NCBI GenBank assembly: GCA_965240325.2
Contig: OZ251232.1
Coordinates: forward strand, 1,364,001-1,428,000
Length of the DNA stretch: 64,000 nucleotides
Source of the DNA: Rebecca billardiae RCC1528
Taxonomy: Eukaryota > Protista > Haptophyta
Direction of reading: 5' to 3'
In this document: in pieces, positions 1-64,000 of the stretch
Layout of the letters: each line of letters starts with the position of its first letter
How positions within the stretch are numbered: the stretch's first letter is position 1
Notes under the pieces: model-generated
The model's database searches: none
Seen by the model: the letters and a program-made list of their open reading frames with translations, nothing else
Told to the model about the DNA's origin: nothing
Position numbers and translations under genes: made by a program

Positions 1-3000
1 GAGCAGACGGTGATCCAGTACAAGGTGGGCCACCACCCGCACCTCAAGTCGCCCTCGCCGCCGCCGCCCGCGCCCTCGCCGCCGCCGCCCTCGCCCTCGC
101 CGCCGCCGCCGCCGGGCGGCAAGCAGTACGAGGGACCCGAGCTGTGCATCGGCAGCTACAAGCCGGACGAGCCGCCGCGCTTCGACGCGGCGCAGGTCGG
201 CGTGGGGTTCAACTTCACGTGCGCGCTCACGACCAAGGAGGCGCGCGTCAAGTGCTTCGGCGCCAACCCCTTCGGCCAGCTCGGCGGCGGCCACGCCGAC
301 GAGTGGGCGGCGATCGGCGACCACTTTGTCGACCTCGGGACGGTGCACGTGGGCGAGCACTTCCACATGGGCGACGCGGCGCACCCGAACCACATCGCGC
401 CGGGCTTCCACATCCCGCTCAAGGTGCAGATGGTCACGGCGGGCCACTCGCACGCGTGCGCCCTCACCTGCGGCGGCCTCGTCAAGTGCTGGTGCGCGCC
501 TCGCGCGCGCGCGCGCGCCGCGCGCCGCGCGCGCAGCTTGGCCGCGCCGCGCCGCGCCGCGCCGCGCCGCGCCGCGCGCGCGCCGCGCGCTCACCCGCCC
601 GCCCGCCCGCCGTGCCCTCGCCGACCGCGCGGCGCGGCCACCGCGCGTGCGCAGGGGCTCGAACGCGCTCGGCCAGCTCGGGTACGGCGACACGATCAAC
701 CGCGGCTTCTTCCCCTCGGACATGGGCAACAACCTGCCGTACATCCAGCTGGGCCACGAGAAGGGGCGCCACCCGCCAATGGGCGAGCACCACCGGCACG
801 CGGCGATCAAGCAGATCGTGGCGGGCGGCGGCTCGTGCTCGCCGCACGAGTTCCCGATCGAGCCGCAGGGCCGCACGTGCGCCGTCGACACGGCCAACGA
901 GCTGCGCTGCTGGGGCGACAACACGTGCGGCTACCTGCCGCACTCGAAGGACTCGGGCCACTGCATGCAGCACGGCCGCGCGCACGACGCGATCGCCGCG
1001 GGCGGGCACCACCCGTGCGCGGCGATCGGCGACGAGAGCTTCGAGATGGGCAACCACCTGCCGGTAATCAGCCTGCACCACGACACCAAGTTCACCTACG
1101 CCGTCTCCGTCGGCGTCACCTTTGCGTGCGCCATCTCGGCGCCCGACGAGTCTCCGGACGCGCAGTGGTCGCCGCAGGAGAACGCCGAGAAGGGCGGCGG
1201 CAAGCTCAAGTGCTGGGGCGACAACTCGTTCGGCCAGCTGGGGCAGGGGAACCACGAGTCGGTGAAGTACCGCCTCGACGCGCCGCCGGGCGACCCCGAC
1301 TTCGTGCCGTGGGTCGACCTCCCCGGCCCCGCGCTGCAGGTCTCTGCCGGGTTTGCGCACGCGTGCGCCGCGGTGCAGCCGCGCGGCTCGGGCGAGGTCA
1401 AGCTCTACTGCTGGGGCGAGAACGGCGCGGGGCAGCTGTACCTCGCGCCCGACCCGACGTCCGACCTCACGTTCGTCGGCGACGACCCCGACGAGATGGG
1501 CGCGGGCATGAAGGCCGTGCCCGTCGCCGTGCGCACGCTGCGCGAGCCGGAGGACTCGGCGATGGGCCGCGAGGCGTCGTACGACGCGCCGTTCATCATC
1601 GCGGGCAAGAAGAACCCGTCCTACTGCCCGGACCTGGGCTCGGCGACGTGCGTGATGGGGCCGGACGACGTGGTCGACGCGAAGTGCGTGGGCGCGCACC
1701 ACGCGATGGACACGCTGCAGATCCCCTCCGTGATGGGCAGCGCCGTCCACCTGCGCAAGATCAGCGGCGAGGGCGGTGAGACCAAGTGCGTCTCTGCCGA
1801 GCGCGGCACCGCCAACCGGCGCGCGGTCGTCTCGCGCGCGTGCGACGTGGACGACCTGCGGCAGAAGTGGACGTTCGACTACGACGAGGGCGTGTACGTC
1901 TCGCTCTTCCACACCGACGAGCGCCTCTGCCTCTCCACGCAGCGCGACGGCGGCACCGGCGCCGACGAGCTCGTGCTCGAGCCGTGCGAGGCGGCGGCGC
2001 GCGTCGACTTCGACATCGGCAAGCAGGTGCCCTACTGCCAGAAGCCGCACGACCAGCACGACTTTGCCAACCCGACGAACGTCGCGACGCTCGACCCGGA
2101 CTCGGCCAAGTGCTTCGAGGTGGTCAAGGGCGAGTTCACCTGCGAGTCCCGCCTGTGCGACCAGCCGCCCTTCCTCGGCTGCGAGCCGCTGGACAACCCG
2201 TGGCCGCCGCCGAGCCCGTCGCCGCTCTCGCCGCCGCCCGCGCCGCCCGCCGAGCACCAGTGCGAGACGCTCAAGCCGGCGCCGCACTGCAACGAGCGCT
2301 TCTTCCGCGCGCTGCTGCGCAAGAAGAAGAAGATGTCGCTCCCGCCCGAGTGCAACTGCAACGGCGACGCGCTCGAGGAGTGCAACTGGGAGCAGTTCAA
2401 CTCGCGGCACTGCCAGATGGCGCTGCAGCAGGACACGTTCCTGCGCTGGGAGTGCCTCGCGCACGCGCTCACGCCGGTCGCGCGCTTCATGAACAAGGAC
2501 TGCCTGCACAACTGGCACCCGTTCGAGCAGGCGCGGCCGACCGACGCGCAGCTCGACAAGTGCATGGCGATGGGCTACGACCTCGAGCTCATGCACTCGG
2601 AGCCGTGCGCGGAGGACGACCGCGACTGCTGCCTCGAGTTCGTCGAGTGCACGCTCGACTCGTCGCAGACGGGCGGCAACCACCCGCTCAAGGTGACCAA
2701 GTGCAGCAACGGGCAGGAGCGGCAGTGCTGGTACCGCTCGTCGCTCGTCTCCTCCGCGCTGCACGACGCCGGGCTGCACGGCGAGTACTACTCCGCGTTC
2801 TACGAGCAGTACAAGATCGAGCACGGCTGGAACCCGATCCGGCAGTGCCTCGTCCACCCGGCGCAGTCGCGCGCCAACGTGGCGCACGAGGCGGTGAACG
2901 AGATCCCGGAGGCGCTGTACCAGACGTGGGAGTGCTCGGCGGACATCTCGCAGGTCTGGCTCTTCCGCGGCGTGCTCCCCGCCTCGGTCACCTACTACTC

Positions 3001-6000
3001 GGAGGTCGCGCAGCGCTGCGCCGAGGACCACGCGCACTGCCCGTCCGACTACGACGTGCACGACGCCGGCCGCCACTTCTGCGAGGCGTTCACCGACTTC
3101 GAGCACCAGCACACGGTGCTGGCGGAGCGCCGGATGCACGAGTGCCCCGAGGTGATGCGCACGTGCGACGCGATGATCCGCGGCTTCGACGCCGGCGGCT
3201 ACTACCAGCGCAACCCGGGCGTGACGCAGTGCCCCGACCGCGACGACTTCAACCGCACGCTCATGCCCGACACCGTCTCGATCTTCGGCACGCACTGCCA
3301 CCACGTGCCGCGCGACTGGGAGCACCGGCTGGACGAGCAGTACTCGTGGATCATGCAGTGCAACCAGGAGCACTCCAACTACTGCGTGCTGCCGCACAAG
3401 GTCTTCTACCACGGCGGCGAGGCGCCGCCGCCGCCGATGAAGGACGTGCTCGCGCCGCCGCCGCACCCGCACCACCTCGTGTGGGCGGCGCCGCCGCCCG
3501 CGCTGCCGCCGAGCCCGCCGCCGCCGCCGCCGCCGCCGGACGACCAGTGCGCGCACCTCGGCCCGGCGCCGCACTGCAACGAGCGCAACTTCCGCCACCA
3601 GCTCAAGGAGCGGATGAACATGACGATGCCCGCCGAGTGCTCCAACGCGCGCGACCCGATGAAGCCGACCGGCGACCAGCGGTGGAACTCGGAGGAGTGC
3701 AAGCTCGCGCTGAACGCGAGCGCGTTCCTGCGCTGGGAGTGCCTCGCGCACGCGCTCACGCCGGTGATGCGCTTCATGAACAAGGACTGCCTGCACAACT
3801 GGCACCCCGTGCTCATGGCCGACTCCACCCTCGACTACGACAACGCCGCGCAGATCTGCGGCGCGCAGGGCTACCCCGAGGACCTGATGCACACCGAGTG
3901 GTGCGTCGAGGACGAGCACGACTGCTGCCTCGAGTACGTCGACTGCCACTTCGGCGCGCTCGCGATGGGCGCGAACCACCCGCTCAAGTCGACCAAGTGC
4001 GACCCGAAGCAGGACCGGCAGTGCTGGTACCGCACGTCGATGGAGCGGCACGCGAACGGCCTCACCGCCGAGAACTTCTACTCGGCGTACTACGAGTCGG
4101 TGAAGCACGAGCGCGGCTGGAACCCGGTGCGGCAGTGCCTCACCTCGCCGTTCGACTTCGAGGGCGACGCGTCGAGCCGGCAGGTGGTGGACACGCCCGA
4201 GGCGTCGTACGGCACGTGGGAGTGCTCGGGCGAGATCGAGCAGCAGTGGTCGCCCAACAACATCCTGCCGCACTACATCCAGTTCTGGCGCGACTCGGTC
4301 GAGCGCTGCTCGACCGACCCGACGCAGTGCTCGAGCGCGTTCACCGTGCAGGAGGCGGGGCGCGAGTACTGCACCAAGTTCACCGAGTTCATCGAGACGC
4401 AGACGGCGGACGCGCTCGCGCGCCTCGAGAAGTGCCCGGGCCACGCGCACACGTGCGAGGACCGCAAGTCCAACTCGTTCGCCACGTCCGACCTCACGGT
4501 CGACTGCCCGGACCCGGACGACTTCAACCGCACGCTGCTGCCCAACATGGACGAGATCTTCGGCGACGACTGCGAGCGCGTGCCCAACAACTGGGAGTAC
4601 ATGATGCAGAACCAGTACGAGTGGAAGATGATCTGCAACGAGAACCACTCGCCCGTGTGCATCATGCCGCACCGCCAGCAGTTCCGTCACCCGGGCCCGC
4701 CGCCGGGCACGCCGCTGCCGCCGCCGCGCCCGCCGCCGAGCGCGCCGCCCAAGCCGCCGCCGAGCCCGCCGCCGCCGAGCCCGTCGCCCTTCCCGCCGCC
4801 GTTCACGCCGCCGGCGCCCGCGCCCAACCCGCCGCCCAAGCCGCCGCCCAGCCCGCCGCCGAGCCCGCCGCCGCCGATGGTCCCCAAGTACAAGCGCGTG
4901 TGCAAGCCCGAGGCGCCCGCCGAGACGTGCGAGCACACGATCTGCACGCTCGAGGCGCCGTGCCGGCTGCGCGCGCACGACCCGTCGACCAAGTCGCCCT
5001 CGCCGCACACCGCGTGCGTCGACACGCGCGACTGGCGCAACGAGGCGGCGCGGCGCGGCACGGTGCCTGAGGACGCGCTGAGCTGCGAGGTGCGCGCGCT
5101 CGCGCGCGCCGACCGCGCGCCGCCCCGCGCGCCGCTCAACCGCCGGCCGGCGCACCGCCGCTCAACCAACCGCCGCCCTCCGCGCGCCGCGCCCGGGCCC
5201 CATCCGCCCGCGTCGCAACCCGCCCCCCTCGCTCCCCAGGACTACACGAGCAATGGCTACTGCTACCAGGGGGAGCTGCACCGGCCCGAGATGGGCGGCG
5301 CGCGCTACCAGTGGCCGGAGCACAACTGCTGCGACTGCGGCAAGGCGGAGCACCTCGGCATGCCCTCGACGATGGGCCTGCGCTGCGTCGTGTACCACAT
5401 CACCGAGAGCGGCCAGCACCGGCTGTCCGCGGTGCGCGCGCGCCGCCCTGCGCGGCTGCGCGCGCAAAACGGCCGCGCACGGCCGCCGCGCCGCGCGCGC
5501 GCAGGGCGGCGCGCCGCGGCTCACCGCGCGCACCGCCGCCCCGCGTGTTCGCCCGCGCACCCGCGCGCGCGCGCAGGAGCCGTGCGACAAGGCGGGCATG
5601 GGCGACTGGGAGAACCTCGGCTCCTCGGCCGCGCAGTACTATGCCGCGTGGGCGATCATCGACGGGCTGGTCAAGCCGGTGGGCGCACGGCGCACCGCAC
5701 GCGCGAGCGACCCCGCCGCGCTGCGCCGGCCGCGCGCGCGCGGGCTCGGCGCGTGTGCTCACGCGCGTGCGCGCCGCGCCGCGCCGCGCGCCCCGCTCGC
5801 CCCCAGGTCGACCCGCACACCGGCACGCTCGTCGAGACGGACTACTGCCTGGACGCGGACATGCAGCTCGTGCAGTGCCTCAACTCGAGGCACGAGCCGG
5901 ACGTCGAGCCTTTCTACCCGATCCACCCGTATCACTCGCACAACTTTCTGTGCTTCGAGGGGACGGACCACCACGCGGCGGACGCGCTGTGCGTGGCGCC

Positions 6001-6358
6001 GGTCGACCTGTCCGCGACCAAGCCCGAGGCGCAGGCGCACGGCCGCATGGCCGACGCCAAGGACGTCCACCTCGAGTCGGAGAAGCTGCGGCGCGCGCAG
6101 GCGAACGCCACCGCCAGCGCGATCGCGACCGCGCGCGCGCGCCTCGCGCACCACTTGGCCGCTGAGGAGGCGGCCGCGGGCGGCCGCGCGCGCGCGCGCG
6201 CGGCGCGCGCGCGCTGGGCGGCCGCGCTCGGCGCCGGCGCCGTGCTCACGGCTGCGGTCGCGGCGTACGCCGTCCGCCGACGTGGCGCCACCACGGCCGC
6301 CGCCGCCGCCGCCGCGGACGCCGCCGCCAGCTCCAAGGACGGCGCGACCATGCTCTGA
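1..6358 (+). CDS. 5'-truncated giant surface protein: RCC1-like repeats, ricin-B-lectin-like segment, Pro-rich (SPPPP) linkers, two ~380-400 aa Cys-rich modules, C-terminal TM anchor
   Basis: RCC1-type repeats (KCFGANPFGQLG, KCWGSNALGQLG, KCWGDNSFGQLG, YCWGENGAGQL). GT-AG introns restoring frame: 492-654, 5090-5239, 5432-5576, 5679-5806. Hydrophobic stretch WAAALGAGAVLTAAVAAYAV followed by RRR before TGA at 6356-6358. The start lies upstream of the window. Confidence 0.85.
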
Positions 6359-7032
6359 GCCAGCCAGCCCCTGTCTGACGCGCCGCCGCGTGGCGCGCCG
6401 CGCGAGTGGCGTGGGCGTCGCCTCGCCCAGCTGCGCCGCGGCACGCTGCGTGGCACGCCTCTCCGCTGCTGCGGTCCGGGCGTCGCCCAGCGGGTCAACA
6501 CGCGCGTCCCGGCCACGTCTACTGCTCGGTTTCACGGTCGGCGCTGCTCGGCGCGACCGCTTCGGCGGCAGCTAGTCACAACGCGGCAGGAGTGGCCGCG
6601 GGGACCGCCCCAGCGGGCCGCAGACTGCAGTGTGCAGAGGCCGTGGCACGGTTCTGCGCCCTCCGAGGCGCCGCGATCGACCTGGCTGGGTGTCGCCCTA
6701 CCCGCATCGTCATGAACTGCATGTTCGAGCTACTACCAGTCACTGTAGCAATCATCACGCTACGGTACTGCCACAAGGAACGTTCTATCATCTATGCTAA
6801 TTTCGAGCGCCTTCAACAACAATCATAGGTTTCAGGCTGACGGTTGTACCAAGGTGGGTAGGTTGTACCCAGCGCCAACCAAGATGAATAGAGAGCCTTG
6901 CATCAACGCGGGCAAGATCCCGTTCCATGCCTCCCCATCCATCAAGGAGCCAGCTACAACAGGGGGTGCGGCGGTGCGTGTGCGGCGCCAAGGGAGCAAC
7001 CCCAGGGTGGGCGGCGCCGCCTCGCGTGCGCG

Positions 7033-8416
7033 ATGGGCTGCGGCGGCTCGGTCGCGAGGCCGCCTGCGGACATTCGGCTGGCGCCAGGCGCGAACGCGCA
7101 GACGAGCACGACGGCGACGCCCGAAAGCGCGCACCGGCCGCCCATCAGCGAGCCGGTGTACGTCCTTGCACAGCCGCCCGCGCAGGCGCCGCCGCCCGCA
7201 TCATCGCTCAGGCAGCCGGCTCCGGCGGCGCCGCCGCACGCGCGCCCGCCTGCCATCGAGCCGGAGAAACAGCCGGCACACACCGGCCCCGAGCAACCGG
7301 CCGCCGTCCCGCGTGCGCCGGCGACTCGCCATGTGGGTGGCGCGCCGGAGCGCGCGCTCGCCCCGTCAGCGCCGACGGCCGGGCGGCATGCCAGCGCCCC
7401 GGAGAGGGTGGACGCGCCGACCGCGCCATCGGGCTACAGGGTTGCGGGGGCGCCCGAGCGCGCCACCGCGCCCTCCGTGCCCACCGCCGTGGCCGAGCCC
7501 ACGGACCCGCCCCCTGCGGAGGGCGAGGCGCCGCTCACAGACCTCAGCTCACTGCCGCCATTCCTCGGCGGCGGGCCGGCGCGCATGGACGCGGCAGCCG
7601 TTCAGCAGATGAGCGCCGCGATCGACGGCGAGTTCGAGGCCATCATGGCCGCGGCCGAGGAGCGCGAGGCCCAGCTCGTCAAGGCGCGCGCCGCGTTCGC
7701 CAAGCACGACGCGGACGGCTCGGGAGCGCTCTCGCCAGCCGAGCTGCCGGCGCTGCTGCGCGCCCTTGGCGTCGAGCTGAGCGCGGAGCAGTACGCGCAG
7801 TACAGCGCCAAGATGATGCGGGTGCGCGCCGCGCGCGCCCGACGACGCGCGCGCGCCCCCGGCTGCGACGTGCTCGCGCCGCGCACGTGCCCTCGCCTCA
7901 TCCGCGCGCGCGCCGCCCGCCCCACACGACTCGGCTCTGCTCTGCGCGCCGCGCGCCCGCGCGCCCACGCAGGACCTCGACCGCGACCGATCGGGCGCGC
8001 TCGAGCAGCGCGAGTTCTGCGACTTCTACCTCAAGTGCCTCGCGAGCGAGCGCGCGCGGCGCAAGTACGCGGCGCGCGTGCTCTCCTCGATCAGCAAGGC
8101 CGAGCTGCGCGCGCGCGCGCGGCAGGCGTTTGCGCAGCATGACACGGACAAGTCCGGTGCGATCGACCGCGCCGAGCTGTCGGCCATGCTGCGAGGGCTG
8201 CTGGAGGAGCTGGCGCAGGAGCTCGGCGCGGAGCGCTGGGAGGCCTTCGTGGCGGACGTGATCCGCCGCGGCGACACGGATCAGAGCGCGCGCTTCGAGT
8301 TCAAGGAGTTCGCCGCGTACTACGAGAAGTGCCTGTCGTCGGAGGTCGTGATGCACCGGTACGAGCAGAAGGTGCTCCTGCGGCTCGAGGGGGGCGAGCT
8401 CGTGATCGACGGCTGA
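7033..8416 (+). CDS. EF-hand Ca2+-binding protein with N-terminal MGCGGS acylation motif
   Basis: ATG 7033 gives MGCGGS, then a Pro/Ala-rich linker. EF loops DADGSGALSPAE, DRDRSGALEQRE (after intron 7822-7972), DTDKSGAIDRAE and DTDQSARFEFKE. Confidence 0.85.
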
Positions 8417-8681
8417 ATGGGCGCCACAGCCGCAGCCGGCGAGATCAGACGTCAAGCTCCGCGCGAGCCGCCGGGACTGCGCGACGCTGGGCCCAACGAG
8501 CAGCACCCAGGCCGGCCTGGCCGCCAGCGTCCGTCAAGTGAAGACGCCGACCGGAGTGGCACTGCCGCACCGCCGCAATGCCGCAGCATGGCCGGGGCCG
8601 CTGGCCGCGGTCCCGATCAGCACGTCATCCACAGCTAGCCATATGATGATATCAGCATGGAGCCTGCGCCCTGCAACCGTG

Positions 8682-8801
<120 letters not shown>

Positions 8802-8867
8802 GCGGCGTGGCTTGTTGTCAGACGACAGGCTACGGGCTCCGAGTCCGGACGCGGTGCCGCGGCTCGA

Positions 8868-9902
8868 TTACGCCGACACCGACGCCGATGATAGTGCTGC
8901 TTGCTGCTGCTTGGATGCTGATCCGAGTCGCTTGTCAAGGGAAGGAGAGCGGTCACCGAGTGGCGGCACGATGCTGAGCTGTATGCTCTCGACGCTCCTC
9001 ATCTGGGCGTCGACGTGCTCTTGCAGCTTGTCGTGGACGACGCGCTCGATGAGCGCAGCGCTGAGGCCGCTGAGAACGACCGGTGTCTCGCGCGCGCTGC
9101 GATCGCCCCCGTCGTCCCTGCGGAGCAGCTGCATTCGGATGAACGACGCAAGGTTGGCGGCCGAGAGCTGGTGCGGCGAGCCCACGAGTGCAAGGTACTG
9201 GCCAGCATACGTCTGCACCTCGACCGCGCTCAGCTGCACGGCCTTGCCCGTCTGGAAGGCGTGCTTGATCTTGTACAGCATGTGGACGGCGTACGTGATC
9301 ACGTACACCAGCGACACGCCGTTCAGCAGCAGGAAGGCGAAGACCAGGCCCACCGCCCACCACGTGTCGCTCAGCGCGACGGCGGTCAGCGAGAAGAAGA
9401 AGGCGAGGAGGAAGATGCCCGCGCACAGCGTCTGGAAGCCGTAGCTCAGGCGCAGGCCCATCATGCGCTGGAACACCTCCGCCTCCTCGCTGCCCGCGAA
9501 CTCGCCGTTGACGACCATGATGAGCACGCACGCAAACGTGGAGACGATCGTTGAGCAGCACGAGGCGAAACTGACGGTCAGCAGCACGTCGTGCAGCACG
9601 CGCGCCATGAACTCACCCCATCGCTCCTCGATGCCATCCCAGTCGAAGCCGTCCACGTTGAAGAAGAAGTCCGCCGCCACCGTGAAGATCAGCGCCGAGA
9701 TCAGCGAGATGTTGACCATCTCCGAGCTGATCTGCGCCTTCACGTCACTCTCGTCGTCGTCGCCGAGCTTGAGCCACGAGCCGAGGAACATGGTCGCGAG
9801 CACCCACAGTCTGCTCTGCGGTGGCGTCACGACCCTACGCTCGTCGATGGGCCTGCCCTTCATGGTGGCGCGCAATCGAACTGGCTCGTGCGGCGGCGAC
9901 AT
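8868..9902 (-). CDS. Multi-pass (about 4-5 TM) membrane protein of unknown function
   Basis: Intronless ORF with hydrophobic helices ([81 protein letters not shown]). The start at 9902 (MSPPHE) is a best guess. Confidence 0.7.
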
Positions 9903-10062
9903 GGACGAACGGGGTGGAGTGGTCCCGACGGCGACGACGGCGGCCTGGGCGAGCGGCGCGGGCGCGGCGGCGCGCGGCCACGACGAACGCGCGAACTCGC
10001 ACCGTTCACCGGCACGATCTCCCCAGCAGGAGATCCACGGCTCAGCTGCGCTGAGCTGCAGA

Positions 10063-11316
10063 ATGATGGCGTCGCTGCGATCCGCGCTGGCTCTGGCAGC
10101 GCTGCTCGCGCCAGCGCCGGCGTGGTCCAAGCCACGTATGGACCCGCCGACGCCGCCCGCCATCATGCCACTCCATCCTCTCCAGGCTGTGCGAGCGTTC
10201 AGGCACGGCGAGGCGTACCTGAGATGCCGTGAGCAGCCGCCGTGCAACAATCGCACGGGCGTGACCGTCGTCGAGATCGGCCCGGGTGGTGGGTTCGCCT
10301 CGATGTTCCAGGTGGCCGCGGAGAGGGTGGTGAGGACGCTGCGCGAGCAGCCGCTCCCCGTCCACGTGCGCGGCGAGATCAAGTGGTACAGCCAGAACAG
10401 CTACTGCCAGGCCGCTCGGCTGCAAGGCGTGGACTGCCACTTGGAGCCGTTCCTCTCGCGCGAGTGCGCGCCGGGCTCGGCGGCCGGGCGCGGGCGGTGC
10501 GACGCGCTCGCGCCCGCCGAGGCGCTGCGGGGGCCGAGCTGGGACTCGGCGTGGTGGTATGCCATGGTGCAGGCGTACATGCTGCGGCCGAACGCGCGGC
10601 TGCTCGGCGCGATCGACCGCGTGCGCGCGTCGCTCGACCTGTGGCACCCCGCGGACGTCGCGGTGCACATCCGGCGCGGGGATAAGATCACGGACCGGCG
10701 CGCGAGGCAGCCCGCGAACATCACCGTCTCGGACTTCCTCGCCGCCGCGCTCTCGCTCGTCAAGGCGCGGCGCGCGCAGTGCCAGTGCACGCGTGCCGCG
10801 CACCGCTGCCGCCCGGCCGTGGTGTTTGTGGCGACGGACTCGCGCGAAGGGGCGGAGGCCGCGCGCGCGTGGGGCGAGCGGCACGCGTCGCTGCTCAGCG
10901 TGCGCATGCAGTCCTCGACCGTCACGCAGCAACTCAGTGGGCCGGGCATCGAGCTCGCCATGTACGCGAAGCGCGCGCACAAGCGCGCGGGCTATGACGA
11001 GCACGCGCACGCGCGCCTCGCGGACGAGCTGCTCGTGGACCTTGTGCTGCTGGCGGAGGCGCGCACGTTCGTGGGCCTCTGCATGTCGCAGGTGGCGCGC
11101 GCGGCCGTGGCGATCGGCCTCGTGCGCGGCACGATGCGCGACGCGCTCGTCATCGACGCCGACAACCTGCCCGCGCGCGACAGGTGGAAGAAGGGCACGG
11201 AGGAGGGCTGGCGCACGGTGGGCACGCCGATGCCCGCGGGAGTGTTCGACCGCGAGACGTGCTACGCGGAGGAGCGCGCGCGCAAGGCCAAGGTGAAGCA
11301 CGGGCTGGGCACGTGA
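10063..11316 (+). CDS. GT23-like (alpha-1,6-fucosyltransferase/NodZ-type) glycosyltransferase with signal peptide
   Basis: Signal peptide MMASLRSALALAALLAPAPAWS. Fucosyltransferase motifs VHIRRGDK, VFVATDS and DLVLLAEARTFVGLCMSQV. Confidence 0.8.
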   Translation: MMASLRSALALAALLAPAPAWSKPRMDPPTPPAIMPLHPLQAVRAFRHGEAYLRCREQPPCNNRTGVTVVEIGPGGGFASMFQVAAERVVRTLREQPLPVHVRGEIKWYSQNSYCQAARLQGVDCHLEPFLSRECAPGSAAGRGRCDALAPAEALRGPSWDSAWWYAMVQAYMLRPNARLLGAIDRVRASLDLWHPADVAVHIRRGDKITDRRARQPANITVSDFLAAALSLVKARRAQCQCTRAAHRCRPAVVFVATDSREGAEAARAWGERHASLLSVRMQSSTVTQQLSGPGIELAMYAKRAHKRAGYDEHAHARLADELLVDLVLLAEARTFVGLCMSQVARAAVAIGLVRGTMRDALVIDADNLPARDRWKKGTEEGWRTVGTPMPAGVFDRETCYAEERARKAKVKHGLGT

Positions 11317-11557
11317 GCGGGGGGGGTGCCGGCCCAGCAACGCGGGCACGGCGGCGCGGCTATGTCCGAAGCAAGGCCTGCACGGCCGGCCATGACCGAT
11401 GCTATTGGCCGAATGGCCGCTAGGCGGCGGCCAATGGGCTCCAATGAGGGTAGCTCTGATCAGGGGAGAGGGAGCCTGAAATCTGAAATTGAGAGGAGGG
11501 CGACACGCATGCACAGTCGCTCATGAACAGCTCAGGCAAGGCTACTAGTAGTAACAA

Positions 11558-11619
11558 AACAACCCAATAGCAACTTACCGTCCGACTCAACAACCCAATA
11601 GCAACTTACCGTCCGACTC
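11558..11619 (+). repeat. 31-bp tandem duplication containing CCAAT, upstream of the channel gene
   Basis: AACAACCCAATAGCAACTTACCGTCCGACTC occurs twice in tandem. Confidence 0.85.
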
Positions 11620-11698
11620 AGCGAACCGGCATGCAAGACTTGAGAAACGACGATCCCGTTCACAGTTCGTCAAGAGCGGCGGAGCCACCCCGAGGGCC

Positions 11699-14600
11699 AT
11701 GACGGGCGCGCGCGGGCAGGGCCAGGCAGTAGGGCCTGCGAAGGCCAACGAGCCCGCGGCGGCAGACCCCGTCGTGAAGTTCAGCGAGGCGCTCCCCGCG
11801 AGCGGCGCGTCGGCACAGCTGTCCGCCGCGACCGGCGGTGCAAGCAGTGGCGCTGGCGAGGACGGCGCACGCGCGAGTGGAGCGCGAGCGCAGGGCGCGC
11901 AGCACGTGGCCGGTGGCGCCGCCGCCGCCGAGGCTGGCCTCGATGACGCCGCCGCCGCCGAGGACCACGAGCACGATCCGCTCGAGCTGTGGTACGCGTT
12001 CGCGCAGGTGACGCTCGGGCTCACGAGCCTCACGTACATGGTGCTCGTGCCCGTGCGGTTTGCGATGCTGTACACGGTCGATGCCACGTACGTGTTCGAC
12101 TACGCGCTGGACGTGATCGCGACGGCGGCGCTCGTGCCCACGCTGTGGGAGATGTGGCTGCTCGCGCTCGAGAACCACGACGAACGGTACCGCAAGGCGC
12201 TGATGCTCGAGGCGATCGCCAAGGGCGAGGACGGTGTCTCGGCCGCGCGGCGCCAGATCCAGCTGCAGGCGAGCGCGCGGCCGCCGCGCTCCTCGTGGCA
12301 GATGTCACGGCCGCGGCACGGCCACGCGCACACCTCGCAGGTGATGGAGCACGCCGCCAAGTCAATGCGGCGCACCATGTCCGCGGGCACCCTCGCCAAG
12401 GCGCGCGGCGCGCGCGTGCACGCGTTCGCGCCGTCGCTCGCGGCCGACGACGTGGCCGAGGAGGCGACGGACCGCGCGCCTCAGCGGATGCCGCGCGGCG
12501 CGCCGATGCGGCAGAGCGTGCAGGCGGCCAAGCACACCGCCGCCGAGCAGGGCACGAAGGCGAAGGAGCTGCTGTCCAACTCAGCGATGCGCTTCGGCCA
12601 GCTCGCGCTCGTGCTGATTCGACTCGTGCAGCGGCCGCAGAGCATCTCGCTCGCCGACTATCTGTCAGATTTCACGTCTGTCGGCTTCAACTTCTTCCTG
12701 ATGCTGTCGTGCCTGCCGTGGGACCTGGTGTGGCTCGGCGTGCTCGGCTTCGAGAACGCGTACCCCACGTGCGCGCCGCGCGCCGCCGCGCCGCGCTGCG
12801 GGGCGGCGCGCGCGCGCGCGCGCGTGCCGTCGCGCGCCGACTGAGCCGCGCGCATTGCGACCCCGTCGCGCGCGCGCGCGCGCAGGATTCCGTTCGTGCG
12901 GCTCACGCGGCTGCTGGTCGCGCTGCGGCTGCACTCGTACCTGCGCATGCTCGCGCTCAACCAGCGCATGGGGTACACGACCACCAAGATCATCAAGATC
13001 ATGACGTGGACCTTTTTGTGCGCGCACATGATGGCGGTGTTGTTTTTCCTCGCGGCGCGCCTCGGGTACTGCGGTGAGCAGGGCGACATGCTGGACGACC
13101 CGCTGCTCGCCGTGCTGTACCGGCAGCACGGCGGCCTCGCGCCCGTGTGCGGGCACTACGAGCGCGCGGTGTGGGTCGACGTGCAGCCGGGCGTGCGCTG
13201 GACCGCCTTCTCCATCGAGGGTGCGCGCGCGCGCTCCCGCGCGGCGTTGCGGGCGTGCACGCGCGCGCGCGCCGCGCCGCCGCGCTCACGCCGCCGCGCC
13301 ACGCTCACGCCGCCGCGCGCGCCGTGCAGAGCTGCCCGTGACCACGCTGTACCTGCGCTCGCTCTACTGGGCGTTCATGACCCTCACGACGGTCGGGCAC
13401 GTCGACAAGATCGACCACGGCACGCCCTTCGAGTTCTGCTTTGCGATCGGGCTGATGCTCGTCTCGACCGTGGTGTACGCGTACACGCTCGCCGAGATGA
13501 CCTCGCTGCTCATCGGGCAGGACGCCAAGATCGAGCGGTACCGGCGCAAGCTCGCCTCGGTCGAGAAGTACCTGAGCAAGCGGCGGATCGACGTGGACAC
13601 GCGCGTGCTCGTGCGGCAGCACTTCAAGTCCGCATACGAGAACGAGGACGACAACGACGACGAAATCATCGGGCACATGCCGCGCGCGCTGCGGCAGCGC
13701 GTGCTGCTCTCGGCCAACGCCAAGCTGCTCTCCTCCGCCGCCTTCACCATCGGCGTGGACACGACGGTGACGGACGCGCTCGCCGCCGCGATGGGGCGTG
13801 TCGTCTTCATGGCGGACGAGAGTATCATCGAGCAGGGGGTCGTGCCGCTCGAAATGTTCATTCTCGAGGAGGGCCGAGTCTCAAAGGACCGCGACCCGAT
13901 GAAGCGGAGCCGCTCCTCGGGCGCCGGCTCCGCCTCGGGGTACGACTCGGAGTACGCGCGCTCCGAGGCGGGCGACTCCGACGCTGACGCGCTCTCGTCC
14001 GCGCCCGACGAAGCCGAAGCCGACTATCGCCTGGACGAGCTGGACGAAGACGAGGTGCGGAGCTGCGGTGGCGGGAGCAAGGAGGAGAGTGGGGAGATGG
14101 ACTCGCCGCCACGCGCGTCGCAGCACGGCTGGCGCCACGTGGTGGGCAGGGCGATGGGCGGCGCGGCCGGCCTCTCGCGCGGCCGCGACATCTCGAGCTC
14201 GAGCCTCGGCACGGCCGGCACCGAGGACGAGGGCTCGAGCGTGAGGCGCGGGACCACCCTTGGGCGCGGGCTGCCGAGCAGCGGCGGCGCCGATGGGCTG
14301 GCCGCGGCGGCGGGGTGGTCGCAGAGCAGCCGGCAGGCCTCGGTCGTGGGCGTGAGCAGACAGCGCAGCACCGCCTCGCGCGACAGCTCCAAGTCCGCGC
14401 GCGGCGGCGCCGGCGCCGGCGCCAAGGCCGGCCGGCGCGGCGCCAAGGCGCGGCGCGCCAAGCGGCGCGCCAAAGGCTCCATCGTGCTGGAGGAGCCCGG
14501 CTCGACGCTGTGCGACGCGGCGTTTGTGTTTGGAGTGCGCAACCCATACACGGCTGTCGCGCACGTGCGCTCGACGCTGCTCACCATCCGGCGCGGCGAC

Positions 14601-16953
14601 TTCGGCGCGGTGATGGCCGAGTTCAAGGCGGACGCCGCCACGATCCGCGAGAACCTTCTCAGGGCGGTGCAGCACGAGAACGACCGCAGCTTCCAGGCAA
14701 AGCTGCAGGAGATGCAGAGGATGAAGCAGGAGACGACGGTGACGGAGATGTGCTACGCTGCGGGGCAGGGCGACGTGAAGCGGGTGCTCATCCTCGCGTC
14801 CGACATCGCGCCCGACATGGGTGCGGCGCCCTCGGCGCGCGCGCCCTCGGCCGCGGCGATGGCGCGCGCGCCCGCGCCCCACGCCAAGCTTGGGCCCACC
14901 CACCCACGCTCGGCCGCGCCCCCGCCCCGCCGCGCGCGCGCGCACGCGTGCGCTCAGGCGACTACGACGGCCGGACGGCGCTGCACGTGGGCGCGTCCGA
15001 GGGGCACCTGCACGTGTGCAAGGCGCTGCTCGAGCTCGGCGCGCGCGTCAACGTGAAGGACCGGTGGGGCGGCACGCCGCTGCGCGACGCGCTCGACAAG
15101 GGCCACATCGAGCTTGCGCGCTACCTGCACGCGCGACACGCCAAGCTGCTGATGAGCGAGACAGACATGGCGGGCAAGCTGTGCGAGGCGGCGAAGGCGG
15201 GCGAGCTCGAGCTGATCAGGATGTACCTCAGCTGCGGCGCCGAGCCCAACGCGGCAGACTACGTGCGCGCGCGCGCCGCCCCGAGCGCGCGCCTCGCGCC
15301 GCGGCGCGCCTGCGCGCGCACGCGCGCGCCGTGCGCGTGCGCGCATCAAGCTCGCAGCGCCCGACTCCTGCGTGCGTCACGCGTCACGCTCCTGCCGCCG
15401 CGCGGCCGCGTGCCCCGCGCTCCGTGCCTGCCGGCAGGACAAACGGACGCCGCTGCACGTGGCGTGCTCGGAGGGCAACAGCGCGATCATCCGCGTGCTC
15501 GTCGATTACGGCGCGGACAAGTCGCCGGTCGACCGCTTTGGCAACGTGCGCGCGCCTCCGCACCGCGCGCGCGCCCGCGCGCCGCGCGTGCGCACGCGGC
15601 ACGCGACGCCGTGTTGTCTCACGCGCCGCTGGCGGTCGCGCGCGCGCGGCACTTGGCTCGCAGACGCCGCTGCACGACACGCTGCGGCACGGCCACCGCG
15701 ATCTCGCCGCCGAGCTCGCGGACAGCGGCTTCGAGCTGCTGCTCGGCGAGGCGCAGCTCGCAGGAGAACTGTGCGAGGCGGCAAAGGCGGGCGAGCTCGA
15801 GCAGCTGCGCGTCTTTGAGCGGTGCGGCGCCACGCTCGACTCATCGGACTACGACCGGCGGACGTGCCTGCACGTGGCCGCGTCCGAGGGCAACACGGCC
15901 ATCGTCGCCTTCCTGATACAGCACAGAGCGAGGGTCAACCCCATCGACCGCTTCGGCAACGTGCGCGCAGCGCAGCGCAGCGCAGCGCAGCGCAGCGCAG
16001 CCTGCGCTGCGCTGCGCTGCGCTGCGCTGCGCTGCGCTGCGCTGCGCTGCGCTGCGCTGCGCTGCGCTGCGCTGCGCAGCGCAGCGCAGCGCAGCGCAGC
16101 GCAGCGCAGCGCAGCGCAGCGCAGCGCAGCGCAGCGCAGCGCAGCGCAGCGCAGCGCAGCGCAGCGCAGCGCAGCGCAGCGCAGCGCAGCGCAGCGCAGC
16201 GCAGCGCGCAGCGCAGCGCAGCGCAGCGCAGCGCAGCGCAGCGAGCGGCGTGCCGCGCCGTGTCGGCGCGCGCGCCTCGTGCCGCGCGCGGCCGCGCTCA
16301 CGCGCCTCGACCCCCGGCCCTGCCCCCGGCGCGCGCGGCGTGCGCAGACGCCCCTGCACGACTGCATCCGGCACGAGCACCACGCGACCGCCGCGCTGCT
16401 GCGACGGCACGGCGGGCTCATCGCCTTCACCGACCCGAGCATGGCGGCCACGGGCGATGGGCTTCTCTTCGACCAAGCCTACCTCTACCCTGGGGAGATG
16501 GGCCTAGGGCCGTTTGCGCGGGAGCTCACCTCGCTGTGCAAGTGGAGCGACGAGGACGCGGCGGTGGTGGTCGAGCGCATCGCCGCGTGGGACTCGATGA
16601 TGACGACCGTCGCCGACCTGCGCGGCATGTCCAAGCAGGCGTGGGCCGAGCTCTCGCGCTTCCTGCTCGCCGACTCGCAGGTGGGCACGGCGAGGTGGGG
16701 CCCGAGGCGCGAGGGCATCTGCCGCGAGCGCGCGTACGCGACGACGCACGTGGTGGACGAGGGGGTGACGCCCGACGCGCTGCGCGCCAATCGCGCGTCG
16801 GGCGACAGCCTCTCGGGCGCGGCGTTTGTGATGGGCTCGACGCTGACCGCCGAGGAGACGGGCCGTGCGGGCGCACCCGCCGCCACCGCCGCCGCCGGCG
16901 ACGCGGCGCGCGCGGCCTCGGGCGCGCGTGCCGAGCCTCTTGAGTCTGATTGA
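11699..16953 (+). CDS. Shaker/AKT-SKOR-like 6TM cation channel with cyclic-nucleotide-binding-like domain and ankyrin repeats
   Basis: S4 FVRLTRLLVALRL, pore YLRSLYWAFMTLTTVGHVD, C-linker, CNBD (FMADESIIEQG...GSTLCDAAFVFGVRNPYTAVA) and ankyrins (DYDGRTALH, DRWGGTPL, DYDKRTPLH, DRFGNTPLHD). Introns 12769-12885, 13221-13329, 14821-14957, 15263-15437, 15546-15663 and 15961-16347 all give an open reading frame on splicing. Confidence 0.9.
15967..16241. repeat. (GCAGC)n/(GCTGC)n pentamer microsatellite with orientation switches, inside intron 6 of the channel gene
   Basis: A GCAGC run, then a GCTGC run, then a long GCAGC run. Confidence 0.95.
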
Positions 16954-17150
16954 TGAATGATGACGACGCGATAAATACTATATATGATCTGCTGAATCGT
17001 GTACCCTGGGCCTGGGAGTGGGACGTGAGCCGTCAGTGAACGACGAGTACGACGACTCGCGATACGTCTGCTACAATATATATAACGCGAGTAGATGACG
17101 CGATGATCGACTCGGTAAATGGTTAGGAGTCGGTTCGCGGGTTCGGACAA

Positions 17151-18877
17151 TGATGGCCCGCGGTGCAGGGCGGAGCGCGCAGCGTGGAGCCCGCACCAGC
17201 GGGCCCGAACAACGTTATTTCAAAAAGATCTTTGATCAAGAAAAAAGGGACGGGGGACGATTTTCATGGCTGGAGGAGACCGAGTTTCGAATTTTGAGAC
17301 CCTCTCTAACATGCATCACGGCCGAAAAAGGTCGCGCCCACGGCAAGTTCATAGTAAAGCGTGGAGTGACGCCCGTCCAAAAAACTTCACGCCCTTTAGG
17401 ATCCCTAACGTAACGAACCGTTACAAGCGATTTTTCCGGCCAATGAGATTGCAGCAAGGTCCAAGGAGCGATGACGTATCTAGATGGAGATTGCCGCGAA
17501 CCGATGTGACCATGTACGTCCCTTGAATCAGTTGAATCAACTATTCAATCGCGCCGTGTCTGTATCAGGAGCCGACGAGGCAAGGGTCAGTAGCCGATGG
17601 GCCAACCTCGGCGAATCTCAATACTATCTGACACGAGTGGAGCCGGCTGCCCCAGCAAAGCCAAATAACCTTGGTTGCCGCGGCTGCGGCGAGACTCACT
17701 GGCTCCGCGAGAGGGGGCGAGCTCGTGCGGCCGCTCCGAGCTCGTGCGGCTCGGAGCGACCGACGGGTGAGGACGGCGATGGGCACGTGCGCGCGGCGAG
17801 TTGCGCCTGGAGCGCGCGGCTGCGGCGGGTCCCGACTGCCGTCGACATCGCGTTCGTGCCCCCGCTCACTCCGCGCGCCCCCGCCGCCCCGTGTCGATGC
17901 CTGCGCGCGGCCGCGCGCCGGTCGGCGCCGGATGCCTGCGCGCGGCCGCGCGCCGGTCGGCGCCGGGGCGCCCCGGCCGCGCCGCGGCAGCCGCCCTGTA
18001 TTCGGGCTCTCGCAAGCTCGGGGGCAGCGGCGCCTGATGCCGGACTGATCGATCTCTGAGTCTTCGACTTCACCACGCGCCGCCCTTGCCATGCCTTTCC
18101 GGGGAGCGCCGACGATCCGAGTCCATCGTCGACGGTCGACTCTGAGCGAGGGCTACGCCTCGGAACTGAACGGTACTCTACGAGGAGGACGAGCTGCGCG
18201 GGCGACGGTGGTGCGTGACGTCCCCAGAGCTGGCTGTGCCTCTGCAACGCGTGCCGAGCCTGATCGAGGTGTGTCAGCCCGTGCACGCGCGGCGTGCGCG
18301 AACGATCCGTGACTGGTGCCCAGTCGCACCTCCGACCTCGGCACCGTGCTCCCTCGGGCTGTCAGCTCCGCGTGGCCTGGCGTGCACGTCGAGTTGCGCT
18401 CATGCGTCGATCACGCCTCGCGCCCGCCTGTCGGCCGTCGCGCAGGCGCTGGTCGAACCCTACTCGGACCAGTGCAAATCATCTAACTATCCTGGCGCTC
18501 GGCCGGTGCGCGGTGACCCGCGGCGGGACAGCGGTCAGTCAGCAGCAGGGGCCCGAACGAATCCGCGGCCCCGCACCGTGCTCCCTGGCTGTCGGCTTCG
18601 CGTGGCCTGGCGTGCACGTGGAGTCGCGCTCATGCGTCGATCACGCCTCGTCGCATCCGCCTGTACACAATCGGCGCCGCGCCGGCGGCTGCGAAGTGCG
18701 CCGATGGGCCCGCGCCCCGGGCGCGGCGGGCGGCGGCGCGCCGCTGGAGTCTAGTTGTACGGGCATGCAACTCCGGGTCTGTCAATAGACGACTGCGATG
18801 GAGGGTGCACCGCCACCGCGGGCCCTGAACTACGTTCGTTCTACGGAAAAGGACCGCGGAACGCGGTCATATTGATG
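17151..18877 (+). mobile_element. Helentron/HINE-like non-autonomous element, copy E1 (distinct cargo)
   Basis: 5' subTIR GGCCCGCGGTGCA at 17155-17167 and partial IR GCACCAGCGGGCC at ~17193-17205. The conserved 5' block (CAAAAAGATCTTTGATCAAGAAAAAAGGGACG) is present. 3' subTIR at ~18806-18824 (with a 6-bp duplication) and hairpin GACCGCG-GAA-CGCGGTC at 18852-18868. Confidence 0.75.
17700..18750 (+). pseudogene. Degenerate gene fragments with host-like introns carried inside E1
   Basis: Frameshifted coding-like segments (e.g. VPTAVDIAF|gtgccccc; LQRVPSLIE|gtgtgtc; gcgcag|ALVEPYSDQ). Internal duplications at ~17896-17965 and ~18341-18420/18573-18650. No product is recognisable. Confidence 0.4.
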
Positions 18878-19286
18878 CTCGGCCCCGGGCTGGCATCAGC
18901 AGGCTGCACGGCCCGTGACGGCTCGCGTGCGCGCGCGCATGATGCGCGTGCGCCACCTGGTTGGCCCAGACACGGGCCAAAATCATGCTCGTTGCCCTCG
19001 TCGGGGGCATTTATGAAGTCGATCATGGGTGCGCCAGTATTTATTCAGCGCCATATAGACTGACCTCACATACGACTGACCCTCACAGTGGCTGAGGGGC
19101 CCACGACTGTTCACCGTATTATAGGCGGTATTAGCTACTCCACCCGAATAATACTCGGTCTCAGGAGTACTTACTACTTAAGCTGAGTCGGACACTCGCA
19201 GACGGGACGGGCCGACGGGTAGCGCTATTTTGGGTTATAAGTCGTGACGACATCAAAGACGATGACGATGAATCACGACGACGATG

Positions 19287-19290
<4 letters not shown>

Positions 19291-19346
<56 letters not shown>
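19291..19346. repeat. (AT)n microsatellite
   Basis: Perfect AT run. Confidence 0.95.
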
Positions 19347-19350
<4 letters not shown>

Positions 19351-20015
19351 CGCCTACTGCTATATACTAGCTATAGTAGACCTATAGAGTCGTCGCGTAG
19401 TAGTGACGTCTGACGAATGTCGAATGACGACGACTGCAGACTATCCGTCATCATCGTCCCGCGATGATCATCGCGATCCAAACCGATCCATCCGACCATA
19501 TCGTCTGTGATCGGGCGGTCGTCGTACGTAAAGTAATACGACTACTTGTCGTCGTCGACAGACGACATCATCGTCTTATTATTGGATTATTTAGTGCTGA
19601 CGATGACATCTACTGTCGATCTTACGACTGCTCGTCTTGGTAGTAGTCATCGTCGTCATCAGCACATCTAGGGGCCTCACACGCTGCAATCAGACGCAGC
19701 TACTCGTCATTCTTGTAGTTGTGACCACTTGCGCGTATGCGCGCGGACGGTCCCACGTGAATCGCAGTGTCCGGTGCCCGGGTGCGGCGGCTGCTCTGGC
19801 CTCTGGGCGTCTGAAAAAATCAAAATGCGCGCTGGCGATAAATCCCGCCCAAGCCGTGGCGCCTTGACCCGGACCGGCACGGCCGGCTCCGCGGATTCGA
19901 AACGCATATCCGATCGTCGATCAGCACGCGCCGTCGGTACAGTATCGCGGACTACCGCCACATGCTACCGCTCCAGCACGATGCCAACGACCGAGACGAT
20001 CGCACGAGCTTGCGC

Positions 20016-20965
20016 ATGAGCATGCCATCGCCAGACAAGCCCATCCTGCTGCCACTTGTGGGCAGGGTCGCGGCGACGATGTTCGATGCGTCGGCGACAG
20101 CGCTGAAGCGCGCGACGCCCCTCGCAGAGCACCTCCTGCACTCCATCACGACTGGAGCCCCGCAAGAGGGGAGCCAGCGGCGCGACGTGGCGCCATGGAC
20201 GATCATTGATGAGCGCTTGTCCATCCTCGAGCCCGAGCTCCGCAAGCGCATCCTCGAGCTGTCGGCGGACGAGAATGTATTTGGGTGCAGTGAGCATGGG
20301 GCGCACGTGCTCACCAATGATGTGGAGGAGACGGTGCCCCTGGCAAGGGCCGCCCTCGACGCGGACCCTCGGCTGGTAGCGCTTAGGTACAAGCTGGTGC
20401 CGGCGGCATTGAGCGAGCAGGCCTTCTGGCGGTGCTACTTTTTGTGCGCGCACGGCGAGGCGAGGTCGGAGGATATGCGCCGCCGCGGCCGATGGTGCAA
20501 CAACGCGTGCGACCTGTGCCCGCGTCTGATGGGCGGCTCCGGCCTTCCCGCGCCGCCCTCGCGTGCTCCCTGCCTCGTGGTCGCAGGGCTGTCTTCCGTG
20601 AGCGTCACGCCCTGCTCGTCGACTACGCGGCGACGAACCACAACGAGGCGCGCGCCGACGCCAGCCCGGCTCCGTCCCGGCTTGACTCCGTGGTGGGCAC
20701 CCCGTCGACACGTGCGGTCCAACTGCTCGCGAGATGGGACGCGCAGCAGGCGGACGCCACGCCAGCGGCCCTCTCGCCCACAGCGCCTCCCGCGGCTGCC
20801 GCACCCGACGCCGCCGAGGAGGACTGGGAGGCGATGCTCCAGGCGGAGCTCGAGTGCCTGAGCCCGCACCTCCCGGCGTCCATGCTGCACGACATGGATG
20901 AGCGGCTCGCAGAGGTGCTCCGCTCGCCCATCTTCACCGCGCGCGCTCGGATGCACCTCGAGTAA
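20016..20965 (+). CDS. BSD-domain protein (SYAP1/Dos2-like)
   Basis: LRKRILELSADENVF...ALDADPRLVALRYKLVPAALSEQAFWRCYF is a typical BSD signature. Intron 20444-20586 joins in frame to AVFRERHALL. Confidence 0.85.
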
Positions 20966-21387
20966 TGGCACGATGCCGCACGATACCGTGAGGCACGTGC
21001 GCTGTTGTGCAGGCGTGATTCGCGAGTGCACTCTGGCTCCGGCTGAGTCTCGGAGGACACGTGCTTCAGCAGATATATTTATATTCATTTTCGCGCGCCG
21101 CCGCGGGCGCGACCGGCCGACCGCGTCGCGCGCGGCGCGCATGCCTCATGCGCGGCAAGCCGGCATACTACGGTTGCGGGTTGGCGTTGCCGCATACATC
21201 ATGTCAATCAATTATTAATCTGGCGGTCTGCTGAGTGCTGTGCCTGTGCCCGCTGTGGCGCTGAGTCGCCTGAGACTTGAGAGGCTCGGCGCCTCGGGCT
21301 GCTCGGTCCGAACTTCGTCGTATTCAGTTTACTAATAAGATCGATCAATAAGAGACGCAGCACACAGCTCAGGCAGGCGAGATTGTA

Positions 21388-21843
21388 GTGGGGTCAGAGC
21401 TCCGACCGTTACACTCTCGGGTGCCACCATCTCCCGAATAAATCTCTTGCTTATAGCATGAACTATCACACGGGTAACTAGTATTTACTTGGACGAACTA
21501 GTTAGTAGGCGTTAAGGCTTAATTCCAGGGTGTAGAATCCGCCTGTGCCAATTTCAGACTGCCAAAATGTGACGATCTAGACGGTGCGATTCTGGTGCAA
21601 ATAGCGAGGTCACCTTGGAGATCGGGTATCTCCCCTACTAATGTTGCCGAGGTCGCGTCGAGACTCGAGATTGAGGTCGTATATCTATCCAGTATGTGAA
21701 ATGTTTTCGCAAAACTTGTCAGCGTGACCCCAGCTCATTTCAGGCGAATATTGACATCCCGAAGTTTGATTGAGAGCCCCATCTCAAGACGACAGGAAGT
21801 TGGATTTTGGGCCACGCACCCCCCAGTGGGGCTCTGACCCCTC
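21388..21843. mobile_element. ~456-bp MITE with 13-bp TIRs and TA target duplication (Tc1/mariner-type)
   Basis: TA|GTGGGGTCAGAGC ... GCTCTGACCCCTC|TA, with 1 mismatch. A homologous inverted copy lies at 39466-39883. Confidence 0.75.
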
Positions 21844-22172
21844 TAGCGTCCGAACGATGTCGATTATGGCCCGCGGTGCAGGGCGGAGCGCGCAGCGTGG
21901 AGCCCGCACCAGCGGGCCCGAACCACGTTTCAAAAAGATCTTTGATCAAGAAAAAAGGGACGACGGGGGGCGATTTTTAGGGCTGGCGGAGACCGAGTTT
22001 CGAGTTTTTGAGATCGCATAGAGGTCTATTCGGCCGAAAAAAACCGCGTCCAGCTGATTCCGTAAGTAATCGATGGACGTGAGCGGCCGTGACTTTAACG
22101 TAACGGTTCGTTACGAGCGCGCTTTTAGGTATGAGATTGCCGCCAACCGCCAACCGATAAAAACGGACACCA

Positions 22173-22294
22173 CTCGCCTGAGCAATCATGAGCTGTGTGC
22201 GTCTCTTATTCTGAGTAAACTGTATAGTATGATCAATCAGTACTATACAGTTTACTAAGAATAAGCAGAGACGCACACAGCTCAGGCAGGCGAG
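22173..22294. repeat. ~120-bp foldback hairpin (mini-MITE-like)
   Basis: Arm TGAGCTGTGTGCGTCTC-TTATTCT-GAGTAAACTGTATAGTA pairs with TACTATACAGTTTACT-AAGAATAA-GAGACGCACACAGCTCA. Related partial copies at ~21325-21383 and ~40454-40480. Confidence 0.75.
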
Positions 22295-22879
22295 ATTAGT
22301 TTACTCATGAATATGAGACGTCGACGCCGCCTCTGATGAAGCGTACCCAACTCGCGAAAAATGAGACGTCGACGCCGCCCCTGACTATTTAAAGCGTCAC
22401 GAACTCGCGAAGCTCAAAACAGGGGGCTGCACCCACACAGGCGAGCCCTCCTCCTCGACCCGGCGACCATCGGTGTGGACGACCGCGCGGAGCGCGCGCC
22501 GCGCGCGCGGAGCGCGCGCGGCCGCGGGCGCCTCCCGCGCGGGCGGCGTACGCACGCACGCGCGCCCGCCCGCGCGCGCGTCCGCGTTTGCGGGCGCGCG
22601 CGGATCAGCCATCAGGCTTCCGTGTCGGGGCGTTGCGTTCGACATGCGCCATGTCGTGCCATGTCGTCACGGCGTGCGCATGTGCGTACTCTCGGTGGGG
22701 TGGTGCGCGGGCGGCGGCGCTCTCCTGATTTCTACCCCGCGCCCGTGTCGCTGTGCGTGCGCGCTGCGTCGCGCAGGCACGCAAGTGCGCGGGAGCCATC
22801 CGCGTGCTCGCGACCGGACGGCCGGCCGACGGCCGGCATCCGGCCGGATGGAGACAGAGCAGACAATTGACAGGCAGGT

Positions 22880-23540
22880 ACTCGCGTGGAGGCGCTGGGC
22901 GCCGAGCCGGCGAAGCGCGACGCCGAGCTCGACGCGTGCGCACAGAGGCGCTGGGCGCCGACCTGGCGAAGCGAGACGCCGAGCTCCACGCGCACGCGGA
23001 CGCGCTGGGCGGTCGCGCTGCCCTTGTCGACGCCCTGCAGCAGCTCGAGCAGGTGTGGACGGCCCTCGAAGCGACCGTGGGCGAGCGCGCGCCGCTCAGC
23101 CTGCCGCTGGCCGCCGCCATCCTCGAGGCCGACGCGGCGGAGCAGGCGGCGGGCGAGCACGGCGGCGCGGTGGAGCAGGGCACACGTGCGCCGGGCGGCG
23201 GGCGCGACATGCCACTCGCTTCGTTCCACCCCGAGCTCCGCTCGGTCTGCGCGTGGCTGCGCAGCGTGGGCGGGCAGCTAAGTGACGCGCGCTCTCGCCA
23301 TGCCGGCCCGAGGCGCGCCGGCTGAGCGACCAGCGGCCCTTCGTCGAGCGCATGGCGCAGCGCGAGCACCTCAAGCTGAAGCAGGTGCGCCCGCACGCGC
23401 GCACGCGCCGGCCCGGCGCCGCGCGGCGCCTCTCGCCCTCTCGCCCTGCGCGCGCCGCCGCCCCGCTTCCCCGCGCGGCCCGTCCGCGCCTCTCGCCCTG
23501 CGAGCGCGCCGCCCCGCTTCCCCGCGCGGCCCGTCCGCTG
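22880..23540 (+). pseudogene. Captured coiled-coil gene fragment in E2
   Basis: LSLPLAAAILEADAAEQAAGEHGGAVEQ...PLASFHPELRSV...LSDQRPFVERMAQREHLK..Q|GTGCGCCCG intron. It is frameshifted and homologous to the cargo in E3 and E4. Confidence 0.7.
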
Positions 23541-23785
23541 GTGTCCCATGCCACCCTTGGCCGTGCGCGCCCGCATACTCGCCCCGAGTCCGAGACTCGG
23601 TCTCGGGTCTGACTCTCCCTCTCAGAGTGGCTGAACTGTCTTTCTGACTCGGACTGACTGACTCGTCAGTCTCATTCTCAACCACTGCGCCGCGGGCCCC
23701 CAACTGCGTTGGTTCTACGGAAAAGGACCGCGGAACGCGGTCATATTGATGATGTAGATGATCGACTTATTATTTATTCGGATAT

Positions 23786-25588
23786 AAGACCGCGTTCCGC
23801 GGTCCTTCCGTAGAACCAACGTAGTTAGGGGCCCGCGGTGCAACCTCCGTCGGCTGCTGTCGATCAGTCTGACACTCTGACTGACATGGCGGGCCGAGGA
23901 CTGTCGCCAGCGGGCCGCGCGGCGGGAAGCGCGGCCGCCGGGGCGGCGCGCGCGCGCAGGGCGAGAGGCGCCGCGCGGCGCGGGCCGGCGCGGGCGGGCG
24001 TGCGGGCGCACCTGCTTGAGGTGCTCGCGCTGCGCCATGCGCTCGACGACGGGCCGCTGGTCGCTCAGCCGGCGCGCTTCGTGCCCGGGCAGAGCGAGAG
24101 CGCGCGCCACTCGGCCAGCGGGCACTGCTGGCCCCGCGGCCCCGGTGCGCTGCGCAGCCGCGCACCGATCGCCAGAGGCGAGACCGAGCGGAGCTCGGAG
24201 TGGAACGAGGCGAGCGGCGCGTCGCGCCTGCCGCCGCTCGTGCGCGCCTGCTCCACCGCGCCGCGCCGTGCTCGCCCGCCGCCTCCTCGTCCGCCGGCGT
24301 CGGCCTCGAAGCCACGCAGCGGCGGCGGCCAGCGCGGCAGGCCGTGACAATCGGCAGCCCGTGGCCGTGCGTGCTCGCCGAGTTGCTGCTGCTGCACCTC
24401 CGGCGCGGTCGACGACCGAGTTGAGGAGGAGCTCGCGCTCGGCGTCGAGGAGCGAGCTCGCGAGCTCGAGCTCGCCCTTCAGCCGCACTACTAGCTCCGG
24501 GCGGCATCCGGCTCATCTCCGCTGCGGCGTGCCGTCGCGGCACGCTCCCGTCCTCATTCCTCAAGCGACGAGCTCGCGTAGTGCTCCGGACTCGGCTCGC
24601 CCTTCGCTCCTCCTCGAGCGACGAACGCGCCTGCGGGTAGGTTGTTGGGCGCGCGCCGACTCGGCGTGACTCGGCCACGCGGCCCGGCGAGACGACACGG
24701 ACCGGTGGGCGCGCTCGGTGAGAGCGGAGTGCGAGGGCCGGGCGAGACGGAGTAGACGCGGGGCCTGCGAGGCGACAGGCGCGCTCGGGGAGAGCAGAGT
24801 GCGAGGGCGAGAGGCAGCGGCCGGCCGGCCCCCGCCACCACCTCGCGCACCGCGGCGTACTGCGGCGGCACGCGCACGCACGCGGTCCCGGCGGTCCGAG
24901 TCAAGGGCTCCGCAGTTCCACGCGTCGCGGTCGCGCCGGCGTCACCGGGCCCGGCGCGAGTCGTCAAGGGCCTTGCCCCAAGTGCAATTTCGTCTGCGTG
25001 CTGTATTCGTATCACGAATACCCTACTATGGGGGTACGGAGTGATCATCTTTTCATCTGCAGTGCGCCCTCTACTGTAGCTAGTGGCTTCCGCGGGAACC
25101 ATGTCCATTTACGACCATGCACGTTCAACCGTATCGTCGGAAGATTGAACGGGAACCCCCTTGGTAGAATACCCTGCTACTGTAGGACCCCCGTGCACAT
25201 GCACTTTTAAAAAACACGTCCGGCCCTGGGTCCGGTTGGTCCCGGGCTGGCGACCAAGTTTTGTTCCGTATGAATATTTACAACAAATCGCAGCTAGATA
25301 TTCGTTCACTACCCAGATATACTGACAAAGGCACGTCCAGCGGTTACGTATTACTCACGTCCGTCCGTAGATACGGAATTGGAGTGGGCGCGGCTATTTC
25401 GTCAATGCGTCTGGCTAATGCAGAGCAATGGGCCAAGGTACCCCTCAAAAAAGCGAAAACTCACCCTCCGACAGCCCTCAAAATCGTCCCCCGTCCCCTT
25501 TTCTTTGATCAAAAGATCTTTTTGACAACGTAGTGAGGGCCCCCGGCGGGGCTCCACGCTACGCGCTCCGCCCTACACCGCGGGCCAT
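23786..25588 (-). mobile_element. Helentron/HINE-like element, copy E3 (tail-to-tail with E2, head-to-tail with E4)
   Basis: Hairpin at 23788-23804 and subTIR at 23830-23842. Reverse 5' block at ~25480-25570 and subTIR TACACCGCGGGCC at 25574-25586. Confidence 0.8.
23890..24860 (-). pseudogene. Captured coiled-coil gene fragment in E3
   Basis: RLKGELELASSLLDAERELLLNSVV, EEAAGEHG, DAPLASFHSELRSV and LSDQRPVVERMAQREHLKQ|intron, with frameshifts. Confidence 0.7.
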
Positions 25589-25678
25589 GACCGCGTTCGT
25601 CCGCGGTCTTTTTCCGTAGAACGAACGTAGTTCGGGGCCCGCGGTGCACCCTCCGTCGGCTGCTGTCTCAGTCTGACA

Positions 25679-26533
25679 GACCCGTTGCACGGGTGAGTAA
25701 CCGTAGGCGTATGAAAAAACGACAAGCGTATGAAATCTCGCGGTTTTGTCGCTCGCGCTGCCGCATGGCTGACGTCCGCGCCGATCCGAGCGCAATGGTG
25801 CATTGCGAAGCCGATTCGCAATGCACCAATCCAATCCGCATGTCAATCGACCCAACCGTCGCTGAGAACGAACGACAAAACCCAGGGCAGGTGTCCACCA
25901 CGAAGCCACGCCGCGCGCGCGCTGGCAGCGTGAGCCGGCGCGGTTGCAAAGGGTTGCCCAAAGGCAGAGAGATCAGCCAATGCGGCTACCTTCGGCAAGC
26001 ACGCCACCTCAGCGTCAGCATCGGGTGGGGCCGTGACGATATATGCCCTTGGATGCGGCTCCAGCCAAACGGCTCTCGACGCGGGGAGCCGCCATCGGCC
26101 GCGAGCGCGTACACGGATACACGTGCTGTCCTCGTGAACGAGGATTCAGGAGACGAGGCGCGGCCCGCGATGCGCAGGCAAGACCTAGGGAGTGGCTCAC
26201 GCTTTGATCGCGTGTACGGGTACAGAAGGCGTGCGCACGCAACCGCACCGCCTTCGTGAAGCGCGTGGGCAAGCTGCTGAAGCTCTCACGATGCGCGCTT
26301 ACTTCTCACCTCCGTGCGCTCGCCGACCGCTCACGCTGCCTTCCGCGCGGCGGACCTGGGAAACCTGCCACCTGGCGCGCACGACGCAGCGCGTAACGCG
26401 GAAGGTGGTAGATCTGCTGCCACGCTCCCGCTGCCGCCGCCGGCGGCGGCAGCGGCATGCCCACGATGCGGCGACGGTGATGACTATCACTGCCAAAGTG
26501 TCGTTTTTTCGGCGCTCACGCGTGCAACGGGTC
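25679..26533 (+). mobile_element. 855-bp non-autonomous TIR element, 19-bp TIR, 4-bp TSD GACA
   Basis: GACA|GACCCGTTGCACGGGTGAG ... CTCACGCGTGCAACGGGTC|GACA. A second copy lies at 30074-30926. Confidence 0.9.
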
Positions 26534-26599
26534 GACATGTGTAACAGTTCGCCTGAGCTGCCATCACCGCCAACTCAGTCACTGCCGCCCACCGGGCCG

Positions 26600-27870
26600 G
26601 CGGGCCGAGGACTGTCGCTGCGGGCCGCCGCGGGCGGACTAGCGGCCGGCGCGCGCGCGCAGGCAGGGCGAGAGGCGCTGGCGCGGCGCGAGCCCGGGCG
26701 CGTGCGCGCGAGCGGGCGCACCTGCTTGAGGTACTCGCCCTGCGCCATGCGCTCGACGACGGGCCGCTGGTCGCTCAGCAGGCGCGCCTCGTGCCGGCAG
26801 AGCGAGAGCGCGCGCCACTGCGTCTGCTGCCTGCTGGCGGCCCGGCCTGCCGGCTGCGCAGCCGCGCACCGAGACCGACCGAGCGGAGCGCGGGGCGGTG
26901 GAACGAGGCGAGCGGCGCGTCGCGCCTGCCGCCGCGCGTGCGCGCCTGCCCCACCGCGCCGCCGTGCTCGCCCGCCGCCTCCTCCGCCGCGTCGGCCTCG
27001 AAGACGGCAGCTGCCAGCGGCAGGCTGAGCCGCGCGCGCTCACGGTGCACGTCAGCCTGCTGACTGATACGCCGCCGCCCATCGGCACTTCTGGCATCTG
27101 CGCGCGCAGCTGCTGCAGCTCGACGGCGGAGTCGTCGCGGCTGGCGGCGAGGGTGCGCACCGCGTCGATTGCCGAGGCCTGCAGCCCGGTGATCGCCGCG
27201 TCGACGCGCGCGGCGATTTCCCCACGCAGCTCCTCGCGCCACGTGGCCGCCGCTCGCGTGCAGGCAGCTGGGCGCCGCTGCGCGACCCGGAACCGGCGCG
27301 CGTTTCACTGATGGCGATGCTCCTGCTCGTCCTCACGCTGCTGCACCTCCGCGCCGCCGTCGACCGAGTTGAGGAGGAGCTCGCGCTCGGCGTCGAGGCG
27401 CGAGCTCGCGTGCTCGAGCTCGCCCTTCAGCCGCGCGAGCTCCGGGCGCATCCGGCTCATCAGCTCTGCCGCGCCGCTCGCTCGGCGGCGCGCTCTGCTC
27501 CGGTCGGCGAGCGGCGACGAGGCGGACGAGCTCGCGTGTCTCCGGACTCGGCTCGCCCTTGCGCGCTGCTCCTCGAGTGACGAACGCGCCCGCGGGCAGG
27601 TTGTTGCCCGTCGCCCCCGCCGCGATCTCGCCGCCCCGCCGCGATCTCGTCGCGCATGCTCCGTGCGCAGCGCGACGCAACTGGTGCGCGCGCTCCGTGT
27701 CTCAGTCTGGCGCGCGCCTGCGAGGTGACAGGCGGGCGAGCTCAGCCTCGGGGAGAGCGGAGCGAGAGGGCGAGACGCGCGGCCTGCGAGGCGACAGGCG
27801 CGCTCGGGGAGAGCAGAGCGCGAGGGCGAGACCAGCGGCCGGCCGGCCCCCGCCACCGCCACGCGCGTCA
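26600..27870 (-). pseudogene. Longest copy of the captured coiled-coil gene fragment (in E4)
   Basis: AELMSRMRPELARLKGELEHASSRLDAERELLLNSVD, WREELRGEIAARVDAAITGLQASAIDAVRTLAASRDDSAVELQQLRAQM, LSLPLAAAVFEADAAEEAAGEHG and LSDQRPVVERMAQGEYLKQ|GTGCGC intron, with stops and frameshifts. Confidence 0.7.
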
Positions 27871-28043
27871 CTGCGGCGACGTCACCCGGTCGGGGTGGGC
27901 GCTGCGGCTGCCAGCGAGCAAAGCTCGCTCAGAGCGAAATAAGCCGTGACCGCGGCTGATCAAGGGTCGGGCCGCGCCCGGGTCGCGACGCTGCTTCTTT
28001 TACTATTCACAGTTAGAGGTGATCATTTTTCCCGTGCCCATGT

Positions 28044-29428
28044 ACTACGGGGCGGCCCCACTGACGGACCGAGCAAACTTAGCTAAAACGCTGTAATCGC
28101 GCGTCAGGCGCAGCCTGACGCGTCGGACGTCACTGGCTACCTCGGGCGGGCTCGGACTCGTGGTCTGAGCCAGGTCCCTGCCCCCCAACCGTGCGTCGGA
28201 CCCTGATTTTGGGGCCCGCGGGCCTCCGTTCGGGGTCGGTGCGCAGCGCCGGGCACGACTGCCAAACCGGCCATCCGCAAATGGCTCCGTGACGCCGATC
28301 CAGGCGTGCTGCAGGCGCCGCGTTTGTTGGGTTCGTTCGGCAGCACGCGTGCCGACGACCAGGGCGGACAACGCCACCAGGGTCTGCGCGCCAGCCGCCG
28401 CTCTGCGGCAGCTCAGGCAGCCCTTTCGTGACAGCCGAAACAGTGCAGCGACGGCCCAAGCGCGCGCGCGCGTGCTGGTGTGAACAGGTTCGAGATGGTC
28501 GGTGTGCTGCTGCGCGCACTTGCCATGGCTGGGCGACATCGAGAAGGCAACAACGTGCGCGGCTGAGGGCCTTCTCGTCGCATGCGCGCAGAGAATGAGC
28601 TGACCCGCGCAGCTGGATGCGAGCCTGCGCACGCGACGCGTTGCCGAGCGGAGCGTGCGGGACGGTGAGGGTGATACGCGCGCGTGCGGAGGTGGCATAT
28701 GCGGTATTGAATCGCGTGGCGCGCGCGCGAGGATGCGCACCCTCGCGTTCGGCCAGAGCGCGTGCTCAAAGAGCAGCACGTAGCGGCGCCCAGAGACGAC
28801 GACGTGCTCAGCAAACGGCCCCCGTGTTGGGACTGAAGGAAGGCGTTGGAGACCGACGCGCGCGGTGGGTGCGAAGACCAGGTACTGGCCACTCACCGCG
28901 CACGCCGCGCGCGCCGCCAGACGGCTTCGACTGTCGCCGACCACGCCCGCGAGGCCCCCGGTTGCAGTCAGGCGGCTGCCCGAGAGCCTTGCCAACACAA
29001 TCCTGCTGCGCACGCGCGATCCGCGCGCGGGAAGAGGGAGCGGGCGGAGGAGCAGACAGAATGTGAGTCGTGGCGCAATCCCACCTGGCTGCTTTTCGCA
29101 AATCATCCCCGCACTCGGCGGTACGCGCGTGCGCATACCAGGCCCGTGCCGCCGACTCTGGATCAACGCCGGCGTCGGTCGGGTCGAGTGTGCAGGGTGG
29201 TGAGTCTCGATTGGAGAGCTCGACCGCGCTCAGGAGGCGAGCCAGTCCATGCCAGGGATGACGCGCCCCCACCTGGCGGCTCGCGCCGGCAGCATCGTGA
29301 CGCACGCGCTCGCGCGCGGCGAGTTCAGGCGGCGGACGGTGGGCAAAAGCGAAGTTCCACTTCGTTGGAAGTTCCGCGAAACTTGCGAACGATGTTTGCT
29401 CGTTGGACCACTCAGAGCGCCCCGTAGT
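28044..29428. mobile_element. 1385-bp TIR element nested in E4 (TIR ACTACGGGGCG; TSD ATGT, or TA if the TIR is read one base shorter)
   Basis: ATGT|ACTACGGGGCG ... CGCCCCGTAGT|ATGT. CGAGCAAAC and GTTTGCTCG sit at the same distance inside each end. The flanks are two units of a repeat containing GAGGTGATCATTTTTCCCGTGCCCATGT. Confidence 0.7.
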
Positions 29429-30073
29429 ATGTGTCAGATGTGTGCTGGTTAATCGCTCGAGTAATTGTACGTACTATTTCAGTATTTGCGATTGGAGGTG
29501 ATCATTTTTCCCGTGCCCATGTGTGCTTAATCGCTCGTAGGCGATAATACCCACAATCATCCAAAATGACGGTATGCCCCCAATAACGTTAGCGAGCCAA
29601 AAGACTACGCCGAATCTGCTGAAGACTACGCCGAATCTGCTCGGGGGTACGATAACGAGGCCTATTATATTAGTGGCGGCGAGGCCTAGTAGCGGCAGCG
29701 AGGCCTGTTAACTGACTATGCTTTTTGTACTATGGTCATGTGCTTATTTACTATGGTCAAAGTCTACCCACAATTACCCACCCTCGGACACTTGGACGTG
29801 GGTTTCGTTGATTCCTCTGAATACAAACAAGCTGGACGTGCCCATTTCTCGCTAATGGATGTCTCTTTGCGGTCTCAAAATTCGAAATTCGGTCTACTAC
29901 TCCAGCCCTGAAAACCGTCCCCCGTCCCTTTTTTCTTTGATCAAAGATCTTTTTGTCAAAACGTGGTTATGGTGGTTAGTGCCCGGCGTGGAGCGGGCTC
30001 CACGCTGCGCGCTCCGCCCTGCAGTGGCTGCACCGCGGGCCATCATCGTCTATATATATATAGTCCTATGACT

Positions 30074-30926
30074 GACCAGTTGCACGCGTGAGCGCCGAAA
30101 AAACGACACTGTGGCAGTGATAGTCACCGTCGCCGCCTCAGGCATACCGCTGCCGCCGGCAGCAGCGGCAGCGGGAGCGTGGCAGCGGATCCACCACCTT
30201 CTGCGTTACACGCTGCGTCGTGCGCGCCAGGTGGCAGGTGTCCCCTGTCTGCCGCGCGGAAGGCAGCGGTCGGCGAGCGCACGGAGGTAAGAAGGAAGGC
30301 GCGCTCGCATCGTGAGAGCTTCAGCAGCTTGCCCACGCGCTTCACGTAGGCGGTGTGGTTGCGTGCGCACGCCTTCTGTACCCGTACACGCGATCGCAGC
30401 GTGAGCCACTTCAGCCTGCCTGCGCATCGCGGGCCGAGCCGCCAGCGCCTCGTCTCCTGAATCCTCGTTCACGAGGACAGCACGTGTATGTATCCGTGGC
30501 GCGCTCGCTGCCGATGGCGGCTCCCCGTGTCGAGGGCGTTTGGCTGGAGCCGCATCCAGGGCATACATCGTCACGGTCCCACCCGATGCTGACGCTGAGG
30601 TGGCGCGCTTGCCGAAGGCAGGAGCATTGGCTGATGCCTTCTGCATTGGCCACCTCTGCGCGACCGCGCGTTCACGCTGCCGGCGCGCGGGCGGCGTCGC
30701 TTGGTGGGCACCTGCCTTGGGTTTTGTCGTTCGTTCTCAGCGACGGTTGGGTCGATTGACATGCCGATTGGATTGGGGCATTGCGAATCGGCTTCGCAAT
30801 GCCCCATTCCGCTCGGATCGGCGCGGGCGTCAGCCATGCGGCAGCGCGAGTGACAAAACCGACATTTCATACGCATGTCGTTTTTTCATACGCTCACGGT
30901 TATATTACTCACCCGTGCAACGGGTC
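30074..30926 (-). mobile_element. 853-bp TIR element, second copy of the 25679-26533 family, 4-bp TSD GACT
   Basis: GACT|GACCAGTTGCACGCGTGAG ... CTCACCCGTGCAACGGGTC|GACT. The interior is the reverse-complement homolog of 25679-26533. Confidence 0.9.
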
Positions 30927-31005
30927 GACTAGAAAGTAGAATATATTGTCTACTTTAACTTCGAAATAATAAATAAAATACCGTACTACTTCCGTACTAC
31001 TACTA

Positions 31006-31938
31006 CTACTCAATAAAGACACGCCGCCTCGTCAGGTCTTTGAGCACGGCGCGCACGTCGCGCTGGAAGCGTTCCCTCCCTGCGGCGTACACGGGCCCGT
31101 CCCCGCCATCCACGTCCAGCTTCTGCAGGAGTCTCTCGTCGGAGGCGCGCTTCGCCTGGCGGCGCACAGCCTGGAACTCAAGCGGAAGCGGTGTCCCGCC
31201 GAGCAGCCTGTGGAAGAGGCACACGCTGAGCTCCCACTCCTCGACGAGCCCGACAAAGGCGAAGCCACCACGCAGCCGCTCGACGGCGGCGGCCTGCTCC
31301 TCGCGCGAGACCGCCTCGGGGTCATTGCACGCGCGCCCCGTGAGCATCTTCGCCGTGCAGCCCTGCACTGCGGACAGAGATGCGTACTCCTGCACGGAGC
31401 GAGCCTGGGCAACACTCTTGCAGCGGAGTTTCTTGCGATGCCAATCATCGCGGACCTTTGTGCACGTGGGCTGAGCAGGCACCTCTGGGCTGCAGTCCTG
31501 GATGCAGTGCCGCCCGTACCTGTACGCCGAGAGGACTCTCGATGATGGCTCGCGTAGCATCGTCACGAAGTGGCCGGCATGTGCGCGCCACTCATCGGGG
31601 CCGACCGGCTTGTGCGTCCCGGGCGTGTGGTCGACGAGGTGCGCGCAGTGCTCCTTGAGAGGATAGTCGCGGTTGAAGTTGATCTCGTAAAGGTCAGCGT
31701 AGTCCGCCGCCGACACGTTGCGAGGGACATAGCAGCCGTAGTGCCACACGGTGTTCATGAAGCTCGTGCCCGTCTTGGGCACATGCACCCATCGGATGGA
31801 GGTGCCGGCCGGCGCGGGAAAGGGGTGCGCATCTGCGTCGCAGATGAGCCGGCGCTCCTCTGCGGAGATCCAATCGTCGCCAGCCGCCGCACGTGCGCCC
31901 ATCGCACAGAGCCATGCGAGGGCACACTGGGCCCGCAT
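31006..31938 (-). CDS. Golgi-type carbohydrate sulfotransferase (Sulfotransfer_2/Gal3ST-like)
   Basis: Signal peptide MRAQCALAWLCAMGARAAA, 5'-PSB WVHVPKTGTSF, 3'-PB VTMLREPSSRVLSAYRY, and FAFVGLVEEWELS. Intronless. Confidence 0.85.
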   Translation of the reverse strand: MRAQCALAWLCAMGARAAAGDDWISAEERRLICDADAHPFPAPAGTSIRWVHVPKTGTSFMNTVWHYGCYVPRNVSAADYADLYEINFNRDYPLKEHCAHLVDHTPGTHKPVGPDEWRAHAGHFVTMLREPSSRVLSAYRYGRHCIQDCSPEVPAQPTCTKVRDDWHRKKLRCKSVAQARSVQEYASLSAVQGCTAKMLTGRACNDPEAVSREEQAAAVERLRGGFAFVGLVEEWELSVCLFHRLLGGTPLPLEFQAVRRQAKRASDERLLQKLDVDGGDGPVYAAGRERFQRDVRAVLKDLTRRRVFIE

Positions 31939-32014
31939 CGTTGTTGCTACAGCGTGGACGGCACGGCGGCTGTGGCTGTCTGGCTGAAGCAGCGGACGGC
32001 TGCGCACTGCGGCA

Positions 32015-33291
32015 CCCGCGCGCTCCCCCCCCAAGACGGGCCCGGCCCGTGATGTGCGCAGCGGAGGCGCGCGGTCGAAGTCATGCGCTTTCATCGCCGC
32101 GTCTGCAAGGGTGGTCAGGGTCGCCGACTCCAGCGGAGGCCGGCGCCGGAGCTTCGCTTCCGATTTTTTGCAGCGGCGCGGCGCGCTGGGCCGCCGCCGC
32201 TGTGGCGGGCCGCTCGGGGCGTGCACGGCGTGGGCTCGTGCGGCCGCTGCCGCGCACGCCGAGCGATCCGGCGCGGGCTCGCGGCTTGTCGATGGCCTCG
32301 CGCGCCGCAGCGCGACGCGCGCCTTGCCTAGCTTCGCCTGTCTCGCGCCTTGGCCGCCGTGCACGCGTGCGCCGCCAAACCGCAAGCTCGGCATACCTCT
32401 CAGCCGAGCGTGCACGTGCCTTGCGCGACGCGACGCGGGCATTGCCGCCAGGCGATGTAGCCGTAGTGCGAGCGCGCGCCGTGAAGCCTCGGCGCGGATC
32501 GAGAACAATGAAATGATGCCGCGTACGCGCGTGGACCGTCTGTTCGTTGAGCAGTGCTGAAAGCTGCACGACTGACTCTCTTGCCGGGGCGATCGTCACG
32601 TCGCATCGTCACGCAAGGCTCACACACACGTCATAGTGGCGTTCATCGTTTTGGCTACCACGCTCGACTAGTCTTCACGAGTCGCAGCGTCGCGATAGCC
32701 CATCGTTCAACGGAGGACCGTGATGTCCATTGGTGGTTGATGCGTCAGCAGTTGTCGACAGCTGACCGAGACGTTGAAGACACTCTCGATCCGCGCTGAG
32801 GCTTCACGGCGCGCGCTCGCACTACGGCTACATCGCCTGGCGGCAATGCCCGCGTCGCGTCGCGCAAGGCACGTGCACGCTCGGCTGAGAGGTATGCCGA
32901 GCTTGCGGTTTGGCGGCCCACGCGTGCACGGCGGCCAAGGCGCGAGACAGGCGAAGCTAGGCAAGGCGCGCGTCGCGCTGCGGCGCGCGAGGCCATCGAC
33001 AAGCCGCGAGCCCGCGCCGGATCGCTCGGCGTGCGCGGCAGCGGCCGCACGAGCCCACGCCGTGCACGCCCCGAGCGGCCCGCCACAGCGGCGAAGGCCC
33101 AGCGCGCCGCGCCGCTGCAAAAAATCGGAAGCGAAGCTCCGCGCCGGCCTCCGCTGGAGTCGGCGACCCTGACCACCCTTGGCGTCTGAAACTTTTCAGA
33201 CGCGGCGATGAAAGCGCATGACTTCGACCGCGCGCCTCCGCTGCGCACATCACGGGGGCCGCCGGGCCCGTCTTGGGGGGAGCGCTGCGGG
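32015..33291. repeat. Large inverted repeat/foldback: arms 32015-32504 and 32784-33291, ~280-bp spacer
   Basis: The arms are near-perfect reverse complements. The ORF track shows the same peptide on both strands (31006..32508- and 32774..33172+). Confidence 0.92.
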
Positions 33292-33367
33292 ATTCAAACA
33301 GCTGCGCAGTGTGGAGATTTGAGATTTCATTGTTGCTGGTGTGCTGGCCGTTGGACTTGGGAACGCG

Positions 33368-35270
33368 ATGGCGGCGAACGACGCTCCTCGGCTCGAGGAC
33401 GCGCGCAGCTTCTCCGCCGACGGCGATCCGCCACTTTCCGTGGAGGCTCGGGAGCTCGCGTCGCAGCTAGAGCGCGCGGGCTCGCTCGAGCCCGTCCGCG
33501 CGCAGCTCCAACGCCTCGTCTTTGAGCAGCTCCACGAGGCGCGGGGCCCGGCCCCCGCCGCTTCTGACCGGCGCAGCACGCTGGGCAGCTCGCACGCAGA
33601 GGTTCTCGCGGCGAGCCTCGTCCTCGACTATCTCGAGCAGCATGGTCTCGAGAATACGCTGCTCGTCGCGTGCACCGAGGCGTCGTGGCCCGAGGGTGCG
33701 AGCTCAGACAAGGCCGCCACCTTCCTGCGCGCCGGTCGCGACCGCGATGCCCGCGTGCCGGCGCTTGTGGCGCTTGTGGAGCGGCACGTCGAGAGCGCGG
33801 CTGCCGTCGGGGCGGATCCGGGGCTGGGGCGTCCGGGTTATACACCGTCGACGGCAGCCGTGGCGGAGCGCACGGCTCTCGGCCTGATCAACGGCGACAG
33901 TTCCGAGCGCGCGCACGAGCGTCCTTCAGTGCTGGCACGGCCGTTGGTGCTGCAGTACTCGCACGCCGGCGGCTCGGGCGCGGACGCATCCAAGGTGAAC
34001 CAGGACGCGCATTTCGCCTTCTACCAGCCGGCCGGCGCGAGTACGCGCTCCGTCCTGGCGATGGGCGTCTTCGACGGCCACGGCGCGGAGCACGGCCACG
34101 TGGCCGCGCGCGCGGCGTGCGCGTTTGCTGAGGCGTTCCTGGGCGCGCCCGGCCGCGTGGCCGCGCTCGAGAAGGACCCGCCGGCGGTGCTGCGCGAGCT
34201 CTTCGCGAAGGCGCACGACCGCGCGGTCGAGGCGATGGCGCTGCAGCCTGACGTCGTCACCTACGGCTCGGGCGCGCGCGCCCTGCTGCTGCAGCGCGTC
34301 GTCGACGAGGGCGGCGGAACAGACGACGGCTCGGACTCGGCCGAGCCAGGCGGCAGCTACCTCGACGTGACGGACGGCGGCACGACCGCCTCCATCGTGC
34401 TGCTCGTCGGGGGCAGGTGGCTGTACACCGCCGCCGTCGGCGACTCGTCGGGCCTGCTCGTCGCCGCCGACCCGCGCGCCGGCGGCGACGCGGCCGCAGC
34501 CAAGCGGCTCGGCGTGCGCGCGCACCCGCTGTGGCGCGACCACACGCCTCTGTCTGAGGCCGAGTTCCTCCGCATGCGCGGTGCGGCGCCGCGCGCGCGC
34601 GGCGCGCCGCGCGAGCCGCCGCCGCAAGGCACCGCGCGCGCGCGTGCGCGCGGTGTGGGCTGACGCGGGGCGCCCCGCGGGCCGCGCGGCGCGCGCGCTT
34701 GCAGGCCAAGGTGCACTCTTTGTGTATGACCACCCGCGCCTCTTCGACTCGGAGGCGAACCAGCTGCCGGTGTGGCAGCTGGACAGGCTGGGCGGCCGGC
34801 CGCGCGTGGGCGGGCGGGAGGAGGCGCGAGCGCGCGCCGACGGCGTCGCGGCCAAGTCGGTGCGCGGCGAGCTCTCCACGCTGATCCTCTCACCGCCGTC
34901 GGACAAGTACTCGCAGATCGGCCTAACCGTCACGCGCTCGCTCGGGGACGTGTACATGCACTCCTTCGGCGTGAGCCCCGAGCCGGAGGTGCACGTGCGC
35001 GACCTGCTCGAGCTCGCGCCGCTCGACCCGGGCGGCACGGCCGAGGCCGTGCTCGTCGTGGCGTCGGACGGGGTGTGGGACCTGTGGGCGCACGAGGACG
35101 TGGCCCGCGCGCTGTGGGCGTGCGACTCGCGCACGTTCGCCGCCTTCTGCGAGCGCACGCGCGCGGAGGGCGTCGAGCGCTTCGGCGAGGCGAGTGACAA
35201 CCTGACGCTCATCGCCGCGCGCGTCACGGTCGCGCCAGACCTCGTCGCATCGTCGCGCCGTGGCGCGTAG
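33368..35270 (+). CDS. PP2C/PPM phosphatase with N-terminal FOP/TON1-like LisH module
   Basis: N-terminus LERAGSLEPVRAQLQRLVFEQL...LAASLVLDYLEQHGLENTL. PP2C motifs NQDA, VFDGHG, GGTTA, VGDS, VTRSLGD, ASDGVWD and DNLT. Intron 34581-34704. Confidence 0.85.
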
Positions 35271-35330
35271 AAGCTCAGCAGCATGGGCGCCGTACAAGCC
35301 GCGCTCCCATAGGCGACGATGTGCCTCGCC

Positions 35331-35493
35331 CACCGTGATCACGACTACTTTAAGTTTTTGCGAGTCGTGCTTTGAGTTGTGAGACGCTGACTCGGCTGAG
35401 CGCGACTACGATCACCGTGATCACGACTACTTTGTTTTTGCGAGTCGTACTTTGAGTTGTGAGACGCTGACTCGGCTGAGCGCGACTACGATC
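35331..35493 (+). repeat. ~82-bp tandem duplication downstream of the PP2C gene
   Basis: CACCGTGATCACGACTACTTT...CGCGACTACGATC occurs twice in tandem. Confidence 0.9.
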
Positions 35494-35814
35494 GCGAGAC
35501 TTCAAAGAGCAGCCGTCGGCGGAAGCAGATGATTGAGTACGACGGTCGAGACTTCGCGCGCTGCCTCCGACAGCCTCGGATTTGACGACCGATCAGTGGT
35601 ACGTGCTGACTGAGTGACAGCGCAGCACCTATCATGCACGTTGTCCTGAGTCACCCGATCGATTCAGTAATACTGTAACGACGATATTATATATATATAT
35701 ATATATTATTCGCTAGCAGTTATTTGATTATAATGAATAAATATATACGACGCGCTATAAATATACGCGCTTAAATTCTGCGCGCTCGCGAGCTAATAAG
35801 CTACGACTGCGGCG

Positions 35815-37354
35815 CTATGATATCATTGGCATGGCGGCGGCGCTCTCCACGTCTCGCCAGAAGGCGTGTGCCCACCTGATCGGCTTGAACGAGCTCGGCA
35901 GCAGCTCTCGCAGCGGCTGCCGCAGGAACAGCTCCAGCAGCAGCGCCGGCCCCTCGATCGGCATTCGCGAGGTGTACTCCTGCGTGCACGCAGCCGGCCG
36001 GTGGCGGGGCGGCGCTCGGCGATGGCATCAGACTCCGACGTGCACGCGTGGCGCGCGTGGCGCACAGTCAGCGCGGCGCGTGCCCCGCTCTCGGCCGCGC
36101 GCATGCACACCTGTGTGACCTCGCCCGTGCGCATGCTCCAGCGCAGGCAGCGCCGGTCGGCCGCGCCGCTGTACAGGTACCCGCCCGCCTCGCACAGCGC
36201 GAAGACGCCGTCCGTGTGCTCGCGCAGCACGCGCAGCGGCTCGAGCTCGGCAGCGGGCGCCAGGTCCCACTCGAGAATCGTCTTGTCCGACGAGGCGGAG
36301 AATAAGGAGTCCCCGACCGTGAGCAGCGCGCGCACCGCCGCGGTGTGCCGCTGCACGACGAGCATGCACTCGCCCGAGGCGAGCGACCACTGCCGGATCG
36401 TGCGGTCGAGCCCGCCTGTGAAGAGGGAGTCGCGCCAGAGCGAGCAGCAGCGCAGCGCGTCGCGGTGTCCCTGCGGCAGGCGGCAGGCGGCACGCGGCAC
36501 GCGGGTCGCGCAGGCGGCGCGTGTGTGCGCGCGCGCGCGCGCACACAGGGTGAGCGTGTGGGGCGATTGCGCCGCCGCGCGCGCAGGCCAAGCGCCCCGC
36601 TCGCGCACGCGTCTCGTGCGCCCCGTGGGTGCCCGCGCCGCGCCCCGCCCCCGCGTGTCCCAGCGCGCGCGCGCACGCTGAAGCTCTGCAAGACACTGCC
36701 ACTCGAGATGGACCACGCGCGCGCCGTCATGTCGATGGAGGCGGAGACGAGCAGGTCGCCACGGAGGTCGAAGTCCATCACGCCCGCGAGGTGCCCAGCG
36801 AACGAGCGCGTCGCCGCGACCATCGCCCCGCTCGCGCCCGGCGCCCCGTCCGCGAGCGCGTATTCAAACTCCTCGATCAAGCCGTTGGCCTTGGCGGTGT
36901 ACACGCAGCGCGCGCTCGCGACGGCGCAGTAGTACGTGCCCTGGCCGAAGCGGGCGACCTCCTCGCCCGTGTCGACGTCCCACATGCGGCACAGGTCGCC
37001 GCACGAGAAGATGAACCTGCCGCTCGGCGACGGCGCGATGCCGATGATGTCCTGCTGGTGCCCTACGAATGTGTGCACGCACGCGCCCGACTGCGTGTCC
37101 CACTTCTTGACGAGGAAGTCCCAGCAGCCCGTGTACACGTGCTCGCCGATGACCGCGACGCTCTTCACGCACGACGCGTGGCCCCATCCGAGCGACGACA
37201 CCACGTACTCAAGGGGCCACATCCGGCGCGCGGCGAGGCCAAACAGCTCGAGCAGAGCGGTGCGCGCGCGCTTGGCTGCCGAGAGGGCGAGCACTGGGCG
37301 CGCTAGCCGGTAGTAGAAGGTGACGATACTCACGAGCACACCGTACAGGCCCAT
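35815..37354 (-). CDS. WD40-repeat protein (about 7 repeats) with hydrophobic N-terminus
   Basis: GH...WD repeats (GHASCVKSV...KKWD, GHQQD...RMWD, GHLAG...RAWS, GHRDA...RQWS, RHTAA...LEWD, EHTDG...LRWS). Introns 36471-36676 and 35980-36110. Confidence 0.85.
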
Positions 37355-37546
37355 GCTGAGGAGATCGGCGTGCGTGCACCCCTCGACGATCACACGGCGA
37401 GGCGCAGCGGGAGACGCGGTGGGGCGGCGGAGCCTGCGGCCACCCTGCGGCGTAATTTTCGACCGCCCGAGTTCAGATTTCAGATTTAATTTCACGTCCG
37501 GGCGCAAGAATACGCGATTCAAAACGCACAAGCACACGCGGCAGCC

Positions 37547-39271
37547 ATGGCGGACGTGGTCTTCCGCGAGCACGTCATCCAAGCGGAGCGCCACATGGAT
37601 CAGCTTGGCGTGGTGCGCGCGCCCCGACCCGCTCTCCCTTGCATCATGCGCGTACCCCACCTCCTGACACGAATCCCCCCGCGTCGCGCCCCCAGCGCGA
37701 GCGCTTGCGCGTGGAGCAATGGCTGCACAAGCTCAAGACAGAGCCGAGGAGCATGGACGCGGCCGACTGGAGGGTGATCCGTACGCCGCCCGCGCGGCGC
37801 ACTTGGATCCGCATGAGCGCACGCCATGCCCCACGCGCGGCGTCCCACCCCGCCTAATTCGCCCCGTGCCCATCCCTGCGGACGCGCGGCGCGGCGCCGT
37901 CGACACCCGCCGCCGCCCTGATCTCCCGTCGACGTGCCACCCACGTGCGCACGCACAGGCAACCAGTACTCGGGGATGCTCGCAAACACTGTGCATGCGG
38001 TGGCAGAAGGCACGAGCCAGCTGACGCCGCCATTCGCCAGCTATCCGCCCATCGAGATGCTGCCTCCGCTGAGCGCGCTGCTCGCACGGCTCGACAGCCA
38101 GCCGCCCGTGCCCTCGGCCTCACGGAGGCTGCCCACGCCGCAGCGGCCGTACCTCGGCGCCGCCGAGCCGTCGCGGGAGCGTGCGCCGTGGCTCAGCGAC
38201 GCAGCGGCCGTCTCAGCGCCGCACGGGCGCGTCGGCGGCGTCCCCGGCGAGCGTGAGCCGCCGGGTGGCCAGCACTCGTTGATCCCACCTGTCCCGCTTG
38301 TCGCGCCGAGCTGCGCGGCCGACGCCGTGACGAGCAGTGCCGCGCGTAACGCCGGGTTGGCGCTGGCGGGCAGCATCCCGGTCTCTTGGGTGCCGCCCGC
38401 GCACCCGCCTGAGCAGCACGGCGAGCACGCGCAGCTGCGGGCGGAGGTTGTGCAGCTGCACTCGCAGCTGCACTCGACGCGCGCCGAGGTGGCCGAGGCG
38501 TGTGCACGGCTCGCGCGCATCGAGGCGCTCCTCACGAGCGCGGCGGGGAGCGCCGGGCTGCGCGCGCCAGCGGCCGTGCCGCAGGACGAGGGCGTGCCTG
38601 CGCAGCTGAGTGCGGGCGCGGCGCGCGCGGCTGCGGCGTGTGAGGCGGCGCTGCGCTCGGCGGCCCAGTCGTTCTCGCCGCTGCCGCCAGGCCAAGCTGG
38701 AGCTCCTCCCGCGAGTTGGTTCGCGCCGCCGCCGCCGCCGCCATCGGCGGCGCCTGCGCCCATGCCAACGCCAACGCCTCCCGGGCCGCAGCCGCCCGCG
38801 GGGCCGCCCTCTTGGCGGGCGCAGCCACCGCCCGCCGCGCCGCGCGCGCCTGCCGCAGGCGCACCAGCGCCAACGGGGCTCCCCAGGCGCGCCACCAGCC
38901 CGCCGGCGGGGACGCCCTCGCACGGACACGGACACCCGCTGTCGTACGACGCACTCAGGCGGCAGGCGCGGGGCGGCGCTCACGGCGGCCACGGGCGGGA
39001 GAGCCTGGGCCCGAGCGCGCGAGCGCTGGAGCCACGCTCCCCGCGCGGAAGGGCCGTCGGGTCGCCTTCTCCCAGCGGGCCCCGGACGCTTGACGCGCTC
39101 GCCGCAGCAGGCCGAGTGCTCACCAACAGCCCACACCGGCGGACCGGCGACCTCGACGCGCCCACGCCCGTTGGCCGGGCGGGGGCGGTGCTGAGCGCAG
39201 CGGGCGACTTTGAGGCGCGCGCGCAGCAGCTCCTTGCGCGCGTGAGCGCGGGCGGCCGCTTGTTCGTGTGA
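37547..39271 (+). CDS. DUF4485 (CEP112 N-terminal-like) protein with coiled coil and Pro-rich tail
   Basis: After splicing introns 37613-37695 and 37781-37958: RERLRVEQWLHKLK...IRNQYSGML...LTPPFASYPPIEMLP, matching the WLxKL / RNxY / PFxxxPP pattern of DUF4485. Confidence 0.75.
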
Positions 39272-39465
39272 TCGAACATCAATCGCGCCTAATTTGCGCC
39301 GACGGGTCATCCATGTCACGCGCAGCTGCCGCTATGGGCGGCTATGGCCCTGCTGGGCCGTGGGCAGCAGGCGCAGCAGCGGAGCCGGTCACTACTCTAC
39401 CGCCTACTATAGAGTCGTGATGATGACGACATCTCTGTTCTCTTACATCCGGATCTATATATTTA

Positions 39466-39883
39466 GAGGGGTCAGAGCCCCACTGTTGGGGGTGTGTGGC
39501 CCAAATAAATCCATCATCGTCATCAGTAGCAACTTTCTGATGTGAATGTCGTCTTGAGATGAGGCGCTCTCAATTCTCATCGTCAGCAAACTCTGCTTCG
39601 GGATGTCAATATTATATTATATATATATATATATATTCATCGCCTGATCGAAATCAGACCTGGGGTCACGCTGACAAGTTTTGCAAAAAAATGTCAGGTA
39701 CTCCGGAGATATACGACCTCAATCTCGACGCGATCTCGGCAGCGTGGCATTAGTAGCTAGGCCCGACAGTCGTAGGGGAGATACACGATCTCCAAGGTGA
39801 TCTCGCTATTTGAACCAGAATCACACCGGCTAGATCACATTTATCATTTTGGCAGTCTGAAATTGGCACAGGCGGAAATCGAC
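39466..39883 (-). mobile_element. Truncated, insertion-riddled copy of the TA-MITE at 21388-21843
   Basis: Starts TA|GAGGGGTCAGAGCCCC and is colinear with the reverse complement of ~21535-21843. Confidence 0.8.
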
Positions 39884-40244
39884 CGGCGCCGGCGGACGAC
39901 GTCGACGACGACGCGATATATCTATATATATACATTATGCTGTGACATAGCTACTGGTGTAATAACGAATTCCCCTTATAATTTTGTAACGGCCAATCCG
40001 GGTGATCACGGACCGGCCGGGCCGATCGAAGCCTCCAGCGCTTCGCCTTCAATCCGCCACTAGCCATACTGATATGCTCACTCTGACAGCTTGTGCCGCG
40101 CGCCGACTATACTCTCCGGGAGTCCGGCCGGAGCCCGTTTAGCCGTTACCATAGTAACTATCATCCATCAACAGCGAGCCCGTCATGCATTTTGGGCGAC
40201 GGAGGACCGTGAGACCGTGTCGGCAGCCGAAAAGCGAGCCGACA

Positions 40245-40362
<118 letters not shown>

Positions 40363-41151
40363 TCCCCTTTATTACGGGCTCCGGCGGTGATCAGACTCAC
40401 AGACTGGCGGCCGAAGCCTCCAGCCCCGAGGCCGAGTACCCTGGCCAACCCCCGTGCGTCTCTTATTCTTACATAGTAAATCACGCGCCTTAATAATAAC
40501 CAATTGTGTGCAAGTTAAAACATGGCCGCGCAGGGCACACGGGGACGACTACATCACCGCCGGATCGCCCGCCAGGGCCCAGCGGCTGAGACTGCCGTCT
40601 GACATCCGGACTCCTGCACCCTCACCCTCGCCCTCGCTCGGGGCACAGCAGGTCCATGTCGGAGCCGCGCAGCGCAGGTCAGGATCGCGCTCAAGCAGCT
40701 CAAGGCAGCGCTCAAGCGCCATGATTCGATCGCGGTTCAGGCTATGCTCTGCCACCAGCGCCGACTTCGTCGACGATCGGGCACTGCCGACGGCGACGAC
40801 GAATCAAGAGCCACCTGCGCCGTCCTACCTGTGTCGTTAAATCGTAGAATGAGTAAACTGTAGCAGTAGTTTCTCGCGCGTTTCTACGGCCATGCATCTA
40901 CGCCATGAATGGCCGTACGTAGAAACGCGGCATGCAACACAAACAGGCGCAGCCCATGCATGCCGTAGATGTGTTGCATGCCGCACGACATTAAATATGC
41001 GTCTGCTGCGACACGGACATCGTGCCAAGTAGGACCCTTGATTGTGCGCCGGTGCGGCCCGGTCGATCCGCGGCCGGGCCAGTCGCCCCACGGCAGTGCC
41101 GGTGGGGCGCGACCAAGTTTGCGTAACAAGTAACAACCAGTGCGCCGTCGT

Positions 41152-42723
41152 ATGATGTCGCTCCCACCACGGCGCCTCCTCCTGTCGGACCTCCCCGCGG
41201 AGATGATTGAGCGCGTCCTGATGGCGGGCATGCCACCGCATGACATCGCCAGCGCTAACGCAGCAGCGCGCCTCTTCCGCGGCGCACCCGGCGGCCGGTC
41301 GCCGGTCGAGCACGCTCTGCGTGACCGCGTGCGCAAGCTTGGGTTTGAGCGCGCCCTTCCGGCGACGCTGCCGTCCGACGCGAGCACGTGGACGGCGGAG
41401 CTCTTTCGTCGCGAGGCCTTTCTGACTCTCGCTGCCACGCACGCCCAAGTGGTGGCTGCGAGCTGTGGGACAGGGGTGTACACGCGGCGGCGGCAGCGCA
41501 TGTTCAGCGCTTTTGTGGGCGAGGACGGCGGGCTGTACACGTGCGGCGAGGACGAGCACGAGTTCGAGGGCGAGGCGGGGCTGCCTCTGATCGAAGATGT
41601 GGCAGGCGTGCCGTTCATCACGTGCACGCCGGACGCGTGCGGACATGGCCACGACGGCGACTTCAAGCCGATGCTCTCGCCGACGCGCGTGGCCTCGCTC
41701 GGTGCGGTGTGCATGCGTGCCGTGTCTTCTGGGCGCGCCCACCTGCTTGCGCTGAGCGAGAGCGGGGCTGTGTACGCGTGCGGCGACAACGGCATGGGCC
41801 AGCTTGGGACCGGCGACGACATGTCGCGGATTGAGTTTGCGCTGGTGGCGGGGCTGCCGGACACCGCTGTCATCTGCATTGCCGCTGGTGACAATCACAG
41901 CCTTGCAGTCAGTGCTGCTGGCGGTGCGTTCAGCTGGGGCTACAACAAGCAGGGCCAGCTCGGCCACGGCACCAGCGAGAATCACAAGGAGCCGCGGCGC
42001 ATCGAGGCGCTGGAAGGCTCGCGCATCGGCAGCGTCGCCGCCGGAGGTTGCCACACGCTGCTGCTTTCGACCGGTGGCGCTGTCTACTCGTGCGGGTTGG
42101 GCAACAAGGGTCAGCACGGCCACATCGGAGGGGTGAAGCGGCAGCGCACACCGAGGCGCATCGAGGCGCTCGCAGGCGTGCGCGCCGTGCACATTAGCGC
42201 GGGCATGGATCACAGCCTCGTGGTGGACGCAGCAGGCGCAGTGCACTCGTTCGGAGACGGGGTGCATGGGACCACCGGCCTCGGAGGCAACTCCATGGAT
42301 AGCAGCCGCCGGCCCATACGCATCGATGCGTTGGCAGGCGTTCGCGCTGTGCGTGCCAGCGCTGGCCCTGCAGGCAGCGCGGTGCTGGGCGCAGACGGCA
42401 GCGTGCATGCGTTCGGCGATCGCGATAGCGACCGCCTGGGGCTCGGGCGGCCGAACAGCGACAACGTCCCATTCCTCCCTAAGCGCGTGCGCGCGCTCGC
42501 ACGCGACCATGTCGTCGGCTGCTCCATCGGCCGCGAGCACTCGCTGCACGTGACGGCGGACGGCGGCGTGAAGGTGTGCGGTCGGGGATCGGGCGCGCTC
42601 GGGCTCGGCGTGAAGTGGGTGCACCCCGTCATCGACGAGAATGGTTATGAGGATTACGCTGACGAGAGTGTATTCCACCGCGCGGTGCGCATCCCGAATC
42701 TGCCGCTGCTGCGCACGGCGTAG
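41152..42723 (+). CDS. RCC1-repeat (HERC/UVR8-like) protein with N-terminal F-box-like motif
   Basis: LLSDLPAEMIERVL is F-box-like. RCC1 repeats VYACGDNGMGQLGTG, FSWGYNKQGQLGHG, VYSCGLGNKGQHGH and IAAGDNHSLA. Intronless. Confidence 0.85.
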   Translation: MMSLPPRRLLLSDLPAEMIERVLMAGMPPHDIASANAAARLFRGAPGGRSPVEHALRDRVRKLGFERALPATLPSDASTWTAELFRREAFLTLAATHAQVVAASCGTGVYTRRRQRMFSAFVGEDGGLYTCGEDEHEFEGEAGLPLIEDVAGVPFITCTPDACGHGHDGDFKPMLSPTRVASLGAVCMRAVSSGRAHLLALSESGAVYACGDNGMGQLGTGDDMSRIEFALVAGLPDTAVICIAAGDNHSLAVSAAGGAFSWGYNKQGQLGHGTSENHKEPRRIEALEGSRIGSVAAGGCHTLLLSTGGAVYSCGLGNKGQHGHIGGVKRQRTPRRIEALAGVRAVHISAGMDHSLVVDAAGAVHSFGDGVHGTTGLGGNSMDSSRRPIRIDALAGVRAVRASAGPAGSAVLGADGSVHAFGDRDSDRLGLGRPNSDNVPFLPKRVRALARDHVVGCSIGREHSLHVTADGGVKVCGRGSGALGLGVKWVHPVIDENGYEDYADESVFHRAVRIPNLPLLRTA

Positions 42724-43128
42724 TCCGACCAGAAGGCAGAAGGCAGAAGCAGGGTCACTCAGTTTGCGGCCGGATTCAGCGATGAGCGCTTACGTGACTT
42801 GTGCGGCTAGAGAACGGTCGTCACCCGACACTATGTTGATTGTCACGTCGGCGGCGGGATCCGGCGCCGCGGTGGCGCGGTCGGACGACGACTCTGCAGC
42901 AGGGACTCTCGGTTCGGCAGGGCGAGATGATATGATGAACATCGTCATCGATGATCGATGCCCGCAAGGGGGTTCAATAATCGACGGAAGCTCACCGAGC
43001 GACCGTGAGCCCGCCGGAGCACGCGGCCACAGCCTGCTCTCCAGCCGCCCTCGCCGCCGCACCGCCGGGCTCGGCCGCCAAGCCGCACGCGACAGCCTTC
43101 GCCCCCTCAGCTCCACGTGCCAATACCC

Positions 43129-46100
43129 ATGGCTCCACGCGCCCATGCTCGAGCCGTCGCCTGCCCCCTCTTCCTCACCCTCCTCGTCGCGCTCGCGCGC
43201 TCGCAATCGCTGCCGCCCGAGCACAACGACCCTTCGTGGATCGCGCAGCGCCCGGCGCCGTCGTGCACGCAGGACGCGACGAAGCCGTGGTGCTCGCGTG
43301 TGCGTAGCCCGCGCGCATCCGCGGAGCGCGCCGCGGGAGGCTGCGGCGCGGCAGGCCCGATCCGCGGCGCGTACAACACTTCGCACGCGCGCGTGCCGGG
43401 CGGGCGCGTGCTCAACGTGCACGTCGTGCCGCACACGCACGACGACGTGGGCTGGCTCAAGACGGTGGACGAGTACTACACCGGCGCCAACCAGTCGATC
43501 CAGGTCGCGGGCGTGCAGTACATCCTCGACACGGCGATCGCCGCGCTGCGCGCCGACGCGCGCCGCACGTTCATGTATGTCGAGACAGCCTTCTTTGCGC
43601 GCTGGTGGGACGAGCAGCCGGAGGGCGCGCGCGACGCGGTGCGCGAGCTCGTGGCGCGCGGGCAGCTCACGTTCGCCAACGGCGGCTGGTGCATGTCCGA
43701 CGAGGCCGCGCCGTACTACGTCGACATGGTCGAGCAGCAGACCGCGGGCCTGCGCTTCCTCGCGCGCGAGCTGGGAGTAGTTCCGCGCGTCGGTTGGCAG
43801 GTGGACCCGTTCGGGCACTCGGCGTTCATGGGCACGGCGTACGCGCTGATGGGGATGCGCGCGTACGGCTTCGGGCGCATCGACTACCAGGACCGCGCGA
43901 AGCGCGAGGCGCTGCGCACGCTCGAGCTCGTCTCGCACGGCAGCCCGTCGCTCGGGCCGCAGTCTGCGGTGCTCGCGGCCGTGATGCGCGGCTACGGTCC
44001 GCCGCCGGGCTTCAACTGGGAGTGGTTCAGCGGGGCGGACGAGCCGGTGCAGGACGACCCGACGCTGCAGGGGTACAACGTGCGCGAGCGCGTCGACGAC
44101 TTCGTCGCCGCCGCCCTCGAGCAGGCGGAGCACTACACGCACTGCGAGGACGGCGAGTGCGACATCATGTTCACAATGGGCTCCGACTTTCACTACGGCA
44201 ATGCGCATGTGTGGTTCAAGCAGCTGGACAAGCTGCTGCACCACGTCGCGGCGGACGGCCGCGTGAACGCGTTCTACTCGTCCGCGCAGGCGTACTTCGG
44301 CGCCAAGGCCGACTCCGCGCACGCGTGGACCACCAAGGCCGACGACTGGTTCCCCTACTGCGACGGCACCGCCGAATACGACGCTCCGACCGGGCGCGTG
44401 CTCGACCGCGGCGGCCATGCGTTTTGGACCGGCTACTTCAGCTCGAGGCCCGCGCTGAAGCGGTACGTGCGCCGCGCGTCGGCGCTGCTGCAGGCGTGCC
44501 GTCACCTCGAGCTCCTCGTGCCGCGCGCCGCTGACGCCGCCGACGCCGCCGACGCCGACGCGCCCAGCTCGGTGCGGCTGTGGCTCGCTCTCTCAGTCGC
44601 ACAGCACCACGACGCTGTCAGTGGCACGGCCAAGCAGCACGTGACGGATGACTACGCGCGCAGGCTGGCGGCGGGCGCGGCGGAGTGCAACGCGCTGATC
44701 TCGGAGGCGCTGCGCGCGCTCGTCGGCGCCGAGCAGCCCGACGCCCCGCGCCGCGCGCACGCAGACCTCGCCTTCGCCGAGTGCGCGCTCAACGAGACAG
44801 CCTGCGAGCGCACGACGGCGCTGCCGCGCACGCGCCGCACCGTGCGCGTGGTCGCGCACAACGCGCTCGCGCAGCCGCGGAGCGAGTACGCGCGCGTGCC
44901 CGTGCCGGCGGGCAGCACCGTGCGCGTGCGCGAGCGCGCCGCGCCCGGCTCGGCCGAGCCGCACGGCCCGTGGCGCGACGTCGACGTGCTGCCGGCGCCG
45001 AGCGCGCTGGCCGCTGAGCGCGGCGCCGGCGCCGGCGCCGGCGACGGCTCGGCCGCGCCGGCGGTCGAGCTGGCGACGCTGCACGTGCGCGAGGTGCCGC
45101 CGCTCGGGCTGCGCGAGCTCGAGCTCGAGATCTCGCCGGCGGGGCCCGGCGCGCCTCGCGCCGCGCCGCCCGCGCACGACGCGCCCGCCGCGCCGCCGCT
45201 GCTGATCGAGTCCGCCTCGGCAGCCGTTCACTTTGAGAAGACCGGTGCCGGGCGCGTGCGCGTGAGCCGACTCGTGAGCAAGACACACGGTGTCTCCGCC
45301 GCGTTCGACGCGTGGGTGGGGTACTACCCCGCGGCGACCGACGCGCCGGGCGGGTGCGCCGACGGCGACGCGCGCTGCCGCCGCGGCCAGGCCTCGGGCG
45401 CGTACATCTTCCGCCCGAACTGCACGGAGGGCCCGGCGCCGCCGTGCGCGCCCGTCCGCCTATCGCCAGAGGGAGCGCGCGCCGTGTTCGTGCGCGCGCG
45501 CGGCGCGTGCGAGGAGGCGCACCTCGCGTTCGGCGGCGAGGCGGCGGAGGGCGGCGCGTGGGCGACGCTCGTGCTGCGCGTGTGCGACGGCGACGCCGCG
45601 CTCGGCGTGCACTGGGACGTCGGCCCCATCCCGATCGCCGACGGCGTCGGCAAGGAGGTGGTCGTCCGCTTCGACACTGACCTCGAGTCTGCCAGGGCTG
45701 TGGCCACCGACTCCAACGGCCGGGACATGCTGCGGCGCACGCGCGACGCGCGGCCGACGTGGGCGCTGAACATGACCGACCCGGTCTCGTCCAACTACTA
45801 CCCGGTCACCGCGCTCATCGCGCTCGAGGACGCACGGCCCCCGCGCCGCGCGTCGCCCCGGCGCCACCTCGCAGTCCACGTTGATCGGGCACAAGGCGGC
45901 GGCTCGCTGGCCGATGGCTCCGTCGAGCTGATGGTGCACCGCAGGCTGCTCGTCGACGACAACCGCGGCGTGGCCGAGGCGCTGAACGAGACGCAGTGCG
46001 GCTGCACGCGCTGCGCGTGCGCCGGGCTGCGCGTCGTCGGCGAGCACGTCCTCGAGCTCGCGCGCGCGCGCGGCGGCGCCGCGCCCGACGCCGCGCCCGC

Positions 46101-46695
46101 AATGGTCGGGGCTCGGCTGCGGCAGGCGCGCGCGCAGTCGCCTCTGGAGCTGCGATTCGCGAGGCCGGTGCCTGTCGCGCCCGAGCGCGCCGAGGGCGGC
46201 GCGGGCGCGCCCGCGCCGCTCGGGCGCGACGCGCCCCTCCCGCCGCCGCCGCGTGCCGCCCTCTCCGCCCTGGCCGCGCCGCTGCCGCCGCAGCTGCAGC
46301 TCCTCACACTGCAAGACTTGGCACGCGCCGATGTGCCGCTGCCGACGGGCTCGGCGGCGCGCGCGCGGCCGGCGCCGGCGCAGCTGCTGCTGCGCATCGC
46401 GCACTCGCTCGCGGCGGAGGAGGGCGGCAGCTCGGTCGGGCTCGAGCTGCGCGAGCTGCTGCGCGGGCTGGTCGTGCACGACGTGCAGGAGACGCTCCTC
46501 GGCGCCAATGCGCCCGCCGAGCACGCGCGCGCGACCAGCACGGCCCCCTTCCGCACGGCCGAGCCACTGCCGGCCGCGCCCGTCGCGCCAGTGCGCGGCA
46601 AGCTCAACGACACGCGCGTCGTCATCGCACCCATGGAGATCCGCACGTGGCTCGTCAAGTACTCCCGACGCTCGCAGCCGCACCACTACTGGTGA
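43129..46695 (+). CDS. GH38 lysosomal/vacuolar alpha-mannosidase (MAN2B1-like)
   Basis: Signal peptide. Motifs VHVVPHTHDDVGWLKT, NGGWCMSDEA, WQVDPFGHS, TMGSDF, FWTGYFSSRP, QHHDAVSGT, TDSNGR and ELMVHRRL..DD.RGV.E.LNE. Single long ORF. Confidence 0.95.
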   Translation: MAPRAHARAVACPLFLTLLVALARSQSLPPEHNDPSWIAQRPAPSCTQDATKPWCSRVRSPRASAERAAGGCGAAGPIRGAYNTSHARVPGGRVLNVHVVPHTHDDVGWLKTVDEYYTGANQSIQVAGVQYILDTAIAALRADARRTFMYVETAFFARWWDEQPEGARDAVRELVARGQLTFANGGWCMSDEAAPYYVDMVEQQTAGLRFLARELGVVPRVGWQVDPFGHSAFMGTAYALMGMRAYGFGRIDYQDRAKREALRTLELVSHGSPSLGPQSAVLAAVMRGYGPPPGFNWEWFSGADEPVQDDPTLQGYNVRERVDDFVAAALEQAEHYTHCEDGECDIMFTMGSDFHYGNAHVWFKQLDKLLHHVAADGRVNAFYSSAQAYFGAKADSAHAWTTKADDWFPYCDGTAEYDAPTGRVLDRGGHAFWTGYFSSRPALKRYVRRASALLQACRHLELLVPRAADAADAADADAPSSVRLWLALSVAQHHDAVSGTAKQHVTDDYARRLAAGAAECNALISEALRALVGAEQPDAPRRAHADLAFAECALNETACERTTALPRTRRTVRVVAHNALAQPRSEYARVPVPAGSTVRVRERAAPGSAEPHGPWRDVDVLPAPSALAAERGAGAGAGDGSAAPAVELATLHVREVPPLGLRELELEISPAGPGAPRAAPPAHDAPAAPPLLIESASAAVHFEKTGAGRVRVSRLVSKTHGVSAAFDAWVGYYPAATDAPGGCADGDARCRRGQASGAYIFRPNCTEGPAPPCAPVRLSPEGARAVFVRARGACEEAHLAFGGEAAEGGAWATLVLRVCDGDAALGVHWDVGPIPIADGVGKEVVVRFDTDLESARAVATDSNGRDMLRRTRDARPTWALNMTDPVSSNYYPVTALIALEDARPPRRASPRRHLAVHVDRAQGGGSLADGSVELMVHRRLLVDDNRGVAEALNETQCGCTRCACAGLRVVGEHVLELARARGGAAPDAAPAMVGARLRQARAQSPLELRFARPVPVAPERAEGGAGAPAPLGRDAPLPPPPRAALSALAAPLPPQLQLLTLQDLARADVPLPTGSAARARPAPAQLLLRIAHSLAAEEGGSSVGLELRELLRGLVVHDVQETLLGANAPAEHARATSTAPFRTAEPLPAAPVAPVRGKLNDTRVVIAPMEIRTWLVKYSRRSQPHHYW

Positions 46696-47284
46696 GCTCG
46701 GTCACGCCGAGGTGGCCGCCCGCCGGGCGGCGCGCCGGCGCCATTTGGCATTTCCGCCGGAAGGCGCTGCCGGCACTTCCTCCACAGTGCTCAGCACCGC
46801 GCCCGCGGACTGCGGAACGCAGTTGCGCGTAATGATGTAGCGAGACGCCGATATCAGATTACAGATATATTTATAATTATAATATATTATAATATATAGT
46901 AATATATATATATTCATCAGATCGTCGACGTCGTCCGATCATCGTCGTCATTCGGGCAGTATTGGCACGCCGCACGGTTCCCGGCCGCCGACGCCGCCAT
47001 ATATATATATATACTAATATATATATAATAAATAATACTCGTCATGCCATGCTGCGTCGTAGTCACTGTCAGCAGCACGCCAGCAGTTGTAAATAATAAA
47101 TCAGCAGCATGATGGGCATTCAATGCCTTCATGCGCGCTGGCGTGCGCAGTGATGAGGACCCTATGCGCACACCAATCGTCGTCCACATGCCATAGGCAT
47201 AAGCAATAAAGCGCATGTCCATATATCATCATATTCAGCATGATACGATAATACCGCGATGCGGATGATGAGTGCACCAGCGGC

Positions 47285-48717
47285 CTAGCCATCCATGCCG
47301 CGCCAGATCCAGCACACCACGCTCTCGCCCCGAACGAGTCGTCGCACCCGCGCAAAGCGCTTGTCCAACTCGACGCCCCCCTCGATCTCGTCCCAGAGGG
47401 TGCCGACGTTGCGCACGCACCCAAGCTTGCGCGGAGTGAGCAGCTCGCGGATGTCCTTGGCCGGCACCTCAGCCATCATGTACTGTGACTTGCGGAGGAA
47501 GTACCGCTCAAGCTCAGCGAGCACACTGCGCCAGGCGGCGGCGCACACGCGCGAGCACAGTGAGATGATGTTGCGCGCGCGGGCACAATGGCGTTCGCAC
47601 CATGGGGCGCCCGGCCGATGCGCGGCGCGCACCGTTGCGTCATCGAGCGCACAAAGGCTCGCTCTGCCTGCCTCGCACGGCGTCGTGCGCGCAGCTTGGC
47701 GTATGCGTACACAACCGTCGCGCCGACGGCGAGGGCCCGCGAGCCGCTCGGGTGCATGTACATGGCGACGAGCGCGTGGCTCATGCACGAGCACGCGAGC
47801 GCCAGCAGGACGCGCGAGCCGAGCACCAGCCAGGAGGCGAGCGACACGAGCACGCTGGTCACGCGCATGCAGACGTGCGCAGCTGTCCGTGCGCGCGAGA
47901 GGAGCTTCTCGAGGTGTTCGCCACCGACACCCACCGGCGGGTCGGACGGCGCGTTGGTGCCGGTGGGCGGCTCCATCGCGAGCGGGCGGCGCGGTGGCGG
48001 TGGCGGGTTGGTGGTGCTCTGCGCCGCGGCGGGCTCATCAGGCGGCGGGCCCGACGGCGGTGCCTGTGTGAGCAGGCCATCGTCGAGCACGCGCGCAGCC
48101 TTGAGGTGCTGCTCGCTTGGGATCGAGACCATCGCGGGCGTGGCCGTCGGCACCCACCACAGCGCGGCGCACACAGCTGCGAGGGTGAACACGAGCTCGA
48201 CGGAGCAGAACCCACGCATGCGCGCGCCGGGCCGCGCTGCGAGCTGCGAGCGGAGTGGCGTAGAGGGGGCCGTTGGGCGCGTGTGCGCATCATCCGAGAA
48301 GTCGTTCACGGGCGAGGCGCTCCGACGCTTGGTCGGTGGCGTTGGGACGCGCCTCGCGGCGCCAGAGCCGCTGTCGCGGGCGTGAGAAGCCGCGCTCTCC
48401 TCGATGAGCGGCGGCTTCGACGCCTGCTGCTGCACGTGCAGGAGCTGCGTGGCCGGCTGGAGCTGCGATGCCTGCACAGACAGAGGCACGGGCTTGGACC
48501 CCAGCGCGAGCGCGCGCGCCTCGAGCTCGTCGAGCTTGCTGGCGTACAAGGACGAGACGCGACGCGACGGCGCAGGCCGCGCGCCATCGCCGCCGATGTG
48601 AAGCTTGTACATGCGCTGGTAGTCGGGCAGCTTGAGATCTGCGCTCGGCAGCGGAACACCTGCTTTCACCAGCGCCTTCTTGAGCGCCTCCTTCGTGCGA
48701 GGCGTCGTGCTACTCAT
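47285..48717 (-). CDS. Inner nuclear membrane protein: LEM-like/HeH N-domain, TM segments, MSC-like C-terminus (Man1/Src1/Heh-like)
   Basis: TKEALKKALVKAGVPLPSADLKLPDYQRMYKLHI resembles the LAP2 LEM-like domain. TM segments are present. After intron 47526-47632 the C-terminus LWDEIEGGVELDKRF...RGESVVCWIW resembles the end of the MSC winged helix. Confidence 0.7.
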
Positions 48718-48985
48718 CGGAGTGCGGGGTGCCGAGGGTGATCGAGGCGGCGGTGCGTGGGGCGCGGAGGCCGAGGCGACTTCGCACAGGCGCGGTGCGT
48801 TTCGACTTCGGCCTTGGTTCCGGACGCCCCGGACTCGTCAGCAGCTGGCGGTGCCTGGCTTGCGCGCGCGATCCGGCCGATCGATCTCCCGAGCGGTGAT
48901 CAGGCACGTGCGTCCTCACGAAAGGACGGTGGCTGGGGGTTCATCACGGTGATCCTCGCTTAGGCCTGGGGTGTGGGCGACCAGC

Positions 48986-50519
48986 ATGAGCTCGAGGACA
49001 GCAGCGAGTGGGCGCGTGGCGGGCGGCGCGCTCGCGCTTTTGGGCGCGCTCGCGCTCGACAGCGCAGCCGCCTTCCGCTCGGAGGCCGCGAGCGCCTTCC
49101 TGCAGCGTGGCCTGCCGGCACGCTCGCCGGCGGCGCTGCGCATGGTCGCCGTGGCAGACGCGGTGCGTGCAGACACGGTGGAGAGCCTGGTGGACATGCC
49201 GAACAAGGTGCCCAACCCCATGTTCAACAAGGCGAAGCTCAAGATGCCGCTTAACGGCATCGAGCCCGTCGGTGAGGGCAACGCTGACGAGGATCCGGAG
49301 ATCCTGCCTGTGATTGAGTATGACGAGCCCATGTTCTCGTACCAGGAGTTTGAGAGCTCGATCGGCGGGTACAGCAAGCGCGTGAGCAAGGGGGATAACT
49401 GCACCGGCAAGGTGATCCTCTTCCAGCCGTCGGGCGCCCTCGTCGACATTGGCACGAAGGCGTCCGCGCTGCTGCCGCAGTCGGAGGCCAGCCTTGTGCA
49501 GGTCGACGACCTCTCGACCCTCTTCGAGCTTGGCCAGTCGTACAAGTTCCAGGTGATCACGAGCGAGGACGAGAACGGGCAGCTGCAGCTGTCGCGTAAG
49601 CGCCTGCTGTACGCCGAGGCGTGGCAGAAGATCACCGAGATGCACGCCGCCGACGCCGAGTTCGAGGCGGAGGTCTTCTCGGTGAACCGCGGCGGCGCCA
49701 TCGTCCTCGTCGAGGGCCTGCGCGCCTTCCTGCCCGGCAGCCACCTCGCCGGCCGCACGGCCACGGACGAGATGGTCGGCGAGAAGATCAAGTGCAAGTT
49801 CCTCGACGTCGACCACGAGAACTCCCGCGTGGTGGTGTCCAACAGGCGCGCCATCGTCGACAAGGAGATGAAGGCACGCGCGCGCGCTCTGCGCACGTGT
49901 GCGTGCGCGCGTGCTGCGGGGCACGACCGTCGCTCACGCGCGCACGCCCCCCTTGCCGCGCCCCCACCCACGTCCGGCAGGATATCTCGGTTGGGCAGGT
50001 GGTCGAGGGCGACGTGACGGCCATCAAGCCGTACGGCGTCTTCGTCTCGATGAACGGCGTCGCGGGCCTGCTCCACATCTCGCAGATCTCGTCGGACCGC
50101 GTGTACGACCTCGAGAAGGTTCTCCCGCTCGGCACGCGCCTCAAGTGCATGGTTGTCTCGCAGGATGTGTCCAAGGGGCGGCTGGCGCTCTCGACCAAGA
50201 CGCTCGAGTCGAAGCCTGGGGAGATGCTCAAGGACCGGCAGGCTGTCTTCGACAACGCCGACCAGACGGCGGCCGCGTACCAGGTGAGCGGCCCGTGCGA
50301 GTCGCACCAGCTGCCCCGCGTCAGCCCCTGCCCCAGCGCGCGCGCTCATGGGCGCTCCCTCGCGCGTGCGCGCACGCGTGCTCGTGCTCCGCCTGCGCGC
50401 AGGAGCGCGTGGAGCGCGAGCGCAAGGAGCGCGAGGCGGCTGCACAGGACGTCATCCTTGGCCTCGAGACGGCGCTCTCGGGATCTGCTGCTGAGCGGGC
50501 AGAGGGTTCCAACGAGTAA
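48986..50519 (+). CDS. rps1: Nucleus-encoded plastid 30S ribosomal protein S1 with bipartite targeting presequence
   Basis: Signal peptide plus AAAF/ASAF motif and a transit peptide. Cyanobacterial-type S1 repeats GALVDIGTK, NRGGAIVLVEGLRAFLPGSH, IKPYGVFV, GLLHISQIS and LSTKTLE.KPGEML. Introns 49874-49980 (GC-AG) and 50284-50402. Confidence 0.9.
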
Positions 50520-50937
50520 GCTGCACCGGACCGCTCTGCGAGCCCAGCGCTTGGGGTCGCCCTGCCTCTCACGGGCTCGATGGCGTTCGAGTCGCAGCGC
50601 GTGCCGTGTGACTCGCCGTCGAGCTCCAGACGCGAATTGCGAGAAACCAGGGGGGGCTGAGCGGCCGGCCGTCTCAGACGCGGGCTCTGCCAATGCCGAG
50701 GTCACCCGCCGTGCTGCTGGTATCCGAGCATGCTCGCGCAGCTACGAGCAGAAGGCTCGGCCTTGGTCTGGGATCGGATCAGACTCAAATCCGCCGGGTC
50801 GGGCGGGTGGCGCGGGTGCCACGAACTCCCGGACGGTGCCTTCGGAACGTCGCGTCATCATCGGAAATGGCCGCGGGCGTTCGTCGTTGCGACGGTGAGC
50901 GTCGTCGCGTCTCCCGATGTTTGTTATTCTTTCGTCG

Positions 50938-51130
<193 letters not shown>

Positions 51131-53816
51131 ATATATCAGTATTTTTAAAATGCATGAGCGCGCATGATGTCGATAATAAATCGGTTATTGTCGATGACAT
51201 CAATGTGATGAATAATAGATTAGTTACACGCGTTATAATTCAAATAGCAGTATGCTGATGCCCATGCAAATGCAATTATGGCGCACGCCCCCCCCGAAAG
51301 GCCTGAGCAGTAGACAGTAGTGAGCCGACTGAAGCCGGGGGGGCGGCGCACGTGCTCCGCAAAATAAAAAAGGAGGATGCGCGCAGGATTTTGGGGATTT
51401 TTGTAGGTGGATTTAGGTGTGAACAGCGCATAGAGACCCGATATCGAGCGTTGCCAATGATTGCGTTTGTACTGCCCCTTAAATTTAAGATAGTAACACT
51501 AACACTTAGGGGACTATTGCAGGGTGGAATCGAGCACATACTGTCACCAGCCGTGTGTTCGAACATTCTCATAGTAAGATGCCTGAATTGTAAGAGCCTG
51601 AAACTGCTGAAACAGCTCTCACGGGGGCGGATATCATCAGGTTAAGGCTCCCCTTGTTAAGCCCCTTGATTACCCTTGATTCATACACGCCACACGGGTA
51701 ATATCTCTTAAAGCCGGGTGGCCCGCGAAGTAAAGTATTATATAGCACGATGTTGTAGGGACTACCAAAGGCGTACACCTCCTGTCGGTGCCGAGCTCAC
51801 AAGAGTGGTCCGGGAGGAGAGTGTAGCTTGGTGTCGTGGGCCCCCTGGCCCTGCCCGAGCTCGGCGCCTTGTGTCGGGACGCCCCCGTACCTACTACCTT
51901 GCCTTGGGCCGAGCCGCAATGATCGAAACAAGAATCGCCGAGCAAGTCCTGCTGCCTGCAGCCCGTGCAGGCGGTGCCCGGTGCCGACCGGAGTTTAGGC
52001 TGCCGAAAAGGTTACTAAAGAGTGAAGGGGTCCCCGTCCCGGACCAGGTCCAGGAAGCCTGCGCGCGCTGGGCGGCGGGCGCCCCAGCCGTCGGACGGCT
52101 GGTTGATGATGGCCAAGCGAGCCGGATCTTGGTGTCGCCCTTAGACATGCTCATCAGTTATTGTGCCAATAACGCCACATAATATATATATATATTCAAT
52201 ATATATATCAATTTTAAAGCGTGTAATTACTAATTATATTTGGCCTAGCTGTTTTATTTCTACGAGAGCCCAACGGCGACATTCGCCAAAACGCGGTAAA
52301 ATGGCGGCTTGCCCGCTGGTTGGTGGTGGGTGCCGGCGCGATTGCGGAGTAGGGATGGCACGTCGTTGGCGCATGTTCGTACTAGGGCGCTGAGCTGTAG
52401 CGAAAGGTGTTGCCAAGGCATGCTGCTTAGCCTTGCCATGGTGCTTCGCCATGACACAGAGGTCACTCGCAGCGCACGGCGGTGTGACGATCGCCGCGCC
52501 GCGGCGGCAAACCGCAGTTGCGGGCGCGCTGCGAGCTGCAAGCACTCTGCCTTGGCTGCGTCGCGCCCGTGTCAGTTGTTGAACCAGGATTGTTGAACAA
52601 CCGATGGGCTGCAAACGATACCAGCTACACTCGCTCCGCCGCCACTTCCTTGTCGAGCGTGAGATGCTTCCGTTGCGTGCGCTCGCATGCAGCTTGCCGC
52701 CTGCATTTGAACGTGGTCACGGCAGGTTGGTGGGCTGGTTGCTCAGGCCTCCTCGGCGTAGATGACGACAGGGTGCGTGCCACGCGCACCCATGACGCGG
52801 GAAAGGCGTGCACACGCGTCCTCGCGCATCTGGCAGGCTGCAGTCTTGGCCAAGATGATGCCAGAACAAGCCTGCCAGTGCCTCGCCGCGCGGGCGCGAG
52901 CGCGCAGAGAGATCTGGCTTCTGACCCGTGCTCTTCAGTGTACCTCGTGTGCGACGACGACGAGGCGGACGAGCGCCGCAACTGGATTCCTGCACTCACC
53001 GGTCACCGAGGAGTGCAGGAATCGCATTCCTCGCGCACGCCGGCCATCGGCCGTAAGAGGTACACTGAACGGGGCGTGACACCGATTCCCGCTGGCGGGC
53101 ACGGGTTTGTCGCCGTGACATACATAGTAAATGGAATCTGGTAGTAGAAATAAAACAGGCCATTTATCGGCTCGTCATGATGATGCAGCACATGTGGACT
53201 GCCCAGGGGCCAGGGCTGCATGGATGGCGCACTGTCCGACCTGGTCGGATGGCGCGGACACCTATGTGTCTGTCGCACTCAGCCTGACTCGGCTGCATGC
53301 CGTCGGACGGCCACGGGCAGCCGTGGCGCCGCGATGACGGCCTCGGCGGCCCGATGCCGACGTGCGTCGTCAATCGTCACATCGACATCACCATCTGGTC
53401 CGTGATCAAGGTCACCAATCCCGCGTCCGCACGACGCCAGGACAGACCACCTCGTATGTCGTGGTGCGCTCGCGGCCCGGCGGCTGCGCCGAAGCGGACC
53501 AAACACGGGCAGGCCCTGCCTGACTGCGAGCCCCGCCCGGGGCCAGGGCTGGGCACACACGCGCTCTGCAACGAGGTCGACGGCTGCGCGCGCACCCTCC
53601 TACCCGCCTCCGGGCGTGGCTGCAACTGTGGTGAGCTGCCACCGACGGGATGCGCCTCCGTCGATGCATGACGATGTCGAGGAACAATGTGGGCCGCGCC
53701 CGGCTGCCGAGCAGCGGCGCGCGTCTCCCGGCACCCGCGCTCGTAGCAGGGTGCGCTGCGCAGGCCAGCGGCGTGACGCGAGCCACGCTCCGCACACCGC
53801 AGCCATCGGATGCCGC

Positions 53817-55346
<1,530 letters not shown>

Positions 55347-55817
55347 CGCGCCAGCTTGCGGGGCGGCGGCGGGACGCCACGAGGGGCGCAGGAGGAGCAG
55401 GCCACTACCAAGGGGCGGTGGCGCTCTGCCGCGACCGAGGCCGAGAAAACCGTGCCCGGACTCGCTTCATCCGGACCGCGGAACGTTTTTCGGTCTTATT
55501 CACCGAAATAACTCCAAAGCCGCAACGGTCATCTCGGCTCGTTGACGCTGACTTCCCGGAGTGGGACTGCGCCGCCGAGGGCCGTGGACTGGCGGCGGCG
55601 GGCGGTCCGCCAGGCGACGGGGCCGCGCTAGATCGATCTTTCAGAGACAGTCAGTGAGACTGAGAAGTGAGAGCTTGCTTAGCCGATTCAGGCCGTTGCA
55701 CCGCCACCGGCCGTCCGGCGTACCCGGTAAGTCGTAAGTGACGTAACCGCCGGCAAACTGCAGAGTGCCGCAGTGAAACTGAAAGACGACCGGCCGGGGA
55801 GTTTGAGTGGCGTAGTC

Positions 55818-58800
55818 TTACGCCTTTTGGCTATGCGGCGTGCCGCCAGGGCCGCTGCTGTCGCCCACCCGCCCGTCAGCGCCCCACGCGGCGGCGAGCG
55901 AGAGCCCAAACTCGGCCTCGCCGCCCCGACCGCGCGATTGCAGCGGCTCACGCATCGAGGGCAGGCGGCGCAGGCCGCCCGGCGGCCACCACGAACCGCG
56001 CGCGGGAGCGCCCTGCGCGCCGCGCGCGCCAGCGCGCCTGCGGGCGCCCTTCGCGCCCCACACGCCGGGCGCGAGCGCGGTCGTGCCCACGCCGAGCACG
56101 AGGAGGAGCGAGCCCAGGTCGACGAGCACGGCCATGTACAGCCGCAGCGCGCCCGCGAGCGTGAGCGCCGCGGCGACGATCTTGACGCCGATGGCGAGGG
56201 CAATGTTGGCGCGCACGAGCGCGCGCGTGCGGCGCGCGAGCCGCACCGCCTGCGGCAGCCGCTCGAGGCGCTCGTCGAGCAGCACGACGTGCGCGGAGCG
56301 GCTGGCGAGCGCGGTGCCGGACGCGCCCATCGCGACGCCGACGGTTGCGAGCGCGAGCGCGGGCGCGTCGTTGATCCCGTCGCCGAGCATGGCGACGCCG
56401 CCGCGCGTCTCGGCAACGGCCTTGGCCACCCACGCCGCCTTGTCTGCTGGCAGCATTGCCGAGTGGCAGCCGTCGAGGCCGAGGCGCGCGGCGAGCGGCG
56501 CGGCGGAGGCGGCGCTCGCGCCCGTGAGCATCGTGGTGGGCACGCCCGCCGCGCGCAGCGTGCCGATCGCCTCCGCCGCGCCCGGCCGCACCGCGTCGTT
56601 GAGCGCGAGGCCGAGCTCGAGCGCGCCGTCGACGACGACGCCGAGCACCGCGTCGTCTGCGTGTCGCGCGCTGAAGTCTGAAAACCACGACTTGGCGTGC
56701 GGCGGGCAGCCCGCCCAGTCGAGCGCGCGCGCGTTGCCGACGACGACGCGGGCCGTCGCGGCCGGCTGCGGCTGCGCGCCCTCCACGCCCGCCGCCGCCA
56801 GCTCGACGTCCGCCTGCACGCCCACGCCCTCGATCGAGCGAAACCTTTCGGCGCGCGGCAGCGCGCGGCCTGATTCGGCGGCCTCGCCCGCGCAGCCCAC
56901 TGCCTCGGCAACGATGGCGGCCGAGAGGGGGTGCGCGGAGCGCGCCTCGACCGAGGCGGCGAGCGTGAGCGCGCGCTTGCCCGCGGCCTCCGCGCTCTCG
57001 GCCGCGCCGCCGGCTGCCTCGGCCGCCCCGGCAACGGGCGGGCGCTCGGTGGCGACGACGGCGAAGTGACCCGTAGTCAGAGTCCCCGTTTTGTCGACGG
57101 CGAGCGCGCGCACCGAGGCCAGGCGCTCCAGAGCCTCCGCGCTCTTGAAGAGCACGCCGTGGCCCGCCGCGCTCGCGATGGCCGCCATCGTGGGCACGGG
57201 CGTGGCGAACACCAGCGCGCACGGGCACGCGAGGAGCAGCAGCGTCAGCGTGGCGCGCGCGTTGGCCCCGATCGGCGCGCCGCCGACGATCGTCGGCGCG
57301 AGCGCGACGCCCAACGCCGCGACCAGGACGGCAGGGGTCCACCACGCGGCGAAGGTGTCGACGGCCGCCTGCGTGGGCGAGCGCTGCGCCTGCGCCTCGG
57401 TGACGAGGCGCTCGATCTGCGCGAGCCCCGAGCCGGACGCGGGCGCGTCGAGCCGCACCTCCGCGTACCCGGTGAGCACGAGCGAGCCGGACAGGAGCGA
57501 ATCTCCCGGACTCTTGCGCACTGGTTGGTGTTCGCCCGTCACCGCCGCCTCGGATACGACCGCCACGCCGCGGACGACGCGGCCGTCGACGGGCAGCTGC
57601 TCGCCCGCGCGCACGGCGATCTCGTCGCCCGCGCGCAGCTCGGAGAGCGGCACGGCGGCGGAGGTGGACGCGAGCGTGGCGAGCACGGGCGAGGAGAGCT
57701 GCGAGGCCACGCGCAGCCTGCGCTCGACGCGCGCCATCACCGCGCGCTCAACGAGCTGAGCGCTCGCGTACAGCGTGACGAGGAGCGCCGCGTCCGTGGC
57801 CTCGCCGAGCAGCACGGCGCCGACGACCGCGACGAGCATGAGCGCGCGCATGTCCAGGCGCGGCGCGCGCGAGAGCGTGCCGGCGCGCACGATGGCCGTG
57901 AGCAGCGGCATCGTGCCGAGCGCTGCGCAGCTCACTAGCACGGCACGCGAGGCGGCCGCGCCCGCCGCCGCCTCGCACGCGACGCCTGCCGCGAGCAGCA
58001 GCCACAGCAGCGCGGCGTGCGCGACGGGCGCGCGCGCGGCCAGCGCCTCGCGGGGCGATCGCGCCGAGCCGCCCGCCTCGTCCTCGGCGCCGCCGTGCGC
58101 GCCGAGCGCCAGGCTCGCGCCGAGCTGCGCGTCGTTGAGCGTGCTTACGATCCGCTCAGGCCCGAGGCAGCACTCTGCGACGCAGTGCGACACGAAGACC
58201 ATCTTGGAGACGGCGTTGACGTCGACGGCCTCGACCGAGCGCAGCGGCTTGAGCAGCCGCTCGATCAGCCGCACCTCCGCCTCGCAGCAGATGTTGCGCA
58301 CGCGCAGCGAGGTGCGCGTGATCTCGTGCGGCATCGCTCCGGGCTCCTCTGTACACGCAGAGCACTTGCGCGGCGTCGCGTCCGCCTCCGCACCTGGGTC
58401 CACGTCCACGACCACGTGCGTGGGGGCCGGGTGCGACGTGGGCGCTCCCGGCGGCAGCGGCGAGGGCGCCACTGCCGCGCCCGTGCTCGCGACGGCGCGC
58501 CGCGCCTCGGCCTGCACGCCCTCTGCGCGGTGCTGGTGCGACGCCGCGCGATCCTCTGCGTCGATGCGCGCGCCGTCGATGCCGCCGCCCGCCGCCGCGC
58601 CCTTGCCGGCACAGCAGCCCTCCGCACAGCCGCCGTCAGCGCCCTCCGGCGCGCCGCGCGCGGGCACGCGTTGGTCGTCGCACTCCCCGCAGCTCCCGCA
58701 CTCGCTGCGCTCGCAGCACCCGCCCGCCCGCTCGGCCGGCTCGGCGGGCAGAGGGTGTTTCGCCTCGAGCGTGCAGCAGCCCTCCTGGCAGCCGCCCGCG

Positions 58801-59285
58801 TCGGGAATGGCCGCCGTCGCCGGAGGCGCGAGCGAGCGATCGCAGCATGCGCTCGTGCTACGCCCACCGCCACTCGCCGTCCCGTCGGCCAGCGGCACAG
58901 CCTCGCGCTCACAGCAGCCCTCCTCGCAGGCGGTGCTGCCAGGCGGTTCCTCAGGTCCGCCCTCACAGCCCCCCTTCCGACAGCCCACACCGTCCGAGCC
59001 GCACGCTGGCGTGGCCGGGGCGATCTCCGAGCTCGCGCTCTGGCGCGACGTGCTCCGAGCGAGCTCGACCATCTCCCGTGGGATGAGAACCTTGCGCTCG
59101 CAGCACCCTTTTTGGCACTCCGCGGCGTCCGATGCACGCGCAGGCGTGGTCGGGGCGTTGTCCGAGCACGCGCTCTGGCGTGATTTGCTCCGGGCGAGCT
59201 CGACGAGCTCACGTGGGATGAGCACCTTGCGCTCGCAGCACGGATCCTGCCGAGGCGCCCCCTCCTTCGACGACTCCGTCGACAT
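55818..59285 (-). CDS. P1B-2 heavy-metal (Zn/Cd/Pb) ATPase, HMA2/3/4-like, with Cys-pair-rich N-terminal extension
   Basis: Motifs ICCEAE (HMA), TGE, ACPCAL, DKTGTLT, SAHP and GDGINDAPALA, plus TM7 Lys (GVK) and TM8 DLG. Intronless ORF; start MSTESS assumed. Confidence 0.92.
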   Translation of the reverse strand: MSTESSKEGAPRQDPCCERKVLIPRELVELARSKSRQSACSDNAPTTPARASDAAECQKGCCERKVLIPREMVELARSTSRQSASSEIAPATPACGSDGVGCRKGGCEGGPEEPPGSTACEEGCCEREAVPLADGTASGGGRSTSACCDRSLAPPATAAIPDAGGCQEGCCTLEAKHPLPAEPAERAGGCCERSECGSCGECDDQRVPARGAPEGADGGCAEGCCAGKGAAAGGGIDGARIDAEDRAASHQHRAEGVQAEARRAVASTGAAVAPSPLPPGAPTSHPAPTHVVVDVDPGAEADATPRKCSACTEEPGAMPHEITRTSLRVRNICCEAEVRLIERLLKPLRSVEAVDVNAVSKMVFVSHCVAECCLGPERIVSTLNDAQLGASLALGAHGGAEDEAGGSARSPREALAARAPVAHAALLWLLLAAGVACEAAAGAAASRAVLVSCAALGTMPLLTAIVRAGTLSRAPRLDMRALMLVAVVGAVLLGEATDAALLVTLYASAQLVERAVMARVERRLRVASQLSSPVLATLASTSAAVPLSELRAGDEIAVRAGEQLPVDGRVVRGVAVVSEAAVTGEHQPVRKSPGDSLLSGSLVLTGYAEVRLDAPASGSGLAQIERLVTEAQAQRSPTQAAVDTFAAWWTPAVLVAALGVALAPTIVGGAPIGANARATLTLLLLACPCALVFATPVPTMAAIASAAGHGVLFKSAEALERLASVRALAVDKTGTLTTGHFAVVATERPPVAGAAEAAGGAAESAEAAGKRALTLAASVEARSAHPLSAAIVAEAVGCAGEAAESGRALPRAERFRSIEGVGVQADVELAAAGVEGAQPQPAATARVVVGNARALDWAGCPPHAKSWFSDFSARHADDAVLGVVVDGALELGLALNDAVRPGAAEAIGTLRAAGVPTTMLTGASAASAAPLAARLGLDGCHSAMLPADKAAWVAKAVAETRGGVAMLGDGINDAPALALATVGVAMGASGTALASRSAHVVLLDERLERLPQAVRLARRTRALVRANIALAIGVKIVAAALTLAGALRLYMAVLVDLGSLLLVLGVGTTALAPGVWGAKGARRRAGARGAQGAPARGSWWPPGGLRRLPSMREPLQSRGRGGEAEFGLSLAAAWGADGRVGDSSGPGGTPHSQKA

Positions 59286-61239
59286 CGCGCGTGGCGACGT
59301 CCAGTGATGAAGGGAGGGTGGGCTGTAGGGGCCGCCGCCGGTTGTAGGCCTTCGCACAGGCACGCGTTACTGTTCACGCGCGTGCCGGACCCATGAGAAC
59401 CCGAGCCAAACGCGCGCTCGTCATCCGGTATTACGTCTTTTGCAAAGGCAAATGATGGCCATCTCAACATCTCGCCTCTTCCAGATCGCTTTCCAGCTCG
59501 CACAACTACACAAGCGCCAAGTACTGCATAGTGCAAACGAGGGGGTAATTTTGGCTTGAGAATCACCCGACGAAACCCCACTTGGCTCCAGGACCGTTTC
59601 GTTCAGTTTCAGCACTGAAAATATACCCAAAAGAGAGCTCTGAACCGAGTACAATGGGTGAGTAATTGAACGATGACTATCCTCGCCACGATTCATCTCG
59701 TGATCTCGGATCGAAAGAATGCTGGGTGGAGATCCGGTAGACCTCCCTTCCCAGGCCTGATGCAACATTCACGTCGACGGCTGCACGCACCGACGCACGA
59801 CCTTGCAACCTTCAACACACTCGCGAAGGCGGCCGGTGGGCGGACAGCCTTGCCACCATCACCACACTCACGTTGGCAACCATCATCATCACACTCACGG
59901 CCGAGCCAGCCGGGGCCCGGTGGCGGCCCGCCGGCGAATGAGTGCAACGGATTCGGCACTATCAGTATCAGCCGAACTCAAGCAATGCGCAGCCACGGCC
60001 TTGCTCGCATTGCTGTCGGCTGTGGCACATCAGTTCTGTATGCACGGCCCGATGGGCCGCTGCCGGTGCCAAGGGCGCGCGCCGAACGAGCTGCCGCGAG
60101 TGGCGGCAGATCCCGACGTAAGACACTCGTTGCGGGCGACCCCGGGTCACCGGTCACCGCCGCACCGGCTGGCTGGCGCCACCCGGCCGCCCGCGCACTA
60201 CAGTCAGCAGTAGTCAGTACCACTGTCTGCAGGAGAAATGTACCGGACATCAGATCGACCCGTACAGTACCGCGTAGAGAGTCTGCTTGTTACTACCTAA
60301 GCCGAGTGTGCAGAGTGTCAGCGTGTGCACCAAGCCTGCGTCCCGCGGACAACTAATATTGGCGACGTAAACTGGCGGACGGTGTACTGAACCGCCTGCG
60401 GAAGGCCGAGAGTCACGCAGCTCGGCACTCGGCTACTTATGCTGTGCGGCCTCAGGCGGCTCAGAATCAGATCGATAGTGAGATACCGAGCAGTGCCTGC
60501 TGGCCCGCGGGGCGCGGCCGCGCGGTCTCGCCGAGTGGCTGAAGGCTCGCGAGTTAGTGACACTGTGACGTATATATATATATATAGAACCAGTCCGCCC
60601 GATGACCATTGGACGAACCGGTTAGCCTCTTATGACGACGAGCCAGCCGGCCCGACGAGCTCGGCCTCGAGACCTGCCGCGCCACCAGGGGTAGCCACCG
60701 CGGCACCGCGGCGGGCCCGGCCGGGCCCGGGGGCGGCGCCCCGGACTGGCCCGGCGGCGGCGGGACGGCCGCGGCCGGCGCGGCGGCGGGACCGGGCACC
60801 GGCGCCGCGGGCCGCCGCGCGGTCCGGAGAGTCTGGCCTGCCCACCGCCACTGCCAGTCGGGCGCGCCAGGCTTCCGATGCTTTGCGACTAGTGAGTCAC
60901 TCAGTCCGCCTCAGTCGGCCCGCTCTGACTGACGGCTTCGTCGGTGCGGATCATTTTATTATTATTAGGCGACTTGGCCCACTGGCACCGTGCCCCGCAG
61001 TCACTAGAGTCCGCCCGAGAGCCCCGAGACCGCGCGATTCGACACGTCGTCCACGTACTCGTCGTCGGGCCGCGCGCGACAGGCCGAGGCCGCGCGCGCG
61101 ACACGACGGAGCCCCCGGAGTTCAGTCTACATAGTAAGCGACGCCCGTCCCCGACTGATCCGTGATGGCAAGCAGTCCCACCCACGCGGCGGCCGCAAGC
61201 GAGTAGTCGAAGCTTGGAGACGGCGGAGTGGCACCGCGA

Positions 61240-62585
61240 CTATCTCTGCGTCGCAGCTGCGCCTGCGGGCACTGGGCGGGCAGCACTCGCGCTCGCTGAA
61301 CGCGTGCTCGCAGGCGCAGCGGTCCCACCGATGCCGACGGCTTGCCTCAGCCACGAGAGCAGATCAGATGCGCTTTCTGTGGAGCCGTCTCGACTCTTGG
61401 CCTCCACGGCTGGGGCGCCGGCGACCTCGACCACAGTCACCCCCACCTGCGACGTCGAGAGCGGAATCGTCGACCCGACGGCCGCGCCCGCCGGTGCCTC
61501 AGGCGGAGCTGCTTCGAGCTCACTGGCAGCAGGCGCACCCTCGACTGTGGGCTGGAAGTTGCCGCTGACGCACCGGACGAAGTTGGCGTTCCGTGGCGTG
61601 TGGGTCCATCCCAACTGCCACGAGATGAGACCGAAGAGCGCGAGCAAGCTCACCTGCGTGAACTGGTACACGATCGGGATGCCGGTAGCCTCCGCGCGCA
61701 GCACATCGGTCGAGAAGGTGGAGAGCGCGACAGTGAGCGCGATCGCTGTGTTCTGGAAGCACGTCTCGATGGCGATGGCGACGACCTCGGGCTTGGGCCG
61801 GCCGAGCAGCAGCGCGAATGTGCAGCTCAGCATCAGCCCGAGCGCGCACGGGCTGATCACCGCCTGCGGCGCGGGCAGGGCACGCGGCGACGGCGGATGG
61901 GGCCGAGGGCGGGGGCGTGAGCGCGCAGCACGCGGTGCACGGCAGGCGTCCTCGCGCGCACGCTGCGCACGCGCACCCCAAAGACGACGGCGTCTTGCCT
62001 CCAGAACGGCGGAGCGCCGCCCGAAGCGTTGACGAAGAAGCCAAGCGCGATCAGCGCCACTCCAAAGACGTTGCCCATCAGATTGAACTTCGTGTGGTGC
62101 CCGGGGAGGCGGTGGCCCGCAAACAGCCCCGACAAGATGGCTGCAACCACGAGCACGATGGATGCTGCGAGGGAGCTCCAATCGATGGGCACCCTGCGCG
62201 AGTAGAAGAGGCCCACGTATATGAACAGGTTGAAGGGCAGCATGAAGGCGCACGCCACCGACGAGATGGTCGTCATCGCGACGCTCAGAGCGAGGTCGGC
62301 GTTGCACAGCGAGCACCACCAGTTCGAGTACGAGCCCCCGGGTGAGCTCGTCGTGATCATGAGCATCACCGCCTTGACCACGCCGATATCGAACACCTGC
62401 GTTGCTGCGAATCCCAGCAGCGGCAGCACGAAGAACTGGCAGAGGATGCCCACCGCAATCGACCTTCGGCCGCCTGGCCCAAACTTGCCGAAAAAGGCCG
62501 ACGTGTCGACTGTCCCCGCGAGGCCAAAGATGAGGAAGAAGAGGAAGATCATGCTCAGCACGGCGGCGGCGCTGATCGAAGCCAT
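61240..62585 (-). CDS. BASS/SLC10 bile acid:Na+ symporter-family transporter
   Basis: GILCQFFVLPLLGF, SSPGGSYSNWW, NADLALSVAMTTISS and IAIETCFQNTAIA. Intron 61864-61976. Confidence 0.9.
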
Positions 62586-62856
62586 GACGCGCAGGCAGCC
62601 GACCCACGGCGACGCGCCCCTGCGGCCGCGCTCTCCGGGGCTGCTCCGCCGCGGGGCAAGGCGTGACAAAGATGCGACCGCCACCGCCGGCTCCCCTCGC
62701 ACCGGTACGATGCTACCCGCCGAGACCAAAGGACCATAGAAAACCTACTTGAGAGAAAAACTGAGGGCCGGCGGCGCCTGTTCGCCACCTCGATCTTCTT
62801 TTCTAGCCAGTCCCAGTCGTTTGTAAGCGGGTTTTGCGCAGTCTTGTGAGCAGATT

Positions 62857-63827
62857 TCAATTCCCTCGCCCGTACGGCGGCGGGCGGCCCCTTGGCTCGG
62901 GGTCTTCTCTCGGCGCCAAACATTTTGCAGTAGCGACGAACGGTCCTTCAGTCTGATTTTCATGATAGATACCCGCTCGAGAGAGCCGTAAGTCCGTAAC
63001 TTTATGTATGTTCATCATCAGTGCTGGTACGTCCTTGAATTCAGGCCCGCCCAACATTGCTGCATCGCGTCATCAATGATGAGCTGATGAGCGCTGGCGT
63101 GCACGACGTCGGCGTCGGCGCGCGCGGCGCACGTGCGGGTATTCGCCTCGACGTGCGAGACTGTGATCGGATTGTCCGCCGCGTTGGGCCCGCGCGCGGC
63201 GAGGCGCATCGCGCGCGGCCGGCGCGTGCGGCCCGCCCGCGACGAGGCGCATCGCGCTCGGCTGGGGTTTGGCACGCCGAGCGTCGGGCGCCCGGGCGGT
63301 CCGCGTTGCGCGTCTCTCCCACCTCGTCGAGGGCGTGCGCGAGATGTGCGCAACTGCAAGAGGCACGCGCCGAGCGTCTCCGGTGGCTCGCTTGGGTGTC
63401 GCCTGTCCAAGGTCGACAAACAGCTCGTCGCTCATGCCCTCCGTGCGCAGCGCGTCGACGCGAGCGTTCCAGCTCTCGAAGTGCGTGTATGCACTCAGGC
63501 ACTTTGCTGTCATGGACATCCCCGCGCCGGTGGAGTCAATTGTCAACGCCACGTGCGGCGCGAATCGGACTAATGAGTTGCCAGGTTTTTATTAGCTTAC
63601 GAGGCGCACTGGTTCGGGCCACGGTGCCGGTGGACGGTGGTCACCTGTGGCTGTGACTTGTGACGAGTGGTCGAGTGTGAGTGTGACGGTGGGCACGGTG
63701 GCGGTCCCGCGGCCCGGCGTTCATCGTTGACCATGTGACGATCGAGTTTCTGCTGAATATTGAGGAGATGACCGCGAACAACGATAAAGCACGCATTATG
63801 GTTGCACTGCAATGTCGTCATGTACAA
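62857..63827 (-). pseudogene. Possible degenerate hAT-like transposase remnant
   Basis: Fragments in expected order but different frames: CNHNAC...KLDRHM (BED-like), FAPHVALTIDST (first catalytic Asp-like context) and VHASAHQLIIDD (CxxH-like). Similarity is weak. Confidence 0.3.
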
Positions 63828-64000
63828 TACAAGCCACGCATTACAGTCTTACGTTACTGATGTGGCTGGCTGGCGGCGCGCGGCGCCCCCGCCAACGCCA
63901 CCCAAGCCCAGCCGCGCCCGCACCGACTCACAGCAGCCCGCGCGCCAACCGCGAGACTGCCACTGCGCTCCCCGTGCTCGGCGTTGCCGATGCCGGATGT

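What the first reader, a model, noticed from the sequence alone, without database searches (positions are those of the whole stretch)
17151..30045. Four-copy family of gene-capturing, Helentron/HINE-like rolling-circle elements
Seen: four segments (E1 17151-18877+, E2 21864-23751+, E3 23786-25588-, E4 25587-30045-) share the same ends around variable interiors. The 5' end is (TG)ATGGCCCGCGGTGCA with, in E1 and E2, a partial inverted copy ~40 nt inside, and a conserved 5' block. The 3' end is TGCACCGCGGGCC + AACTACGTTCGTTCTACGGAAAAG + a GACCGCG-loop-CGCGGTC hairpin at the terminus. The inverted repeat is asymmetric (terminal at 5', ~45 nt subterminal at 3'), and there is no conventional TSD. 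Established: asymmetric subTIRs plus a 5' IR and 3' stem-loop define Helentron/Helitron2 non-autonomous elements (HINE, DINE-1). Inference: this may be an undescribed HUH rolling-circle family in an alga that shuffles host gene pieces. No transposase is visible in the window.
Basis: partly seen in the sequence, partly recalled or inferred. Interest (0 to 1): 0.88.

Follow-up and report, generated by a model that had tools for sequence, protein, structure and literature searches.

The report
Non-autonomous Helitron2-type jumping elements in alga
Four decayed, non-coding copies of what looks like a known type of rolling-circle jumping DNA (Helitron2) sit side by side in the genome of an alga; three carry the same broken scrap of a gene, which is ordinary for such elements, though I found no report of them in this kind of alga.

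Summary
The 64-kb window has exactly four 5' blocks (~145 bp) and four 3' blocks (~60 bp), paired and in the stated orientations. The ends match the Helitron2 (HLE2) definition: an 11-13 bp asymmetric inverted repeat, a 5' hairpin containing it, and a 3' copy ~27 nt before a terminal GAA-loop hairpin. All four 5' ends follow TNAT, the target reported for Fusarium FoHeli1/2, not the TT of Helentrons/HINEs. E4 and E3 abut across one AT. The 'gene-shuffling' claim is overstated. E2, E3 and E4 share one neutrally decaying exon-like piece with no identifiable parent, and E1 has none. E4 is long partly because a separate TIR element with a 4-bp TSD is nested in it. No Rep/helicase is in the window and no relative was found in the collections I could search, so family membership rests on end structure alone. 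The host is a GC-rich alga with a complex red-type plastid (haptophyte-like; inferred). Verdict: probably old non-autonomous Helitron2 copies, a new member of a known kind. One oddity is a ~25-nt direct repeat shared by both ends.

The parts
17155..18870 (+). Element E1 (core limits; may run to 18877). No coding-like interior; carries a 92-bp internal duplication (18341-18431/18573-18664)
17155..17205 (+). E1 5' hairpin: terminal asymmetric inverted repeat (17155-17166) paired with the internal arm (17193-17205)
   Evidence: fold -23.5 kcal/mol, z -3.6, 0 of 200 shuffles as good
17193..17216 (+). ~25-nt direct-orientation copy of the 3' repeat plus the ~10 nt after it (also in E2 and E3)
17151..17299 (+). 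Conserved 5' block (~145 bp) preceded by TNAT; E1-E2 homology continues patchily to ~17465
18814..18870 (+). E1 3' block: subterminal repeat (18814-18824), small 5-bp hairpin with one compensatory pair (18826-18838), terminal 7-bp GAA-loop hairpin (18852-18868), AT
21868..23744 (+). Element E2 (may run to 23751); 5' block 96% identical to E1 over aligned columns
22870..23480 (+). Decayed exon-like cargo in E2: host-like codon bias at 22944-23244, a frameshift near 23280, and a GT donor-like site at 23385 followed by intron-like GC-rich DNA
23786..25586 (-). Element E3; tail-to-tail with E2 (about 40 bp apart); its 5' end abuts the 3' end of E4
23888..24857 (-). Same decayed cargo in E3 (more frameshifts)
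25587..25588 (-). Single AT shared by the E4 3' end and the E3 5' end (head-to-tail junction; TCAT is itself a TNAT site)
25587..30041 (-). Element E4; 5' hairpin disrupted by a 9-nt insertion; 3' hairpin loop has 3 extra nt
25679..26533 (.). Separate 855-bp TIR element nested in E4 (19-bp TIR with 1 mismatch, 4-bp TSD); not captured host gene
26599..27878 (-). Longest version of the shared cargo, in E4 (coiled-coil-like reading, stops and frameshifts)
28013..29522 (.). E4-specific ~1.45-kb insert between two 31-bp direct repeats; no codon signal, no Pfam hit
30074..30926 (.). Second copy of the nested TIR element, outside E4 (about 30 bp from its 5' end), 87% identical, with its own different 4-bp TSD

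Best explanation
E1-E4 are old, non-autonomous members of one Helitron2 (HLE2)-type rolling-circle transposon family, derived by deletion from a longer ancestor. SHOWN: shared ends with sharp homology limits and unrelated flanks; Helitron2 geometry; TNAT before every 5' end; one shared cargo decaying neutrally. INFERRED from known HLE biology: a Rep(HUH, Y2)-PIF1 helicase made by an autonomous copy elsewhere in the genome binds the repeated GC motif and nicks one strand at the TNAT/5'-hairpin end. It peels off the strand and stops at the 3' repeat-plus-hairpin (Bao and Jurka propose that 5'-3' repeat pairing marks the end point). The copy is then joined into a new TNAT^A site without a true duplication. 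Because the element's own 3' end reads TCAT, it is itself a target, which explains E3 sitting flush against E4 and may contribute to the clustering. One ancestral capture near the 3' end put a host exon plus intron start into the lineage of E2/E3/E4 (source gene unknown). Later a DDE-type TIR element inserted into the lineage seen in E4.
For: Four and only four paired ends, far above chance. 5' hairpin z -3.6 and -3.2 in E1/E2. 3' repeat 27 nt before an invariant 7-bp hairpin and 44-47 nt from the hairpin's end, within the 38-51 bp of FoHeli1/2 and 38-60 bp of mite HINEs. One compensatory pair in the small 3' hairpin. TNAT precedes 4/4 5' ends; the chance of the T alone is 0.21^4, about 0.002, in low-GC window DNA. 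E1/E2 continue ATATT after the hairpin, like the FoHeli ATATTTT end. Reconstructed empty sites read TNAT^AT (E3 needs one substitution). Cargo substitutions are even over codon positions (16/12/13 and 11/6/8), and many gaps are not multiples of three, as expected for copied, unselected DNA. A two-copy repeat with canonical Helitron1 ends lies about 20 nt from E2, suggesting rolling-circle elements have moved in this genome. Clustering and self-insertion are described for HINEs and FoHelis.
Against: No autonomous partner or Rep/helicase relic in the window: tblastn and an HMM of 73 RepHel proteins found nothing. These were mostly Helitron1-like proteins, so a distant HLE2 relic could be missed. 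No copy outside this window could be examined, so dispersal, copy number and true ends are unproven. No empty site. The first base in the simplest register is G, not the T that Helitron2 prefers (T if the boundary is shifted by one, which the data allow). Known Helitron2 targets are TTTT^ or TT except in FoHeli1/2. The cargo's parent gene was not found, so 'capture' is inferred from codon bias and a splice-donor-like site only.
Confidence: 0.74

Rival explanations
1. Non-autonomous elements of a different HUH transposase (Replitron-like, IS91/IS605-like or an unknown clade) that uses a direct repeat at both ends plus hairpins and a TNAT target.
For: The 3' arm of the 5' hairpin plus ~10 further nt is a direct copy of the 3' repeat region: 22 of ~27 columns match for E1 against its own 3' end, and an 8/9 match to the extension occurs at 8e-5 per site in background. 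Replitrons have short direct terminal repeats and a right-end hairpin and are tentatively reported in haptophytes (PMC10288648). A fixed tetranucleotide flank is typical of IS605/IS91 (own knowledge).
Against: The direct repeat is subterminal, ~25 nt long and half of it follows from the hairpin geometry. Replitron repeats are short (6 bp in Replitron-1) and at or near the termini, and no asymmetric inverted repeat is described for them. Every Helitron2 end criterion is met. No match in prokaryotic or viral collections beyond chance coding hits.
Confidence: 0.12
2. Cut-and-paste MITE/Pack-type elements of a DDE transposase with a 2-bp AT target duplication and weak true terminal repeats; the inner repeats are binding sites.
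For: Read on opposite strands the two extreme ends resemble each other at about 9 of 12 positions (seen). AT flanks both sides of E1, E2 and E4, and one AT between E4 and E3 is what insertion into a TSD would leave. DINE-1-like elements were long mistaken for MITEs, so the confusion runs both ways.
Against: The strong 11-13 bp repeat is 45 nt inside the 3' end. The terminal resemblance is explained by the 3' hairpin arm reusing the same core. E3 has TT, not AT, at its 3' side. An AT duplication is not typical of the known DDE superfamilies (own knowledge). Two hairpins at the 3' end are kept, one with a compensatory change, which points to single-stranded recognition.
Confidence: 0.08
3. Not a transposon family: local tandem and inverted duplications of one block, followed by decay.
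For: All four copies lie in 13 of 64 kb, three are adjacent and share their interior, and no copy elsewhere was available to me.
Against: Homology stops at the same bases at both ends in all four copies, with unrelated flanks. The ends are better conserved than the interiors (82-96% vs 73-82%). A host BSD-domain gene lies between E1 and E2 and is not duplicated.
Confidence: 0.05

Closest known systems
FoHeli1/FoHeli2 (Helitron2 of Fusarium oxysporum; PMC5148889)
   Same: Asymmetric inverted repeat of about 12 bp, hairpins at both ends, GAA loop, 3' repeat 38-51 bp from the end, TNAT^A target, ATATT-like 3' tail, self-insertion next to kin.
   Different: Those are 5-6 kb autonomous fungal elements starting TC; sequence unrelated. 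Here the copies are non-coding, GC-rich, have a long 50-nt 5' hairpin and start with G or T depending on register.
Helitron2 of Chlamydomonas reinhardtii (Helitron-1_CRe, -1N1, -1N2, CRe-1/2/3; PMC3627910)
   Same: 8-15 bp asymmetric repeat, 5' copy inside a 5' hairpin, 3' copy upstream of a terminal hairpin; ~200-bp conserved 5' block and ~50-bp conserved 3' block; algal host; non-autonomous derivatives.
   Different: Target TTTT^T/C; some carry Fanzor1 and variable TSDs. No Fanzor or other Pfam domain was found in the cargo here.
DINE-1 / HINE (non-autonomous Helentrons; PMC4067079)
   Same: 13-bp subterminal repeats, a short inverted copy near the 5' repeat, a 3' stem-loop, clustering, occasional gene fragments.
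   Different: Insert in TT with variable T runs; the partner encodes an AP endonuclease; DINE-1 has a core microsatellite. The TT target is not met here and the partner is unknown.
Replitrons (PMC10288648)
   Same: HUH elements of algae with direct repeats near both ends and a right-end hairpin; mostly no TSD.
   Different: Short terminal direct repeats (6 bp in Replitron-1), no asymmetric inverted repeat or 5' hairpin described.

Membership tests
Helitron2 / HLE2 | Short (8-17 bp) asymmetric terminal inverted repeat, 5' copy 0-2 bp from the end | tested here: met
   11-13 bp; 5' copy starts at the homology limit in all four
Helitron2 / HLE2 | 5' hairpin that includes the 5' repeat | tested here: met
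   E1 z -3.6, E2 z -3.2; degenerate in E3 (z -1.5), broken in E4
Helitron2 / HLE2 | 3' repeat subterminal, upstream of a 3' hairpin | tested here: met
   27 nt before an invariant 7-bp stem in E1; same layout in all four
Helitron2 / HLE2 | No target-site duplication; T-containing target (TT, TTTT^, or TNAT^A in FoHeli1/2) | tested here: inconclusive
   TNAT before 4/4 copies and no duplication longer than AT; no empty site available, so a 2-bp AT duplication is not excluded
Helitron2 / HLE2 | 5' terminal T | tested here: inconclusive
   Depends on register: the T before GGCC may belong to the element or to the target
Helitron2 / HLE2 | Autonomous partner with the same ends encoding Rep-PIF1 helicase of the HLE2 clade | not testable with these tools
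   None in the window; the rest of the genome cannot be searched by DNA; end motifs absent from the viral, metagenome and prokaryote collections
Helitron2 / HLE2 | Dispersed multi-copy family | not testable with these tools
   Only this 64-kb window is available; ORFs inside the elements were not in the protein collection
Helentron / HINE / DINE-1 (strict) | Insertion in TT with T runs on both sides | tested here: not met
   Flanks are TNAT and A(T); no T runs (vs PMC4067079)
Helentron / HINE / DINE-1 (strict) | subTIRs plus 5' inverted copy plus 3' stem-loop | tested here: met
Helentron / HINE / DINE-1 (strict) | Partner Rep-helicase fused to an AP endonuclease | not testable with these tools
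   No partner found
Canonical Helitron1 | 5' TC, 3' hairpin plus CTRR, no inverted repeat | tested here: not met
   Ends are GGCC/GGTC with an inverted repeat; the separate repeat at 21538-21845 does fit
Replitron | Short direct repeats at or near the termini, no asymmetric inverted repeat | tested here: inconclusive
   A ~25-nt subterminal direct repeat exists but together with an inverted repeat and a 5' hairpin
DDE MITE / Pack element | TIR at both extreme ends and a regular TSD | tested here: not met
   Strong repeat is 45 nt inside the 3' end; at most an AT on both sides, and not in E3
Gene-capturing element | Interior matches an identifiable host gene elsewhere | tested here: inconclusive
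   Codon bias and splice-donor-like site but no homologue in Pfam, 1.84e9 representatives or the 90% clusters

The most novel reading that the evidence does not exclude
The ends belong to an undescribed HUH transposon clade of red-plastid algae. It would combine Helitron2-like hairpins with a ~25-nt direct repeat at both ends, target TNAT sites including its own 3' end (building head-to-tail arrays), and be moved by a transposase outside the known HLE1/HLE2/Replitron groups.
Probability: 0.1. Interest if true: 0.68.

Novelty: new member of a known kind. Interest (0 to 1): 0.33.

Why it matters
If the Helitron2 reading is right, it extends the group to a GC-rich alga with a complex red plastid. 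The papers I could read report no Helitrons there: the Tisochrysis lutea TE table lists none, the HELIANO main text does not mention haptophytes, and the Diacronema lutheri genome paper names only LTR and LINE repeats. It would also suggest that the TNAT^A target, so far reported from fungi, is older or has recurred. That is useful for repeat annotation and for a view of HLE2 end recognition, but not a new mechanism. It would matter more if the partner enzyme proved to be a new HUH clade, or if many different host genes were found inside genome-wide copies.

Tried and rejected
End motifs in viral contigs and metagenomes: no hits. A relaxed 3' pattern gave 2 metagenome hits and 1 prokaryote hit; these match only the pattern's own bases, lack the terminal hairpin and the 5' block, and were rejected as chance. 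Rfam: only sub-threshold miRNA-like hits on palindromes and microsatellites, none on the ends. Cargo search: one phmmer hit, P0128, is a repetitive bacterial adhesin-like protein (25% identity summed over 8 stretches), rejected. Nothing in the 90% cluster search, Pfam or viral contigs. Only the E2 piece 22939-23280 was searched in the large databases, by reference; the E4 pieces went to Pfam only; broken or spliced pieces were not joined. Attempts to reach other genomic copies through ORFs inside the elements failed. Logan contigs of the same organism cover only gene regions. To look for a partner I pulled Helitron Rep-helicases from giant-virus bins and 73 relatives. They carry the Helitron1-type motif, none could be tied to this organism, and the two GC-richer loci fetched lack these ends. 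'Captured flank' for 25679-26533 was rejected: it has its own TIRs and a different 4-bp TSD at each copy. E1's interior shows no clear homology to the cargo or to the nested element (z at most 2.5). The run accessions are not in the paper library.
Full report
Host. The window is GC-rich (about 50-79% per kb) and intron-containing. Logan contigs from runs ERR14847148, ERR14847151 and ERR14847152 are 100% identical to it, and a JGI transcript (3300016936) is 89% identical. The S1-domain gene near 49 kb is closest to chloroplast ribosomal protein S1. Its N-terminus has a hydrophobic stretch followed by AAAF, which I read as the bipartite signal of algae with complex red plastids (own knowledge). 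With about 70% GC this suggests a haptophyte such as the Pavlovales (Diacronema lutheri is 73% GC, PMC8379373). A pelagophyte is not excluded, and the species was not identified.

Observation. Confirmed. The 5' motif and the 3' motif each occur four times, paired as stated, and the 3' motif is never expected in shuffles. Profiles of both ends find these four copies and nothing else of note. Homology shared by all four starts at GGCC (17155, 21868, 25586 minus, 30041 minus) and ends at GGTC (18868, 23742, 23788 minus, 25589 minus); flanks are unrelated. Aligned columns are 82-96% identical in the ~145-bp 5' block and 88-95% in the ~60-bp 3' block.

Anatomy of the ends. The first ~50 nt fold into a hairpin in which the terminal 12-13 nt pair with an inner arm (E1 z -3.6, E2 z -3.2). 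It is weaker in E3 and broken by a 9-nt insertion in E4. At the 3' end the inverted copy of the terminal repeat is followed by a 5-bp hairpin with one compensatory pair, a short A run, and an invariant 7-bp stem with a GAA loop (6-nt loop in E4). This is the Helitron2 definition of Bao and Jurka: an 8-15 bp asymmetric repeat, the 5' copy inside a 5' hairpin, the 3' copy upstream of a 3' hairpin (PMC3627910). One feature goes beyond it. The inner arm of the 5' hairpin and about 10 nt after it form a ~25-nt direct-orientation copy of the 3' repeat region in E1, E2 and E3; the extension has a background frequency of 8e-5 per site. I did not see this described in the passages I read, but I did not compare published end sequences.

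Insertion sites. All four 5' ends follow TNAT (TGAT, TTAT, TCAT, TGAT). TNAT has a frequency of about 0.02 in low-GC DNA of the window, and even the T alone has a chance near 0.002 for four copies. E4's 3' end and E3's 5' end share a single AT. The simplest reading is that E3 inserted at the TCAT formed by E4's own end; the two differ too much at their 5' ends to be a recent tandem copy. Removing the elements leaves TNAT^AT at each site (E3's last base then carries one substitution). Fusarium FoHeli1/2 insert between TNAT and A, end in ATATTTT, have GAA-loop hairpins and keep the 3' repeat 38-51 bp from the end (PMC5148889). Helentrons and HINEs instead insert in TT with T runs (PMC4067079). 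So the closest match is FoHeli-type Helitron2, not HINE. Two caveats remain. The register is ambiguous by one or two bases, so a 2-bp AT duplication is not formally excluded. And E1 and E2 share nine further bases after the hairpin, which may be the real end.

Interiors. E2, E3 and E4 share about 400 bp at 76-82%, and E3 and E4 a further 500 bp at 73%. This segment has host-like codon bias on the element's own strand, with scores up to 12 against 5-14 in a host control gene and below 6 throughout E1. It reads as a coiled-coil-like protein and stops at a splice-donor-like CAG/GT followed by intron-like DNA at the same place in all three. Substitutions between copies fall evenly on the three codon positions and many gaps break the frame, so the copies diverged without coding constraint. 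That fits one ancestral capture and later deletions. No parent was found, so it could also be a relic of an accessory gene of the autonomous element. E4's extra length comes from two inserts. One is an 855-bp element (25679-26533) with 19-bp TIRs and a 4-bp TSD, whose second copy (30074-30926, 87%) has a different 4-bp TSD and lies outside E4; this is a nested cut-and-paste element, not cargo. The other is a 1.45-kb unique insert between 31-bp direct repeats. E1 keeps what looks like a relic of the nested element's end at the same position (18766-18784), which suggests that E1 and E4 share an ancestor that already had it. A host BSD-domain gene lies between E1 and E2, outside the elements.

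Partner enzyme. None is in the window: 73 Rep-helicase proteins and their profile found nothing, though these were mainly Helitron1-like. The end motifs are absent from the viral, metagenome and prokaryote collections apart from chance hits. Indirect support for rolling-circle activity in this genome is a two-copy ~310-bp repeat with canonical Helitron1 ends (TC start, hairpin, 11 nt, CTAG/CTAA), one copy about 20 nt upstream of E2.

Mechanism. Most likely (0.74) these are non-autonomous HLE2 copies moved in trans by a Rep-PIF1 transposase. It would nick at the TNAT/5'-hairpin end, displace one strand, stop at the 3' repeat and hairpin, and join the copy into a new TNAT^A site. The ends, target bias and neutral decay are shown; the enzyme, the circular intermediate (reported for FoHeli1) and the capture step are inferred. 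With 4-18% divergence at the ends and about 20-25% in the interiors, these copies are old; nothing here shows current activity. Rivals are another HUH enzyme (0.12), a DDE MITE with an AT duplication (0.08) and local duplication (0.05).

Verdict. It meets every end-structure criterion of Helitron2 that can be tested, fails the TT criterion of Helentron/HINE, and cannot be confirmed as a member without the partner. The gene-shuffling claim shrinks to one probable capture. The remaining interest is the host lineage, the recurrence of the TNAT target and the direct repeat shared by both ends.

Noticed in passing
window 21538-21845 (+) and 39464-39876 (-): Two-copy ~310-bp repeat with canonical Helitron1 ends (TC start; hairpin, 11 nt, CTAG or CTAA); the second copy has many small insertions and a (TA)n.
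   Followed up: partly
window 25679-26533 and 30074-30926: Non-autonomous TIR element, ~855 bp, 19-bp TIR starting GACCC, 4-bp TSDs that differ between copies; superfamily not assigned (Sola-like TSD length is only a guess).
   Followed up: partly
window 22189-22284, 21321-21384, 40454-40469: 96-bp near-perfect palindrome inside E2, with partial copies outside it; probably another small mobile element.
   Followed up: partly
window 28013-28043 and 29492-29522: 31-bp direct repeat flanking a 1.45-kb E4-specific insert; a weakly similar motif occurs once in E3 near 25041. Unexplained.
   Followed up: partly
window 32015-32504 and 32784-33291: ~500-bp inverted repeat, 94.5% identical, 279-nt spacer, between a sulfotransferase-like gene and a LisH/PP2C gene that are divergently oriented.
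   Followed up: no
window 15974-16243: (GCGCA)n array that switches strand, forming a large imperfect palindrome within the ankyrin-gene region.
   Followed up: no
window 35331-35493 and 58959-59241: Two-unit tandem repeats of 80 bp and 135 bp.
   Followed up: no
window 1786-5070: Large protein with ~1.29-kb internal repeats separated by proline-serine-rich linkers; no Pfam hit.
   Followed up: no
L030:3859-8862 (+) and L040:2264-3919 (-): Giant-virus metagenome bins carry Helitron Rep-helicase ORFs (PF14214, PF05970) whose relatives are almost all unnamed environmental sequences with a distinct motif-2 variant; could be real viral passengers or binning contamination.
   Followed up: partly
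window 48986-50306: Nuclear-encoded plastid ribosomal protein S1 with a bipartite-looking presequence; its intron starts with GC after AAG rather than GT.
   Followed up: partly
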